Origin: an uncultured Bdellovibrionales bacterium
Lineage (GTDB): Bacteria; Bdellovibrionota_C; UBA2361; SZUA-149; CAYOZL01
NCBI GenBank assembly: GCA_964408435.1
Contig: CAYOZL010000002.1
Span: 344 to 64,343, forward strand
Length of the DNA stretch: 64,000 bases
Direction of reading: 5' to 3'
Shown here: piece after piece, positions 1-64,000 of the stretch
Layout of the letters: every line of letters begins with the position of its first letter
Position numbering within the stretch: position 1 is the first letter of the stretch
Notes under the pieces: model-generated
Told to the model about the DNA's origin: nothing
What the model saw: the letters and a program-made list of their open reading frames with translations, nothing else
Databases searched by the model: none
Made by a program: the position numbers and the translations under genes

Positions 1-483
1 ATTAAGCTCTTTTGCAAATTTTGAATTATTAACAGGCAATGCAACATGAAGAGCCCCTATCTTAGTTTCAGGTAATTTAGTTTTTATTTTCTTAAGTTCT
101 TGATGATTAAAAGAAGAAACAATTATACTACTATCATTAAGCTCTTTTAACTTATCTATAAATAAATCGCTCGTCTGATTTTTAAGCTCAATATTTATAG
201 AAACTCTATTATCTATTAAACTAATAACTTCATCTAAAGTTGGGATTTTATACTTACCGTGAACCTTAAGAGTTTTTATCGATTCTGCTGACTTATCTGT
301 TAGATAAGCCTCTACTCCACAAAGTCTTTCTAAATACCTATCGTGAAAAACAAAAAACTCATTATCTATCTCATAAACATCAAATTCAATTGCATCTACG
401 CCTAGTTCAATTGCGTGCTCAAATGACTCTAAAGTGTTCTCCACTTTGTAGCCCATTGCACCCCTGTGTCCGAAACAAATCAT
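1..483 (-). CDS. glycerophosphodiester phosphodiesterase (GDPD family); 3' end lies outside the window
   Basis: Minus-strand translation starts MICFGHRGAMGYKVENTLESFEHAIELGVDAIEFDVYE. This carries the GDPD HR(G) and E/D catalytic motifs. The ATG start is at 481-483. Confidence 0.75.
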   Translation of the reverse strand, partial: MICFGHRGAMGYKVENTLESFEHAIELGVDAIEFDVYEIDNEFFVFHDRYLERLCGVEAYLTDKSAESIKTLKVHGKYKIPTLDEVISLIDNRVSINIELKNQTSDLFIDKLKELNDSSIIVSSFNHQELKKIKTKLPETKIGALHVALPVNNSKFAKELN

Positions 484-531
484 AATTTAACTCTTGTTTA
501 ATATTTAATAAAAATACTGAATAAAAAATAC

Positions 532-1578
532 TTAATAAAAAAAACTTACTGCAATCGAGGTAGAAAAATCACTACTTCCTCTTGAAGGACTAGGGTTTTC
601 TCTTATATTTAATTCTAACTCTAAGTTTTGTTTTAATCCATATTTAAATCCTAAATCAGTATAAATTTGATGATCGGGAAATAATTCTATATCTGAAGTT
701 AAATTTGAGCGAGCTGTGGTGCTTAATATAATAGAAAGCAAATCTGAATAAAGATATTCAAGAGAGACAAATCCTCCGTAACTATTTCGTTCAAATTGAA
801 TCTGATTAAATTCTGGATCGCTAAAATATGAATAGTATAAACCTGAATAGAGAACTAAACTATTGAATTTTTTAGAAAGTAAAAGATCTGCAATTAAATC
901 TATTCCACCTGGTGAGAATGAATTAGAGCCAGTTGGTAATCTAAACTCAATCGAAGAGCTTATTGCTGGGAAAATGTTATCTCCTTTAGTTAGTAGTTTT
1001 TTAATTCCAGTTCTGATATCTCCAGTTTTAACTCCACTAGATTCGATATCGAAATTTGAACTTGATACATTATAGCTATTACTTCTATTTTCCCTTCTTG
1101 GTCCTTGTGGTAATCCCCAAAATTTATGCCAATCAAAAATAAGATTATCTAGAAAACCTGCTCCTTGCCAAAACAAAGGCAATTCAAAGCTAAATTCTAG
1201 ATCAGAGCTAAGTGTTTTTTTGAATTTGAAAGCAAGTTCTCTAGTTTCTGCATCAATGATGTATCTACCACGATTGGTATTTTCCGTATTAGCTAAGTGT
1301 GCAGATACTGAAATTTTATTTTCAATCTTTGTACTCTTAGGGTTGTAATTAAGTCTTCCAATATTTAGTGGAAATATGTCCCGTATCTCTATTGGTCCCC
1401 TTGCCCAATTCTCTTGAGCAATAGCATTTTGGGTAAGGAATGTTGTAGGTAGTAAAAGTAGGGATAGAATAGTCCCTACTTTTGTTTTGTAATAAGTTTC
1501 TAGTGAGAACTTATTTTTTAGGAAATTTCTGATCAAGAATCTTATTCCATTCAGATACTCTATCTTTTTTAGAATCAA
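532..1578 (-). CDS. hypothetical secreted/outer-membrane beta-barrel-like protein
   Basis: 348-aa ORF with a signal-peptide-like [26 protein letters not shown]. It ends in aromatic residues (VSFFY), as is typical of OMPs. The first 68 nt overlap the ppi gene, so the true start is uncertain. Confidence 0.45.
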
Positions 1579-2098
1579 GAAGAGCTTTTGAATCTCCAGT
1601 TATTGTAATTGTTTTAATCTCATCACCTTGAGTAATAGAGTTAACAATATCTTGTCCAGTAGTCACTTTTCCAAAAACACTGTGTCTGCCATTTAAATGA
1701 GGAGTTTCTAAATGAGTGATAAAGAACTGAGAACCATTTGTTCTAGGTCCAGCATTTGCCATTGATAAAATACCTGCACTATCGTGCTTTAGGCTATCAT
1801 CAAACTCATCTTCGAATTTATAACCTGGTCCACCAGTTCCATTTCCTAGAGGATCTCCTGTTTGAATCATGAAGTTAGCAATAACTCTATGGAATTTAAT
1901 ACCGTTGTAATAGCCTCTATTCGCAAGATTTACGAAATTAGCAACTGTTAGAGGAACTTTGTCATTATATAGCTCAAGCTCAATTTTACCTTTGTTGGTC
2001 TCAATTTCAGCCTTTAAGTTGTCATCAGCCATTAAATCTCCTGTTGAAATAGTTAAAAATATAGATAGTACGAAAGTATATGTGAATATTTGTCTCAT
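1511..2098 (-). CDS. ppiA: cyclophilin-type peptidyl-prolyl cis-trans isomerase, periplasmic (signal peptide)
   Basis: [22 protein letters not shown] and [17 protein letters not shown] are cyclophilin signatures. An N-terminal signal peptide is present. Confidence 0.9.
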
Positions 2099-2241
2099 AT
2101 GAAAAATACTATTGATTAGTTAATAAATTAGAACGTTTTTATAGCCCAGAATTAATAAATGCAACACATTTTGCTTAATGCACATAATCTCACTGTAGTT
2201 TTTGCATAGGTTTTCTTACTAACCCAAAAGGAAAAGAAAAC

Positions 2242-2532
2242 ATGATTAATGCATTGATTAAAAACAGTCTAAACTTCACTATCAATTTCACTAAAGATTA
2301 CATTGATTTAACTCTTTCAGAGCCAGTAGAGGTAATTAAAAAGAGATATAAGCCAAACAACGCAAGAAATAACATAGCTAAAGCTAATAAGTTCTCATTA
2401 AATCAATACATTAAAAAACAAAATCAAATGACTTCACCTAAAACTTCTTATGATTTTAAAGATGTAAAAGAGTTAAGGCAGAGAAGAAAAGCAGAAATAA
2501 AGCTTTTAGAGCACAATCCAACAATTCATTAA
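2242..2532 (+). CDS. hypothetical protein (96 aa, basic)
   Basis: Intergenic ORF with no recognisable domain. A purine-rich stretch, aaaaggaaaagaaaaca, precedes the ATG. Confidence 0.3.
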   Translation: MINALIKNSLNFTINFTKDYIDLTLSEPVEVIKKRYKPNNARNNIAKANKFSLNQYIKKQNQMTSPKTSYDFKDVKELRQRRKAEIKLLEHNPTIH

Positions 2533-2558
2533 TTCCTTTTTTATGCTAAGTAAAAAGA

Positions 2559-3803
2559 ATGGCTAGATTATTTTCTGTACCAGATTTTTATAAGAGTGAT
2601 TTTATACAAGCTATAAAGGTAGCTAGAGCATCAAAAGATCCTAAGAAGAAAGACAAGTCCCCCACTGTTCTAGACTTTGGACCTGTTAGATTTAAGATAT
2701 CAAGACATTTTGGATTTTGCTTTGGTGTAGAGAATGCAATTGAAATTGCTTATAAAGTCTTAGAAGAAAATCCAGATAAAAGAATATTTCTATTAAGTGA
2801 AGTTATTCATAATCCAAGAGTTAATGAGGATTTAAAGTCTAGAGGTATTGATTTCTTAATGGATACTGATGGAACAAGATTAATTGATTTTAAAACTTTA
2901 AAGCCTGAAGATATTGTCATAGTTCCTGCTTTTGGAACTACTATTGAACTTCAAAAGGAATTAGAAGCTTTAGGTATTAACCCTTATAAAAACGATGCAA
3001 CCTGTCCTTTTGTAGAAAAGGTATGGAAAAGAGCAGATAAGCTTGGAGATGAAGGCTACAGCGTTATAATTCATGGCAAGAGAACCCATGAAGAGACAAG
3101 AGCTACCTTTTCTCATAGTAACTCGAAAGCTCCAACCTTAATTGTTCTAAATATGGAGGATGCTAGAAAAGCTATTAGCTATATGAAAAATGAAATCTCT
3201 TTAGATGAATTTAATTCATATTTTAAGAATGCCAAATCTAATGGCTTTAATCCTGAAAAAGATTTTCAGAAAATAGGTGTTGTGAATCAAACCACGATGC
3301 TTGCAAGCGAAACTAAAGAAATATCAAATGCTTTTAGAGAGGCTATTTTAGGTATACACGGTAAAATTGAAGGACATTTTGCCGATACTAGAGATACCCT
3401 TTGCTACGCAACATATGAAAATCAGACTTCGACAAAAGAATTAACAACAAGTGGTGCAGATTTGGCTTTAGTAGTCGGCGGTTATAATAGCTCAAATACA
3501 AGTCACTTAGTTGAGCTATGTGAAGATAGTTTTCCTACTTTTTATATAAAAGATGCACAGGAAATAGTTTCAAAAGATGAGATTAGGCATTTCGATATAA
3601 ATACTAAAAGTTTAAAAATAAGTAAGAACTGGGTTGGTAATCAGAGTCCTGAGTCTAAAGCTAAGATTGATATTGCTATTACTGCAGGAGCTAGTTGCCC
3701 TGATAAGCAAGTAGATTTAGTTATCTCGAGAGTGCTAGACTTCTTCTCAGATACTAAAAAAACCTCTGAAGTATTAGATACTTACATCAGTGCACAAAAT
3801 TAA
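2559..3803 (+). CDS. ispH: 4-hydroxy-3-methylbut-2-enyl diphosphate reductase, long form
   Basis: GFCFGVENAI, TCPFV, IHGKRTHEE, NQTTML, DTLCYAT, GGYNSSNTSHLVEL and TAGASCPD align to the conserved IspH/LytB blocks. The protein is 414 aa and has an N-terminal extension. Confidence 0.9.
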   Translation: MARLFSVPDFYKSDFIQAIKVARASKDPKKKDKSPTVLDFGPVRFKISRHFGFCFGVENAIEIAYKVLEENPDKRIFLLSEVIHNPRVNEDLKSRGIDFLMDTDGTRLIDFKTLKPEDIVIVPAFGTTIELQKELEALGINPYKNDATCPFVEKVWKRADKLGDEGYSVIIHGKRTHEETRATFSHSNSKAPTLIVLNMEDARKAISYMKNEISLDEFNSYFKNAKSNGFNPEKDFQKIGVVNQTTMLASETKEISNAFREAILGIHGKIEGHFADTRDTLCYATYENQTSTKELTTSGADLALVVGGYNSSNTSHLVELCEDSFPTFYIKDAQEIVSKDEIRHFDINTKSLKISKNWVGNQSPESKAKIDIAITAGASCPDKQVDLVISRVLDFFSDTKKTSEVLDTYISAQN

Positions 3804-3825
3804 ATAAAACTGCCATAACAGTGGT

Positions 3826-4014
3826 ATGGATGATAATTTCTTTTCATTATTTTTTGGTGCAATCTTTTTTGTTCTAATAGTAGTAGGTGCACTAATGTTC
3901 GTACAACTTGAAACAGAGCAAGAAAATATTAGAGAAGTAAATAGGTACATGTTTTCTAAAGGGAAAGAGCCACTTCCTAAGTCTTGGAAAAATCAGGTTG
4001 GTAAAGGCATCTAG
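3826..4014 (+). CDS. small hypothetical membrane protein (62 aa)
   Basis: Single hydrophobic helix FFGAIFFVLIVVGALMFV. No homology is recognisable. Confidence 0.3.
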   Translation: MDDNFFSLFFGAIFFVLIVVGALMFVQLETEQENIREVNRYMFSKGKEPLPKSWKNQVGKGI

Positions 4015-4039
4015 CCTTATTTACTAAAATAAAAAAATA

Positions 4040-6160
4040 TTATCTAAAGTTTGTCTTTAACATTAAGTTAGAAAATGAAGATGTATTTCCTTTTCTAATT
4101 AATGAAGCGCCGATTTGACCAGAAGCATTTAATTTTAAAGCTCCGTATGTAGAGTCTCTATCTGAGAAGAATTCAATTTCTCTTAAATCTAACATGATAG
4201 TTTGATTTGGAAGTAATCTATAATTGTTAATAAGTATGTCGTCATGACTAACTTGTATAACTTCATTTGTGTCTGAGTAATTACTAAGTAAAAGATAGTT
4301 CTGAGCATTTAAGAATAGATTAAAAGAGTTATAAATTGAATTTTGTGTGTTAGAAATATTTTGAAGAGCTAAATTTGCAGTAACTACACTGCCAGGAACA
4401 TAGCCATCAAACTCATTTGAAAATTCATAGACATACAACTGTGTATTTAAAGACTCAGTATCTTCTGGTTCAATAACAAAGCTTCCAGTTTCAAGGCCTA
4501 GTGCATTTAACTCAGAAGTAAGGCTTAGATGTACTTGCTTATAACCTTCAAGGCTATATTGATTATCGCTAATCAAACTAGAATCTGGAGCAAATAATTT
4601 AACTCTAAATTTTGTATTTGCACTATTAGAATTAAAAATTTCTAAATAAGTATATCCATCATTTTTACTTAAAAATGTATTTGCTTTGTTACTTCCACTA
4701 GCTGCTTCAGCTAATTGAACGCTTGCAAAAGTAACACTAAGATTATTTTGCTCAGGACCACCAAATCCATATCTACTTATATAAGATAAGTATGGTGAAT
4801 TTAAATCTTCAGGAATAATTTTATGAGAACCAGTTCTAGCTAAGTCCATGCTTTCATGTCCTGCTTCTACATCGTGTCTAGAGTTTGCAGGAATACTTAC
4901 TAATCTTTGTTTAACAACTTCTCCAAACTCATTAAATGTTACAACTCTAAATGACTTACTAACATCATCTAAGTTAACTAAAGTTAAGTAGTTAATTACA
5001 TGGTCGTATACACTTAACTGATTTGGATAATAAGTATTAAAAGTAACATTGGTTATATCTTTAATGCTTTTAAGGAATGGAATTGTAGTAGAGAAATTAT
5101 GAATTCCGTTTTGTATGCTGTAAAGAGAAAGTCTACCATCTATTAATTCAGTAGAGCTAATTTCTACAGTTCCATAAGAGTCTTTTTCAAAGTTGCTCCA
5201 TTCATTTAATATTACATCGAATTGAGCACTTGGTGCTAAGTTGTAAGATCTACTTTCAATTATATTCCCTTGAATATCTCTTAGTTTAATATCTACAGTA
5301 TTAGCTTCGGTTGATCTGTTAACTAGTTCAATAATATTAGTCAAAGATAAAAAGCCATTCCAAGTAGAATACCAGCTGTCACTAGGAATTTGAGGAATGC
5401 TTCCTCTATCAACTGCAATTGAACCAAATTCAATCTCTAGCTCATCTGAGTAACCATCGTTATCGATATCTGTAGTTACAACCTCAGATAAACAATCACC
5501 ACCAGAGCCTGAAATCCTAGATTGTGCTCTATCAATAGAACTTAACGAAAATCCATGAGGCTTGTCTACGTAATTTGTAGCCATGATTGAAAGTTGTTCA
5601 TCATGTAAATCATCATCATGGGTCATTCCAATTACATGACCTACTTCATGAGCGATTGTGTGTGCAAAAGAATATCTTCTTTGTTCTCCGATACCTGAAG
5701 TGCTTACAAAAACTTGTGAAAATTCTTTATTTGTACAAGATACTGAAGGATAAGCTAGGCCATACACTCCATTAAAGTATCCTCTTCCAACTACTATTCC
5801 AATGTCATAATCAACATCATATGTGTCATATAAATTCTTAGCCTCATCTAAAATCCCAGTAGCGCTATTTCCGTGCTGAGTATAAGGGTCTTCACTATCT
5901 TTGTAGTTTACAATTTTAACAATATTAAGATTTACGTTTAAATCTTTATAGTATGAATTAGCAATATTGATCGCAGTTCTAACTTCTGTTTCAGCTTGCT
6001 CCTTGCTTAGTTCGAGTTCTTGGTCTGTATTTGGGTTAATGTAGAATTCACTTGGAATACTTACAACTAGATCTAGTTGTTTAAACGAGCTTTGTGCAAA
6101 AGCTTCGCAAGAAAATATTAATAAAATAAGTAGAAGTGCTCTTAACAATTTTATACCCAA
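4040..6160 (-). CDS. secreted zinc metalloprotease, metzincin-like (HExxHxxGxxH)
   Basis: Signal peptide MGIKLLRALLLILLIFSCEAFA. The motif HTIAHEVGHVIGMTHDDD matches HExxHxxGxxH, and a large C-terminal region follows. Confidence 0.8.
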   Translation of the reverse strand: MGIKLLRALLLILLIFSCEAFAQSSFKQLDLVVSIPSEFYINPNTDQELELSKEQAETEVRTAINIANSYYKDLNVNLNIVKIVNYKDSEDPYTQHGNSATGILDEAKNLYDTYDVDYDIGIVVGRGYFNGVYGLAYPSVSCTNKEFSQVFVSTSGIGEQRRYSFAHTIAHEVGHVIGMTHDDDLHDEQLSIMATNYVDKPHGFSLSSIDRAQSRISGSGGDCLSEVVTTDIDNDGYSDELEIEFGSIAVDRGSIPQIPSDSWYSTWNGFLSLTNIIELVNRSTEANTVDIKLRDIQGNIIESRSYNLAPSAQFDVILNEWSNFEKDSYGTVEISSTELIDGRLSLYSIQNGIHNFSTTIPFLKSIKDITNVTFNTYYPNQLSVYDHVINYLTLVNLDDVSKSFRVVTFNEFGEVVKQRLVSIPANSRHDVEAGHESMDLARTGSHKIIPEDLNSPYLSYISRYGFGGPEQNNLSVTFASVQLAEAASGSNKANTFLSKNDGYTYLEIFNSNSANTKFRVKLFAPDSSLISDNQYSLEGYKQVHLSLTSELNALGLETGSFVIEPEDTESLNTQLYVYEFSNEFDGYVPGSVVTANLALQNISNTQNSIYNSFNLFLNAQNYLLLSNYSDTNEVIQVSHDDILINNYRLLPNQTIMLDLREIEFFSDRDSTYGALKLNASGQIGASLIRKGNTSSFSNLMLKTNFR

Positions 6161-6302
6161 AGTTATTGTACTAAAGTGGTGCTTGCATTACACAATAACA
6201 TATCAATCAATAGTGTGTTTATACTTCAGTAATTTATGTAGTAAATCAATAGTAATGGTATAAATAAAGCAGATTTAGACAGGTTTAACTAATAAAAAGT
6301 AG

Positions 6303-8795
6303 TTAGATCGTATCTAAGACTAGTACCTGTCTAGGTCTTGAGCCATCTGCAGGCCCAACTACACCTTCAGCTTCCATAGTCTCAAGGATTCTAGCAGCCC
6401 TATTATAACCAATTCTAAAGGCTCTTTGCACCATACTAGTCGATGCTTGACCCTTATCTATTACTAGTTGAACTGCTTGTTGGTAGTATTCATCGTATTC
6501 TAAATCTCTAGTAGAGTTGGATTCACTATTATCAAGTTTGTTAATCGTATCCTCAATATTCTTATCATAACAAGGTTCTCCTTGTGATTTTATATGGTCA
6601 ACAACATCTGCAACTTCACTATCAGAGACATACGGTGAATGTAGTCTTAGTGTTCTACCTATTGATGGAGATGAAAAAAGTAAATCCCCTCTTCCTAGTA
6701 ATCTTTCAGCTCCTGATGCATCTAAGATAGTTCTAGAATCAATTTTACTTGTTACTTTAAAAGATATTCTCGCAGGGAAGTTCGCTTTTATTAGGCCAGT
6801 AATTACATTAACGCTTGGTCTTTGGGTTGCTAGAATTAAATGAATACCTGCTGCTCGAGCTTTTTGAGCTAGACGAGTTAATAGTTCTTCTATATCTCTA
6901 CCAACTGTTAACATTAAATCAGCTAATTCATCTACGACTATAACAATTCTTGGCAAGGTTTGATTAATTTCAACATTATCATCAATGCTTACTGCTCTTC
7001 TATCTAATCCGTCTTTAGATGCTATAACGTCTTTTTCTTGTAGTTCAACAACTCCATCTTTATCTTGTTTAGTAATTCTTTGATTAAACATCGCTACATC
7101 TCTAACATTATACTTCTTCATTAAAGAGTATCTTCGTTCCATTTCTTCAACTGCCCACCAAAGAACTGCCTTTGCATGTTTAGGGTTAGTAACAACCGGA
7201 GAGCTTAAATGAGGAATCTCTTCATAAGTACTTAGCTCAAGCATTTTAGGATCAATCATTATTAGTTTTAGAGTCTCTGGGCTGTTTCTATAAAGCAAAC
7301 TTAGAAGCAAGGAGTTAATACAAACTGACTTACCCGTTCCAGTTGCCCCTGCAATTAAAAGATGGGGCATTCTAGCTAAATCAGCGACAAAAGGTCTACC
7401 ATAAGTGTCTTTACCTAAGGCGAGTAATAACGAACTCTCAGAGCTTTTATAGTTATCTGAATCTATTACTTCTCTTAATCTTACAATGTCTCTTTGTTTA
7501 TTTGGCACTTCAATTCCAACGGTGCCCTTTCCAGGTACAGGCGCATAAACTCTAACGCTAGAGACTTTTAAAGCAAGAGCAAGATCGTCTGCAAGGTTAA
7601 TAACTCTTTGAACTTTTATCCCAGGACCAGGAACAAATTCATATAAAGTAACTACAGGTCCAGGGTGCACTTCTACTACTTTTCCAGTAACCTTAAAATT
7701 TTGTAGAGCAACTTCTAAAACCTCACTGTTTTTTATAAGATCTTTGTCTTGCAGGTTGCTAGTAGTGTCAACTTCACTTTTAACTAGAAAATCATATGAA
7801 GGTAGTTTGTAATTTTTAAAATTAAAGTTTGAACTGCTCTTTTTAACTTTTAGTTTAATTTTAGACTTTGTATCAAACTCAGTTCTTTTAATTAGAGGCT
7901 TGTAAGCTTTTAGTTCTTTTGTTGCTCCATCTGTATCAATTGAACTTTTAATAAGACTACTCTTAGTTTGAACTTTTTTTGATTTTGAAGAACTTCTCTT
8001 TGTATGTTCTGTAAGTGAATTATAATCAATAGACCAGTCAGTAGAATCATTATCTAAGTTTTGAGTAGAATTAAGATCGTTTTCGTCCTTATATTTTATT
8101 CCCTTATCGAAGCTAATAAAGCCAAGTATGACAGAGCCAGCAAAGCGTGTAAAAGCAGAGACGTAATCAAAACTCTCTTTTAAAATTGTATTTGAAAATT
8201 TAAGAAACTTTGATGAAAAACCAAAGAAGATTGATGTGCTAATTCTTGTAGCAAAAAGAAAGCTAATTAATGCAGTAAAGAATGAGAATAGTAAAGCTCC
8301 AAACCAGCTTAAATATCCTATTAGCAATGAAGAAAATGTATCACCAATTTGACCACCTGCGTTAGAAATGATTGCAGCAATAGTAGAGCAAGATAAAGAA
8401 AAGAATACGATACCAATTAGTGAGGGTAGTATTTTGGTCTTTGTGTTTTTATGACTATCACTACGATAATTCCAAATACTATAAGCTCCAAGAAAAGCTA
8501 GAAAAGGAATTAAAAAAGAAGGTAAGCCAAAATAGCCCAATAAAGCAGAAGCCACTCCCTCACCTGTAATACCCATGGCATTATCTTTAACATTCTGGTA
8601 GCTGCTTATTAGAGCTACTAATAAAAATATTCCTAAAAAAACAATTGCTAGCGAGTAGGTTTCTTTTAGTAAGTCACCATTAGTTTGGTGAACAGTTTTA
8701 GCACGAGACTTATTACGAGAACTCCTAGCAGCAACTTTTGTCTGCTTACTTTTAATTACACGTAAGTTTTGTTTCTTTTTTCTTTTAGTGGCCAT
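6303..8795 (-). CDS. ftsK: DNA translocase FtsK/SpoIIIE
   Basis: N-terminal TM segments, a linker, a Walker A motif (GATGTGKSV), and the FtsK motor and gamma domains. Confidence 0.95.
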   Translation of the reverse strand: MATKRKKKQNLRVIKSKQTKVAARSSRNKSRAKTVHQTNGDLLKETYSLAIVFLGIFLLVALISSYQNVKDNAMGITGEGVASALLGYFGLPSFLIPFLAFLGAYSIWNYRSDSHKNTKTKILPSLIGIVFFSLSCSTIAAIISNAGGQIGDTFSSLLIGYLSWFGALLFSFFTALISFLFATRISTSIFFGFSSKFLKFSNTILKESFDYVSAFTRFAGSVILGFISFDKGIKYKDENDLNSTQNLDNDSTDWSIDYNSLTEHTKRSSSKSKKVQTKSSLIKSSIDTDGATKELKAYKPLIKRTEFDTKSKIKLKVKKSSSNFNFKNYKLPSYDFLVKSEVDTTSNLQDKDLIKNSEVLEVALQNFKVTGKVVEVHPGPVVTLYEFVPGPGIKVQRVINLADDLALALKVSSVRVYAPVPGKGTVGIEVPNKQRDIVRLREVIDSDNYKSSESSLLLALGKDTYGRPFVADLARMPHLLIAGATGTGKSVCINSLLLSLLYRNSPETLKLIMIDPKMLELSTYEEIPHLSSPVVTNPKHAKAVLWWAVEEMERRYSLMKKYNVRDVAMFNQRITKQDKDGVVELQEKDVIASKDGLDRRAVSIDDNVEINQTLPRIVIVVDELADLMLTVGRDIEELLTRLAQKARAAGIHLILATQRPSVNVITGLIKANFPARISFKVTSKIDSRTILDASGAERLLGRGDLLFSSPSIGRTLRLHSPYVSDSEVADVVDHIKSQGEPCYDKNIEDTINKLDNSESNSTRDLEYDEYYQQAVQLVIDKGQASTSMVQRAFRIGYNRAARILETMEAEGVVGPADGSRPRQVLVLDTI

Positions 8796-8882
8796 ACTGC
8801 TTTTAACTTTTGTCTGATTTTGGTGCTATATTATTAAGCTTGATTATAAAATCAGCTTGTTAGAGCGTCAATTAAAAACTGC

Positions 8883-9701
8883 TTAAGAAAGATAAAACCA
8901 GGTAACAATAGATAACAATGCGGTATAAATAGAAAAAGGTAGCAAATTATGGTTTTTAGCTAGTTTGTCTAAAAGTTTTAGAGCAAAAATTCCTAATACA
9001 AAAGCAGTTAGCATACTTGGTAAAGTCGAGATTAAACCGTATTCAAAGCTATTAAAGTTCCCTTTTAAAACTTCTAATAGTAGAGCCCCTAATGCTGCAG
9101 GTATAAATATAAAAAAAGAATATTTCACACTACTGTATGCAGATACGCCACAAGCTAAAGCAATACAAATTGTCATTCCAGAGCGTGAGACTCCAGGGAA
9201 GATTGCAAATGCTTGCGCAATACCAATTATAACAGCTTGTAAGTAAGTAGGAACTATGAAGTGTTCTTGTTTAACTAGAGGTTTAAAATATTTATGAGTG
9301 ATAAATATAACAACACTAGTTAGAGCAAAACCGTATGATAGAAATTTACTAGTTCCAAATGATGTTTCAATAAAGTCTTTAAAAAAGAGAACTGTTAAAA
9401 CTGCAGGAATTGTTGATATTACTACCTTAATAGATAAGTCTAAAAGAGTAGATTCTTTAAGTGTTTCTATTTTTAAATTATCAAATTTAAGCATTTTCTT
9501 TATTTCAGGCCAAAGGAAAAACAAAGAGGAAAATAAAGTTCCAATATGTAAAAGTATATCTAAAGTAAAGGAGTTACTGATTTGATTCTCAAAGACGATA
9601 TTTTGAAATAAAACTAAATGACCAGAAGAACTCACTGGTAAAAACTCTGTTAAAGCTTGTACAGTGGCTAGAAATAAGGAAAATAATATAAACTGAATCA
9701 T
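8883..9701 (-). CDS. uppP: undecaprenyl-diphosphatase
   Basis: LTEFLPVSSSGHL and PGVSRSGMTI are UppP/BacA motifs, and the protein has multiple TM helices. Confidence 0.9.
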   Translation of the reverse strand: MIQFILFSLFLATVQALTEFLPVSSSGHLVLFQNIVFENQISNSFTLDILLHIGTLFSSLFFLWPEIKKMLKFDNLKIETLKESTLLDLSIKVVISTIPAVLTVLFFKDFIETSFGTSKFLSYGFALTSVVIFITHKYFKPLVKQEHFIVPTYLQAVIIGIAQAFAIFPGVSRSGMTICIALACGVSAYSSVKYSFFIFIPAALGALLLEVLKGNFNSFEYGLISTLPSMLTAFVLGIFALKLLDKLAKNHNLLPFSIYTALLSIVTWFYLS

Positions 9702-9780
9702 CTTTAAAATATTTCTCTATTTTTTAATTGTAAAGTATAGCAATTTACTATATTTAAAAAAATAGAGAAATTACATTTTA

Positions 9781-10134
9781 TTGGGATTAAAAATGGCAAA
9801 AAGTGCAAGTAACTTAGAGCAAGCTTTAGTTGAATTAATAGATGGCTATATTGAGTTAGAATCATCATCTAATAAAGCTTACGGAGATGATGAAGACTCA
9901 TTTTCAAACTCTATTATAGAAGGTTTAGAGACATCTCTAGATGCTGCAATTGAGGAGTCTAATATTTCTACTACTGAATTTGCAACATTGTTAGCTAATC
10001 TTAGCGAAGCACTTGAACAAATTGACCCAAGTGCTTTTGAAGAGGATGTTTTTGATGAAGATGAAGATAACGGAATGGAATCTTTATCTGATCTAGAGGA
10101 TTACGATGAAGACGGTGATGAAGATTATCACTAG
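9781..10134 (+). CDS. hypothetical highly acidic protein
   Basis: 117 aa, rich in D and E, with the C-terminus EDYDEDGDEDYH. No domain is recognised. Confidence 0.4.
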   Translation: MGLKMAKSASNLEQALVELIDGYIELESSSNKAYGDDEDSFSNSIIEGLETSLDAAIEESNISTTEFATLLANLSEALEQIDPSAFEEDVFDEDEDNGMESLSDLEDYDEDGDEDYH

Positions 10135-10200
10135 ATAATCTGTTAACTTATTCCTGTGCCTTTCTAGCTTATATAAAAAAAAATCTTTTTTCAGTACTCT

Positions 10201-12009
10201 TTAATCACTAGTTTGCTTCTTCTCATTTAACCTAATACCAAGCTCCATAAGCTGTTCAACTGAAGCTGAAGTTGGCGCTGAAACCATTAAGTCTTGACCT
10301 CTTTGAGTTTTAGGAAAAGCAATTACATCTCTAATTGATTCAACATTATTTAGAATCATCGCAATCCTATCCAGTCCTAGCGCAATACCACCATGTGGTG
10401 GTGCTCCAAATGAGAGTGCATCGAGTAAAAATCCAAATTTTTTCTTCGCATCTTCTTTAGAGATACCTAGAAGATTAAATATTTTAGATTGAATTTCTGA
10501 ATCATGGATTCTAATACTACCACCACCAATCTCTTGGCCGTTTAGTACTATATCGTATGCTCTTGCCCTTACCTTAGAAAGATCTGCTTTAGAGATATCT
10601 CCTTTAGAATTATCACTTCCTAGGTTATCCAAATCCTCTTCTAATGGTGAAGTAAAAGGATGATGAACAGAAACATATCTGCCAAGCTCTGGACTATGTT
10701 CGAACAATGGAAATTTTTCTACCCATAAAAAGCTAAATTTATCTGAATCAATTAAATCTAATTTTTTTGCTAAATGTGTCCTCAGGTTACCTAAAGCAGG
10801 GTTAGTTATACCTTCTTGGTCAGCTATGAATAAAATCAAATCACCATTTTCTACTTTGAGTAAATCTTTTATTGATTTTAATTCGTCTTCATTAAAAAAC
10901 TTAACAATAGATGATTTAAACTCATCATCTTCATATTTAAGCCAAGCTAGCCCTTTTGCTCCGTAATTTTTAACGTAGTTAGTTAGATCATCAATTTCTT
11001 TTCTAGAGAAACTAGAAGCATTCTTTGCATTTATTGCTTTAATCAGACCATTGCTATTAAGAGTATCTTTAAAGACTTTAAAATCACTATTAGCAAAGAC
11101 TTCATTTAATTCTACTAATTCCATCTCGAATCTCATATCAGGAGCATCGAGACCAAATCTAGACATTGCTTCTTTGTAAGATATTCTAAGTAGAGGTAAT
11201 TCCACATTGTAATCTAGAGTTTCTTTCCAAATTGTAGCTACTAAATTCTCAGCTAAATTTTGAATGTCATTTTCATCAACAAAAGACATTTCCATATCAA
11301 TTTGGGTAAACTCAGGTTGTCGATTTGCTCTTAAATCCTCATCTCTAAAGCACTTTACAATTTGATAATATTTATCAAGGCACGCACACATTAAAACTTG
11401 TTTAAATAACTGTGGAGACTGAGGAAGAGCATAAAATTCCCCAGGACTAATTCTACTTGGCACTAAGAAATCCCTAGCACCTTCAGGAGTAGGCTTAGTT
11501 AAGATTGGTGTTTCTACTTCACAAAAACCTTCAGAATCTAAATAATTCCTCACTGATTTGTAGATTGAATGTCTAAGTCTAAGCCTTTTTTGCATTTCAG
11601 GTCTTCTTAGATCCAAATATCTATATTTTAATCTTAGTTCTTCTTTAGCCTCAATATTATCTTGAATTAGAAAAGGAGGAGTTTCAGATTTAGATAGTAG
11701 TTCAATTTTACTAACCTCAAGTTCCACTTCACCTGTTTCCATTTCAGGGTTAATAGTTCCTTCAGGTCTGCTTAAAACTTTTCCACTAACAGATATTACA
11801 TACTCAGAGCGTAGAGCTTCAGCTATTTCGAATGAGCTTTTATTCTCTGGCTTAAATACTATTTGAGCACTTCCGGAATAATCTGATAATTCTATGAAAA
11901 TCAATCCACCATGATCTCTTCTTCTTCTAACCCAGCCAGAAAGAGTAATTTCTTGATTTAATAATTCTGTATTTATCAAACCACAGCTATTAGTTCTAAA
12001 TTTTTGCAA
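10201..12009 (-). CDS. aspS: aspartate--tRNA ligase
   Basis: The N-terminal anticodon-binding OB fold (LSGWVRRRRDHGGLIFIELSDYSG) and class II catalytic motifs (FRDEDLR, GGGSIRIHD) are present. The protein is 602 aa. Confidence 0.95.
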   Translation of the reverse strand: MQKFRTNSCGLINTELLNQEITLSGWVRRRRDHGGLIFIELSDYSGSAQIVFKPENKSSFEIAEALRSEYVISVSGKVLSRPEGTINPEMETGEVELEVSKIELLSKSETPPFLIQDNIEAKEELRLKYRYLDLRRPEMQKRLRLRHSIYKSVRNYLDSEGFCEVETPILTKPTPEGARDFLVPSRISPGEFYALPQSPQLFKQVLMCACLDKYYQIVKCFRDEDLRANRQPEFTQIDMEMSFVDENDIQNLAENLVATIWKETLDYNVELPLLRISYKEAMSRFGLDAPDMRFEMELVELNEVFANSDFKVFKDTLNSNGLIKAINAKNASSFSRKEIDDLTNYVKNYGAKGLAWLKYEDDEFKSSIVKFFNEDELKSIKDLLKVENGDLILFIADQEGITNPALGNLRTHLAKKLDLIDSDKFSFLWVEKFPLFEHSPELGRYVSVHHPFTSPLEEDLDNLGSDNSKGDISKADLSKVRARAYDIVLNGQEIGGGSIRIHDSEIQSKIFNLLGISKEDAKKKFGFLLDALSFGAPPHGGIALGLDRIAMILNNVESIRDVIAFPKTQRGQDLMVSAPTSASVEQLMELGIRLNEKKQTSD

Positions 12010-12010
12010 T

Positions 12011-13099
12011 TTACATATCTCCTAAGTTTTTTTTTGCTTCTAAATTATCAGGGTTCAAATCTAGAGACATAAAAAAGTATTGTTTAGCATTTTCTTTATC
12101 ACCTAGTAAACTTTTTATTATGCCATAATTATTTAAAGCCGAACTATCGTTTTTAATGATATCAAGGTGTTTATCAAAAGATTTTAAATGTTCTTGGTTT
12201 TTAGTAAAAGCAACTGCCCATAGAAATGACTTAACTATTTCAGGATTCTTACTATTAGCTTTAAATAGCTTTAATAAGGTATCAAAAGAATTACTTTTTT
12301 CTAGCTTAATTTCAGTTAACAATTTTGAAATTAAAACATTAGTGTCCTTTTTAATGTTAATAGATTTATTAAATAAATCTATTGCTTTTTGATTATTGTT
12401 TTTTTGTAATTCTATTAATCCTTCGCAGTAATAGATATCATGATTTTTGTTGTTTCCTAAACTACTTAGTAACTTTTTTGCTTCTTTGAATTTATTCTGT
12501 TTAATAAAAACTCTACATAAAGAAGAAATTATTTCAGGACTATTATTAATATTAGAACTATTGAAAACAGATTCTAAAGTGATTCTTGCTTCTTCTAATC
12601 TATTTTGCATTTCTAAAGCCAGCGCTAAGTTATAATAATCTTCCTTGCTCTTAGATAATTTAATAGCTTGTTTGTATAGGCTCTCACTTTTTTTAAAATT
12701 ATTATTTTTAAATTCAATAGTAGCAAGCATTGAAAAGGCATAAGCTGAATTAGGCTCTTCTATTATAATACTATTTAATATCTCTTTAGCTTCTTCGTTT
12801 TCATTTTTTGCGATATGTAAATTTGCAGAAGCTAATTTAGTTAATGGACTCTTGTTAGAATTTTTTAAAGTTTTACGAGCTTTTTCAAAAGCATTTTTGC
12901 TTATTAAGTGCTCAACGTACTTATATACTATTTGTTCAGAACCTGGACATAAGGAGTAAGATTTGGCTATATCTTTTTCTATTAAGTGAATCGCCTGCTT
13001 GCAATCTTGATTTTGTACTTCAGAGCAAAGAGCGGTAGTGCTTAAGGCAAAGAGTATAATAAAGAGAAAGACAAAGTTAAATACTAACTTATTAAACAT
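12011..13099 (-). CDS. tetratricopeptide-repeat protein with signal peptide
   Basis: Multiple TPR-like helical repeats (AxxxLGxxxxxxxxYxEA patterns) and an N-terminal signal sequence. It overlaps aspS and the aminotransferase gene by only a few nucleotides. Confidence 0.65.
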   Translation of the reverse strand: MFNKLVFNFVFLFIILFALSTTALCSEVQNQDCKQAIHLIEKDIAKSYSLCPGSEQIVYKYVEHLISKNAFEKARKTLKNSNKSPLTKLASANLHIAKNENEEAKEILNSIIIEEPNSAYAFSMLATIEFKNNNFKKSESLYKQAIKLSKSKEDYYNLALALEMQNRLEEARITLESVFNSSNINNSPEIISSLCRVFIKQNKFKEAKKLLSSLGNNKNHDIYYCEGLIELQKNNNQKAIDLFNKSINIKKDTNVLISKLLTEIKLEKSNSFDTLLKLFKANSKNPEIVKSFLWAVAFTKNQEHLKSFDKHLDIIKNDSSALNNYGIIKSLLGDKENAKQYFFMSLDLNPDNLEAKKNLGDM

Positions 13100-14286
13100 T
13101 TTATTTTCTCCATAGCTAGTCTAATTTGAGGCTCATCAGCAATAGCAGCTACTCTAATATAACTAGAACTGTTTTTATCAAATCCTGAACCTGGGCAAAT
13201 AGCTATATTTTGTTTTTGAAGTAATTCATTAGCAAATTCACTAGAATTACCTTTAAAGTCCTTAGGTAACTTTGCCCAAGAAAAGACTGCAGAATTTACA
13301 GGAGCTACTTCAAAATTATTCGACTTAAGTGAGTTAGAAATAAGTTCCAAACGAGTTTGATAAATACTCTTATTGTTTTCTATACTTTCAATTGCAGTGT
13401 CGTAATGTTCAGATAAGAATTTAGATACTGCAATTTGAACCGCTTGAAATGCTCCGAAATCAATATAACTTTTTATTTTCTTTAATGCTCGAATGGCATT
13501 AGAGTTCCCTACCGTAAAGCCTATTCTCCATCCTGCTAGACCTAGTCCTTTCGAAAGAGAATATGTTTCTACGCAGCAATCCTTAGCTCCTTTAACACTT
13601 AACAAGCTAATACCTGGCTTATCAAATACTAAATCACCGTAAGCAAAATCATTAATTACTAAAACATTATTTTTCTTAGCAAAAGCAACAAGCTTTTCAT
13701 AAAAACATTTTGTAGCAATTGTATTAGTTGGGTTATTAGGAAAGTTAATTAATAAAGCCTTAGGTTTTGGCCAAGTTTTATTATAGATATTATTTAATTT
13801 TTCAAAGAAATTAGATTTTTCATCTAGATTATAATTACCCTCTTCAAGTGGCACTCCAATAAAACCCGCACCTGAAATAGCAGTTGCTGCAGAAAGTATT
13901 GGGTAAGCAGGCGTTGGAACGAGTATTGTATCCCCTACTCCAGCAATAGCTAGTAAGAGGTGCGAAATGCCTTCTTTTGAGCCTAGAGTTATAACAATCT
14001 CTTCATCTTCGTAGAGCTCAACTTCAAATCTTTTTTTATACCAATGCTTAGCTGTTTGGCGTAATTTTAATATACCTTGAGATGATGAATATGAGTGGTT
14101 ACTTTTTCTTAAACAAGACTCAACTAATAAGTCGATAGCAATATTAGAAATTGGCAAATTTGGTCTTATATTACTAAGGTCAATTACCTCATTGCCTTGT
14201 TCTCTGTGTATTTTAACAGAGTTTGCAATCTTACCCAGCTCATAAGGTGGCAAGGAGAAAGCTGGAAAGCTAGTGTCTTCCGGCAT
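13084..14286 (-). CDS. class I/II PLP-dependent aminotransferase
   Basis: YSLSKGLGLAGWRIGF carries the PLP lysine motif, and NPTN and the fold-type I architecture are present. Substrate specificity cannot be determined. Confidence 0.8.
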   Translation of the reverse strand: MPEDTSFPAFSLPPYELGKIANSVKIHREQGNEVIDLSNIRPNLPISNIAIDLLVESCLRKSNHSYSSSQGILKLRQTAKHWYKKRFEVELYEDEEIVITLGSKEGISHLLLAIAGVGDTILVPTPAYPILSAATAISGAGFIGVPLEEGNYNLDEKSNFFEKLNNIYNKTWPKPKALLINFPNNPTNTIATKCFYEKLVAFAKKNNVLVINDFAYGDLVFDKPGISLLSVKGAKDCCVETYSLSKGLGLAGWRIGFTVGNSNAIRALKKIKSYIDFGAFQAVQIAVSKFLSEHYDTAIESIENNKSIYQTRLELISNSLKSNNFEVAPVNSAVFSWAKLPKDFKGNSSEFANELLQKQNIAICPGSGFDKNSSSYIRVAAIADEPQIRLAMEKIKCLIS

Positions 14287-15121
14287 GATAGCTGCTTCTT
14301 ACAAGTGGGCCAATAAATACTTTTTCTATTCCGATATTCTTTGCTATTTCAGAGTAATCTTCAAACTCACTAGGCTCAAGGTATTTCTCAACCTCTAAAT
14401 GTTTTAAAGTTGGTCTCATATATTGACCAGCTGTAAAGATATCAATGCTGTGTTCTTTGCAATCTTTTATTAATTCAAGCACTTCCTCTTTTTTTTCACC
14501 TAGACCAAGCATAATTCCAGTTTTTGTTTTGATCTCTGAATTATAGTCTTTAACTATTTTTAGTAGTTTTAATGAATTCTTATAATTCGCTCCTGGTCTG
14601 ACTTTTCTATACAGTCTTGGAACAGTCTCTAAATTATGATTAATCACATCAACTTCAGTTTTAGCGATACTTAGTATTGAATCTTCGTTCATTCTAAAAT
14701 CTGGTATTAATACTTCTACTTTTATATTAGGTATTTCTTTTTTTAGTAGATTGATATTTTCAACAAATCCACTTGCTCCACCATCAGCTAAATCATCTCT
14801 AGCAACACTCGTAATAACCACATACTTAAGCTCAAGTGTTCTAACGGCATCAAGAACTGAGTGTGCTTCTTTTTTAAAGTTATCCTCTGGCATTAAAGGC
14901 TTTCCAGTATTAACTGAACAAAATCTACAACCTCTAGTGCAGATATCTCCTAGAATCATAAATGTGGCAGTACCACTAGAGAAGCATTCCTCAATATTTG
15001 GGCATCTGGCCTCCTCACAAACAGTATTTAAAGAAGACTTCCTAAGAATCCTCTTTAAATTTTCTGTTCTAGTTGAGTTCCCAGTACTTTTCTTTAACCA
15101 CTGAGGTAATCTTTGAGTCAT
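14270..15121 (-). CDS. lipA: lipoyl synthase
   Basis: CEEARCPNIEEC and the radical-SAM motif CTRGCRFC. Confidence 0.95.
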   Translation of the reverse strand: MTQRLPQWLKKSTGNSTRTENLKRILRKSSLNTVCEEARCPNIEECFSSGTATFMILGDICTRGCRFCSVNTGKPLMPEDNFKKEAHSVLDAVRTLELKYVVITSVARDDLADGGASGFVENINLLKKEIPNIKVEVLIPDFRMNEDSILSIAKTEVDVINHNLETVPRLYRKVRPGANYKNSLKLLKIVKDYNSEIKTKTGIMLGLGEKKEEVLELIKDCKEHSIDIFTAGQYMRPTLKHLEVEKYLEPSEFEDYSEIAKNIGIEKVFIGPLVRSSYHAGRH

Positions 15122-15148
15122 TATTCTATTACCACTATCAGCACCCTA

Positions 15149-15733
15149 TTACTGAGATCTAGGTGCTAGTATATCTTGAATTTTAATTGCCTTATCCATA
15201 CTCCCATCAACTTTAATCTTCTTAGATAACAAAGCTAACTGTGGATTTAATTTTCCATTAACTATTTCTAGAAAATCTCTAGAATCTATTTCAAGAGTTA
15301 CTTCAGGATCCTTTGAGCTTTTATTAATTTCTAAATCTTGATCAATTTCTAATAACCATTCACCTTCTTGACCTAAATCAAGCTTGTAAATTCCTTTAAG
15401 TGGCCCTAGCTCTTCAGGCTCTATAATATCAAATCGGTATAATACTTCAGTATTAAAAAATTCTTTTGCAGATGCTACTCCACTTTTCTTATAGCGTTTA
15501 TTGCCTCTAGCTTCCTCTTCTTCATCGAAGTCTTCATCATCATTTTCATCTTCAGAAGAATTTCCTTGTGCTTCAATATCATCAGATTCACTAGTAATAT
15601 CACTATTTGAATCTTCATTTGCCTCAATATTTTCTGTTTCCTGCTCAGCTAGATTTTCATCTGTATTCTTCGCTTCTTGCTCATTAGATTCTTGTTCTGC
15701 TACATCTTCGTTTTGTAATTCTTCGTCACTCAT
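15149..15733 (-). CDS. SCP2 sterol-carrier-like domain protein with an acidic N-terminal tail
   Basis: The C-terminal portion (KLNPQLALLSKKIKVDGSMDKAIKI) resembles the SCP-2 fold. The N-terminal ~90 aa are strongly acidic and low-complexity. Confidence 0.55.
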   Translation of the reverse strand: MSDEELQNEDVAEQESNEQEAKNTDENLAEQETENIEANEDSNSDITSESDDIEAQGNSSEDENDDEDFDEEEEARGNKRYKKSGVASAKEFFNTEVLYRFDIIEPEELGPLKGIYKLDLGQEGEWLLEIDQDLEINKSSKDPEVTLEIDSRDFLEIVNGKLNPQLALLSKKIKVDGSMDKAIKIQDILAPRSQ

Positions 15734-15835
15734 AAATATATATGCTCATTGTTAAGAAAATTAATCTTATCTGGATTAAATACTATAAAAAACATAATAT
15801 AATCGAGATTTTAAATAATTAAAAGAGACCTCATT

Positions 15836-16450
15836 TTGATAGAGAATACTAACAGCCCTACTAGCAAAGTAGCAGTAATTACAGGTACTATTGGTTCTGG
15901 CAAGAGCACTGTTTGTCAGATCCTTGAGAGTTTAGGTGCAAAAATAGTATATGCAGACCAACTTGCTAAAGAAGCTTTAAATAATACAGCAATTAATCAG
16001 ATTGTTGAAACTTTTGGTTCTGAAGTTGTAGTAGAGAATAAAATTAATAGAGAGAAACTAGCAGAATTAATTTTTAAAAATCCTGAGAAGAAAAAACAAT
16101 TAGAAAACTTAATTCACCCAATTGTTAGAGAAAAATCTAATTTACTTTTTAAAAAGTACATTAAGGAAGGACAAAAAGTTATAGTATACGAATGTCCATT
16201 ATTTTTTGAATCTGGTTTAGACCCTAAAGATTATAAAGAAGTTATACTTGTTAATACTGACGAAAAGGAAGGAATTAATAGAGCAAGCATAAGAGATAAT
16301 TTATCTAAAGACAAAATAAAACTTAGAAGTAGTGCTCAAATGCTTAATACAGAAAAAGTAGATTTATGTACTTACATATTAGATAACAATAAAGGAAATG
16401 AAGAGTTAAAAATAGAAGTAGAAAAGTTATTTAATAAATTGATAATCTAA
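15836..16450 (+). CDS. coaE: dephospho-CoA kinase
   Basis: The P-loop VITGTIGSGKSTV and the overall CoaE architecture. Confidence 0.9.
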   Translation: MIENTNSPTSKVAVITGTIGSGKSTVCQILESLGAKIVYADQLAKEALNNTAINQIVETFGSEVVVENKINREKLAELIFKNPEKKKQLENLIHPIVREKSNLLFKKYIKEGQKVIVYECPLFFESGLDPKDYKEVILVNTDEKEGINRASIRDNLSKDKIKLRSSAQMLNTEKVDLCTYILDNNKGNEELKIEVEKLFNKLII

Positions 16451-16458
16451 ATCAGATT

Positions 16459-18465
16459 CTAAACTAATTCCTTTAATCTTGTTATATTTATTATATCAAT
16501 TCCCAATTTTTTTGCTTTTTCATGCTTAGAGCCAGGGTCTTTGCCTAATACAAGATAACTCGTCTTTTTACTTATGCTGCTTGTAACTTTTCCACCTTGT
16601 GAAGTAATGAATTTCTTAAGATCATCTCTAGATTCATTTTCAAAACTTCCAGTAATAACAAAAGTCTTGCTTTCTAATTTATTTCCTAATTTTTCCTCAT
16701 GGCTAAAGATACATAAACTCTCTAGTTCTTCTAATTGTTCAATATTATTTGAAAAATACTCTTTAATAGATTCAGATACTTTAGGACCAATGTCATTTAC
16801 TTTTTCTAAGTCTTCAATTTTGGCATTACTTAGCTTCTCAATACTGTCAAAATTTTGAGCGAGTATTTCTGCAGAACGAACACCAATATGTCTAATACCA
16901 AGAGCATAAATAAATCTAGAAAAACTAATGTTCTTGCTTTTTTCAATTTCACTAAGAATATTCTCAGATAGTTTATCTCCCATTCTTTCTAGCTTCATTA
17001 AGTCATCTTTTTTTAAATTTAATATGTCAGAGAAATCATTAATTAATTTATCAGTATATAGTTTGTTAATTAGTTTTGTACCTAGTCCTTCAATGTTAAA
17101 GGCATTCTTGCTAACAAAGTGTTCTAAAGATTGAATAAGTTTTGCTGGGCATTTATTATTAATACAATAAGTGACAGCGTCAATTTTTTCTAAATTTCCA
17201 TTACATTCTGGACAAGTATTTGGGAAAATATATTTTTTCTCTTTATCAGTTCTTTTATCTAATAAAACTGAAGTCACAGCAGGAATAACATCACCTTGTC
17301 GTTTTACTATTACTGAATCTCCAATTCTAATATCTTTCCTTTCAATCTCATCTTTATTATGAAGAGTTGCTCTTGAGACTATTACTCCAGAGATACTAAC
17401 AGGATTAAGCTCCGCAACTGGTGTTATTGCTCCTGTTCTTCCTACCTGTATAGAAATATCGTTTACTATTGATACGGCCTCACCTGGCTTAAATTTCAAC
17501 GCGACAGCCCACCTAGGGCTTTTAGATCTCGAACCAAGCTCCTCCTGTATTTCTAAAGAGTCAACTTTAAGTACTAAACCATCTATTTCGTATTCAAGTT
17601 CATCTCTTCTTAATTCTTCTAGCTCGTAGCACTTAACAATGTCTGAAGCTTTAGCAGATACTAGCAAAGGTTTACTAACATCAAAGCCTGTGTCTTTTAA
17701 GTATTTTCTAATCTCACTTTGTTTATTAAATAGTTTATTTTTAGAAACTAGATTGTATGCATAAAATCTTAATGGCCTAGAAGCTGTGATTTTAGTATCA
17801 AGTTGTCTAACACTTCCTGATGCAGCATTTCTTGGATTAGAAAATGTTGCTAACTCTTTACTTTCTTGGTCTTTGTTTAATTTAATAAAATCTTTTTTTC
17901 GAATTAAGATCTCACCTCTTATTTCAACCTCTTCTTTAAGCTCTATTTTTTTTGGAATATTTTTAATAACAAAAGCATTCTCAGTAATATTTTCTCCCTT
18001 TTTACCATTGCCTCTAGTTGCAGCTAGTACTAATTTCCCATCTTTATATGTTAGTGAAATAGCAGCTCCATCAAACTTATGTTCTAATAAGTAATTCGTT
18101 TTCGATTCAAGATTTTTTTCTGTCCTCTCTACCCATTTTATGATTTCACTATTATCTTTTGCATTCTCTAACGAAAGCATAGGAAACATATGAGTGATTT
18201 CTTTTAACTCTGAGTTAGTAGTGTCTGCCCCTACCTTATTTAAAACTGAATTATTATTAAAAAAATTGGGGTAATTCTTACTGTAAGTTAAAAGCTCTCT
18301 ATATAGCTTATCGTATTCAGAATCTAAAAGCTTAGATTTATCTTTAATATAATAATCAATATTAGCTTTTGCTAATTTGTTTTCTAAAAAGTTAATTCTT
18401 TTTTCTATATCTTTTATCTCTTCTTTTTTACTAGGCAAGTATATTCTCCTTTTTAAGAGAATCAA
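16459..18465 (-). CDS. ligA: NAD-dependent DNA ligase
   Basis: The adenylation motif KxDG region, OB fold, Zn-binding cysteines CPECNGNLEK...C, HhH motifs and a C-terminal BRCT domain. The 5' end overlaps the upstream GT gene by 35 nt. Confidence 0.95.
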   Translation of the reverse strand: MILLKRRIYLPSKKEEIKDIEKRINFLENKLAKANIDYYIKDKSKLLDSEYDKLYRELLTYSKNYPNFFNNNSVLNKVGADTTNSELKEITHMFPMLSLENAKDNSEIIKWVERTEKNLESKTNYLLEHKFDGAAISLTYKDGKLVLAATRGNGKKGENITENAFVIKNIPKKIELKEEVEIRGEILIRKKDFIKLNKDQESKELATFSNPRNAASGSVRQLDTKITASRPLRFYAYNLVSKNKLFNKQSEIRKYLKDTGFDVSKPLLVSAKASDIVKCYELEELRRDELEYEIDGLVLKVDSLEIQEELGSRSKSPRWAVALKFKPGEAVSIVNDISIQVGRTGAITPVAELNPVSISGVIVSRATLHNKDEIERKDIRIGDSVIVKRQGDVIPAVTSVLLDKRTDKEKKYIFPNTCPECNGNLEKIDAVTYCINNKCPAKLIQSLEHFVSKNAFNIEGLGTKLINKLYTDKLINDFSDILNLKKDDLMKLERMGDKLSENILSEIEKSKNISFSRFIYALGIRHIGVRSAEILAQNFDSIEKLSNAKIEDLEKVNDIGPKVSESIKEYFSNNIEQLEELESLCIFSHEEKLGNKLESKTFVITGSFENESRDDLKKFITSQGGKVTSSISKKTSYLVLGKDPGSKHEKAKKLGIDIINITRLKELV

Positions 18466-19621
18466 TCATTCTAGATTCAACAGATTTCCAATTATATTTT
18501 TTTTGAACAAAATCTCTTCCGTTCTCTCCTAACATATTTGATGAACTTTCACTTTCTAATAAAAACTCTAATGACTTCTTAAAAGATTCGAAGTCTTGAA
18601 AATACAAACCACCACTAGAATCTAAAACATGACGTTTCGTAACATCACAACTCTCTCTAACTATTACAGGTCTTGCTTGTAGCCATGTTTCCATTAGAAC
18701 AATTGAAAAAGATTCATTTATTGATGGTTGAACAAGAGCCAAGCAATTTGCCATGCAATCATGTTTTTCTTGTTCAGAGACGAATCCTAAATCTTTAACG
18801 CCAATTGGTAAACTTTCTAAAAAATTAATCTCACCAGAGCCTATTAAATGTAGTTTTAATTTATTTTTTCTAAATTCCTCAGGTAGCTTAGAGTAGTAAT
18901 CAATTAGTAAGTCTAGACCCTTGCCTGTTTCTTTCCTCCCTGAGTAGAGGATGTAAGGAACACTATTACTAGTAGTATTTGATTCTGCTTTAACAAAACC
19001 CATTCCTACTTCGTATCCTTTGTTAGAAATACTATATATTTTTTTTGCCAATTCTTTTTCTGGTAAAGAATTATAAAATACACTTTTAACTTTTAAAAAT
19101 AGTTCTCTAAAACAATCGAGATAAGCATATCTCTCATCATGTAGACAAGGTATTAGCACTGTATTCTCAGGTGAAATCATTGCAGACCAAAAAGAAATAG
19201 GAAATAAATAAGGTCCAATTAAAATCAAATCGTAATTTTTTTTATTCTGATTTAGAAAACTATATAAACTCTTAGAATTAACACCAGATTTCAACCATTG
19301 AAACTGTTCATCTAATGAAAGGGCCACACCTTTACTAATTTCATTTTCATAAAATGCAAATTTCTCAATATTTAATTCTTCTACTGGAAATCTTCTAATT
19401 GTTAATCTTCCTTTTTTTTCCATTCCAGCTTCAAGTTCATTTTTCCATGTTCTATGATCTTTAACGCAGGTGGTAATAACATCAATGTTTTTGAATAAAT
19501 CTTCTCTTGGTAAAAATATATTATCTACGTAGGATTTAATTAGAGTTTCAGCACCTCCACCAATCGACTCAAGGTATCTAGGTACAACAATTGCAATAGA
19601 AATTTTATTCATTGAGCTCAA
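18431..19621 (-). CDS. glycosyltransferase family 4 (GT-B, RfaG-like)
   Basis: The EX7E-like C-terminal motif (LETWLQARPVIV) and a typical GT4 N-terminus (ISIAIVVPRY..GGAE). Confidence 0.7.
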   Translation of the reverse strand: MSSMNKISIAIVVPRYLESIGGGAETLIKSYVDNIFLPREDLFKNIDVITTCVKDHRTWKNELEAGMEKKGRLTIRRFPVEELNIEKFAFYENEISKGVALSLDEQFQWLKSGVNSKSLYSFLNQNKKNYDLILIGPYLFPISFWSAMISPENTVLIPCLHDERYAYLDCFRELFLKVKSVFYNSLPEKELAKKIYSISNKGYEVGMGFVKAESNTTSNSVPYILYSGRKETGKGLDLLIDYYSKLPEEFRKNKLKLHLIGSGEINFLESLPIGVKDLGFVSEQEKHDCMANCLALVQPSINESFSIVLMETWLQARPVIVRESCDVTKRHVLDSSGGLYFQDFESFKKSLEFLLESESSSNMLGENGRDFVQKKYNWKSVESRMIDSLKKENILA

Positions 19622-20550
19622 TGTATAAAATGAAATAGATCATTAGACAAATTCTTATCAATAGAGGAATTGATTACTTTTTTTGAATTTTCTTTTAGTT
19701 CTAATAGTTTTTTCTGATGGGCATTTAGCAAACCCTCGATCTTTGATTCAAGTATTAATTCTAAATGCTTAGCAATGTCTTTTTCTAAGTGATTTTTTGA
19801 TTCTTTTAGTATCTCATCTTTTAAAACTTTAACTTTATCTGATTCTTTATCTAGAGCTTCAATTGTTTTCTCAATTATTTGACTACTATTTAATCCTCTT
19901 TTAACATTAATTTGATTTAAGAAATCTTTTTCTTGAAATATTACTGGTCTTAAATTTTCCAATGCTCTAATTGTTTTTAAATCAATTTTTTCTAAGCAAA
20001 CACTAATTTCATTACCTGTTTCGTTTAATTCAGGATACTCAGAGTTTAGACTTATTGGATAGTTGATACTTAAGTCATAGCTAGTAAAATTATTAATTCC
20101 AATAACATTCCCCTTAGTAAGATTTGTATAGTAGATTGGGAATATCTTTTTGTAGATATCTAAAGACCAACCTAGCATATGGTAGTTACCAACATTTATG
20201 TCTAAATTTTTAAAATATTTTTCTAGTAATTCTTTATATACAATTCCATTAGTGTGGTGAGACAGTGAGTTAAATAATAAATTATTAAGAGTATTTGAGA
20301 AAAGTATTTTAATACCAGGATAATAACTAGAGAGCTCAAATGAAAAATTAGAATCCAACTCGTCTTCTATTAAAAAAATACAAAAATCAAACATTTTTGC
20401 ATTAAAATATTGATATGTCTTTTGGTTAAATATTGAAATATTTAGATTTAAATGTTTAGCAAGCTTGTTTGTAAAGTTATTTGATAAAGATTCAGTATTT
20501 GAGTTTGAAAACCAAGCTACCTTTAAAGTAGAGTTTTTTAAGCTTTCCAA
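19618..20550 (-). CDS. hypothetical protein (operonic with the GT4)
   Basis: 4-nt overlap with the downstream GT4 gene. No recognised domain. The C-terminus is coiled-coil-like. Confidence 0.4.
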   Translation of the reverse strand: MESLKNSTLKVAWFSNSNTESLSNNFTNKLAKHLNLNISIFNQKTYQYFNAKMFDFCIFLIEDELDSNFSFELSSYYPGIKILFSNTLNNLLFNSLSHHTNGIVYKELLEKYFKNLDINVGNYHMLGWSLDIYKKIFPIYYTNLTKGNVIGINNFTSYDLSINYPISLNSEYPELNETGNEISVCLEKIDLKTIRALENLRPVIFQEKDFLNQINVKRGLNSSQIIEKTIEALDKESDKVKVLKDEILKESKNHLEKDIAKHLELILESKIEGLLNAHQKKLLELKENSKKVINSSIDKNLSNDLFHFIH

Positions 20551-20555
20551 AATTT

Positions 20556-21776
20556 TTAACCCAAATCTAAACTTAAGTCTTCATCAAACTCTAATTCTTC
20601 AGTATTAGAATTTGATTCCTTATTGCTGTAATCTGTTTGTTGTTGTTTGAAAGTTTTTTTAAATCGTGTACTTATTTTTTTATATCCAAAATATAGTAAT
20701 CCAAATAAAACTAATACCCAACCAAAACTAAAAGAGCTTTTTCTCTTATTCTCTGTGCCTGTGTCTAAACTTCTATTTACAAAAGACTCTTTTTCCTCAA
20801 CTTTAAGCATAGCTCTTTGCTGTCCTGTCTGTTCTTCGCTTTTAAACTCAGACTCAGCCATAACTTCTTTATCGTTTCTTTGTGTACCTAATTTGTTACT
20901 AGCTTTGTTATTAAGAGTTTTATAATACTTACTCTTAGGATTAATTTTACTTAAATAAAAATCATATTTTTCTTTATTTTCAATATTATCTAATAAGTAA
21001 GTTACTGTTGTGTATTCTAAATATTTATTGAGTCCGGTATCAGTAGATATTCTTTGATATGACTCAAGAAATTTTTCTTCTGCCAATACCCTAATTGATG
21101 CTGGTGCTTTTACTAACTGTAGAAAGAGCATTTTAACATCACCTCTAATCTCATCTGTTATTTCTGTTTGAGCCAAAAGTGAAAATGCACCTGAAAGATC
21201 ATTTTTATTATTTTCTCTAAAATCCAAAAAAAGTTTTGTGTTGTTAGCAGTTTTTTGCTCTCTATAGTAATGAACGAAAACTTCATCATCTAATATATTA
21301 GAATATTCATAATCTGCTGAAGTCATTGCAAGTGGAGTTATAATATTCTCAATAGATTTTATTTTTTTGCTTTCACTTAAGAGTTTTTTAGAAGTATTTA
21401 TGTAATTTCCAAGTTCTAAATCTACAGTTCTAAGTCTCTTAATGTAGTTTTGATCTATATTATTAATATTGTTTAATAAATATCTCTTAACAGTTTTTCT
21501 ATTTGAAATATTTATATAATCACTACTAGAGCTAGCATTTGTAATTTTTCTTAAAGAATTCAGATCACCTTCTCTTACGCTTTTTTCAATTAGCATCGGA
21601 TTAATAGAAGTATATGATTTAGTCTGTATATCTTGTGTATTTATTTGTGCTGCTTTTTTAATATCTGAATTTAAGACTAAACTAGCAGTTGAATCAGTAC
21701 CTACGTATATTATTAATGCGAATAGAGTAGCAGTAAATAGTGTTGTTATACTTATCCAGGTTAAAAAGCTTTTCAT
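20556..21776 (-). CDS. hypothetical bitopic membrane protein
   Basis: An N-terminal TM helix (ITTLFTATLFALIIYVG) and a C-terminal TM helix (FGWVLVLFGLLYFGY), with a charged tail. It is the first gene of the operon that ends with ligA. Confidence 0.4.
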   Translation of the reverse strand: MKSFLTWISITTLFTATLFALIIYVGTDSTASLVLNSDIKKAAQINTQDIQTKSYTSINPMLIEKSVREGDLNSLRKITNASSSSDYINISNRKTVKRYLLNNINNIDQNYIKRLRTVDLELGNYINTSKKLLSESKKIKSIENIITPLAMTSADYEYSNILDDEVFVHYYREQKTANNTKLFLDFRENNKNDLSGAFSLLAQTEITDEIRGDVKMLFLQLVKAPASIRVLAEEKFLESYQRISTDTGLNKYLEYTTVTYLLDNIENKEKYDFYLSKINPKSKYYKTLNNKASNKLGTQRNDKEVMAESEFKSEEQTGQQRAMLKVEEKESFVNRSLDTGTENKRKSSFSFGWVLVLFGLLYFGYKKISTRFKKTFKQQQTDYSNKESNSNTEELEFDEDLSLDLG

Positions 21777-21856
21777 CTTTTTGATCTAATTGATTTTTGA
21801 TTAAATATATCGAAAAACTAGTTTTTAGTCAATTAAAGTAAGTAATTCCGAGCAGG

Positions 21857-23095
21857 TTAGTTAACAAGTAGGTTTCTATGAACGACACCACTTTGGTCTG
21901 TAGTAAGGATGTTTTGTGGCACTCCAGGAATTGGGAATGGAAACATTAAGTTAGATATCAAACCGGATGAAGAACAACTAGCTAAACTATCACATTGAAT
22001 GGTATCACCTAAGGGGTCAAATACATCGAATTCACTTTCTACAGGGTGAAATAAGCCTAAATAGTGGCCAGATTCGTGCGCAATTGTCTCAGCTAATATG
22101 CTTAGTTCTAAATTAGATAAAAGCCCATCAGGCCCTTGATGCTCAGAAAGACTGACTCCAACTGCAGAAAAATCTGTAAGAATTGCTGGACCAGGAATAG
22201 AGCTTGCGACACCAAACACTGATTCTAAAGTATTAGCACCAGTTGTATTTGAATCTGAAGAAATAAAATCTGCGACATATACATTTAGTGCTATAGGATC
22301 TGAAGTAGATACAAAGCCCTGATTAGCAAAAAAATTAGAACCAGATATCGGATTAGGTAATACTCCAGTTGTGCTAGGTACATTAAAAACTGAAAGATCT
22401 ATTAAAAGACTGATTTGACTAAAGATAGCCCTTGTTTGGTCCATAGCTTGTTGTATTTCTAAAGAACTATTTTGTGCAGCATCGCCAACTAGAAATAAAT
22501 TAACTGCCACAGTTCCTGAACTAAAACTAGTGTCGTTTTTTGCAATTACTGTTGCAGTAACATTGCCACTTGTATTATCTCCAATAAAGGCTAGTTGATT
22601 ATAAGTACCTGAAAAAACTCCTGGGTCTTCATCGTTAGTTTGATAGTTAAGAGTGTTAACTTCAGGACCAAAAATTAAAGCAAAAGTAGTTAGTTCTTCA
22701 TCAGCATTTGGAACAATTTCATTATTATTAGGATCAAATAAGGCAACAGTAGCAATTCCATTACCAGGGTCTTGAAGTATAACTTGAAAAGCATTAAGCG
22801 TTGATAGATTTAAATTTAAGGATAAAAAATTAGTATTAGAAAAAGGTATGTTTACCTGTTCTATACCAAAGCCATTCGAGGCATCAACGTTAATACTACT
22901 AGTAATAACATCAAAGCCATCTATTGAATCGACGACTGTATCAGTCGTGTTATCTCCAGCTATAATTCCATCGCTATTATCATCAGTAGTGTTAGTTCCT
23001 GAGACACCACTAGATACTCCAGTAGAGCCGTTACCACCACTGGTGCAGGATATAATACTTAGAGATACTAAAAATATGAGGGCTAAATTTTTCAT
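21857..23095 (-). CDS. secreted lipoprotein zinc metalloprotease, metzincin-like
   Basis: Lipobox LSIISC and a Gly/Ser/Thr-rich linker. The motif AHESGHYLGLFHP matches HExxHxxGxxH. Confidence 0.75.
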   Translation of the reverse strand: MKNLALIFLVSLSIISCTSGGNGSTGVSSGVSGTNTTDDNSDGIIAGDNTTDTVVDSIDGFDVITSSINVDASNGFGIEQVNIPFSNTNFLSLNLNLSTLNAFQVILQDPGNGIATVALFDPNNNEIVPNADEELTTFALIFGPEVNTLNYQTNDEDPGVFSGTYNQLAFIGDNTSGNVTATVIAKNDTSFSSGTVAVNLFLVGDAAQNSSLEIQQAMDQTRAIFSQISLLIDLSVFNVPSTTGVLPNPISGSNFFANQGFVSTSDPIALNVYVADFISSDSNTTGANTLESVFGVASSIPGPAILTDFSAVGVSLSEHQGPDGLLSNLELSILAETIAHESGHYLGLFHPVESEFDVFDPLGDTIQCDSLASCSSSGLISNLMFPFPIPGVPQNILTTDQSGVVHRNLLVN

Positions 23096-23145
23096 GGTTA
23101 AGGGTAGCTTATTGATAAACTACCCTTTAAGCTTTATATAAATTA

Positions 23146-23880
23146 TTATAATACTGCTTCTTTCAAAGCTTTATTAGGGCTAAATTTAACTCTTTTTCTA
23201 GCAGAAATTCTAATAACTTCTCTAGTTAAAGGATTAATTCCCATTCTAGCCTTACTCTTTCTTACGTACATCTTACCTAAGTTTGGTAAAGGTACTCGAT
23301 ATCCGCTCTTTAAAGACTCATGAATAATTCCAACAAAAGATGCATAGAATTCTTTAGCATTCTTCTTTGATGTGAAACCAACATAAGAAACTAAATTGTC
23401 ATACAGCTCAGATTGCGAATACTTATTAGTAGCTGAGTTCTTAGGCTTACTAAGCACTTTTTTACTCGGCGCTAAATAAGTAGGCTTTTTAACAACTACT
23501 TTAGCTACTTTTTTAACTGCTTTTTTCTTAGCCTTCTTCTTAGCAGGCTTTTTCTTTGCTACTTTTTTCTTAGTAACTTTCTTTTTAGCCTTCTTTTTAG
23601 TTACCTTCTTCTTAGTTGTTTTCTTTTTTGTAGCTTTCTTTTTAACTACCTTTTTCTTAGTAGCTTTTTTCTTAGCTACTTTCTTCTTAGTAACTTTCTT
23701 TTTAGCAGTCTTTTTCTTAGCTGCAGCTTTTTTCTTTACTGGCTTTTTTTTCGTAGTTTTCTTCTTTGTAGCTTTTTTCTTTGTTACTTTCTTTTTAACT
23801 ACTTTTTTCTTAGTAGCTTTTTTCTTAGCTGGTTTCTTTTTTGTTGTTTTCTTTTTAGTTGCCAATTTAATTTCCTCCAA
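23146..23880 (-). CDS. histone H1-like lysine-repeat protein fused to an HU/IHF-type DNA-binding domain
   Basis: The N-terminal ~150 aa consist of KKK(A/T/V)TKKKV repeats. The C-terminal ~90 aa (RVPLPNLGKMYVRKSKARMGINPLTREVIRISARKRVKFSP) form an HU fold with a beta-arm. Confidence 0.8.
   Translation of the reverse strand: MEEIKLATKKKTTKKKPAKKKATKKKVVKKKVTKKKATKKKTTKKKPVKKKAAAKKKTAKKKVTKKKVAKKKATKKKVVKKKATKKKTTKKKVTKKKAKKKVTKKKVAKKKPAKKKAKKKAVKKVAKVVVKKPTYLAPSKKVLSKPKNSATNKYSQSELYDNLVSYVGFTSKKNAKEFYASFVGIIHESLKSGYRVPLPNLGKMYVRKSKARMGINPLTREVIRISARKRVKFSPNKALKEAVL
23500..23870. repeat. tandem ~30-nt coding repeats (lysine-rich decapeptide repeats) within the HU-like gene
   Basis: Visible periodic units such as cttagtagctttttt, cttagctactttctt and cttagtaactttctt. 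The unit number could vary. Confidence 0.7.
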
Positions 23881-24058
23881 AATACATGTTAAAAATAAAC
23901 TTAAATAAAACTACTTCCCTAATTTATTTAGATTGTAAAACGTAAAACATTGATTAGCTTATAAAGTGTTTAAACACGTTAAAAACTAATTACTAATACT
24001 ACCGCTACTTGTTATAGAATTATTGGTCAAGAAAAATCAATAAAAAAAAGTGAATTTA

Positions 24059-25300
24059 TTAAACTATCTTTTTGCTCTTTTTGCTCTTCGTTTTTTCTAT
24101 TAGCTCTGAATCAATTTCTTTATTAGATAAAAGTCTTAGATATTGTTCATAATCATTGGTTACTTTAAGCCAAGAATATTGCTTCTGAGCTCTTAAATAA
24201 GCTGATTTTCTAAGTTTTAAGATTCCTTCTTTATTTATAATTATATCAGCAATCTTATTTTTTAAATCACTGATATCATTAAAACTATAAGCTATTCCAG
24301 TGCCAGATAAAACTTCAATATTCTCAGGGGTAGAGTTAAATAATATACAATTAGCAAAACCCATTGCCTCAACTAATGCAGGATGAGTACCCCCTACTTC
24401 AGTTGCTTGAATATAGATTCTTGCATAGCTTTGAAGTAGTTCGTATCCTTTACCGTATATCGCACCTGAAAAAATAATATTATTAGATTCGTATCTTTTT
24501 AAGCCTTTAATATAATCTTTAGAATACGGCGCATCACCAACAATTAGCAGTTTATATTCAGATAATTCTTTATTTTCTTTTATAAGCTTATCATAGGCCT
24601 CTATAACCACATGAGCATTGTTCTCAGGTTCTAATCTGCTAACGAAAAGGATATACTTTCCTGGTATAATATCTAAGTCCTTAAAAATCTTTTGATTAGA
24701 TCTACTTACAGTATTTTCTAAATCAAGAGTTTCTAGTTTTGAATTTAAAATATCTTTAGGTATCTCTCTACAACCATAAGGAATTACAATAGAACTTTGT
24801 TTATATTTTTCCTGGTAATACTCCCTAATTACTTCTGCATCAGAGATAAAAGAATTTGCAAATTTAACTGAGCAATACTCTCCTAGTAAATACCAGAGTT
24901 TACCAAACTTATTCCATTTAGCTCTTTTCCTCTCTATTCCGTCAACATTAACTACAACAGGAGTTGAACTAAAGAGTTTGAAAAGTAGAAGTAGCGGACT
25001 GTTAGCACCATTACATAGTAAAATAACATCAACAGGGTTTTTTATTAAATCATAAAGAGATAAAAAACTATGAACTATGGTCTCAAAATACTTATGCTTA
25101 GGAGCTGGTAGTAATTTAAGTTCTACACCTTTATAAAACTTTTCATCAAAGTCTATTAAATGTTTTCTACCGTAAACTCTAACGGAATTACCTTTTTCGA
25201 CAAGCCTAGTTGCTAATTCTTCTGCAAAGGTTTCAAAGCCACCATAACAAGCTGGTATGCCTCTTGTTCCACAAATTGCTATTTTTAATCTTTCGCTCAT
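24059..25300 (-). CDS. glycosyltransferase family 4 with DUF1972-like N-terminus
   Basis: The N-terminus IAICGTRGIPACYGGFETFAEEL matches the DUF1972-type GT4 pattern, and a C-terminal GT1 domain is present. Confidence 0.75.
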   Translation of the reverse strand: MSERLKIAICGTRGIPACYGGFETFAEELATRLVEKGNSVRVYGRKHLIDFDEKFYKGVELKLLPAPKHKYFETIVHSFLSLYDLIKNPVDVILLCNGANSPLLLLFKLFSSTPVVVNVDGIERKRAKWNKFGKLWYLLGEYCSVKFANSFISDAEVIREYYQEKYKQSSIVIPYGCREIPKDILNSKLETLDLENTVSRSNQKIFKDLDIIPGKYILFVSRLEPENNAHVVIEAYDKLIKENKELSEYKLLIVGDAPYSKDYIKGLKRYESNNIIFSGAIYGKGYELLQSYARIYIQATEVGGTHPALVEAMGFANCILFNSTPENIEVLSGTGIAYSFNDISDLKNKIADIIINKEGILKLRKSAYLRAQKQYSWLKVTNDYEQYLRLLSNKEIDSELIEKTKSKKSKKIV

Positions 25301-25347
25301 CTAGTATAAAGTATTATTGTATATTAACTATAATCTAATTTATAAAT

Positions 25348-26883
25348 TTGTCAGCTAACAATACATTAATTTCAATAGTAATCCCTATATACAACCATGG
25401 AGATTACCTAAAACAGTCTATTGACTCTGTATTGAACAATTGTTCATACAGTTATGAGTTAATATTGGTTAATGATGGCTCGACTGACAATACCTCAAAG
25501 ATACTAGACACTTACAAAGAACATCACTCTATCAAAATTATTGAACAGGATAATCAAGGGATTTCAAATGCTTTAAATAATGGATTTAATAACACTAAAG
25601 GTAAATTTATAACCTGGAGCTCTGCAGATAATCTATATAAAAATAACGCCTTAGATAAGCTAAGTGAATTCCTTACAAATAATCCTGATATTGACTTAGT
25701 TTACTCAGATGTAGAGTTAATTGACGAGAATTCAAAGAGTTTTAAAAATAGTAACTACAGGGTTCAAAATCAAGATAAAAATAACACTTCAATTCTTAGA
25801 TTACCTAGAGAAGTTGATACACTTAGTCTTTATTCTGATAATTTTATTAATGCATGCTTTTTATATAGGCGTTGGATTTTTGACCTTTTAGGAGGATATA
25901 AAAAAGAGTTTATAGGATTTGAGGATTATGAATATTGGTTAAGAGTACTAGCGGCAGGTAAAATTTCACATCTTAATACTAAAGATGTTTTATATAGTTA
26001 TAGATTACATCAAGACACCTTAACTAATAATTTAAATCACCATGAACTACAAAATAAACAAAAACATGTCGTTAAAGAGTATCAAGACATTATTTTAAAT
26101 GACACTAATTTAGAATGCTCTAATAACAGTAGAAATATTCAAGAAGCTGATAATTTAGAGCTTACAAATTACCAGAACAAAGACTTAGAAGTTTTTTTAA
26201 AATCACTTCCTGCTACATACAATCCAAGTTTAGCAAAACAAATGGAAATAGAGATACATAAACAAATATATAAAACAGAACCAAGTATTGATTTTCCCAA
26301 AATTTTATCTAGAACAAATAATTCTGATTATAAATCAGTAGAACATAAGAATAATTCAAAGTTTAGTATCCTCTTAACCAATTTCATATCAGAATTAGAA
26401 ATTGAATTATTAGCAAATATTATTAAAAAGAATGCTAAATCTACGTTTGTTGCTGTTTGTCTTGATGAAAATCAAAATAAACTTGCTAATGATCTAAACA
26501 TAAAACTTGGAAGTAAGAATAGTAACTATAGAATAATTAATATTTCTGGATACAAGGGAGTAGAAACCTACCTAGAACAAGAAAAATATCTGCCTTTAGT
26601 ATTTGCTTTATCAAATTCAGATGGTCTGATTGTACCATGTATAAATGATTTATTCTTTTTTTATAATATTTTATCGCTATGTTCTGTAACAAAGCTTAGT
26701 CCTATTCTTTTAAGTAACAATAAGTGTGATTTTAAAACTATTAATTATACAGACTTTAGTCCTAGTAAGTTCTTAGATATTAAGATTGAAAATTGGCATG
26801 AAAAAGTTAGCTCTAGTTCTTTAGAATCAAGAATATTTAAGATTAAGAATTTTTTAGAGACTAAGTTTTCTAAACAAAAGTAA
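25348..26883 (+). CDS. glycosyltransferase family 2 with a long C-terminal extension
   Basis: The N-terminal GT-A DxD region (ISIVIPIYNHGDYLKQSIDSV...LVNDGSTD) and a DAD motif. The protein is 511 aa. Confidence 0.8.
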   Translation: MSANNTLISIVIPIYNHGDYLKQSIDSVLNNCSYSYELILVNDGSTDNTSKILDTYKEHHSIKIIEQDNQGISNALNNGFNNTKGKFITWSSADNLYKNNALDKLSEFLTNNPDIDLVYSDVELIDENSKSFKNSNYRVQNQDKNNTSILRLPREVDTLSLYSDNFINACFLYRRWIFDLLGGYKKEFIGFEDYEYWLRVLAAGKISHLNTKDVLYSYRLHQDTLTNNLNHHELQNKQKHVVKEYQDIILNDTNLECSNNSRNIQEADNLELTNYQNKDLEVFLKSLPATYNPSLAKQMEIEIHKQIYKTEPSIDFPKILSRTNNSDYKSVEHKNNSKFSILLTNFISELEIELLANIIKKNAKSTFVAVCLDENQNKLANDLNIKLGSKNSNYRIINISGYKGVETYLEQEKYLPLVFALSNSDGLIVPCINDLFFFYNILSLCSVTKLSPILLSNNKCDFKTINYTDFSPSKFLDIKIENWHEKVSSSSLESRIFKIKNFLETKFSKQK

Positions 26884-26895
26884 TTTTTTATTATA

Positions 26896-27042
26896 TTACT
26901 TTTTACTATTTAATTTTATAAAAGCCATTATTCCTAGAACGCCTAGAACAATTACAGTTCTTGTGCCTTGATCGGCTTTCATCACCGCTACTAGGATAAT
27001 ACCTAAGCCTACTAATAGTCCCCAATGAAAGAATGAAAGCAT
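26896..27042 (-). CDS. possible small two-helix membrane protein (48 aa), missing from the ORF track
   Basis: Manual translation gives MLSFFHWGLLVGLGIILVAVMKADQGTRTVIVLGVLGIMAFIKLNSKK. It has two hydrophobic helices and no clear SD. Confidence 0.25.
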   Translation of the reverse strand: MLSFFHWGLLVGLGIILVAVMKADQGTRTVIVLGVLGIMAFIKLNSKK

Positions 27043-27125
27043 AATTTTATATCTTATATTAAATTTCCTTTAATATAATAAAAATCAAGGTTATTGGAAA
27101 GCTAAATTAGTAGTAAAATTTATGA

Positions 27126-27905
27126 CTAAATTGCCTGCCCCATTTTTAAACGGCTAGTCTTCTCTAGCAGTTTTAAATCTAGAATATTTTTTTCAGTACA
27201 TATTACTACCGTAGAGCCGAAATTAAATCGTGCAATTTCTTCAGCTTTATTTACACCAATGTCAACTTTAGTTGGCTTTATAGGATAGGGATTACGAAAC
27301 AAGTTATTACCAAGTTTTAGTTTTAAGTAATTTAGATAAATTGAGCCTACATTTAGTGCGCCTACTTTGATCAATGCTAACTTTCCAAGATCTGGATTAT
27401 CAATAAGGGTTACAATTCTTTCATTAGTTGAGAGTATGTAATTATTAGATTTTTTAGGATTCACAGTCTTTAATCTGCCTGGCTTACCTATCCATGAAAT
27501 TATTTTACCATCTATTGGGCTATGAATTCTATGATAATCTTTAGGTGATAGATAGATAGTTAAAAAATAGCCATCCTTAAAAATCCTTGATAAATCCTTG
27601 CTACATAAAAAAGCATCTAAATAATAACTAAAATTCTTAACTTTAATTTCATTATTAATTTTTCCGAAATCAACTATGGTGCCATCAACTGGACTAACAA
27701 CTCTTGAATTATCTATTTTCCTGTTTTTGACTTCTCTTGTAAAAAAATCCTGAAAATTAGTAAACTCATCTATTGCTTTAGTAAAATCGCTAACATCTAC
27801 ATTATAAAATGAAATATAGAGATTAAATATTTTAGACCTTAAAGGTTTTGGAATTCTTATAGCAGTAATAAGACCAGTAAGATAACTAATTATTTTTAAA
27901 AACAT
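27126..27905 (-). CDS. psd: phosphatidylserine decarboxylase proenzyme
   Basis: A C-terminal FGSTV self-cleavage motif (FNFGSTVVI) and an N-terminal membrane anchor. Confidence 0.85.
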   Translation of the reverse strand: MFLKIISYLTGLITAIRIPKPLRSKIFNLYISFYNVDVSDFTKAIDEFTNFQDFFTREVKNRKIDNSRVVSPVDGTIVDFGKINNEIKVKNFSYYLDAFLCSKDLSRIFKDGYFLTIYLSPKDYHRIHSPIDGKIISWIGKPGRLKTVNPKKSNNYILSTNERIVTLIDNPDLGKLALIKVGALNVGSIYLNYLKLKLGNNLFRNPYPIKPTKVDIGVNKAEEIARFNFGSTVVICTEKNILDLKLLEKTSRLKMGQAI

Positions 27906-27920
27906 GAGACTCTAAGTTTT

Positions 27921-29543
27921 TTACCCATTATCCTGTGTGTTTCTCACTCGATCGACATGCCTTTGAAAAATAGATCTAGCTGGTGGGGCAATTTTATTCT
28001 CAACTAAGAATGCAATCTCAAATTCATTAAATATAACTTCTTGGGTTGAGATTTCACATAGATAAATAGATTCTTGTTCAAGTAACTCATTAGCAGTTTG
28101 CGGTACTTCACTAAAAGATAAATTAGCTAACTCTGATGATGACTCTGCATCGGATACCTCTGAGCCGTTTAAGATATCTATCGCTCTAATATTTTCCTGT
28201 TCATCATCCCAACGAAAGCCCATAAGTTTTGCAGGAGCTCTACCAAGTGGCATAAAAACTTGAGCAGCAGACATATTGTAAGGTAAACCACAAAATCCAG
28301 GTGTTAAAAAACTTCCCCAAGATTTTCTAATTTTTAAATTTTCAATAATTTCACTTCTCATTTTTTTATATTCATTTTCAGAGTATTGTTTATTTAGAAT
28401 ACAATAGCTTTTATTACTTAGCCCTACACAGGCAAATAAATCGTGAGAATCATAACAATGAGAGCAATATTCAAGATTCTCAACATTGCTCCAACAATCA
28501 ATACTATTAAATATATTAGTGGCATTATCACCAATCATTGCAAATTGGGCTAAATTGCTACTATTATTACCGTAGCCAATACCCTCAAAACAGTTATTTG
28601 AGTCAAAAATATTTTGCGAATTAACTATATTTTTAGAGTTATAACAGTTTTTGCTATTTTGAACCTTTGTACATTCGTGTAAAAAATTATTGTTCCTTTC
28701 TACTTTTTTATTTTCGTTATTTTTTAATTCATTCTTAAATTTTTTATATTTAATCTTTGCTTGCTCTAGAAAATCTCTTTTATTGAGTTGTAAATCTTCT
28801 AAAAATTGGAAGTATTCTTTTTTAGAAGTCTTTTTATTGTAGATACAATACTCTGAATTTTTCATATCTGTACAAAAGATACAATTTTTACAATTTATAC
28901 AATTCGATAAAAAATAACTGTTTTCACATCTCTTAGAAAAAGTAGAGAAAAATAAGTTTTTAGAATCAATGCAAGAAGAGCACTCGTAACAGTTCTCAGA
29001 GTTAATTAAATTTAAGTTATCGATGCAGTTTCTTGAATTAATTATAAAATATGAATTATGGCAGTTTATTAAATCTTTTCCTATCGTGATATTTGTACAA
29101 TTTAAAATATCACTAACATAATGAACATTTGTAGAATTTTCGAAATTCTTTGCTATAACATTCGGACGAGGTACTTTATTCCAAAGCTCAATAAATTGTT
29201 CATTAAATGCTCTATCTAAGTTGTATTTCCTACTGTATTTAGTAGCATCGAATTCTTTCTCTAACCATTTTTCTTGCTTGTAAATAGTAAATTGCGATTT
29301 TTGGTGATAAACAGAAGAGATATATCCCCCTGTTTTGTCACACTTAATTTGATAGAACCTACCAGAACTAATAAACGCTAATTTTCTTCTTAACCTTTCT
29401 CTATAAACTGTATTTGGTAAAGGTAATGAAAATTTTCGATAGTTATCTATTTCTTCAGAAGATAATTCAAAGCTTTCTCCTGTTAGCTTACATTTTCTAG
29501 CTATTGATTTCTTTTCAAATAAATTTTTAATTTTTTCTATCAT
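27921..29543 (-). CDS. hypothetical cytoplasmic cysteine/asparagine-ladder repeat protein (12-residue NCxNxxxxxxSx repeats)
   Basis: The central ~200 aa show a strict 12-aa periodicity (NCTNITIGKDLI / NCHNSYFIINSR / NCIDNLNLINSE / NCYECSSCIDSK ...). There is no signal peptide. The stop of murU overlaps its start by 4 nt. Confidence 0.6.
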   Translation of the reverse strand: MIEKIKNLFEKKSIARKCKLTGESFELSSEEIDNYRKFSLPLPNTVYRERLRRKLAFISSGRFYQIKCDKTGGYISSVYHQKSQFTIYKQEKWLEKEFDATKYSRKYNLDRAFNEQFIELWNKVPRPNVIAKNFENSTNVHYVSDILNCTNITIGKDLINCHNSYFIINSRNCIDNLNLINSENCYECSSCIDSKNLFFSTFSKRCENSYFLSNCINCKNCIFCTDMKNSEYCIYNKKTSKKEYFQFLEDLQLNKRDFLEQAKIKYKKFKNELKNNENKKVERNNNFLHECTKVQNSKNCYNSKNIVNSQNIFDSNNCFEGIGYGNNSSNLAQFAMIGDNATNIFNSIDCWSNVENLEYCSHCYDSHDLFACVGLSNKSYCILNKQYSENEYKKMRSEIIENLKIRKSWGSFLTPGFCGLPYNMSAAQVFMPLGRAPAKLMGFRWDDEQENIRAIDILNGSEVSDAESSSELANLSFSEVPQTANELLEQESIYLCEISTQEVIFNEFEIAFLVENKIAPPARSIFQRHVDRVRNTQDNG

Positions 29544-30271
29544 AATATTTTATTTAAATAGTTTTTTGCTTGTTCAAGTCTCTTAGGTGTCCCTGCATCA
29601 CACCAATAAGAACTCATTAAGTAAGCTGAGAGTATTTCATTAGAGTTTAAACAATTAAGAAAGATGTCTTTTGTAAGACTAAATTTTTTATCTTTAAATA
29701 TAGTCACAAAATCTTTCTTGAATAGATCCTGACTTAAAAGACTAATACCAGTAAAAAAAACCGCTGTATAATCTTGCTTAGAGCCATAATCTAAAAATTT
29801 ATTTATCTCATTTTTTTTATTTACTCCTAATTGACCATTTATTTCTAAACTAGGATCTGATTTAACAACTAATGAGGCAAGTTTATTTTGATTTAAGTGA
29901 AAATCTGTAAAGTCAGAAAAGCTAAACTTATTATCAATTACAATATCAGAATTAATGATTAAAAGATTTTCAGAAGTGATTTTATTAGCTATTTTAGCTA
30001 ATGCTCCGCCTGTATCCAGTATGTCATCTTCATGCGAATACTCAATTTCTAAACCCCATTTTTCACCACCAGATACAAACTCAACAATTTTATCTGCTTT
30101 ATAATGAGTATTGATAAAAACTTTTTTATATCCTGCTCTAGATAAATGCTCTAGATTCATTTCAATTAAAGATTTATCATTCACCTTAACTAGAGGTTTA
30201 GGAATCTCTTTAGTCAGCTCACCTAATCTGGTTCCAAAACCTGCACTTAATAATAAAACTTCTTCCTTCAT
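29540..30271 (-). CDS. murU: sugar-1-phosphate nucleotidylyltransferase, MurU-like (N-acetylmuramate alpha-1-phosphate uridylyltransferase)
   Basis: The N-terminal LLSAGFGTRLGELTKEIPKPLV motif, short length (243 aa), and location immediately downstream of an AmgK-like kinase. Confidence 0.7.
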   Translation of the reverse strand: MKEEVLLLSAGFGTRLGELTKEIPKPLVKVNDKSLIEMNLEHLSRAGYKKVFINTHYKADKIVEFVSGGEKWGLEIEYSHEDDILDTGGALAKIANKITSENLLIINSDIVIDNKFSFSDFTDFHLNQNKLASLVVKSDPSLEINGQLGVNKKNEINKFLDYGSKQDYTAVFFTGISLLSQDLFKKDFVTIFKDKKFSLTKDIFLNCLNSNEILSAYLMSSYWCDAGTPKRLEQAKNYLNKIL

Positions 30272-30287
30272 AGTAACCGACTTAATA

Positions 30288-31352
30288 TCATAAATCTTCT
30301 AGAAAAATTTTTTTATTTGTTACGTTATCTAAATAACTTGGAAAATGTTTTTCGAATTCAGTTAAAAGCTTGGCATACTGAAAAGAAGATTCATCAGAGC
30401 TCTTAGTTGATAAATATCTTAGCGTTACAAATATCCTCCTCACTGTTCCAGGTATCCATTTAGAGTAATGATTTATTTTTTTAATTTTATCTAATTTTGA
30501 GAACCTGCCAACAACTTTTAAGTCTCTTTGAAGTAAAACTTTAGAATAATCTGAAATAAAATTTCCAGGCTTATTAAGCTTATGATAAAAGTATTTAACT
30601 AGCTCAAAATAATTATCATCTCCTAACAGTTCATCTGTATCTCTATCGTTTATTAGTGCAACTAAGTCGTAGTATTTAGTTGCGAGCAAAGCATCTTGAT
30701 AGTCTATTACTCTAAGCTTATCATTCTGGTCTATAATGATATTCCATGAGTGAAAATCTCTATGACATAAAACTTTTTTAAAACTAGATAAATCTTTGCA
30801 AAGTAAATCAAATGATTCTTTAAATATAGCTACATCACTGAGCTCTTCTAATGTGTAATCTAAAATCTCATCTAATTCCTTTCTATAAATATCAAAGCCA
30901 AAACTTCTTTTAAAAGCAAAAAAGCTTGAATCAGCCTTAATGTTTTGTATTTTACTAATTTCATCAATAGCTAGTTTATACTTTGAAATATCTTTATTAA
31001 GAATGTAGTGATCAGCTAGTAAGGAATCTCCTAAGTCTTCAATAAAAAATATATTTTCATCTGTGAAGAAAATTTCTGGGACTTTGACATCATTTTTTGA
31101 AAAAAAATCTCCTAACCCTCTAACAGCATCGTTTATTTTTACGATAGAGCCACCTAGTTCTGAGGTTTTAAGGTCAGTGAAAAACATTGCTAGAACACTA
31201 CTAAAGCTATCTTTATATTTAGATTCAAGATGAATTCTAAAATACCTTCTAGATGAAGCATCCGGTGTTAAAGATTCTATATTAGAAATCTTAGTGTTTG
31301 AAAAAAACTTTTTAAAAGAATTCTCAACTGAGCTATGTAGTATATCTTCCAT
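30288..31352 (-). CDS. amgK: APH-fold sugar kinase, AmgK-like (anomeric MurNAc/GlcNAc kinase)
   Basis: The Brenner motif HRDFHSWNIIID and the catalytic loop IDYQD, which are aminoglycoside-phosphotransferase-like. It is paired with murU. Confidence 0.65.
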   Translation of the reverse strand: MEDILHSSVENSFKKFFSNTKISNIESLTPDASSRRYFRIHLESKYKDSFSSVLAMFFTDLKTSELGGSIVKINDAVRGLGDFFSKNDVKVPEIFFTDENIFFIEDLGDSLLADHYILNKDISKYKLAIDEISKIQNIKADSSFFAFKRSFGFDIYRKELDEILDYTLEELSDVAIFKESFDLLCKDLSSFKKVLCHRDFHSWNIIIDQNDKLRVIDYQDALLATKYYDLVALINDRDTDELLGDDNYFELVKYFYHKLNKPGNFISDYSKVLLQRDLKVVGRFSKLDKIKKINHYSKWIPGTVRRIFVTLRYLSTKSSDESSFQYAKLLTEFEKHFPSYLDNVTNKKIFLEDL

Positions 31353-31402
31353 AAGTGCTTAATCTTTAGTTGATCTTATAACTTAGATGTTTATACTGCA
31401 TT

Positions 31403-32065
31403 ATGCTCTATATTGTGGCAACTCCTATTGGTAATCTAGAAGATCTTTCTAAAAGAGCTATTAATATACTAAATGAAGTAGATCTAATCCTAACAGAAGA
31501 TACTCGTCATTTTTCAAAGCTTGCTAATAGATATGAAATTAAAACTCAACTAAAAAGCAATCACGAACATAACGAAATTAGACAACTTGATAGTATTATC
31601 AAGATGTTGAAATTAGATAAAAATATAGCTTTAGTAAGCGATGCTGGAACACCGTGTATTTCTGACCCAGGATATAGACTTGTGAAGGCCTGCCATGAAA
31701 ATGATATTACAGTAAGCACTGCACCAGGTGCATGCGCAGCAATAGCTGCACTTAGCATTAGTGGTCTACCTAGTGATAAATTTATTTTCAATGGTTTTCT
31801 ACCAGTTAAACCTGGGAAAAAAGAAAAAGAATTAGTTAACAGTTTAAATCTTGGAATTACCAGTATTTTCTACGAGTCTCCACATAGAATAGTAAAAAGC
31901 ATTAAACTCATAGATAAACTAACAAATAATAGAACAATTTTTGTTGTTAGAGAAATTAGTAAAAAATTTGAAACCTATTACAGAGGCTTACCAAAAGATG
32001 TTTTAGAAAAAATTGGAGAAAAGACTAAGGGGGAATTCGTAATTGTTATTTCTAAGGAATTATAA
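31403..32065 (+). CDS. rsmI: 16S rRNA (cytidine1402-2'-O)-methyltransferase
   Basis: LYIVATPIGNLEDLSKRAI, VSDAGTPCISDPG and the tetrapyrrole-methylase fold. This is a short form. Confidence 0.85.
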   Translation: MLYIVATPIGNLEDLSKRAINILNEVDLILTEDTRHFSKLANRYEIKTQLKSNHEHNEIRQLDSIIKMLKLDKNIALVSDAGTPCISDPGYRLVKACHENDITVSTAPGACAAIAALSISGLPSDKFIFNGFLPVKPGKKEKELVNSLNLGITSIFYESPHRIVKSIKLIDKLTNNRTIFVVREISKKFETYYRGLPKDVLEKIGEKTKGEFVIVISKEL

Positions 32066-32077
32066 TCCTAAGAAAGG

Positions 32078-34183
32078 CTAGCTATAAAAGCTAATTGATT
32101 TTTCAGCTCTACTTTTAATACCATCACAGGGCTCAAATCTATCACCTTTATGTTTTTTGAATTTTGCCAATAAATTACTAGCACCTAAAGTTTCACTATA
32201 TTTAATAGCTCCGCCTCTAAAAGGTGCAAAGCCTGTGCCCATAACAGTAGCTAAATCAACCTGTCCAGCAGCTTCAAGCCCGGGTTTGCCCGCTACAGAC
32301 TCATCTAAACACATTACTGCTTCATTAATCATTGGCAACATTAAACGTTCTGATAGCTCAGATAAGTCTGCTACTTTCCTCTCAGAACCTAAACCAAGAA
32401 GATTATAAATTGAATTATCAACTTCTGACTTTTTTCCTTCATACTTATAAAAGCCTAAGCTTGATTTCTTACCGAGTCTTTTATCTTCTATCATTTTAGC
32501 TAGATAGTAAGGTGCTTTCATTCTCTTACCATAAGCTTTAAACATCTCTGATTGAACTTTTTTAGCTACATCTAAACCAACTTCATCTAATAATCTAACT
32601 GGCCCCATTGGCATTCCAAAGTTTGTTGCTGCTCTATCAATATCTTCAACAGAATAGCCTTCAGAGAGTAATTGTGAAGCTTCTGCCATATAAGGAGATA
32701 ATACTCTGTTCACTAGAAAACCTGGAACATTCTCCACAACTACTGGAAATTTATTTATTTTAGCTACTATTGCTGCCAATTTAACTACAGCTGAATCAGA
32801 GCTTATACTTCCTCTAACTATTTCTACTAATGGCATTTTTTCAGCAGGATTAAAAAAGTGCATGCCTATTACACGAGAAGGATTTTCAACATCTTTTGCA
32901 ATTTCATCAATAGATAAAGATGAAGTATTACTAGCTAGAATAGATTCCTTAGCTACAGTATCAGATAATTCTTTAAACACTTTTTGTTTAATTTCTAAAT
33001 TTTCAATGATTGCTTCAACTATCAAATCACATTGATTAAATTCAGAAATATTCTCTACTATATTTAGTCTACTAAGTATTTCTTTCTTTTTGCTCTCAGT
33101 GATATATCTTCTTTTATCTAGATATGAATTAATATGCTCATTAGCGTTTGCTCTTGCTTTTTCTGATACATCGCATAGCACTACATCAAAGCCTTTTTCT
33201 AGAAAAACAGAAGCAATACCAGCCCCCATTACACCACCACCCAAAACCCCTACAAGTATCTCGTCTATTTCCTTCCCAACAGATTTACCTAGCTTTTTAG
33301 ATTTCTCACTTTGTAAAAATAAATGAACTAAAGATTTAGACTCTGAGCCTATTATTAATTTAGATATTTCTTCAGCTTCTAACTCTAAGCCTTGTTCAAT
33401 GTTTAAACTTAATGCCTTGATGCAAACATCCAGAGCAGCTAAAGGAGCAGGATACTTTCCCTTAGTTTCTTTTAGTATATTTTTTTTAGCTTGTGCTTTA
33501 ACAAAATTTCTACCTAATTGAGTAAAGGTAAGAATTTTATCTTTAAGTGCAATTTTTTTTCTGCTATAGTTACTAACTATCAATTTTGAGGCTTCAACTA
33601 GTGCTTCTTTATAGTTATTAGAAGTAATATTCTCACTTATAATTCTATCAACTAGCCCTACTCTTTTAGCTTTTTTAACACTAATAACTTTACCTTGAAG
33701 AATGATTTGTAAGGCAGCAGGTAAGCCAATAAGTCTTGGGAGTCTGACACAGCCACCGAATCCAGGTAATATTCCAAGTTTTACCTCTGGTAATCCAATT
33801 TTTGTTTCTTTTAAGCCTGTAGCAATCCTGTAATCACAAGCTAGTGCCAGTTCACAGCCTCCTCCAACACAAGCTCCACTAATCGCAGCTACAGTATTTT
33901 GTTTAAGCTTAGAAATTCTATTAATAAGCTCTTGACCTCTTTTTGCTAACTCTTTGGCTTTAGTTTTTTCAGTAACACCTTTAATTGCTTGAATATCTGC
34001 ACCAGCACAAAAGTTTTTTATACTTGGCCCAAGAAATATTAATGTTTTAATATCAGAATTAGACTCGACTGCTTCTATTGCTGTCTCTAACTTATCAAAG
34101 CTTTCTTTGTTAAGTATTGCCGTTTTATTATCAGCAGCATGTAAAGTAATACTAGCGGTAGAACTATCTAAGTTTTCAAGCAT
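32078..34183 (-). CDS. fadB: fatty-acid oxidation multifunctional enzyme alpha subunit (enoyl-CoA hydratase / 3-hydroxyacyl-CoA dehydrogenase)
   Basis: An N-terminal crotonase fold (FCAGADI) and a C-terminal NAD-binding domain (GVLGGGVMGAGIA). The protein is 701 aa. Confidence 0.9.
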   Translation of the reverse strand: MLENLDSSTASITLHAADNKTAILNKESFDKLETAIEAVESNSDIKTLIFLGPSIKNFCAGADIQAIKGVTEKTKAKELAKRGQELINRISKLKQNTVAAISGACVGGGCELALACDYRIATGLKETKIGLPEVKLGILPGFGGCVRLPRLIGLPAALQIILQGKVISVKKAKRVGLVDRIISENITSNNYKEALVEASKLIVSNYSRKKIALKDKILTFTQLGRNFVKAQAKKNILKETKGKYPAPLAALDVCIKALSLNIEQGLELEAEEISKLIIGSESKSLVHLFLQSEKSKKLGKSVGKEIDEILVGVLGGGVMGAGIASVFLEKGFDVVLCDVSEKARANANEHINSYLDKRRYITESKKKEILSRLNIVENISEFNQCDLIVEAIIENLEIKQKVFKELSDTVAKESILASNTSSLSIDEIAKDVENPSRVIGMHFFNPAEKMPLVEIVRGSISSDSAVVKLAAIVAKINKFPVVVENVPGFLVNRVLSPYMAEASQLLSEGYSVEDIDRAATNFGMPMGPVRLLDEVGLDVAKKVQSEMFKAYGKRMKAPYYLAKMIEDKRLGKKSSLGFYKYEGKKSEVDNSIYNLLGLGSERKVADLSELSERLMLPMINEAVMCLDESVAGKPGLEAAGQVDLATVMGTGFAPFRGGAIKYSETLGASNLLAKFKKHKGDRFEPCDGIKSRAEKSISFYS

Positions 34184-34191
34184 AATATTAT

Positions 34192-35358
34192 CTAGCTTAA
34201 AGTCTTTAGTTCATCTACAAGGTCTGTTTTTTCCCAACTAAAACTACCATCAGCTCCAGGCTCTCTTCCAAAATGCCCATAGGCTGCAGTTGACTTATAT
34301 ATTGGCTTTAATAGATCTAAACCCTTAATTATTCCTTTTGGAGATAAGTCAAAAATATCTTTTAGCTTATTAACGATTTTAGCTTCATCAACAGTACCAG
34401 TACCAAAAGTATCGATTAATACTGAAACAGGTTTTGAAACTCCAATTGCATAAGCAACCTGTAATTCACATTTCTTAGCTAATCCGGCTGCTACAATATT
34501 TTTTGCTAAATATCTTGTTGCATAAGCAGCAGATCTATCAACTTTACTAGGGTCTTTTCCAGAGAAAGCTCCTCCACCATGTCTTCCATACCCACCGTAG
34601 GTATCAACAATGATTTTTCTACCAGTTAAACCAGCATCTGCGTGAGGCCCACCAATAATAAATCTACCTGTAGGGTTGATGAAATATTTTGTATCAGAAG
34701 TTAATAAATTATCAGGGATTACATCTTTAATAACTTTATTAATAACAAAATCTTTTAGCTCTTCATTTGTTACTTCTTCAGTATGTTGAGTTGAAAGAAC
34801 TACAGCATCAATAAATTTTGGTGCTCCGTTCTCGTATTTAACAGTAACTTGAGATTTAGAATCTGGTCTTAAATAATTAACTTCCTTAGAGTGTCTAGAT
34901 TTTGCCAATCTAGAAACAATTTTATGACTAAGTGCAATAGCAACAGGCATATATTCTGGTGTTTCATCACAAGCATAACCAAACATTAAGCCTTGATCCC
35001 CTGCTCCTTGCTCACCATCAGAGTCTTCATCAACGCCCTGAGCAATGTCTGCAGATTGCTGACTAAGGTTTGTAAGCACAGCAACACTTTCATAGTCACA
35101 GCCACATTCTTTAGAATTATAACCAATGTCTTTTAATGCTTGTCTTGCTACTCCATCAAAATCTACATTTGCTTTAGAAGTTATCTCTCCAGCTAACATA
35201 ACCATTCCTGTTTTAATCAATGTCTCACAAGCAATTCTACTTCTAGAATCTTGCTCTAGTAGAGCATCTACTACATAGTCACTGATCTGATCTGCTACTT
35301 TATCTGGGTGACCTTCTGATACTGATTCAGAAGTAAAAAAGAAATCGTTAATTGCCAT
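34192..35358 (-). CDS. metK: S-adenosylmethionine synthase
   Basis: [19 protein letters not shown] and GGGAFSGKD motifs. Confidence 0.95.
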
Positions 35359-35477
35359 AAAATTAGTCTTTAAATAAGGGTTATTAATTGTGGGTAGGTA
35401 TACTAGTGCTTAAATAAATGGTCAATATAGTACAAGAAGTATACTGAGCATATTAATATTAAGAGTATCTTAGAAGT

Positions 35478-36341
35478 TTACTTTTTAATATCTCGATGAT
35501 CTACAAGAATATCAGCATTTTTAAATTCTAAAATATTACCTAATTTCTCACTTATTGCGACAGATCTATGCTTTCCACCAGTACAACCAATAGCTAGCGT
35601 TAAATACCTTTTTCCCTCTTTTTTATACTTAGGAATAAGAAAATTGATAATGTCTTTAAATTTATCAATAAATTCTTTCGCATCTTCAGATTCAAGAACA
35701 TAATCACTAACCTTTTTATTCGTACCAGTTAATTTAGATAGTTCTTCAATGAAATAAGGATTTGGCAAAAATCTTACATCCATTACCAAATCAGCATCTT
35801 GCATTATACCGTATTTAAAACCAAAAGACTTAATATATATTCTTAAATTATTATTCTTATCTAAGTAGTCTTCGATAAATTTTCTTAAATCATGAGGAGT
35901 AAAGCTACTAGTATCAATTACTGAATCAGCTATTCCTTTTAAATCGTAGTAGATCTTTCTCTCTTTATAGATAGCTTCACTAATAGTGTTAATATCTTTA
36001 TTCACTTCAATTAAGGGATGAGGACGTCGAGTTTCTCTATATCTTCTAATTAGCACTTCATCTAATGCATCAAAAAATAGCAAAGTAACATTAATACTTT
36101 TTGATTTTAAAACATCAATAAAATCTATTATATTTTTATCAAGCTCTTTTTCTTTAATATCTAGTAGTAATGCATAGTCTTTAGAATCATTTGAACTTAA
36201 AACAAATTTTGAAAAACCTTCTAGTAGATCAATGGGAATATTATCAACACACTCATAACCACAATCTTCAAAAGCTTTTAGTGCTGTTGATTTTCCTGAG
36301 CCGGAGACTCCTAAAAGAATTGCTAAATTGTTGATTGGCAT
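35478..36341 (-). CDS. rapZ: RNase adapter protein RapZ (P-loop)
   Basis: A Walker A motif (GVSGSGKST) and an RapZ C-terminal domain containing CTGGKHRS. Confidence 0.9.
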   Translation of the reverse strand: MPINNLAILLGVSGSGKSTALKAFEDCGYECVDNIPIDLLEGFSKFVLSSNDSKDYALLLDIKEKELDKNIIDFIDVLKSKSINVTLLFFDALDEVLIRRYRETRRPHPLIEVNKDINTISEAIYKERKIYYDLKGIADSVIDTSSFTPHDLRKFIEDYLDKNNNLRIYIKSFGFKYGIMQDADLVMDVRFLPNPYFIEELSKLTGTNKKVSDYVLESEDAKEFIDKFKDIINFLIPKYKKEGKRYLTLAIGCTGGKHRSVAISEKLGNILEFKNADILVDHRDIKK

Positions 36342-36442
36342 AAACTAATTAGTTCTCTTTTAAATATAAATAAAAATGGCAAGTAGCAGAAAGACTCACT
36401 CACCATTTAATTCAAGACCGCAATTACTGCTAGCTGTAGGTA

Positions 36443-36754
36443 TTAATTACAATTCATATAAGCATCCCAAGGGCTGTATAAATAACCTACATATGGGAGT
36501 GAACCTACTAAGCCTGGTAGAAAGCTTCTTTGCACTGTAACTGAGCTCCAACTAGAGCAGTTTTGATTCTTGGTTGAAATTGGCTCACTAAACTCAACTA
36601 AACTTATAATTCCAATGTGATGCCAATTATCAAAATCTTGACCTACTATATCTATATTTGAAGTTGGTGAAGATGCTGCTTTTTTAAAATGCATTGTATG
36701 ACAAGCTGATAACAATGGAATAAGTAAAGCTAATGATAAAATTTTATATTTCAT
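36443..36754 (-). CDS. Bor/Iss-family-like small lipoprotein (divergent paralogue)
   Basis: Lipobox LLSAC. The C-terminal half (FLPGLVGSLPYVGYLYSPWDAYMNC) parallels the Bor C-terminus of the adjacent gene. Confidence 0.5.
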   Translation of the reverse strand: MKYKILSLALLIPLLSACHTMHFKKAASSPTSNIDIVGQDFDNWHHIGIISLVEFSEPISTKNQNCSSWSSVTVQRSFLPGLVGSLPYVGYLYSPWDAYMNCN

Positions 36755-36781
36755 TTTAATTCTCCTATATTTTTCACTAAT

Positions 36782-37072
36782 CTATCTACACCAAACTCGA
36801 TAAGAGCGTGGGGAATATATACCTAATGTAATGGCACCTAATAACCCATCTATAAAAGTTGTTTGGGCTTGAAATTGTTTCGGTGTTGCTCCACCACAAT
36901 GATTAGCTAAAACAACATCAACTGATTCTGGAGTTAATCCCCATAAGAAAAAGTCAGTACTTTCTGAAACATCAGCATTAGAACTAACTCTTTGACCACC
37001 ATCTGGTCTTACAGTTACATTCGCACAAGAAGGCAACAGAAAGCTTAGACATAAAAATAAAATTATTCTCAT
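36782..37072 (-). CDS. bor: Bor/Iss family lipoprotein (phage lambda Bor-like)
   Basis: HCGGATPKQFQAQTTFIDGLLGAITLGIYSPRSYRVWC closely matches the conserved Bor core CGGAENVVKTETQQTFVNGLLGFITLGIYTP...C. The protein is ~96 aa and is a lipoprotein. Confidence 0.75.
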   Translation of the reverse strand: MRIILFLCLSFLLPSCANVTVRPDGGQRVSSNADVSESTDFFLWGLTPESVDVVLANHCGGATPKQFQAQTTFIDGLLGAITLGIYSPRSYRVWCR

Positions 37073-37290
37073 ATAGACCTCATTAATTAATAAATTAATA
37101 GATTATTAACATATGATATTATTTTAGACTAAGAGTTTATCTTGGTCTAAACAACTAATATATCTATCAATTTATATGCTTGGGTTGAATTAAGGGTTTC
37201 ATCTTTCATAATCAGTCCAGAATATAAATGTTTATAGCAAAATTTTTATTAAGAACGATTAAGTTTTTTTAATTTGACGATGAATATATT

Positions 37291-37755
37291 ATGGACAACA
37301 AGGAATCAGGTTTCACTCTTATAGAACTTTTAACTACAGTTGCTATCATTGGGATTTTAGCATCGATAGCAATACCTGAATATAATCAATATAAATCAAA
37401 AGCTTATAACGCTGTAGCATCGAGTGCTGCTAAGACTTTTTTTACTGCAGCAATTGCTAGAAGAACTGATAATGATTTTGACATACACGAATGCGCAACT
37501 CTTAACGCAGGAGATCATGATGTGCGTTGTGGTAACTTTGAAGGATTTGTAGATGATGGTGTGATAATGTGTGAATTGGTTAGTGAAGGTGAAGGGGATG
37601 GCGGGACGATAGGAAATATTGTTGCTGGTTGCGCTCATCTAAAAGGGAATAAGGCATATTCATACTCACTATTCGATCTATCAAGTCGAGATTTTGGATT
37701 ATTAATATGTGACTGTGATGATGATTTTTGTGACGGTGGTGACATTCTTTGTTAG
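37291..37755 (+). CDS. type IV pilin / pseudopilin (prepilin N-methylation motif) with a Cys/Asp-rich C-terminus
   Basis: SGFTLIELLTTVAIIGILASIAIPEY is the canonical class III signal and N-terminal helix. The C-terminus is LLICDCDDDFCDGGDILC. Confidence 0.8.
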   Translation: MDNKESGFTLIELLTTVAIIGILASIAIPEYNQYKSKAYNAVASSAAKTFFTAAIARRTDNDFDIHECATLNAGDHDVRCGNFEGFVDDGVIMCELVSEGEGDGGTIGNIVAGCAHLKGNKAYSYSLFDLSSRDFGLLICDCDDDFCDGGDILC

Positions 37756-37805
37756 AAAAGTAGCTGTAAGTTTTCAAGACTAGATTTCAATATAAAACAA
37801 AAATG

Positions 37806-37848
37806 TGGTGATACTTAGACTTGAACTAAGGACCTCGGAATTATGAGT
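37806..37848. repeat. 43-bp direct repeat (distal att-like copy of the tRNA 3' end)
   Basis: tggtgatacttagacttgaactaaggacctcggaattatgagt is identical to 42234..42276, which is the 3' 43 nt of the tRNA gene. Confidence 0.85.
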
Positions 37849-38104
37849 GGAATCTTTTTGAATTTTGTACACTCTTAATAACTTGTATATACCTAGCAAG
37901 TATTTATACTTCTTGAATTTCTCAATTTAATCAAATCTAAAGGTATTTCTTGGTTTCATAGAGTATTTGAGGGATTTCTTGCCCCCGGCATGCCCCAGAA
38001 TTGGGAAAGTTGCTGGAACAAATAGTGAGGCGTTGTTTGTAATAGGGGAATTTGGTCTTTTAAAGTTAAGTAAATATGCATTGACTGAAAAAACTCTATT
38101 AATT

Positions 38105-39403
38105 TTATTTTCTTAATTTCTTTTTTATACAAGTTGGGCACCATCCACCATTACGAATGCTAATTGGAGATGCTTTCCATTTATGCTTGAATTCACATTG
38201 CCATTCTAGCTTTGTTTTGGTGCCTAAATATTCTTTTGATAAACAGATACCTTTTCTCATTTTTGCAATTTCCTGCATACCCTCAATTGAATATAGTTTT
38301 TCACCAAAGCATATAGGACACCACATTCCTAAAATTACGGCTCTAGGATATGCTTTAAATTTGTGTTGTTTTGAACATGTGAAACTAATTTTACATGTAC
38401 TTAGAACCGCTGTTTTGTGTATGCACTCACCTCTATGTGACTTAGCGATTTTTTTCATCTGTTCAAGCGAGTATTTTCTAAGTTCAATATGTGCACACTT
38501 AGCGCACCAAGCTCCTTCTAGAATATTACTACCTCTAATTTCCCATTGGTGACCTTTAGAGCACTCAAAAAGTAATTTATGGAAATTATTTACATATTTT
38601 TCAGATAAGCATTTTCCTCCTTCTAATTCAGCGATAGTTTTGAAGTTTTCTATCGATAAGGATCTAGTTGGATTGCAAGATGGACACCATGAACCTTTTT
38701 TTATGTTAGCTGGCGTAGAAAGCCATTTGTGCCCAAGTTCACATTCCCACTCTAAGTGTGTTACAGCATTAAGATAGTTATTAGAAAGACATCTACCACC
38801 TTTAGATTTAGCAATTTCTTGCATTTCTTCTATGGTTAAAGGTCTTGAATTGGAACATAAGTAACACCAGGAACCGCTCTTTACTGAACCTGGATTGGCG
38901 TACCATCGATGTCCATTTGAACATTCCCACTCTAGCTTAGTATTGGCATTTTTATATACGGTAGAAAGACATCTACCACCTTTAGATTCAGCAATTTCTT
39001 GCATTTCTTCTATGCCTAAAGGTCTTGCACTGGAACATAAGCGACACCAACTTCCTTTTTTTACTGAATGAGCAGTGGCAAACCATTGATGTCCTTTTGA
39101 ACATTCCCACTTTAGCTTAAGATTGACATTTTTATATACTTTAGAAAGACATTTGCCTCCTCTGGATTTAGCAATTTCTTGCATTTTTTCTAATGACAAA
39201 GGTCTTGCTCGAGAACAAAGAAGGCACCATCTTCCTCTCTCTACTTGTGGTGGAAGAGCATGCCATCGATGTCCTTTGCTGCACTCCCATTCTAATTTAG
39301 TTGAAGTATTTATATATTCTTTTGAGATGCATTTCCCACCTCTGGATTCCGCAATTTTTTGCATGTCCTCGATTTTGAGTTTGCGATATTTGCGTTTAGC
39401 CAT
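38105..39403 (-). CDS. multi-zinc-ribbon repeat protein (7 tandem 60-aa C-C-H-C-C modules), paralogue A
   Basis: Repeats follow the pattern IEEMQEIAxSxGGKCLSxxYxNxxTKLEWECSxGHxWxAxPxxVxxGxWCxxC. The likely true start is the ATG at 39401-39403 (MAKRKYRKL), preceded by GAGG. The ORF track used an upstream TTG. Confidence 0.7.
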   Translation of the reverse strand: MAKRKYRKLKIEDMQKIAESRGGKCISKEYINTSTKLEWECSKGHRWHALPPQVERGRWCLLCSRARPLSLEKMQEIAKSRGGKCLSKVYKNVNLKLKWECSKGHQWFATAHSVKKGSWCRLCSSARPLGIEEMQEIAESKGGRCLSTVYKNANTKLEWECSNGHRWYANPGSVKSGSWCYLCSNSRPLTIEEMQEIAKSKGGRCLSNNYLNAVTHLEWECELGHKWLSTPANIKKGSWCPSCNPTRSLSIENFKTIAELEGGKCLSEKYVNNFHKLLFECSKGHQWEIRGSNILEGAWCAKCAHIELRKYSLEQMKKIAKSHRGECIHKTAVLSTCKISFTCSKQHKFKAYPRAVILGMWCPICFGEKLYSIEGMQEIAKMRKGICLSKEYLGTKTKLEWQCEFKHKWKASPISIRNGGWCPTCIKKKLRK

Positions 39404-39650
39404 ATCAAACCTCAATTAAAACATTAAATCAGTCAAAGCATAAACATTAATCCTAATGTTTATGCTCGTGAAAATTAAATTCTACCCGATAAATTTCAGT
39501 ATTTGTAAGTAGTATGAAAAGAACTTCTAATAGCTTAATATATCACAGTGTTTTGGCAAAAACTAGACGTGAATAAGTTAAGATTGTTATTAATAAGATT
39601 TTTTAAAATTTAAGGAGGCTTGCCAAATATTTAATAACCTTTAAAGTTTT

Positions 39651-40706
39651 TTATAAATCTTGTTCTTTCCCTTGGTAGAGTTTTCGTAGGGAATCTAAGT
39701 TTAATTTGCTATCTGTTGGTAACTCATTAAACGCTCTAACAGCTTGTTCTCGAACAGTTTTATCAGGGCAATTAAAAACAGACATAAGCACGGGTGCTAA
39801 TATGGCAGTTGCTCTGCTGACACTTCTATCTAGTTCAAGACCAAGCTCTACCCCGCCATTTGAGAAGGCTTCGATTAGATCGGTAATTGTTTTGAAACTA
39901 AGAGTAGTGTCTTCAAAATCAACTTCTTCTAGCTCTTGATCTATTAAGTTTAGAATGCCATCAAATGCAAAACCGATTACTTCAATTGCAGAGAGCTCTT
40001 TAGTTGAGGTAAGGAAAAGTTTTTTTCCTCTTCCAGCTGGTGCTGACCAACGTTCTAGCCTAGTACTGTTACTCCGTGTTCTTTTTATTTTTCCAAGTGA
40101 TTTTCTAAGTGCTGCTCCAAGCTCGTGAGCAGTAAGATTCTTTTCAATGACCTCACTTGCATATCTTTCCATTTCCTTCTCAGTTGGAAATTGAGCAATC
40201 CTATAGGCCATCGTCAACGGAATTTTACTTTCATCAATAAGGTGAAGTATATTTTTGGGTAGTTTCAATAAACGAACAGTTTTCTTTATTAAATCGATAC
40301 TGTAGGTTGGTAAACTTTCGTGAAGTTGTCTTGCTCCCCAACCTTTTTCAGTCATTACAGCCTGAAAGGATTCTGCACGTTCTGAGGCTAGAAGATCTTT
40401 CTTAGCGCCGTCTTCAACAAGCTGATCCATGATAATATCCACTCTACTCATGGTTACATCACTGACAATGCTTGGAGCTTTTTCCCAGCCAAGATGCTTC
40501 ATCGCTCTTAGTCTTATTTCGCCAGAGATTAAAATGAATCTGTCTCCATTTGGTCTGACTTTAATTCTTCTTTTCAGGTCGTTTTTTTCAATACTTCTTG
40601 CTCTTTTTTCAATGTCTTTCTCTGTGATGGTTTTTCGAGGTTGATTTGGATCGAAATCAATCAAAGCTATATCAATATCCATCATTTGATCTGGTTTTTT
40701 GGCCAC
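39651..40706 (-). CDS. ParB/Srx-like nuclease-domain protein with HTH (orphan, no ParA)
   Basis: IDIALIDFDPNQPRK...IKVRPNGDRFILISGEIRLRAMKHLG matches the ParB N-terminal box including GxxRxxA. An HTH follows, and the C-terminal region is helical. Confidence 0.7.
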   Translation of the reverse strand: MAKKPDQMMDIDIALIDFDPNQPRKTITEKDIEKRARSIEKNDLKRRIKVRPNGDRFILISGEIRLRAMKHLGWEKAPSIVSDVTMSRVDIIMDQLVEDGAKKDLLASERAESFQAVMTEKGWGARQLHESLPTYSIDLIKKTVRLLKLPKNILHLIDESKIPLTMAYRIAQFPTEKEMERYASEVIEKNLTAHELGAALRKSLGKIKRTRSNSTRLERWSAPAGRGKKLFLTSTKELSAIEVIGFAFDGILNLIDQELEEVDFEDTTLSFKTITDLIEAFSNGGVELGLELDRSVSRATAILAPVLMSVFNCPDKTVREQAVRAFNELPTDSKLNLDSLRKLYQGKEQDL

Positions 40707-41067
40707 GGTAAATCCCTTATAAAAACGCTATTGAGATTGTTAGTTATTTGGCAATAAATCGCCCCAAATAATTATAATAATTATCTAAGACAACTTATTA
40801 GTTTTATGGCTGATATTTAAATTATAAAGAACGAATAGATTGAGTTATATTTTCATAGAGTAGATTTTACTATAAAATAGTGATAAATTGCAAATCAGCT
40901 GAAATAATACCTAGAATTACTTATAAGTCGTTAAAATATAAGATTTAGAAATTATAACAGTAAGTTCTTTTATAATTATATAATTGTAGAACCTTATTTA
41001 ATGCGTGAAAAGAGATTTGAATTACTTTTCACGCTTTGACTGGTTATTGTTTTTTTTGAGGTTTGTC

Positions 41068-42174
41068 ATGGCAAGACTTAGATATACGATTAAGGATATG
41101 CAAAAAATTGCTACATCAAGAGGTGGTAAATGCTTATCAGATAGCTACGCAGGTCTAAAAACCAAACTTGAGTGGCAATGCGCAGATGGGCATCGTTGGA
41201 ATTCTACACCTCATAGCATTATTTATACTAAGTCATGGTGTTTAGCTTGTGCAGGAGTTAAGCCACTAACATTAGACGAGATGCAAAAGATTGCTAAATC
41301 TAGAGGTGGTAAGTGCTTATCTAAGGAGTATTTTAACAATAGAACTAAACTCGAATGGCAATGCGCAAATGGACATCGCTGGTTTGCTGCTCCTAAAGAT
41401 GTAAAAAAGGGAACATGGTGTTTTTATTGTTCCAGCACTAAATTAACAATTGAAGAAATGCAAGAAATTGCTAAATCAAGAGGTGGTAAGTGTTTGTCTA
41501 GAGATTACTTAGGAATTTTTACTAAACTAGAATGGGAATGCGCAAAAAAGCATCGTTGGCAAGCCCAACCTAATGACATTAGAAAGGGAGGATGGTGTCC
41601 TTATTGTAGTGGAAGACTATCTAGGACAATCGAAGAGTTTCAACTAATTGCTGAACTCGAAGGTGGCAAGTGCTTATCTACGGAATATGTAAAAGATTTG
41701 ATTCCTCTACGCTTTAGATGCTCGGAAGGTCATGAATGGGAAGCAATAGGAAGTAATATAAAAAAGGGAACATGGTGTCCTGTATGCTCTAATCGAAAGT
41801 ACTCAATTAGGGAGATGCAAGAGATAGCGGAGTCTCAAAACGGTAAGTGCTTGTCTAAAGGCGTCATTACTAGAAAAACAAGAGTGGAATTTCAGTGTAA
41901 GGAAAAACATGTTTTTAGAGCACTTCCTAGAGCTATTGAGTTCGGTATGTGGTGTCCTAAATGTTTTGGAGACAAGCTGTATACCATTGAAGGAATGAAA
42001 GAAATTGCAAAAATGAGAGGTGGAGACTGTTTATCTAAGGAATATTTAGGTGTTACGAAAAAGCTTAAATGGACTTGTGAATTTTCCCATACTTGGACTG
42101 CACTCCCTAATCCTATTAGAGATGGAGGATGGTGTCCTGTTTGTTTTGAGATTGCAAGAAAGAAACAGATTTAA
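41068..42174 (+). CDS. multi-zinc-ribbon repeat protein (6 tandem 60-aa modules), paralogue B
   Basis: It has the same repeat architecture as paralogue A and a homologous C-terminus (GGWCPxC). The preferred start is ATG 41068 (MARLRYTIKDMQKIA), preceded by GAGG. The GTG at 41005 used by the ORF track is less likely. Confidence 0.7.
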   Translation: MARLRYTIKDMQKIATSRGGKCLSDSYAGLKTKLEWQCADGHRWNSTPHSIIYTKSWCLACAGVKPLTLDEMQKIAKSRGGKCLSKEYFNNRTKLEWQCANGHRWFAAPKDVKKGTWCFYCSSTKLTIEEMQEIAKSRGGKCLSRDYLGIFTKLEWECAKKHRWQAQPNDIRKGGWCPYCSGRLSRTIEEFQLIAELEGGKCLSTEYVKDLIPLRFRCSEGHEWEAIGSNIKKGTWCPVCSNRKYSIREMQEIAESQNGKCLSKGVITRKTRVEFQCKEKHVFRALPRAIEFGMWCPKCFGDKLYTIEGMKEIAKMRGGDCLSKEYLGVTKKLKWTCEFSHTWTALPNPIRDGGWCPVCFEIARKKQI

Positions 42175-42233
42175 AAAAGGTTTGTCAGTCAAAGTAATTA
42201 CATAATTACTCAATTAAATCGATAAGCAAAAAA

Positions 42234-42307
42234 TGGTGATACTTAGACTTGAACTAAGGACCTCGGAATTATGAGTTCCGCGCTCTAACCAGCTGAGCTA
42301 TATCACC
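42234..42307 (-). tRNA. tRNA with CAU anticodon (elongator Met, or Ile2-lysidine type)
   Basis: The minus-strand sequence GGTGATATAGCTCAGCTGGTTAGAGCGCGGAACTCATAATTCCGAGGTCCTTAGTTCAAGTCTAAGTATCACCA folds into a cloverleaf. The acceptor stem is 7 bp, the anticodon stem-loop is CGGAA/CTCATAA/TTCCG, and the T-loop is TTCAAGT. The G1:C72 pair argues against an initiator. Confidence 0.85.
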
Positions 42308-42467
42308 CTAGGATTTGCTTTGTTTTTGAGGTGAGAATCTACTTATTCTTTCCAATTTTAGCAATACTAATAGCATTAAATACATATAAATAAGCTTGTA
42401 TTATATATCTTGAGTCAAGAGTAAGTAGGTATGATTTGTTTGTTTTTCAGGTTTTTGAAGCTAATAA

Positions 42468-42497
42468 TAAAAAAAAAGAGATTAAGTATCTCTTTTT
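42468..42497 (-). terminator. rho-independent terminator (bidirectional hairpin) downstream of the phosphatase gene
   Basis: Stem AAGAGAT/ATCTCTT with loop TAAGT. On the minus strand the hairpin is followed by T9; on the plus strand it is followed by TTTTATTTT. Confidence 0.5.
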
Positions 42498-42599
42498 ATT
42501 TTATTATTAGCGTAAACCTCGGAAAAATCGTTCTAAACGATTTTGAGAATGAAGAAAAACAAACACATCATACCTACGTTTTATTTATCTATCAAGAAT

Positions 42600-43337
42600 C
42601 TAAGAAAGCTTTAAAACCTTACTCTCTACCTCTTTTGCATCCCTCTTAACCTGCAACACTCTACCAAATGTCAATTCAACACAGGTAAGCTTATTACCAA
42701 AAACTAATCCGGTATCAATTCCTATCTTATAAGGTGGATGTTCAAATACTTCTTGATGTGGAGTGTGGCCAAATACAACTGTCTTTTCAAAAGCATGAAT
42801 ATTATTTAAAAATTCATCTCTAATCCAAAAAATCTCATCGTCTTGCTGTTTCTCGATATCTTTTAAAGGATTAAGGCCTGCATGAACACATAAAAACTTA
42901 TCGACTATGACTGCAGATTCTAATTCACAGAAAAATTTAAAATGTTCTTTAGGTAAAGCCTGCGCCATTTCATTTGATGGAGAAAATACTGAAATGCCAT
43001 AACTCTGTATTGTCTCTAGACCACCATTGTATAAAAAAGCTTGTCCTAAGTTTCCACCGAAACCTAAGAAATCAAGCATCATATCTTCATGATTACCTTT
43101 TAAAAATCTTGTATTTGGAAATTTATGTTTAAAATCTAATATTATTTCTATTACAGCTTTAGAGTCTGGCCCTCTATCTATGTAGTCTCCTAAAAAGACA
43201 ACTACATCTTCTTGAGTTAAGCCTTCTTTTTCTTCTAAGTACCTAAGCAGTATTTCAGGCTCTTTAGGGCAACCGTGAATATCACCTATTACATAGATTC
43301 TATCACCCGATGCTTCTGATATAGTAGAATTTGCCAA
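42600..43337 (-). CDS. PPP-family metallophosphoesterase (Ser/Thr phosphatase / ApaH-like)
   Basis: The motifs GDIHGC, GDYIDRG and GNHE are characteristic of calcineurin-like phosphoesterases. Confidence 0.8.
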   Translation of the reverse strand: MANSTISEASGDRIYVIGDIHGCPKEPEILLRYLEEKEGLTQEDVVVFLGDYIDRGPDSKAVIEIILDFKHKFPNTRFLKGNHEDMMLDFLGFGGNLGQAFLYNGGLETIQSYGISVFSPSNEMAQALPKEHFKFFCELESAVIVDKFLCVHAGLNPLKDIEKQQDDEIFWIRDEFLNNIHAFEKTVVFGHTPHQEVFEHPPYKIGIDTGLVFGNKLTCVELTFGRVLQVKRDAKEVESKVLKLS

Positions 43338-43401
43338 TTTGTTTCCTTCCCTTCGTAACCGTTATTTTTACAACAACCAAACTGCAATACTACTGTCGAC
43401 A

Positions 43402-44109
43402 TTACACACTACCGAACTTTAAGGTATTTTCACAAAGTTTATTAACTAGTATTTCTAGAGACTTACAATTATTATCTAGTTCCTTAACTGAGGTAACAGT
43501 CGTATTCTTGTCTCCGCAAACATCAAATTCAATAAATGGCTCCGTAGAACAATTCAAATTCAAAGAAAAACCATGGTTAGTTACATTCTTATTAATTTTT
43601 AAACCAACTGAAGCTATTTTATTACTTTTTATATTACTGCCTTCAACCCAAAGCCCTGCTGGGTTCAATCGACAATTAGCTTCAATATTAAATTCTTTTA
43701 AAGTTCCAGATATAACTTCAAGATAATTTTTAATAAAAGATTTAACACTTTTAATTTTAACAACAGGATAGATAATCAATTGACCAGGAGCATGAAAAGT
43801 TATCTCTCCACCTCTGTTAGTCTTAACTACTTCAACTCCTAGCTCTGTCCATTGATCAAAGAAACTATTTTGAAAATCGCTATCTGCTATCCTGTTACCT
43901 AAACTTAAAGTTGGAGGATGTTCTGTAAAAATAAATGTATTATTTATTTTGTCTTTAATTCTTTTCTCAACTAAATTATTTTGTATTTTTCTAACTTCTT
44001 TAAATGATCTTTTACCTAGAATTAGAATGTCTTCATTCTCTGAATTAACTTCAGTCCAATTAATCCCTTTAGAATCAAAAGCATTTAAAACATTATTCTT
44101 ATTTAACAT
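43402..44109 (-). CDS. lipB: octanoyltransferase (lipoyl(octanoyl) transferase)
   Basis: RGGEITFHAPGQLIIY resembles the LipB active-site region (RGGxVTYHGPGQ). The protein is 235 aa. Confidence 0.75.
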   Translation of the reverse strand: MLNKNNVLNAFDSKGINWTEVNSENEDILILGKRSFKEVRKIQNNLVEKRIKDKINNTFIFTEHPPTLSLGNRIADSDFQNSFFDQWTELGVEVVKTNRGGEITFHAPGQLIIYPVVKIKSVKSFIKNYLEVISGTLKEFNIEANCRLNPAGLWVEGSNIKSNKIASVGLKINKNVTNHGFSLNLNCSTEPFIEFDVCGDKNTTVTSVKELDNNCKSLEILVNKLCENTLKFGSV

Positions 44110-44133
44110 TTTTTACTGTATTTTTTTTCAGTA

Positions 44134-45948
44134 TTATTTTTCAAGTTTTAAAGCAGCTAAAAAGGCTTCTTGAGGTATTCTAACAGAACCAACTTGTTTC
44201 ATTCTCTTCTTACCTTTCTTTTGTTTTTCAAGAAGTTTTCTCTTTCTTGTGATGTCTCCACCATAACACTTAGCAGTTACGTTTTTTCTCATTGCCCTAA
44301 CTGTGCACCTAGCTACAATTTTACCACCAATAGCTGCCTGAATAGCAATCTCGAACATATGAGGGTCAATTAATTCCTTCATTTTCTCGGCTAATTTTTT
44401 ACCGTAGCTATGAGCAAAATTTCTATGCACAATTGCACTTAGAGCATCTACATTATCTCCATTTATCTTTAAATCTAATTTAATTAAATCAGATTCCTGA
44501 TAACCATTAAATTCATAATCAAAAGATGCATAGCCTTTAGAAATGCTTTTAAGCTTGTCATAAAAATCAATTACTATTTCATTAAGCGGCAAATCATAAC
44601 AAATCGTAACTCTTGAACCGCTATGAAAATCCATAGACTTTTGTGTTCCACGTTTTTCTTCACATAATGAAAGAATTGCTCCTACGTGATCTTGGGTAGT
44701 ATGAATTGTGCCTGTTACTAATGGTTCATTAATAGATTCTATTGTTGCTGGATCTGGAAATTTTGCTGGGTTATCTACTTCAACTTCGCTACCATTCTTT
44801 AATTCTATTTTATAAACGATCGTAGGAGCGGTTGTAACTAGATCGATATTGAATTCCCTCTCAAGTCTTTCTTGTACTATCTCCATATGAAGTAGCCCCA
44901 GATAGCCACATCTAAAGCCAAATCCTAAAGCTGCACTTGTTTCTGCTTCAAACCAAAGTGCTGCATCATTTAATTTTAACTTTTCTAAGGCTTCTCTAAG
45001 GCTTTGAAAGTCATCTGCATCAGTAGGATATAGGCCAGAGAAAACAAAAGGCTTAACATCTTCAAAACCAGGCAAGGCTTGCTCAGCCCCTTTGTTAAAA
45101 GTAGTTATAGTGTCTCCTACTTTTGCATCTTCAAGTTTTTTAATACTTGCAGCAACATATCCAACTTCTCCTGCTTTTAGTTCTTTTACTTTTTGTGGGA
45201 AAGGATTTGAAATACCAAGCTCAACAACATCGTGGCTTGCTTTAGTTTGTAAGAATTTAATCTTATCTCTTTTAGTTAATTTTCCTTCAACTACTCTTAT
45301 TTGGCTTATTACTCCTTGATAGGTATCAAACCAACTATCAAAAACTAAAGCTTTAAGAGGTTTGTCAGTATCTCCTGTAGGTGCAGGTATTCTTTTAACA
45401 ATTTCTTCTAATAAATCATCTACTCCCTCACCTGTTTTTCCAGAGACCATAATTGCATCACTCGCATCAATTCCAATTATTTCTTCTATTTCAGCTTTAG
45501 CTTGTTCTACATCTGAAGTGGGTAGATCGATTTTATTTAAAACAGGAATGATTTCTACATCTCCCTCTATTGCTGTGTAAACATGAGCGACTGTTTGAGC
45601 TTGAACACCTTGAGAAGCATCAACTACTAGCAGAGCTCCTTCACAAGCTTGTAAACTACGAGAAACCTCGTAATGAAAATCAACGTGTCCTGGTGTATCG
45701 ATTAAATTAAACTGATACTCATTACCATCTTTGGCTTTATAACTAAGTCTAACAGAGCGAGATTTAACTGTAATACCCCTTTCACGCTCAATGTCCATAT
45801 CATCAAGAAGTTGTTCTTTCTTCTCTCTAACAGTAACAGCTTTTGTTATATCTAAGATTCTATCCGCAAGCGTAGATTTCCCGTGGTCAATATGGGCAAT
45901 TATAGAAAAATTTCTAATGTTTTTTTGATCTACCTCAGATTCACTCAC
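44134..45948 (-). CDS. lepA: elongation factor 4 (LepA)
   Basis: [22 protein letters not shown], the GTPase domain, and the LepA-specific C-terminal domain. Confidence 0.95.
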
Positions 45949-45963
45949 GTTATCTTGCTCACT

Positions 45964-46896
45964 TTATAGATAACTATCTAAAGTAGATTTTAATCCTGTT
46001 TTTAAATCATATTGAGGATTCCAAGCTAACTCATTTTTTAACTTTCCTGAGTCTATAACACTTCTCATCTGCTCACCTGGTAAAGCATCTTTGTATTCTA
46101 TTTTAACATCTTTTTGCCACAGTTCTTTTAAATTCTTAGCGATTTGATTTACTGAATTTTCAACCCCTAAACCTACATTAAATAATTCAAAGCTACCTGC
46201 TCTAAATTCTTTTTTAGAAGCTAATAAACAAGCATTAACAACATCTAATACATGAACAAAATCTCTAGTTTGCTCACCACTGCCGTAAATAGTTAGAGGT
46301 TTATCATCTATTAGTTTTTCACAAAATATTGCTACTACTCCAGCTTCACCTTTAGGGTTTTGTCTTGGGCCATAAACATTCGAAAAGCGTAAAGAAACGT
46401 TATGCATACCGTATTCCCTTGCATAAAAATCTAAGTATAACTCAGCTGCTTTTTTACTCTGACCGTATGGAGATTTTGGAGCATTAACATGAGTCTCATC
46501 TGCAGGAAAACTTTCTTGTTCACCGTATATCGCTCCTCCAGTAGATGAAAAAACTATTTTTTTACATCCTGAGCTTTTGCAAGCTTCAAGTACTGAAACC
46601 GTACCTTCTACATTTACCTTTGCATCAAACATAGGATCTTCAACGCTCTTTCGAACATTCATTTGAGCTGCTAAATGAAAAACAACATCAGGTTTAAAAT
46701 TTTTAAATATTTCTACTAAATTCTTATCACAGATATCTATCTTTTCGATTTGTATCTTGTTCTTAACAGATTCTAGGTTTTTCTCTTGACCACTTGAAAA
46801 ATTATCAATTACTAGTACTTCGTAAGTATTTTTAACTAGTGCATCAACTACATGAGAGCCAATAAATCCTGCACCACCTGTAACGACTGCTTTCAT
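45964..46896 (-). CDS. NAD-dependent nucleotide-sugar epimerase/dehydratase (GalE/WcaG-like SDR)
   Basis: GGAGFIGSH Rossmann motif and a YxxxK SDR active site. Confidence 0.8.
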   Translation of the reverse strand: MKAVVTGGAGFIGSHVVDALVKNTYEVLVIDNFSSGQEKNLESVKNKIQIEKIDICDKNLVEIFKNFKPDVVFHLAAQMNVRKSVEDPMFDAKVNVEGTVSVLEACKSSGCKKIVFSSTGGAIYGEQESFPADETHVNAPKSPYGQSKKAAELYLDFYAREYGMHNVSLRFSNVYGPRQNPKGEAGVVAIFCEKLIDDKPLTIYGSGEQTRDFVHVLDVVNACLLASKKEFRAGSFELFNVGLGVENSVNQIAKNLKELWQKDVKIEYKDALPGEQMRSVIDSGKLKNELAWNPQYDLKTGLKSTLDSYL

Positions 46897-46917
46897 TTTA
46901 TCCTCTTCATAAATAGT

Positions 46918-47847
46918 TTATAGCCTAGAACTAAATTCCTTAATTGTTCTATTCAACCCTTCTTCAAAACTAATTTCAGGTTCCCAGTTTAGTTTTTCTT
47001 TTGCAAGACTAATATCTGGTTTTCTTCTAGTTGGATCATCTTGAGGAAGTGGTTTGTTTATTATTTCCGAACTTGAACCAGTTAATTCTAGAACTTTTTT
47101 TGCAAGTTCCATTACTGTAACTTCGTGTGGGTTACCTAAATTTACTGGGCCAGTAAAATCTTCACTATCCATCATTTTTAAGATTCCATTTACTAAATCA
47201 TCAACATAGCAAAAAGACCTAGTTTGTTCTCCATTTCCATAAACTGTAATTGGTTCAGATTTTAAAGCCTGAACAATAAAGTTAGAAACAACTCTACCAT
47301 CATTAAAAAGCATACGAGGTCCAAAAGTATTAAAAATTCTTATTACTTTTACATCCACTCCATTTTGTCTATTGTAATCCATAGTTAGTGTCTCAGCGAC
47401 TCTCTTACCTTCATCATAGCAACTTCTAATACCAATTGGATTTACATTTCCCCAGTAGCTTTCTGTTTGGGGATGCTCTAATGGATTTCCGTAAACTTCA
47501 GAAGTTGAAGCTAACATTATTCTAGCGCCAACTCTTTTTGCTAAACCAAGCATATTAATAGTGCCCATCACATTTGTTTTAATGGTTTTTACAGGATTAT
47601 ATTGATAATGAACCGGGGAAGCAGGACAAGCAAAATGAAAGATTTTATCAACTTCTAAAAGTATAGGCTCAGTTACATCGTGCCTAATAAACTCGTAGTT
47701 TGGGTTAGAGGCATGCAATTTTACATTTTCAAGTCTGCCAGTAAAAAGATTATCAAGGCATATAACTTCATTGCCTGCATCTAATAGCTTTTGGCATAAA
47801 TGAGACCCAATAAAACCTGCTCCACCTGTAACTAGTATTCTTGCCAT
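46918..47847 (-). CDS. UDP-glucuronate decarboxylase (UDP-xylose synthase-like SDR)
   Basis: [34 protein letters not shown]...[11 protein letters not shown] is typical of the UXS/ArnA-C-terminal family. The gene is adjacent to ugd. Confidence 0.8.
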
Positions 47848-47859
47848 TTCTATTTTCCG

Positions 47860-49227
47860 TTAAGCTCTATTTGCTACAGTTTTATGCAAACCTGAGCTAA
47901 GTATAGCCTTTGGTGATACTGCAGGCCTACCAATTGAATAATAAGTAAAACCTAATCTTCTCATTTTAGATGGATCAAAAAGATTTCTTCCATCAAAAAC
48001 AACAGGCTCTTTTAAACTTTCTGCAAGCTTTCCAAAATTTGGTCTTCTAAACTCATTCCACTCAGTAACAATTAGTAAAGCATCTGCTTGTTGAATCGCA
48101 TCAAAGCTATTTTCTATAAACTCTATATTATCACTATTATCTTTAAATATATCTTTTGCTACCTCTATTGCTTCAGGATCGTATGCTCTAACTTTAGCAC
48201 CTTTGCTTATTAATTCATTGATAATATCAATACTTGGAGCTTCTCTCATGTCATCAGTATTTGGCTTAAAAGCAAGACCCCATATCGCAAATGTTTTTCC
48301 TTTAATATCTCCGAAATGTTCAATTACCTTTTTAACTAATCTTTTCTTTTGCTTGTTATTAACTGAGTCTACAGCTTTAACAATTTCAAAATCAACATCA
48401 TGTTCACCAGCAGTTCTTACTAAAGCTCTAATATCTTTAGGAAAACAAGAACCACCATAACCAACACCAGGAAATAAAAAGTTAGGCCCAATTCTAGAAT
48501 CAGTACCAATTCCTAGTCGAACTTGAGAAACATCTGCCTCAACTTCTTCACAAAGATTAGCAATCTCATTCATAAAAGTTACTTTTGTAGCTAACAAAGC
48601 ATTAGCTGCATATTTAGTAACCTCAGCACTTTTATTATTCATTACTAATATTGGATTATTAGTTCTAACAAATGGAGAGTATAGTTCTCTCATTACTTCA
48701 GCTGCTTCAACACTGTTAGTTCCAATAACTACTCTATCTGGCTTCATAAAATCTTCTATCGCTGAGCCTTCTTTTAAAAATTCTGGATTTGAAACTACAT
48801 CAAAAGGCATACTTGTATGTTTTGAAATTTCATTAGCTACAAGCTTTGCAGTTCCAACTGGAACTGTTGATTTGTTAACTATTATTTTAGGACCATTCAT
48901 TTCTTTACCAATAGTTTCTGCTACTGCAAGAACAAATTTCAAATCAGCTGATCCGTCTTTATCTTGTGGAGTTCCTACTGCAATAAAAATAACTTCAGAA
49001 CCTTTAATGCATTCAACAACATTTGTTGTAAATTGAATCCTACCGGCTTTAGCATTATTCTCAATTAGCCTATCTAAACCTGGCTCATAGATTGGAACTT
49101 CACCCCTATTAAGCATATCAATTTTTTCTTGATTGATATCTGCACAAATCACATCGTTTCCACTTTCAGCAAAACATGCCCCTGCAACTAAACCAACATA
49201 ACCTGAGCCAACTACTCCAACGTTCAT
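47860..49227 (-). CDS. ugd: UDP-glucose 6-dehydrogenase
   Basis: VGSGYVGLV Rossmann motif and the catalytic cysteine region GGSCFPKD. Confidence 0.9.
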   Translation of the reverse strand: MNVGVVGSGYVGLVAGACFAESGNDVICADINQEKIDMLNRGEVPIYEPGLDRLIENNAKAGRIQFTTNVVECIKGSEVIFIAVGTPQDKDGSADLKFVLAVAETIGKEMNGPKIIVNKSTVPVGTAKLVANEISKHTSMPFDVVSNPEFLKEGSAIEDFMKPDRVVIGTNSVEAAEVMRELYSPFVRTNNPILVMNNKSAEVTKYAANALLATKVTFMNEIANLCEEVEADVSQVRLGIGTDSRIGPNFLFPGVGYGGSCFPKDIRALVRTAGEHDVDFEIVKAVDSVNNKQKKRLVKKVIEHFGDIKGKTFAIWGLAFKPNTDDMREAPSIDIINELISKGAKVRAYDPEAIEVAKDIFKDNSDNIEFIENSFDAIQQADALLIVTEWNEFRRPNFGKLAESLKEPVVFDGRNLFDPSKMRRLGFTYYSIGRPAVSPKAILSSGLHKTVANRA

Positions 49228-49252
49228 ATTTTATTCCTTAATAGTCTTTGCT

Positions 49253-50722
49253 TTAATAAGCGTTTTTGTCTTTTATAATTTTAAAAATAGTTAAAAAAAG
49301 TATCTTTATATCCAACATAAATGACCAATTTTCAATATAATAAAGATCACACTCTATTCTTTTTTCAATTGAAGTGTTTCCTCTCCAACCATTTACCTGA
49401 GCCCAGCCAGTCATGCCAGCCTGAACTTTGTGTCTTAACATATACTTAGGTATTTTCGTTCTAAATTCATCAATAAACACTGGCCTTTCAGGTCTTGGCC
49501 CAACAAGAGACATCTGTCCCTTTAACACATTAAATAACTGAGGTAATTCATCCAAGGAGAACCTTCTTAGAAACTTACCAAAGATTGTTGTTCTAGGATC
49601 ATCTTTAACTGCAAACACAGCTCCTTTTTCCTCTGCGTTTATTTTCATTGTACGAAATTTGTAGATATTAAATCTTTGACCATCTAAACCTAATCTTTCT
49701 TGAACAAAAAATGTTGGCCCTCTAGATGTAAGCTTTACGACAGCGCAAAGTAACAACATTACTGGAGCAAGTAAGAGGATAAACAAGCTAGAGAAAATTA
49801 TATCAGCAAGTCTTTTAATAAATTTTTTCATTCCGATTAAAGGTGTAGCTGCCAAGCTAACAACAGGCAGGCCATCAAATTCTTCAATTGCTGAACCTAA
49901 TTGAATGAATCTATGCACATCAGGTACGATTTTAACATCAACCATCGAATCCCCTATAGATGAAATTAGAGACTCAAGTAAGTCATGGTCTTGTAAAGGC
50001 ATTGCTATAATTAGTTGATCAATATTATGTGCTGCTAACACTTGTGGAAGTTGATCGTAAGTTCCAATAATTGGAAGGTTTTTTGTTTTTTGTTCAATAG
50101 CTAAGGCGTTTGAACCACTAATGTTATAGTTAAAAGCCTTAGAAGATACTGTCTTTGAAAAAGCATGTTCGCCCCTTTCTAAGCAACCAACTAACTTCAT
50201 ACCAAACTCAGGTCTGTTCTTTACTCTTGCTGCTATTTTTCTAGCTAAAACGCCTGAACCAACTAATAAAGTATAGCGAAGATTATAGCCTTTTTTACGT
50301 ATCTGCTTTAAGAAATTTCTAATTAGAAACCTATTTGCAGTTAAGCAAATTGAAGAAACAACAAAAAAGATTAGGAAAACTAATCGAGATAAGGGGATAC
50401 TTTTTTCCCAAAATAAATATGCAAAAGCTACAAGAACTAAAACACTAAATGCATTAGACCGTAGGAGTTTAAAAATTTCTCCATACTTTCCGTGCCCTCG
50501 CATTGGTTTATACAAACCACTTCTTCTAAATACAAAACCCCAGATTATGCAGATGAAAACAATCATCTTAAAATAATAAGTAAACTCAGGTATACCTTTC
50601 TCTATGGGGAAAAGATTGGTGTGGAACCTAAGCCAATAACTAAGCACCCAGGCAATACATACAATTGCTAAGTCAGATGCTTTAAATACAGCTTCAAATA
50701 TTTGCGAGTGTTTTTTTAACAT
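49253..50722 (-). CDS. undecaprenyl-phosphate hexose-1-phosphate transferase (polyprenyl glycosylphosphotransferase, WbaP/WcaJ-like)
   Basis: N-terminal TM helices and a C-terminal sugar-transferase domain with DELPQLFNVLKGQMSLVGPRPERP. Confidence 0.85.
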   Translation of the reverse strand: MLKKHSQIFEAVFKASDLAIVCIAWVLSYWLRFHTNLFPIEKGIPEFTYYFKMIVFICIIWGFVFRRSGLYKPMRGHGKYGEIFKLLRSNAFSVLVLVAFAYLFWEKSIPLSRLVFLIFFVVSSICLTANRFLIRNFLKQIRKKGYNLRYTLLVGSGVLARKIAARVKNRPEFGMKLVGCLERGEHAFSKTVSSKAFNYNISGSNALAIEQKTKNLPIIGTYDQLPQVLAAHNIDQLIIAMPLQDHDLLESLISSIGDSMVDVKIVPDVHRFIQLGSAIEEFDGLPVVSLAATPLIGMKKFIKRLADIIFSSLFILLLAPVMLLLCAVVKLTSRGPTFFVQERLGLDGQRFNIYKFRTMKINAEEKGAVFAVKDDPRTTIFGKFLRRFSLDELPQLFNVLKGQMSLVGPRPERPVFIDEFRTKIPKYMLRHKVQAGMTGWAQVNGWRGNTSIEKRIECDLYYIENWSFMLDIKILFLTIFKIIKDKNAY

Positions 50723-51902
50723 CTTTATTAAAATCTACTATCTTACTATTTGTTTTACTAATTTCTTTTTCAAGTTTACTAGTAAGTAATTTTTTAAATT
50801 TAGTTTTAAAAGAGTTTTGTGAAAATCTACTAGCCTGATTAACACACTTTTCAATTGTAATCTCTTTATCTAGTTCTATGAACTTATCTATAGCATTTAT
50901 AATACTTTCTTTACTATTATTTTCATAGAATATGCCTGTTTGCTCATTAATTACAGTCTCTAAAGCCCCTCCTTTTCCAAGAGCGATTACACCTAAGCCA
51001 TTTGCTTGTGCTTCAAGTGGCACTATTCCAAAATCTTCTTCTGCCCCGAAGATTAAAGCTCTAGACTCTGAATATAAACTTCCAAGTTTAGCTTCACTTA
51101 CACGACCAAGTATTTTAATATTACTCTTTGCTATTTTTTTAATTCTAGAAATCTCTGGTCCTGAGCCAACAATATTAAGCTCATATCCAAGCTCATTGAA
51201 TGCTAAAACGATAGTATCAACATTTTTATAAGGCACTAGCGCACTAACACAAAGAAAGCTATTTTTATTCTTGCCCTGATTTAAGCTAGTATCATTTTTA
51301 TTTGTATTACTAATCCATTCAGTTTTTACAGGTGGATATAAAACTTCAGAATCTAAATTATACACTTTTCTTATTCTTTGTTTTATATATTCACTAATGC
51401 AGACAAAGCTATCTACATTTTTACTTCCTTCTAAGTCCCAAGAGCGTAAATACTTAGTTACTATCTTAACAAAAGGCTCATACCATTTACTTTTAAAATA
51501 GGAGTCGTATTTATCCCAAAGGTATCTAGCAGGGGTTAAGCAGTAGCAAAGATGAAAGCTATCGACTTTAATATTCTTTGCTAAACAATGACTAATGCTA
51601 ATTACAATATCATACTCTTTCTTATTTATTTTTTTAGAAAGAGAATTACTAGCTACTGGATAAAAAGGTAATAAGTACCTGTATACATACTTAGCAAAAG
51701 GAGTTAAATTTAAAATAGAAGTGTAAACATCTTTAGAGTTTATTATTTTTGAAACATTTTTAGGCTCATAAAAAGCCGTATAAATATCTGAGTTAGGATA
51801 GAGTTCTAATATATTCTCTAAGCACTTTTCCCCACCTCTCATTCCCACAAGCCAGTCGTGAACAATTGCAATCTTTAATTTACTGCTCATTATCTTATGC
51901 AA
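50694..51902 (-). CDS. glycosyltransferase family 4
   Basis: GT-B fold with a C-terminal E-x7-E region (EDFGIVPLEAQANGLGVIA). Confidence 0.7.
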   Translation of the reverse strand: MHKIMSSKLKIAIVHDWLVGMRGGEKCLENILELYPNSDIYTAFYEPKNVSKIINSKDVYTSILNLTPFAKYVYRYLLPFYPVASNSLSKKINKKEYDIVISISHCLAKNIKVDSFHLCYCLTPARYLWDKYDSYFKSKWYEPFVKIVTKYLRSWDLEGSKNVDSFVCISEYIKQRIRKVYNLDSEVLYPPVKTEWISNTNKNDTSLNQGKNKNSFLCVSALVPYKNVDTIVLAFNELGYELNIVGSGPEISRIKKIAKSNIKILGRVSEAKLGSLYSESRALIFGAEEDFGIVPLEAQANGLGVIALGKGGALETVINEQTGIFYENNSKESIINAIDKFIELDKEITIEKCVNQASRFSQNSFKTKFKKLLTSKLEKEISKTNSKIVDFNKDVKKTLANI

Positions 51903-52998
51903 CCTTTACTGCTTTTTCTTCTAATACATTATAAGCACAGCTTAGATCTTTAAATAAATTTACAATTTTAGAATCAAATGAAGACTTATTAAATCTTTCT
52001 GCTATCTCCTTGCCTAGTTTTACTCTTTTTTCTCTATTTTTATGGTCATTACTCATTTGCCTAATTGCTTTTGTAAGTGATTGGCTAGAAAATTTATCAG
52101 CATACCAAATAGAATCTGAGAAGTTCTCAACTAAGCAAGGTAGGGCAAATGCTACTACTGGTATTCCAATTTTTAATGCTTCTAGAGCTGGGATACAAAA
52201 ACCTTCCTCTAATGACGGGATAACTAAGGCTTTAGCATTTTGATATAGTTTTCTAAGTTCATTTTCATCACAATTCTTTTTTAAAATAACATTATCTTGT
52301 TTTAAATTTGACTTACTTCCTAATATAATTAAATCACTTGTGCTCTCTTGTTCTTTCCAAGCCTTCAGTAAAAGATTTAAACCCTTATGCTTCAAGTCAC
52401 TAGATATGCATAAGTAATAGTCTTTTTTTTCACTTGAAATTCCTTCAAGTGAAGCTTGTATGTAATTTGAAATCTTCTCAATTTTTTTATTTTTTAAATA
52501 AAAATTATTTTCAATTTGATTTTTACTATAATTACTAACAGTAAAAACTAAATTACTTCTTTTTAAAGCATGAGAAATAGAAAAACGACTAAAAATTCTT
52601 TTAAATATGTTGCTACTGTTTAAGTGTATGCAATCATGAATAGTGCAACTTACTTTAGAGTTTTGTGGTAAAAAATACGGAACGGTATAGTGAGGAAAAT
52701 GTAAAATAGAGTTCTCTAGTCTTTTTTTTAGCTTTAAAGGCATAAAAAATGACTCAGCAAATGAGTATTTCTTAAAATTACTCTCTATAATCTCGATATC
52801 TGCCAAGCTTTTAAATAACTCAGACTTTTGTTTCAAGACCTGTTTAGAAGCTATTACTGCGACTTTAAACAAGCCACTACTAACTAAGGCTTTAATAGTA
52901 TTCTCAGTATAAACACCAATTCCTCCATCACAGAGTTTTCTAGCGTCTATAACTACTCTAGGAACTTCTCTTAGATTTTTAGTTGAATCAAAAGACAA
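51895..52998 (-). CDS. glycosyltransferase family 4
   Basis: GT-B fold (EGFCIPALEALKIGIPVVA). Confidence 0.7.
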   Translation of the reverse strand: MSFDSTKNLREVPRVVIDARKLCDGGIGVYTENTIKALVSSGLFKVAVIASKQVLKQKSELFKSLADIEIIESNFKKYSFAESFFMPLKLKKRLENSILHFPHYTVPYFLPQNSKVSCTIHDCIHLNSSNIFKRIFSRFSISHALKRSNLVFTVSNYSKNQIENNFYLKNKKIEKISNYIQASLEGISSEKKDYYLCISSDLKHKGLNLLLKAWKEQESTSDLIILGSKSNLKQDNVILKKNCDENELRKLYQNAKALVIPSLEEGFCIPALEALKIGIPVVAFALPCLVENFSDSIWYADKFSSQSLTKAIRQMSNDHKNREKRVKLGKEIAERFNKSSFDSKIVNLFKDLSCAYNVLEEKAVKVA

Positions 52999-53973
52999 TT
53001 AGGCCACATTAACGATTTTCTTACTGCCTCTATACACTTCTCTTACAGAATAAGTCTTTTTATTTTGAGACTCATGGTATGTTCTAACTAATACTTCTGC
53101 CAGAATTCCAAAACAAAAGAATTGCAAACCAATTAAAATAAGCATTACAGAAATTAAAAGCATTGGTCTGTTACCGATTGCCATATTTAAAAATACTTTT
53201 TCAAATGTAAGAACAGAAAGCATTAAAGCTCCTAAACCACCACTAAGCATTCCAAAAGATCCAAACATATGTAGTGGTCTTGTTGCGAAGCCTAAAAAGA
53301 ACCTAACTGTAAGTAAATCTAATATAACTCTAAATGTTCTTGAAATTCCATACTTAGAAGTACCGTGAATTCTAGGTCTATGTTTTACCGGAATTTCAGC
53401 AATTCTCACTCCCATACTAGCTGCAACCGCTGGTATGAACCTATGCATCTCACCATAAAGTTGAATACCTTTTGCCACTTCTTTCTTAAATGCTTTTAAA
53501 GTACAACCATAGTCATGAAGTTCAACATTTGTAGTTCTTGAAATTATTCTATTTGCAATCATCGAAGGAATTTTTCGAGACCACATTTTATCCTGTCTAT
53601 CTTTTCTCCAACCTGCAACTAGGTCGTAACCTTCATCCATTTTTTTTATTAGATTAGGAATCTCAACAGGGTCGTTTTGTAGGTCTCCATCAAGAGTAAT
53701 TATAATATCACCCTCTGCATAATCAAAGCCTGCCGCCATTGCAGCAGTTTGGCCAAAATTTCTTCTAAATTCTACAATTCTAGTTCTTGTATCAAAGCCT
53801 GCTACTTCAATCAGTCTTGTAACTGTTTTATCTTTTGAGCCATCATCAACAAATACAAACTCTGCATTAATGTTATTTGAATCAATTACATTAACAATCT
53901 CTAGGTATAACTGTTCAACGTTTTCCACTTCATTATAAAGTGGTATAACTAACGATATTAATCTTTTATCCAT
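52999..53973 (-). CDS. polyprenol-phosphate glycosyltransferase (GT2, ArnC/GtrB/DPM1-like)
   Basis: LISLVIPLYNEVENV...VDDGSKD...DGDLQNDP and two C-terminal TM helices. Confidence 0.8.
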   Translation of the reverse strand: MDKRLISLVIPLYNEVENVEQLYLEIVNVIDSNNINAEFVFVDDGSKDKTVTRLIEVAGFDTRTRIVEFRRNFGQTAAMAAGFDYAEGDIIITLDGDLQNDPVEIPNLIKKMDEGYDLVAGWRKDRQDKMWSRKIPSMIANRIISRTTNVELHDYGCTLKAFKKEVAKGIQLYGEMHRFIPAVAASMGVRIAEIPVKHRPRIHGTSKYGISRTFRVILDLLTVRFFLGFATRPLHMFGSFGMLSGGLGALMLSVLTFEKVFLNMAIGNRPMLLISVMLILIGLQFFCFGILAEVLVRTYHESQNKKTYSVREVYRGSKKIVNVA

Positions 53974-54089
53974 AAGCTCCTATTACTAACCTGTCCTTTA
54001 CTGTTTCAAGCAAAAAAATAGCCCCTATTTCATACTATAGAGATAGGAAAAAGTAAATAACACGCTAAAGAAGAACAGGAAAAATACCC

Positions 54090-54614
54090 CTAAGAACGAC
54101 TATAGGTTAAAAATTTACAATTTTTAGATTCTTTTGATGATATCAGTTCAAAATCGTCCTCAAATTCTGGAAAATACGTATCCCCCTCATGCTCACCATT
54201 AACCATTGTAAGCTCAAGTTTATCCCAATACTTTACAGTAGAACTATAGAGTTTTTGACCTCCTATAACCCAGATTTTATCTCCTTTAATAGAGATTTCA
54301 TTTGTTTTAACTTTTTCAAAAAAACTTTCTACTGAGTTTTCAATCACTACTTCTTTCTCGCTTGGTGCTAACTCAGCTTTAGTTAAAGTTGTAGAAAAAA
54401 CAACATTTAGTCTATTTGGTAGTGGTCTATATTTATCTGGTAAGGAGTAAAAAGTATTCCTACCCATTAAAACAGTATGACCAGTAGTTAGACCTGAAAA
54501 ATGTTTTAAATCTTCAGGTAAATGCCAGGGTAATTTATTCTTATAACCAATAATGCGCTTTTGATTCATCGCTACTATTGCATTTACTTCGTATTTTATT
54601 CTGCCCTCTTTCAC
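54090..54614 (-). CDS. folA: dihydrofolate reductase
   Basis: AMNQKRIIGYKNKLPWHLPEDLKHFSGLTTGHTVLMGRNTF is the DHFR signature. The 1-nt overlap with thyA indicates translational coupling. Confidence 0.9.
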   Translation of the reverse strand: MKEGRIKYEVNAIVAMNQKRIIGYKNKLPWHLPEDLKHFSGLTTGHTVLMGRNTFYSLPDKYRPLPNRLNVVFSTTLTKAELAPSEKEVVIENSVESFFEKVKTNEISIKGDKIWVIGGQKLYSSTVKYWDKLELTMVNGEHEGDTYFPEFEDDFELISSKESKNCKFLTYSRS

Positions 54615-55423
54615 TAGACAGCAATATCAAACTTAATTAATGCTTGAGGATTATAATTTTTGATTTTAAAATCTTTATATTTAAAATCAAAAATATCTTT
54701 TATTTCAGGATTAATCTCTAAAGTAGGTAATTCACTTGGTTCTCTGCTTAATTGCTCTAGAGCACCTTCAATATGATTTGAATAAATATGCAAGTCTCCA
54801 AAAGTATGAACAAACTCATGAGCTTCTAAGTTACAAACTTGAGCAACCATCATTAGTAGCATTGAATAGCTAGCAATATTAAATGGCACACCTAACATCA
54901 AATCAGCAGATCTTTGATACAATTGACAACTAATTTTACCATTATCAACATAGAACTGAAAAAGTGTATGACATGCAGGAGGAGCAACCTCTGGCAAATC
55001 TCCAGGGTTAAAAGCAATGACTACGTGTCTTCTACTGTTAGGATTATTTTTTATTTGCTCAATAACATTTGCTATTTGGTCAATGCTTCCCTCCCAGTTC
55101 CTCCACTGCTTACCGTAAACTGGTCCTAAATCGCCATTCTCATCTGCCCACTCATCCCAGATAGAAACTTTATGTTCTTTTAAATACTTTATGTTTGTAT
55201 CGCCTCTTAAAAACCATAATAACTCATAGATTACGGACTTGGTGTGTACTTTTTTAGTGGTCAGTAAAGGGAAACCCTTTTTTAGGTCGAATCTAATTTG
55301 TCTTCCAAATACAGAAACAGTACCAACTCCAGTTCTATCTTTTCTTATATTCTTTAAATCGTTAACAGACTGTATATTAGCGCTGTCTAATACATCTTTA
55401 ACTAAGCTTAAATACTGATTCAT
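54614..55423 (-). CDS. thyA: thymidylate synthase
   Basis: ThyA motifs including the active-site region PPCH ([13 protein letters not shown]). Confidence 0.95.
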
Positions 55424-55634
55424 TTTATATTTTCATATCAATTTGTTAGTAACTTCAAGTGACTTATAGCACTGCTTTTATCCTTTCTACAAACCCATAT
55501 TAAAGACTTAGTGTTAAGTTTATAGCCTATTTTAAATGTGCCTCTAAGTTATTAATTTTAATTAAATTTTTAAGATTAAGAAATCTGAGTAAATAACCGA
55601 TATAAATTCAGGAGAATAATATAAAGATACTGTA

Positions 55635-56696
55635 TTGAAACAAGTTTTTACAAATTTAGAGTTAAAGCAATTAAAGACTCTAACAATAATGCATAGAAGA
55701 AATGAGATCTCTGATGGTTCATATGAACAAGAAATTGCTTTGATTCTAAAAGGTAGAGAATTCCCTATTTTAACAGACTCTCCAGATACCTTAGCAAACA
55801 CCAAAGACAGTAAAAATCTAGAAATAGAATTAAGAAAAAAAGAAAATCTAAAAAAGCATAACGAAATTAGAAGTAATGATATTAATTCATTAACAACATG
55901 CAATGAGAAGAGTAAGAGAAATAGAAAAAACCATATCAGCAAACAAAAAAAATCAAGAAATGAAAGTTTAATAACAAAATCTTTAGAAGAAGAAAACTTA
56001 AAAGATATAAACGATTCAACAATTCTAAATACTCAGCATGTAACGCTAACTACTCAAAAAAATATTCGCGGTTCTTTGATCTTAAATGAATCAATAAGCA
56101 CTAATTCTGTTATTTTTAATGCAGTACCTGAAAAATCTAATTTTAAAAATATTTTACTAGTATCTATTTCTACTATTTTATTATTAACGACTATTGCTTT
56201 CGTGAATTTTGGCTACACAAAAAATAAACTTTTAGATTCAGACATATCTAAAGAAATACTTGAAATAAATAATAAAAATATGAATAAAAACTACTTTGGG
56301 CCTGTTGCTATAAATCAATGTAATGAAAAATGTATTGAAAATAATGGACCTAAAGAATGTTCTTCAATTTGTAGAAAACTCTCTTTTATTAGATTCCCAA
56401 GAAGATTATCTCTTCTTGATAACAGCCCAAGAGTATTGGGTGCTAGAATAGTTTCTGATTGTTTAATTAAAGATAAAGCGAATAAGATTAACAGCAATTT
56501 AAAATCTGTTGACTTAGATGGTCTTAATCTTAGTAGACTACTTACAGAGTATAAAAATACTATTGAATTAGATAATTCATGTATTCAAACTAATAAAATC
56601 TTAGCTAAGATTGGTCAAAAAGTATCAAGTAATTATAAAGATAATTACAGTTCATCTTATTACGAGAGACTAAGCGAGAATATAAATGAAAAGTAA
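55635..56696 (+). CDS. hypothetical protein with one internal TM helix
   Basis: 353 aa and low-complexity, with a TM helix (ILLVSISTILLLTTIAFV). No domain is recognised. Confidence 0.4.
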   Translation: MKQVFTNLELKQLKTLTIMHRRNEISDGSYEQEIALILKGREFPILTDSPDTLANTKDSKNLEIELRKKENLKKHNEIRSNDINSLTTCNEKSKRNRKNHISKQKKSRNESLITKSLEEENLKDINDSTILNTQHVTLTTQKNIRGSLILNESISTNSVIFNAVPEKSNFKNILLVSISTILLLTTIAFVNFGYTKNKLLDSDISKEILEINNKNMNKNYFGPVAINQCNEKCIENNGPKECSSICRKLSFIRFPRRLSLLDNSPRVLGARIVSDCLIKDKANKINSNLKSVDLDGLNLSRLLTEYKNTIELDNSCIQTNKILAKIGQKVSSNYKDNYSSSYYERLSENINEK

Positions 56697-57000
56697 TAAA
56701 ATAATTAACAAGATTAGAATATTTTCATCTAATATACTTTATCTGTTCTTAATACTTCACTTACTGATTAGCTTTGTAGCTGCAGAAGAAAATATGCAAT
56801 TTATTACATTTAAATCTGGTGAATGGGTTTTAGCTGAAAAGCAAAATCACAATGGCGAAGAACAATATCCTAAGGAAAAAGCTATTTGCGAGTTATCTAC
56901 TAAAGAATACGAATGTTATAAAATTGAAAAAGATACTTATGCTACTGAGCTCAAAGAGCTAGAAAAAGAGCTAATCACAGCAAAAGATCTAGGCTTCTAA
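56686..57000 (+). CDS. hypothetical secreted small protein
   Basis: Signal peptide LFLILHLLISFVAA. The protein is 104 aa. Confidence 0.4.
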   Translation: MKSNKIINKIRIFSSNILYLFLILHLLISFVAAEENMQFITFKSGEWVLAEKQNHNGEEQYPKEKAICELSTKEYECYKIEKDTYATELKELEKELITAKDLGF

Positions 57001-57009
57001 ATCTAGCTG

Positions 57010-57044
57010 TTGACTTTAAAGCTCTAAATTCATATAAAAATCCC
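57010..57044 (+). promoter_or_regulatory. sigma70-like promoter (TTGACT-17 bp-TATAAA)
   Basis: TTGACT at 57010-57015, a 17-nt spacer, then TATAAA. It lies immediately upstream of a 41-codon basic ORF. Confidence 0.4.
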
Positions 57045-57170
57045 ATGGCATCACTAGCGAAAGTAACTAAAGCGAAAAGAAAGATAAGAAACGATAAGAT
57101 TTTAAAGAAGCGTTCTGTAAAATCTCGTAAAAAACTTAAAAAGCTTAAAGCTGAAGGTAAATTAGTATAG
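57045..57170 (+). CDS. possible small highly basic protein (41 aa), missing from the ORF track
   Basis: Manual translation gives MASLAKVTKAKRKIRNDKILKKRSVKSRKKLKKLKAEGKLV. It resembles a ribosomal or nucleic-acid-binding protein. It follows a consensus promoter, but the SD is weak. Confidence 0.3.
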   Translation: MASLAKVTKAKRKIRNDKILKKRSVKSRKKLKKLKAEGKLV

Positions 57171-57259
57171 TAAATACTCTTTTTACTATTCTATCTTAAT
57201 ATCCTTAAATTAAATTCAAAACTCTGAATTAGATTAGTTCTAATTGATCAGAATGATCA

Positions 57260-57622
57260 CTAATCAACTATAGAGTCTATTACAGCAAGAGCACTTGATT
57301 TATTAGTTGCTAAAGCAACATCATGCACATCACAAACTCTCATCAAAGCACCAATATCTGGCTCATGTGCTTGAGCAGTTAGTGGGTCTCTTAAAAATAT
57401 CACAGCTTGAACTACTCCTTGAGCAACTCTAGCTCCAATTTCCAAATCTCCACCATGTGGACCATGGGAAACAATAATAGGATCTAAATTAAGCTCATCT
57501 TTTAATAGCTTCCCAGTATTTCCAGTCGCTATTACATCCTGTGCCATAAAAAAGTCGACATAGTTAGACACTACTTCTAGTAATTCTCTTTTTTTACTAT
57601 CATGGGCAATCAGTGCAATCAT
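57260..57622 (-). CDS. mgsA: methylglyoxal synthase
   Basis: IALIAHDSKK...FLRDPLTAQAHEPDIGALMRVCDVHDVALATN parallels the E. coli MgsA active-site region. Confidence 0.9.
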   Translation of the reverse strand: MIALIAHDSKKRELLEVVSNYVDFFMAQDVIATGNTGKLLKDELNLDPIIVSHGPHGGDLEIGARVAQGVVQAVIFLRDPLTAQAHEPDIGALMRVCDVHDVALATNKSSALAVIDSIVD

Positions 57623-57623
57623 A

Positions 57624-58766
57624 TTATGCTTTATCTAAGGCCTGGCTTAAATCTTCAATTATATCATCAATATCCTCTATCCCAATTGATAACCTAACAA
57701 GTCCATCAGTAAGGCCTCTCGCCTCTCTAACATCCTTTGGAACATCAGGATGAGTCATAGATGCTGGATGAGTTACCATACTTTCAACTGCTCCTAAGCT
57801 TTCAGCTAAGGAAAATAATTTAAAGGAATTCATCATCCTAACAGTAGAGTCAAAATCAGACTTAAGTGTAATAGAAATCATTCCTGAAAAACCAGACATT
57901 TGCTCTTTTGCTATTTGGTACTGCGGATGACTTTCTAGTCCTGGATATATTACTCTATCTATTTTTTCATGTGATTCCAGAAATTTGGCTACTTCTAGTG
58001 CATTTTTAGAATGCTTATCCATTCTAATTGCTAAGGTTTTAATACCGATTTGTGTAAGCCAGCAGTCAAAAGGGCTCGGTACTGCACCTATGCTTTTCTG
58101 TAGAAATTTTAATTTTTTATAAATTTCATCATCGTTTACTACACATACTCCGCCAATAATTGAGTTATGGCCACTAAGATATTTTGTAGTGCTGTGCACA
58201 ACAACATCTGCTCCCAAATCTAAAGGTTTTAGGTAGTAAGGAGTTGCAAATGTAGAGTCTACTCCAAGTATAAGATTTTTAGACTTAGCTATTTTAGACA
58301 TTTCTGAAATATCAGTAACTTTCAATAGCGGGTTTGTAGGTGTTTCAATCCAAAGCATTTTAGTATTTGACTTAATCGCTTCAGATACCAATTCTGGTTT
58401 AGTAGTATCAACATATGTAACTGTAATATCAAAGCGAGAAAGTATCTGGTCAAGCATTCTAGACACACCGCCGTAAACATCATCAGTTGAAACTATATGA
58501 TCACCACTACTAAGTAATTTAAAACATGCATCAACAGCTGATAAGCCAGAAGAATAACATACAGCGTGCTTACCATTTTCCAGATCGCTAAGAGTTTTCT
58601 CAAGATATTGTCTACTTGGATTTGAAGCTCTAGAATAATCAAAGCCTTTAGTCTTGCCTATCTCGTCTAATACATAAGTAGCAGTTTGGTGAATTGGAGG
58701 AACTATCGATCCCGTGCTTGAATCAACATTCCTACCCGAATGAATTGCCTTAGTTTTAAATTTCAT
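57624..58766 (-). CDS. Cys/Met-metabolism PLP enzyme (cystathionine gamma-synthase/beta-lyase family)
   Basis: STTKYLSGH contains the PLP lysine, and the overall fold-type I architecture matches MetB/MetC. Confidence 0.85.
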   Translation of the reverse strand: MKFKTKAIHSGRNVDSSTGSIVPPIHQTATYVLDEIGKTKGFDYSRASNPSRQYLEKTLSDLENGKHAVCYSSGLSAVDACFKLLSSGDHIVSTDDVYGGVSRMLDQILSRFDITVTYVDTTKPELVSEAIKSNTKMLWIETPTNPLLKVTDISEMSKIAKSKNLILGVDSTFATPYYLKPLDLGADVVVHSTTKYLSGHNSIIGGVCVVNDDEIYKKLKFLQKSIGAVPSPFDCWLTQIGIKTLAIRMDKHSKNALEVAKFLESHEKIDRVIYPGLESHPQYQIAKEQMSGFSGMISITLKSDFDSTVRMMNSFKLFSLAESLGAVESMVTHPASMTHPDVPKDVREARGLTDGLVRLSIGIEDIDDIIEDLSQALDKA

Positions 58767-58880
58767 GGGTTTTAAATTTCATATTATTGGTCTATAGTAC
58801 TAGATTAGAATAAGGAAACAAGTCTGTTTATAACAATTTTTAAAATTTTAAGTATAGCCCCCCCCCTACTCATTGCCATA

Positions 58881-59489
58881 GTGCTTCATGAGATAGCTCA
58901 TGGCTGGATGGCAGATAAGCTAGGAGATCCAACGGCAAGAAAACTAGGCCGAATTACTTTAAACCCCATAAAGCATATAGATCCCTTTATGACTATTATG
59001 CTGCCAGGAATTTTAATAATCTCAGGTTCACCATTTCTATTTGGTGGAGCAAAACCAGTTCCTGTAAATCCACTTAACTTCAAAAACCCAAGACGAGACA
59101 TGGCCTATGTCGCACTAGCTGGACCTGTTCTAAATTTCATTTTAGCGCTCTTAACTCTTATAGCAGGTAAAATACTATTTACTTTTTTCCCAGGGCTATT
59201 AAATTTATTTGGTGCTTATGTAACAATTTTATTCAAAATTTGGATTATACAAGGCTTTTTAATAAATATAATTTTAGCTGTTTTTAACCTAATGCCAATA
59301 CCTCCACTTGATGGAGGAAGAATCGCAGTTGGTTTTTTACCAATCGAATTAGCTAGAAAATATGCTCAAATAGAAAAATACGGCCTATTACTAGTAATGG
59401 CAATTTTATTCACTGGCTTATTTGATAAAATATTTATTCCTATAGTCAGCTTAGCTAGTTCTATTTTAAGAGCTTATGGTTTTAGATAA
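58881..59489 (+). CDS. site-2-protease-like M50 family membrane metalloprotease (short form)
   Basis: HEIAHGWMADKLGD carries the HExxH motif within a TM helix, and a downstream LDGG motif is present. The reading frame is open from 58809 and encodes an obligatory upstream TM segment but no ATG/GTG/TTG start, so the true start is probably near 58824 (CTG after AAGGA). Confidence 0.7.
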   Translation: MLHEIAHGWMADKLGDPTARKLGRITLNPIKHIDPFMTIMLPGILIISGSPFLFGGAKPVPVNPLNFKNPRRDMAYVALAGPVLNFILALLTLIAGKILFTFFPGLLNLFGAYVTILFKIWIIQGFLINIILAVFNLMPIPPLDGGRIAVGFLPIELARKYAQIEKYGLLLVMAILFTGLFDKIFIPIVSLASSILRAYGFR

Positions 59490-59504
59490 TATTCTGTTTA
59501 CCAA

Positions 59505-60140
59505 TTAGTTCAGCACAATGGCTTTTAATTCTTTAAAACTACTAATTAAATAATCTGCCTTTGAAAGATCTTGGTGTTCGTTAAACCCATTTCTAAAACC
59601 AATTGCTGTAATTCCTGCTGCTTTCGCACTAATTACTCCTTTCTCACTATCTTCAATAGTTACTGTTTTGAGCTTAACAGCATTTAATTTACTTACGGCA
59701 AGTTCATATATAGCAGGGTTAGGTTTCCCCACTCCGGCTACATCATCAGCTGAAATGATTTCAATAAAATATTTTTCAAGTTCAAAACGTTTTACTACAA
59801 TATTTATCCAGTCATGTGGGGCAGAAGAAACTATTGCTAGTTTCTTAGTTTGATAAAATTTAATTGTGTCTAAAACTCCTGGTATTAAACTAGAGTTAAC
59901 CGCGTAAATCTCGTGAGAGATATCTTTATAGTATTCAAAATACTCTTCTTTGCTAAGTTTAAGACTAAATTTACTTACTAAAAGCATATAAACATCATGA
60001 GCACTAAGCCCAATAAGTTCTTTTTGTTTTTCTGAAGTCCAAGTTGGAATTATTTTTTTTAGAAAATCTGATTGTATTTTTTTCCAGTGAAGTTCGCTAT
60101 CTATAATCACACCGTCCATATCAAAAAAAATTGTATCCAT
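59505..60140 (-). CDS. HAD-superfamily hydrolase (beta-phosphoglucomutase-like, subfamily IA)
   Basis: The N-terminal FFDMDGVIIDSE is HAD motif I. Confidence 0.8.
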   Translation of the reverse strand: MDTIFFDMDGVIIDSELHWKKIQSDFLKKIIPTWTSEKQKELIGLSAHDVYMLLVSKFSLKLSKEEYFEYYKDISHEIYAVNSSLIPGVLDTIKFYQTKKLAIVSSAPHDWINIVVKRFELEKYFIEIISADDVAGVGKPNPAIYELAVSKLNAVKLKTVTIEDSEKGVISAKAAGITAIGFRNGFNEHQDLSKADYLISSFKELKAIVLN

Positions 60141-60191
60141 TAAACTAGTATATATGCGAGTGCAACGGACAACAATATATATATGTAGTGT

Positions 60192-61709
60192 CTATAGGCT
60201 AAGAGCTAGTCTATAACTCACAGCTTCTAGTAGGTGATCAATACTTATTGTCTTTGAATCTTCTAAATCTGCGATAGTTCTTGAAACTTTGATAATCTTA
60301 TTTACTCCACGAGTACTAAGATTAAATTTCTTTACTGCACTATTTAACACCTCAACAGATTCAGAATCTAACATACAAAAAGACTTTATTTCTTTTATAG
60401 AATAAGATGAGTTTAAGCCATTATTTCTTCTAAATTGAATACCTCTAGCGTTTAAAACTTTTTTCTTTATAGTACTACTATTGTTTGAGTTACTAGATCT
60501 AGTATTTATTAATTTTTTAAAAGGAACTTGAGGCACCCAAATCTGCATATCAATTCTATCAATAATTGGACCTGAAAGCTTTCTTCTATATTTTCTTTGC
60601 TCCTGTTCTGTACAATGACAAATAGAATATTTATCAGCATTAGGAGCTAGTTTAGGACAATTACCTCTTGCACATGGATTTGCAGCAGCAATTAGAATAA
60701 AATCAGACGGATACTTAATCTTAATATTCGATCTACTAATTTCTACACTTTTATTCTCTAATGGCTCCCTAAGAGCCTCAAGAGTATCTTTTCTAATCTC
60801 AGTTAACTCATCTAAAAAAAGCACTCCTTTATGAGCTAAACTAATTTCCCCTGGTTCTTTACTCCCTATTAAACCTGCTGATGTAATAGAGTGATGTGGA
60901 TTTCTAAATGGCGGTGTTTTAGATAAGCTTAAATCAACATTAGATTTACTAGAGTTTTTAATTTTAACAACATCTAAACTCTGTTCTAAATTTAAATCTG
61001 GTAATATACTAACTACTCTTTTAGCTAACATGCTTTTTCCAGAGCCTGGTGGACCTAACATTAACAAGTTATGTCCACCGGCAGTTGCAATTTCAATAGC
61101 TCTAATTGCCTGTTCTTGCCCTACGACATCTGAATAATCTAATTTAGATTTTTCTACTTTAACATTCTGAAAAGCAAATTCTGTTCTCTCTACTTTACTC
61201 TCTGAGTTTAACATTTGAACAAGTTCTCTAATATTACTTACTGAATATACTTTTAGACTTTTATATCCTGCAGCTATTTTAGCCAGATCTTTTGATATAA
61301 AGTATTCTTGATTATGTTCTAGAGAGATTCTCTTAGCTGTTGTAAGTGCACCTTTAACTGCTTTAATACTACCATCTAATCCTAACTCTCCTAAAAATAT
61401 TTTATTCTCTAAATTCCTAACTGAAATAACTCTAGTTACAGCGAGAATACTTACTGCTATTGCTAAATCAAAGCCTGAACCATTTTTCGGAACCGAAGCA
61501 GGAGATAAATTAACTATTACTTCTGAGTGCGGAAAATTATATCCACTATTCTCTAATGCACAGCGTACTCTATCTTTAGCTTCCTTTAATGAACTATCAG
61601 GCAAGCCTATAATAGAAAATCTCCTAAGAGCTCCAATTACCTGAGCTTCAACAATAACTTCGATACTAGAAATACCGAAAATACTTGAACTTTTTACTTT
61701 TGCGACCAT
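60192..61709 (-). CDS. YifB/ComM family Mg-chelatase-like AAA+ ATPase
   Basis: An N-terminal Lon-like domain, a Walker A motif (GPPGSGKSM), and a C-terminal ChlI-like domain. Confidence 0.9.
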   Translation of the reverse strand: MVAKVKSSSIFGISSIEVIVEAQVIGALRRFSIIGLPDSSLKEAKDRVRCALENSGYNFPHSEVIVNLSPASVPKNGSGFDLAIAVSILAVTRVISVRNLENKIFLGELGLDGSIKAVKGALTTAKRISLEHNQEYFISKDLAKIAAGYKSLKVYSVSNIRELVQMLNSESKVERTEFAFQNVKVEKSKLDYSDVVGQEQAIRAIEIATAGGHNLLMLGPPGSGKSMLAKRVVSILPDLNLEQSLDVVKIKNSSKSNVDLSLSKTPPFRNPHHSITSAGLIGSKEPGEISLAHKGVLFLDELTEIRKDTLEALREPLENKSVEISRSNIKIKYPSDFILIAAANPCARGNCPKLAPNADKYSICHCTEQEQRKYRRKLSGPIIDRIDMQIWVPQVPFKKLINTRSSNSNNSSTIKKKVLNARGIQFRRNNGLNSSYSIKEIKSFCMLDSESVEVLNSAVKKFNLSTRGVNKIIKVSRTIADLEDSKTISIDHLLEAVSYRLALSL

Positions 61710-61824
61710 ATTTATAACTTTTTATAATTATTTATCGCAAAAAATAGTTATGAGTTGCTAATTTATAAAGCTTAGCAATATACTGCTGGTGATTTAATTT
61801 ATTAATTTTTATGTAGTTGTTAAA

Positions 61825-62859
61825 ATGAGAATATTAGTTTTTGTAATTGGCCTTTTTATTATTTGTAGTTCAAACCACCCTGCACTAGCTGAACAATTAA
61901 GCAGTTTTAACATTTCTAAACTTAACTTTAATTTAGTCGCAGACAATGCGAACTTCAAATTTTTAGTTAAACCAACTGCAAATCTTAATACAGCAGAGCT
62001 TACAGCAAATACTTTTGTTTTAAAAAATCCTTATAGACTAGTTATTGATGTTCCAGGATTCACTACAAAAGCTCAAAAAAAAATAGAATTAGACAATAAC
62101 TATCTTTCAAGTATCAGAGTCGGTAAACATAGAAATAAAATTAGAACTGTCGTTGATATAAAGCCAGATGAATTCCCTGAGTATGATATTTACGCAGATG
62201 AAGCTCTTCAGTCGCTAGTAGTAGAATTTTCTTTTAACAAGAATTCAGAAGTAATAAATTCAAGAGCAGATACATCTTTTGATAAAATAACAACAAATAA
62301 AGAAACATTAGAGAAAAAATTTACCCCAAGTAAAGAAGTAATAAACACCAAAATTGAGTCAAAGCCAATAGATACTAATTCCATTATAACAATGAGAGGC
62401 AATGAAAAAATAGATGAGGTTAACGAAAACAATATAAAGACAATACAAGAAATAGAGACAAAGGAAATAATAAAACCAGAGCAAACAGCTAAGAAGAGTA
62501 TTGATGCAGTGCCTGAGCAAATTACACCTAAGACTAAAGTTTCAACTATTAAGAACATTCTTTTCCAAGTTGAAAGAGAATCTGGAGCATTAGTTATAGA
62601 AGCAGATAAGATAGGTGAATATGAGATTACTCAAAAAGGTAAGAATTTATATGAACTAGTAATACAAAACTCTAGACTTTCCGGTGAGCACCTTACCTTA
62701 CCTCAGTTTCCACCTAATAATTTCAAGAATTTTGAGGTTATTTTAACTAACCAGCTTGGTGAAAATTCAGTTCAAGTTAAAATATACCTGAATTCAGCAG
62801 TGGAATTAGAGCCTTCTATTATAGGTAATAAACTTTGGATATATGCAACTAGTAATTAG
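61825..62859 (+). CDS. hypothetical secreted protein with probable AMIN domain(s)
   Basis: A signal peptide. The region NPYRLVIDVPGF...SSIRVGKHRNKIRTVVDIK resembles the AMIN fold of AmiC/PilQ N-termini. Confidence 0.45.
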   Translation: MRILVFVIGLFIICSSNHPALAEQLSSFNISKLNFNLVADNANFKFLVKPTANLNTAELTANTFVLKNPYRLVIDVPGFTTKAQKKIELDNNYLSSIRVGKHRNKIRTVVDIKPDEFPEYDIYADEALQSLVVEFSFNKNSEVINSRADTSFDKITTNKETLEKKFTPSKEVINTKIESKPIDTNSIITMRGNEKIDEVNENNIKTIQEIETKEIIKPEQTAKKSIDAVPEQITPKTKVSTIKNILFQVERESGALVIEADKIGEYEITQKGKNLYELVIQNSRLSGEHLTLPQFPPNNFKNFEVILTNQLGENSVQVKIYLNSAVELEPSIIGNKLWIYATSN

Positions 62860-62869
62860 CTCCTAGTAT

Positions 62870-64000
62870 CTAACCTAGTTTCTTAAGTTTAGCTTTTTCT
62901 TCAGCAGACATAGGAGGTTGAAGGAATTCCGCTTTTTTAAGCATCTTCTCGAGATTCTGCAAATCTTCTAAAAAGTATAGTATGTTATTTGAATAAGAAC
63001 CACTTACTAGACCTATGCTTAAAATTGATGCAGCTTGAGGTCCATAATATATAGAATTACTAACTCTTAACAAATCTCCACTTTGCTGAATAAAGGAACT
63101 TTGTAATTCACGATAGTCAATAAAACTTTGATTTATTGCTGCAAACTCTTTAGTTAATATTTTCTGTGTTGAACTAATAGATTCTAACAAACTGCGATCT
63201 GCTTTAGTTTCATATCCTAGCTCTTCTCTTTTAGAATCTAGAAATTCTTTTGTTTGGGCATTTTGTATTTTAAAAAAATGATTTAATTTATTATTAGCTT
63301 CTAGACATAACTTTTCTTTTTGCTCAAAATCTGAAGTATCTAATGCTTGCTTAAGTATACCCTCTACTTCACAGTATGAATCATTACATGCACCTATTAA
63401 TTTATCAGCTTTTAATAATAACTTCGATTGATCTACGAGATGACCATTTCCAGTATTGGCAAGATATTCTTGAGCACTATTCTCTATGTTTTGAGTTGTG
63501 ATGCTCTTTCTTTCATTAAGTGTTTCTAGTGTTTTACTAATTCTTTCATTAATTTCAGTTCTTGCATTTGATAATTTTTTCTTTGTTTCTAGTGCTTTAT
63601 TTCTTATAGTTTTTAATTCTTCACTCTGAACACCTTTTAGTAAAAGGTCTTGTTCTAAAGATTCTATCTCTTCAATGTGTTCAAGCTGTTTTTCAAGCAT
63701 ATTTGCTGTAATTGAAAGGCTTTCTTTAAGAATACTGGCCTTATCATCTCTAATTCTTTGCGATTGTTTTATTAAACTTTGAACTTCTGGATCCTGCTTA
63801 GAAACTCCTGCTAAACTTAGTCCCTCTAATTTTGTATATATTGAACCAAGCTCCTTGGACATTTCATCTAATTTAGGACTTATTTCCTTTAGCTCTGTCC
63901 AATCATTATGTACTTCTGTTGTAGTACTATGCTTTTCAATATCTTTTCCAAATATGGACTCCCAGGTGTTTTCAACTAAATATTCACAAGCTTCTTTTGC
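62870..64000 (-). CDS. hypothetical coiled-coil protein; the frame stays open to the window edge, so the 5' end may lie outside the window
   Basis: Heptad-rich and K/E/L-rich. The ORF track starts at 63862, but the frame continues without a stop to 64000. Confidence 0.4.
   Translation of the reverse strand, partial: AKEACEYLVENTWESIFGKDIEKHSTTTEVHNDWTELKEISPKLDEMSKELGSIYTKLEGLSLAGVSKQDPEVQSLIKQSQRIRDDKASILKESLSITANMLEKQLEHIEEIESLEQDLLLKGVQSEELKTIRNKALETKKKLSNARTEINERISKTLETLNERKSITTQNIENSAQEYLANTGNGHLVDQSKLLLKADKLIGACNDSYCEVEGILKQALDTSDFEQKEKLCLEANNKLNHFFKIQNAQTKEFLDSKREELGYETKADRSLLESISSTQKILTKEFAAINQSFIDYRELQSSFIQQSGDLLRVSNSIYYGPQAASILSIGLVSGSYSNNILYFLEDLQNLEKMLKKAEFLQPPMSAEEKAKLKKLG

Follow-up and report, generated by a model that had tools for sequence, protein, structure and literature searches.

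What does a ParB-family protein do on a small islet, with no ParA partner and a zinc-finger-array gene on either side? Orphan ParB-fold proteins are common on mobile elements, but for very few of them has a partner or target been identified; the worked examples are KorB-KorA, BisD-BisC and VirB. The gene considered here was found in a 64-kb stretch of DNA (the window, by which we mean the whole stretch that was analysed). The original prediction described its product as a stand-alone ParB-like protein, possibly a clamp or a nuclease with a defence or anti-defence role. The gene and its domains are:

39651..40706, minus strand: ParB-like gene, 351 aa (ORF list, Pfam, TIGR00180, structure model and Foldseek)
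approximately 40443-40688, minus strand: ParB_N domain of the ParB-like gene (Pfam)
approximately 40101-40397, minus strand: ParB HTH of the ParB-like gene (Pfam)
approximately 39654-40100, minus strand: lineage-specific C-terminal domain of the ParB-like gene, aa 203-351 (homologue search)

The ORF starts with a GTG codon and has AAGGGA, a Shine-Dalgarno-like sequence, upstream. Pfam analysis identified ParB_N (PF02195) at aa 7-88 (E 2.7e-12; 47 bits against a cut-off of 26.3) and HTH_ParB (PF17762) at aa 104-202 (E 2.6e-10; 40.8 bits against 22.6), and the TIGR00180 parB_part model scored 69.9 bits, above its 58.45-bit cut-off. The ParB N-terminal box and the HTH that had been proposed from the sequence were both recovered, the former as the string GDRFILISGEIRLRAMKHLG together with G62-E63-I64-R65-L66-R67-A68, the latter as the match to HTH_ParB. 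In the AlphaFold model aa 1-205 are confident (pLDDT approximately 86-98), and the fold comparison that had been suggested, performed with Foldseek on this part of the protein, matched Noc 7nfu, ParB 7bnk/6t1f and KorB 8qa9 with E values of 1e-9 to 1e-11.

Past aa 202 the protein had no Pfam match. PF23552, the C-terminal dimerisation domain carried by most of the canonical matches, was absent from the Pfam list of P0001, and only 3 relatives of the C-terminal domain were found among 1.84 billion representative proteins. A clamp needs dimerisation; the AlphaFold model of this domain has low confidence, with a pLDDT of only 40-75. The protein is an orphan, divergent member of the ParB-CTPase family, with a ParB_N nucleotide-switch domain and a ParB-type HTH, in which a lineage-specific domain of approximately 150 aa takes the place of the usual ParB C-terminal dimerisation domain.

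The surroundings of the gene are defined by a tRNA gene, a partial copy of it and two further genes:

42234..42307, minus strand: intact tRNA-Met (CAT), 3' end towards the islet (tRNA search)
37806..37848: distal att-like repeat, an exact copy of 42234..42276, which is the 3' part of tRNA-Met that runs from CCA into the anticodon loop
38105..39403, minus strand: zinc-finger-array gene ZnR436, 432 aa from the probable ATG at 39403 (mechanical ORF from TTG 39415) (Pfam, P0257)
41068..42174, plus strand: zinc-finger-array gene ZnR389, 368 aa from the probable ATG at 41068, with a GAGG Shine-Dalgarno (mechanical ORF from GTG 41005) (Pfam, P0218)

The direct repeats 37806..37848 and 42234..42276 are identical at 43 of 43 nt, the identity stopping in the anticodon loop. 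Between them lies an islet of 4.4 kb (37849..42233), which holds just three sizeable ORFs and was unchanged in two other datasets; its neighbours are RapZ and LepA, and any origin-type context is far away. Neither a tyrosine nor a serine integrase was found among the three islet ORFs or the other scanned ORFs of the window. The suggestion of a horizontally acquired islet is well supported by the tRNA-Met and the exact 43-nt repeat that bound it, and the islet is an integrase-less insertion at the tRNA-Met 3' end. A genome-collection scan with LepA gave, among the matches listed, identities of 64% or less; L001 has local synteny in common with the window, but is too distant for an empty-site comparison.

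No component of a segregation system was detected near the gene. The deviant Walker A motif KGGxGK[ST] does not occur in the six frames of the 64-kb window, and no ParA/CbiA or integrase was present in the 35 window ORFs scanned with Pfam. A single 3-mismatch match to parS (TGTTNCACGTGAAACA) was obtained, at 23934, against 1.46 expected in the window, and Noc-binding sites gave nothing above chance in the window. Hence the claim that a parS-like array is absent stands for parS and Noc sites, but the islet does hold four copies of another site, GCNTTGACTGR (see below). The ParA-binding peptide, which has been defined as [LFI]G[KR]G[LFI] at the N-terminus, is missing from the protein, which begins 9 aa ahead of the first beta-strand; every family member is gapped where canonical proteins have the LG...GL columns. 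Clear orthology to a chromosomal ParB, raised in the original prediction as a counter-argument, was not found: the best match outside the family, which is also the canonical ParB closest to it, covers 53% of the protein at only 35% identity, and its gene belongs to a classic mnmE-mnmG-rsmG-parA-parB operon. The results therefore support an orphan ParB-family protein, without ParA, on an acquired element.

The three-gene arrangement was found to recur. In L081, an unrelated metagenome contig of higher G+C, a ParB gene lies between two zinc-finger genes twice in tandem (ZnR426-ParB361-ZnR423-ZnR371-ParB360-ZnR429). The two L081 ParB paralogues align with the window protein over the full length, C-terminal domain included, at 39-42% identity, and the loci differ in the orientation of one zinc-finger gene, which is inverted in the window compared with L081. 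A module containing AELEGG is common to 6 of 6 ParB-linked zinc-finger proteins; of the top 120 zinc-finger-array homologues only 3 have it, and these come without exception from the window and L081 loci.

Other searches gave little. The ParB-like protein is a singleton among 5.8 billion protein clusters; a genome-collection scan with it gave no match, and exact-sequence look-up of P0001 in the contig index returned no record. The family alignment retrieved no family members from IMG/VR and the JGI metagenomes (three N-terminal-only ParB matches were obtained), and a scan of IMG/VR with the AELEGG module gave no match. A profile search with the 4-sequence alignment yielded no new full-length members, the scores falling from approximately 600 to 153 bits. 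A match between 57 residues of the C-terminal domain and P0123, a repetitive protein of 1626 aa, was treated as spurious. The literature search identified no paper linking ParB with CapR/DUF4379 arrays. The module is known from two full loci and one fragment, so the association of the genes rests on few independent events. Nevertheless, the ParB-like gene is the centre of a rare conserved module with two zinc-finger-array genes, and the term stand-alone does not apply to it: the zinc-ribbon genes are conserved partners and more than neighbours.

Both flanking genes had been recognized as zinc-ribbon repeat genes, and Pfam assigned both to DUF4379 (60.8 and 67 bits; cut-off 24.5) and CapR (49 and 31.5 bits; cut-off 24.2). 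ZnR436 consists of seven tandem zinc-finger modules of this CapR/DUF4379 type, approximately 60 aa each, with AELEGG in module 5 and no other domain; ZnR389 has six, with AELEGG in module 4. The pattern C...C..GH...WC..C is invariant in every module of the two proteins. P0257, a 432-aa protein of the same contig, matches the length of ZnR436 counted from ATG 39403, and P0218 is 100% identical to ZnR389. The structure model of ZnR389 has a pLDDT of 87.5; a Foldseek search of the PDB with the zinc-finger-array model gave no significant match (best E 0.028, unrelated folds). CapR-type domains have been described as sequence-specific zinc-finger DNA binders that were co-opted as repressors, and the flanking proteins are, from their sequences, CapR/DUF4379 arrays predicted to bind DNA. 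Their association with the ParB-like protein points to gene regulation or silencing, not to chromosome segregation.

If the module is regulatory, operator sites may be expected in it. The candidate sites are:

38078..38088, plus strand: bracket motif GCATTGACTGA, just past the ZnR436 stop, facing into the gene (motif search)
39429..39439, minus strand: bracket motif GCTTTGACTGA, 26 nt upstream of the ZnR436 ATG (motif search)
41032..41043, plus strand: bracket motif CGCTTTGACTGG, 25 nt upstream of the ZnR389 ATG (motif search)
42185..42195, minus strand: bracket motif ACTTTGACTGA, 11 nt downstream of the ZnR389 stop, facing into the gene (motif search)
40768..40784: ATAATTAT-A-ATAATTAT, 62-78 nt upstream of the ParB-like start (operator candidate of the original prediction)
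40972-40979: third copy of ATAATTAT (word search)
39437..39466, minus strand: hairpin with 13-14-bp arms after the ParB-like stop, then a U-rich tract (folding)

The bracket motif, GC[CTA]TTGACTGR, occurs as an inward-facing pair around every ParB-linked zinc-finger gene (6 of 6 genes, 12 of 12 gene ends). In L081, YTTGACTGR is present in 4 copies against 0.41 expected, a number that 0 of 200 shuffles reached. Four of the five copies of TTGACTG in the 64-kb window lie within 60 nt of the end of a zinc-finger ORF, for which a rough estimate of chance is approximately 1e-9. The motif is absent from the ends of four solitary zinc-finger genes that have no ParB neighbour, and thus correlates with the presence of the ParB-like gene.

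A role of TTGACT as a -35 element was rejected: no -10 hexamer was found 16-18 nt downstream, and the start codon is only 24-37 nt on, with the Shine-Dalgarno in between. A scan for sigma-70 promoters and terminators yielded 17 sites against 16.5 expected, no excess over chance. The hairpin at 39437..39466 is terminator- or attenuator-like (z = -4.6; 0 of 200 shuffles fold as well) and abuts the bracket motif upstream of ZnR436.

The operators first proposed, the ATAATTAT sites, number three exact copies in 40707..41004 (P approximately 0.001 under local composition, for a word picked post hoc). They have no counterpart upstream of the related L081 ParB genes, and lack comparative support because the 8-mers shared between the regions upstream of the ParB genes in the window and in L081 form no conserved block. 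GCNTTGACTGR is the better operator candidate. Its form leaves more than one possible reader: it is a near-palindrome only in L081 and a half-site in the window, and is therefore a poor fit to a dimeric HTH protein. The zinc-finger arrays, which are asymmetric, may recognise it instead, or it may work at the RNA level, given that the 5' copy on a transcript is complementary to the 3' copy (9-11 of 9-12 nt).

The nucleotide pocket was compared with those of 56 canonical ParB/Noc proteins. Canonical ParB/Spo0J and Noc have ParB_N, HTH_ParB, QPR, the GExRxRA core and the fold in common with the ParB-like protein, in which QPR (Q22-P23-R24) and the minimal P-motif GxxR (G62-E63-I64-R65) are kept. 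Two motifs are altered: GERRxR reads GEIRLR and ENLQR reads EDGAK. Residue 64 is I in the window protein, M in the relatives and R in canonical GERR, and within ENLQR N99 is changed to D, Q101 to A and R102 to K. The changed GERRxR/ENLQR positions are 84-100% conserved across the 56 proteins, and four of the substituted positions (P47 to R, R64 to I, N99 to D and R102 to K) are 100% conserved in them; in the GHAR region H166 and R168 are both replaced. One arginine is lost from GERR and one is gained in the Box I loop. The ParB box that had been reported is consequently only partly intact: GxxR and QPR are present, but ENLQR is mostly replaced and GERR has another residue for its first Arg.

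In S. coelicolor ParB both GERR arginines matter for CTP binding, and nucleotide specificity in the ParB family has been found not to be predictable from sequence alone. Because the box is a variant one, CTP binding by the protein cannot be assumed, and clamp closure is uncertain since the pocket departs at fully conserved positions. On the other hand, the retention of QPR, G62, E63, R65, R67 and E98 suggests selection on the pocket.

Comparison with characterized systems places the protein apart from the segregation type. Unlike canonical ParB and Noc, it lies on an islet and has no ParA, parS, Noc-binding site, ParA-binding peptide or PF23552; it also lacks the N-terminal extension of Noc, which carries a membrane-binding helix. 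KorB of RK2, like the window protein, combines a ParB-CTPase domain with a ParB HTH on a mobile element; KorB regulates transcription from short operator sites near promoters. The N-terminal 205 aa or so of the model gave a TM score of 0.70-0.71 against KorB 8qa9 (normalised to the target), a likeness of fold and domains, without demonstrated sequence orthology. KorB has IncC as ParA partner and an SH3-like C-terminal dimerisation domain, and the sequence of its operator OB is not known to be related to GCNTTGACTGR. Its pocket is of the full GERR/ENLQR type, whereas that of the window protein is a variant. KorB, whose OB is a 16-bp site, works with a separate site-specific DNA-binding protein (KorA/TrbA) that locks the clamp; KorA is a small HTH dimer, in contrast to the 6-7-module zinc-finger arrays found here.

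BisD of ICEclc and VirB of the Shigella virulence plasmid are, like the window protein, orphan ParB-like proteins on integrative or mobile DNA; they are CTP clamps that load at a few parS-like sites and regulate genes of the element. BisD has a unique extra domain, required for its work with the partner BisC, and KorB-KorA and BisD-BisC are both cases of ParB clamps paired with a second DNA-binding factor on mobile elements. The differences are several: BisD and VirB activate or anti-silence over tens of kilobases and the present element has 4.4 kb; the extra domain of the window protein, with only 3 relatives, is unrelated to that of BisD; the partner is a zinc-finger array, unlike BisC; and nucleotide binding by the window protein is putative. 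By its domains and its tRNA-bounded islet, the protein shares with the KorB/BisD/VirB type a ParB-CTPase domain and HTH on a mobile element without a segregation role.

The flanking proteins share CapR/DUF4379-type modules, often repeated, with CapR (the PLE satellite repressor), the CasPR anti-CRISPR repressors and the DNA-binding arrays of T5orf172/HNH homing endonucleases. Nuclease-free CapR-type proteins act as sequence-specific roadblock repressors in mobile-element conflicts. CapR and CasPR are phage- or satellite-encoded and combine 1-2 CapR domains with AP2 or HTH, whereas the proteins described here are pure arrays of 6-7 modules with the subfamily-specific AELEGG, a ParB-like neighbour gene and the conserved bracket motif.

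The reading we tentatively favour, with a little less than an even chance of being correct, is that this orphan ParB in a conserved module works together with the zinc-finger arrays as an NTP-gated clamp or regulator of the KorB/BisD kind. The protein would act like KorB, BisD or VirB, and unlike a segregation ParB. It would bind the GCNTTGACTGR sites around the zinc-finger genes, close after site binding as a nucleotide-gated clamp, and control transcription of the module. The zinc-finger arrays may be the regulated cargo or, like KorA for KorB, site-specific partners holding the clamp at chosen sequences.

Alternatively, the zinc-finger cassettes may be the active selfish or regulated units, with the ParB-like protein as an accessory regulator that does not cycle nucleotide; we regard this as unlikely, though with a real chance. 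The bracket motif would then serve autoregulation by the arrays, or form an RNA stem joining the mRNA ends, or be a recombination site. In agreement with this, the motif is tied to the ends of the zinc-finger genes and not to those of the ParB gene, is asymmetric in the window, and has complementary 5' and 3' copies on one transcript; the inversion of one zinc-finger gene with respect to L081 is as expected if bracketed cassettes flip, and the pocket substitutions could have abolished NTP binding. However, the motif tracks the ParB-like gene, being missing at solitary zinc-finger genes, the retained pocket residues suggest selection, and no recombinase is encoded at the window or L081 locus.

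A further possibility, to which we give a rather small chance, is a targeted nuclease or defence module: the arrays, as DNA-recognition modules of homing endonucleases that lost their own nuclease, could direct a ParB-fold NTP-dependent nuclease or nickase to specific foreign or competitor DNA. In HNH and T5orf172 endonucleases of phages it is the DNA-binding parts that match the arrays (E approximately 1e-50), and ZnR436 and ZnR389 contain no nuclease domain. Solitary zinc-finger relatives adjoin AbiEii, QatB/TatD, an MmeI-type restriction-modification gene and IS21, and ParB-fold domains occur fused to HNH nucleases and in DndB-type systems. However, no PADLOC-DB 2.0 model matches the ParB-like protein or either zinc-finger protein, IMG/VR contains no relatives, and neither in the window nor in L081 is the neighbourhood a defence island, the genes around being of housekeeping or polysaccharide type. 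Clamps typically have the complete ParB HTH and TIGR00180 architecture seen in this protein, and no nuclease active-site motif was identified. The defence or anti-defence role originally proposed is thus unsupported by PADLOC and IMG/VR, and nothing points to a nuclease: ParB_N with ParB HTH is the architecture of a DNA-clamp or regulator ParB.

Equally speculative is a programmable DNA-silencing device, in which the arrays would read long, specific sequences, whether in host genes, in a phage or in a competing mobile element, and load the clamp there. The ParB-like clamp would be captured via its C-terminal domain and the AELEGG module, turning a point-bound repressor into a spreading or locked silencing complex.

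Decay of a plasmid or ICE partition locus, which would have lost ParA, parS and integrase and left a gene without a function of its own, seems quite improbable. The att-like repeats without an integrase, the small size of the islet (4.4 kb) and the frequency of orphan ParBs on mobile elements would be consistent with it. However, all three islet ORFs are intact, the islet is the same in two other datasets, and the three-gene unit occurs twice in the unrelated, higher-G+C contig L081 at 39-42% full-length protein identity. In addition, all family members lack the ParA-binding peptide and have the same new C-terminal domain, which argues for an old, selected architecture and not recent decay.

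Finally, a divergent chromosomal ParB/Noc orthologue of the host is effectively refuted: although the best profile matches are ParB and Noc, and the search covered the 64-kb window of the host genome, the gene lies within a tRNA-bounded islet between RapZ and LepA with no origin-type context, the Noc model TIGR04285 scores 95.4 bits, far under its 315-bit cut-off, the window holds no parS or Noc-binding site, and the protein, a cluster singleton, has neither the ParA-binding peptide nor the ParB C-terminal domain.

With its altered pocket, new C-terminal domain, two arrays and four sites of 11-12 nt within 4.4 kb, the locus is a compact and directly testable system. If the pairing proves non-functional, it remains a clear case of a tRNA islet that has no integrase and carries an unusual ParB variant. 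If the silencing device is true, ParB clamps would have a new partner class and homing-endonuclease-derived arrays a new output. If the pairing of clamp and arrays is functional, it would link CapR-type arrays, known as roadblock repressors in phage-satellite and anti-CRISPR conflicts, to ParB clamps, and would extend the principle of a clamp with a site-specific locking factor to a new class of partner.

The ParB-like gene encodes a protein that matched the Pfam domains ParB_N (aa 7-88, E 2.7e-12) and HTH_ParB (aa 104-202, E 2.6e-10), and the ParB-box string quoted in the original prediction was found in it. The protein passed the general NCBIfam model TIGR00180 parB_part (69.9 bits against a cut-off of 58.45) and was far below the threshold of the Noc equivalog (95 bits against 315).

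39651..40706, minus strand, ParB-like gene (351 aa)

Sequence alignment placed residues 10-207 on solved ParB, Spo0J and Noc structures. An AlphaFold model, computed from an input of 59 sequences, was confident for aa 1-205 (pLDDT about 86-98) and poor for aa 206-351. The fold comparison that had been proposed was performed with Foldseek against the PDB and returned Noc (7nfu), ParB (7bnk, 6sdk, 6t1f) and KorB (8qa9), always over ~200 columns; the C-terminal part gave no match in this search.

The gene had been described as lying on a horizontally acquired islet, and this islet is real, with sharp edges:

42234..42307, minus strand, tRNA-Met (CAT), 3' end toward the zinc-ribbon gene
37849..42233, islet between the repeats, 4,385 bp

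The 43 nt running from the CCA end of the tRNA to its anticodon loop (42234..42276) are exactly duplicated at 37806..37848, and identity breaks off abruptly at both sides. Duplication of a tRNA gene's 3' portion is a classic mark of integrase-mediated insertion at that position. The islet differs in G+C content from the window (35.1% vs 31.4%) and holds three sizeable genes only, with no integrase among them; it is either the remnant of a larger element or is mobilised by the integrase of another one. One JGI metagenome and one SRA run contain the same strain, again with the islet present.

Several features were observed outside the islet. A 73-bp stretch between tRNA-Met and a metallophosphatase gene (42394-42466) is missing from a JGI contig, L092, that is otherwise 99.97-100% identical, and an inverted repeat whose 24-nt arms are 96% complementary (42425-42448 / 42554-42577) lies beside it. 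The gap between rapZ and the islet (36443-37755) contains a small lipoprotein-like ORF (36443-36754), a gene for a Bor-family lipoprotein (36782-37072) and one for a type IV pilin-like protein (37291-37755), and may be an older variable region beside the same tRNA. The gene at 23146-23880, on the minus strand, encodes a fusion of an HU-type DNA-binding protein with a lysine-rich N-terminal half resembling the histone H1-like HC2.

The location of the ParB-like gene between zinc-ribbon repeat genes was borne out by DUF4379 and CapR matches above the Pfam cut-offs, and these genes are its conserved partners rather than mere surroundings. A relative, P0122, lies on L081, an ENA metagenome contig of 35.8 kb and very different base composition, where the gene order on a single strand is ZnR426-ParB361-ZnR423-ZnR371-ParB360-ZnR429: the ZnR-ParB-ZnR unit occurs twice in tandem. 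A single unit of this kind is present in the window, where the upstream zinc-finger gene is inverted relative to L081. The view of a stand-alone ParB-like protein does not survive this recurrence. The two window paralogues (38105-39415 and 41005-42174, 55% identical, in opposite orientation) flank the ParB-like gene as imperfect inverted repeats of ~1.1 kb, whose arms are up to 168 nt long and 70-86% identical at the nucleotide level; their L081 equivalents are all directly oriented. Polysaccharide-biosynthesis genes (Bac_transf sugar transferase, epimerases, glycosyltransferases) lie a few kb from both loci (window 45964-53973, L081 1-3180), probably by coincidence.

The six ParB-linked zinc-finger proteins, which exceed the Pfam cut-offs for DUF4379 and CapR, consist of nothing but 6-7 tandem modules of ~60 aa, of the form TIEEMQxIAxxRGGKCLSxxYxNxxTKLxWxCxxGHxWxAxPxxVxxGxWCPxC. 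The model of ZnR389, the zinc-finger protein encoded on the plus strand, showed six repeated helix-plus-beta-hairpin units (pLDDT 87.5) and no match among solved structures. The DNA-binding portions of PHROG 559 and 681 (phage HNH and T5orf172-type endonucleases) match the zinc-finger proteins at about 1e-43 to 1e-50; CapR has been described as a zinc-finger DNA-binding domain from phage homing endonucleases that PLE satellites and CasPR anti-CRISPR proteins have taken over for transcriptional repression. Arrays of this kind are very common (3,667 matches), in bacteria and archaea. The ParB-linked ones form a distinct subgroup, with one module each carrying IAE[LM]E[GQ]G, a signature found within the top 120 homologues in three proteins only, all from the window and L081.

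When the intergenic regions of L081 were aligned, an invariant CGCCTTGACTG appeared 24-37 nt ahead of every zinc-finger start codon; a reversed copy, CCAGTCAATGCG, lies directly past each zinc-finger stop codon. The window carries the same bracket motif, GCNTTGACTGR, at both ends of both zinc-finger genes, and a hairpin abuts one of the copies:

39429-39439, minus strand, GCTTTGACTGA, 25-26 nt before the likely ATG start of ZnR436, the zinc-finger gene of the minus strand
41032-41043, plus strand, CGCTTTGACTGG, 25-26 nt before the likely ATG start of ZnR389
38078-38088, plus strand, GCATTGACTGA, just past the ZnR436 stop codon
42185-42195, minus strand, ACTTTGACTGA, just past the ZnR389 stop codon
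39437-39466, hairpin at the ParB-like gene end, 13-14 bp, z -4.6, abutting the ZnR436 upstream copy

Copies were present at 12/12 zinc-finger gene ends of the window and L081, every one facing inward. YTTGACTGR occurred four times in L081 against 0.41 expected, a count reached in 0/200 shuffles. Four of the five TTGACTG copies in the 64 kb of the window lie less than 60 nt from a zinc-finger ORF end (chance about 1e-9 by our own estimate, for a target of about 240 nt in 64,000 nt). The hairpin at 39437-39466 leaves about 35 nt to the ZnR436 start codon, so that expression of this gene probably depends on read-through. A role of the motif as a sigma-70 -35 element was rejected: it has no -10 hexamer downstream, and both the start codon and the Shine-Dalgarno sequence are too near.

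The motif might instead belong to the zinc-finger cassettes or their RNAs, the ParB-like protein being a plain accessory regulator, which we consider unlikely. The L081 downstream copies form hairpins (GCATTGAC-N19-26-GTCAATGC; z -1.9 to -5.0) with one compensatory G/C exchange, and the L081 upstream copies are 16-bp near-palindromes (CCTTGAC TG GTCAAGG); the window copies are half-sites only. At the ends of the four solitary zinc-finger genes examined the motif was not found.

Operators had originally been proposed at palindromes in the divergent promoter region, 40707..41004. There ATAATTAT does occur three times (as two tandem copies at 40768-40784 and once more at 40972-40979), with P about 0.001 for three copies in 298 nt under local first-order composition, for a word picked post hoc in a region of 23% G+C. 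The window-wide count is at expectation (7 observed, 6.75 expected), and nothing comparable was found upstream of the L081 ParB genes. These sites may be real; the bracket motif is much better supported. In the same region (40864-40917) a palindromic TTGCAA (40888-40893) is a candidate shared -35 for two divergent promoter-like sites with TAGAAT (plus) and TAAAAT (minus), which would give 5' UTRs of about 145-150 nt each for ZnR389 and the ParB-like gene; the promoter scan overall yielded no more sites than chance.

The ParB-like protein was a singleton in a collection of 5.8 billion protein clusters, where the next-best relatives were ordinary ParBs aligned to the first half of the query only. 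Residues 200-351 were the query of an exhaustive HMMER search of 1.84 billion representatives, which returned three proteins: P0122 (360 aa, sharing the architecture), P0121 (260 aa, a fragment encoded in a metagenome-assembled genome at NCBI) and a repetitive 1626-aa protein, regarded as spurious. A family profile search gave no further members, scores falling from about 600 to 153 bits, and none appeared in IMG/VR and JGI metagenome scans. Full-length identity within the family is 39-42%. Residues 220-232 (window about 40011-40049) carry a family-invariant W-x5-RG-x-[KR]-L-[FY] with a predicted beta-hairpin; P0121 reads IGRGM at this segment, one residue off the ParA-binding consensus [LFI]G[KR]G[LFI].

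The nucleotide pocket was compared with 56 canonical ParB/Noc sequences. Residues Q22-P23-R24, G62, E63, R65, R67, A68 and E98 are kept, and five positions are changed:

R64 (first Arg of GERR), canonical conservation 100%: Ile in the window protein, Met in relatives
P47 (Box I loop), 100%: Arg in the window protein and in relatives
N99, 100%: Asp in the window protein, Asn kept in relatives
Q101, 84%: Ala in the window protein, Glu or Asp in relatives
R102, 100%: Lys in the window protein, Arg kept in relatives

In B. subtilis ParB, CTP binding requires G77 and R80 and hydrolysis requires E78 and E111; in S. coelicolor ParB both GERR arginines matter. Given this partial conservation and the published findings, nucleotide binding is plausible, whichever nucleotide it may be and with or without turnover; published work shows that sequence is not enough to tell a CTP-binding ParB fold from an ATP- or GTP-binding one. 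The family-wide loss of the Box II arginine and gain of one in Box I may be compensatory. The GHAR-region residues of canonical ParBs are replaced, in keeping with a different DNA specificity.

A targeted nuclease or defence module seems distinctly unlikely. All four solitary array genes examined, which lack a ParB gene, have defence-island, mobile or phage-like surroundings; the ParB-like architecture is that of the DNA-clamp/regulator branch and differs from Srx, SerK and nuclease-type ParB folds. Solitary arrays (L086-L091) have AbiEii, QatB/TatD, an MmeI-type restriction-modification gene and IS21 as neighbours or lie in a phage-like contig, and ~40-nt direct repeats on both sides of one (L086) suggest that this array gene is itself an insertion.

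The gene is indeed an orphan: no deviant Walker A (KGGxGK[ST]) was found in six frames of the 64-kb window, and Pfam scans of 35 window ORFs brought up housekeeping genes (IspH, BacA, LipA, MetK, a FadB-like enzyme, RapZ, LipB, ThyA, glycosyltransferases) but neither ParA nor integrase. parS and the Noc-binding site showed no excess over chance in the window, and no family member has the N-terminal ParA-binding peptide or the dimerisation domain PF23552. A decayed partition remnant is very improbable, and a chromosomal ParB or Noc orthologue is all but excluded. Orthology to a chromosomal ParB, named in the original prediction as what would weaken its mobile or defence reading, can be dismissed because the closest non-family homologue, P0002, which shares 35% identity with 53% of the query, is encoded in a textbook mnmE-mnmG-rsmG-parA-parB operon and the window gene lies between rapZ and lepA, LepA having been identified by its translation and the gene list of a matching contig.

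Both orphan ParBs carried by mobile elements and transcription-regulating ParB-like clamps are already known; in the literature searched, we found no description of this C-terminal domain, of the pairing with pure CapR/DUF4379 arrays or of the bracket motif. The case is based on two full loci and one fragment, known here from sequence alone. The ParB-like gene sits in a small integrated element with a conserved second DNA-binding protein and few specific sites at gene starts and ends. We tentatively favour a nucleotide-gated regulator, because the clamp-branch architecture and this context resemble KorB with KorA/TrbA of RK2, an OB-loaded CTP clamp locked at promoters by a site-specific partner, and BisD with BisC of ICEclc, where a ParB-like CTP clamp that carries a unique additional domain acts together with a partner. 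The ParB-like protein would then be a nucleotide-gated DNA-binding regulator that acts at GCNTTGACTGR sites, with, or on, the zinc-finger arrays.
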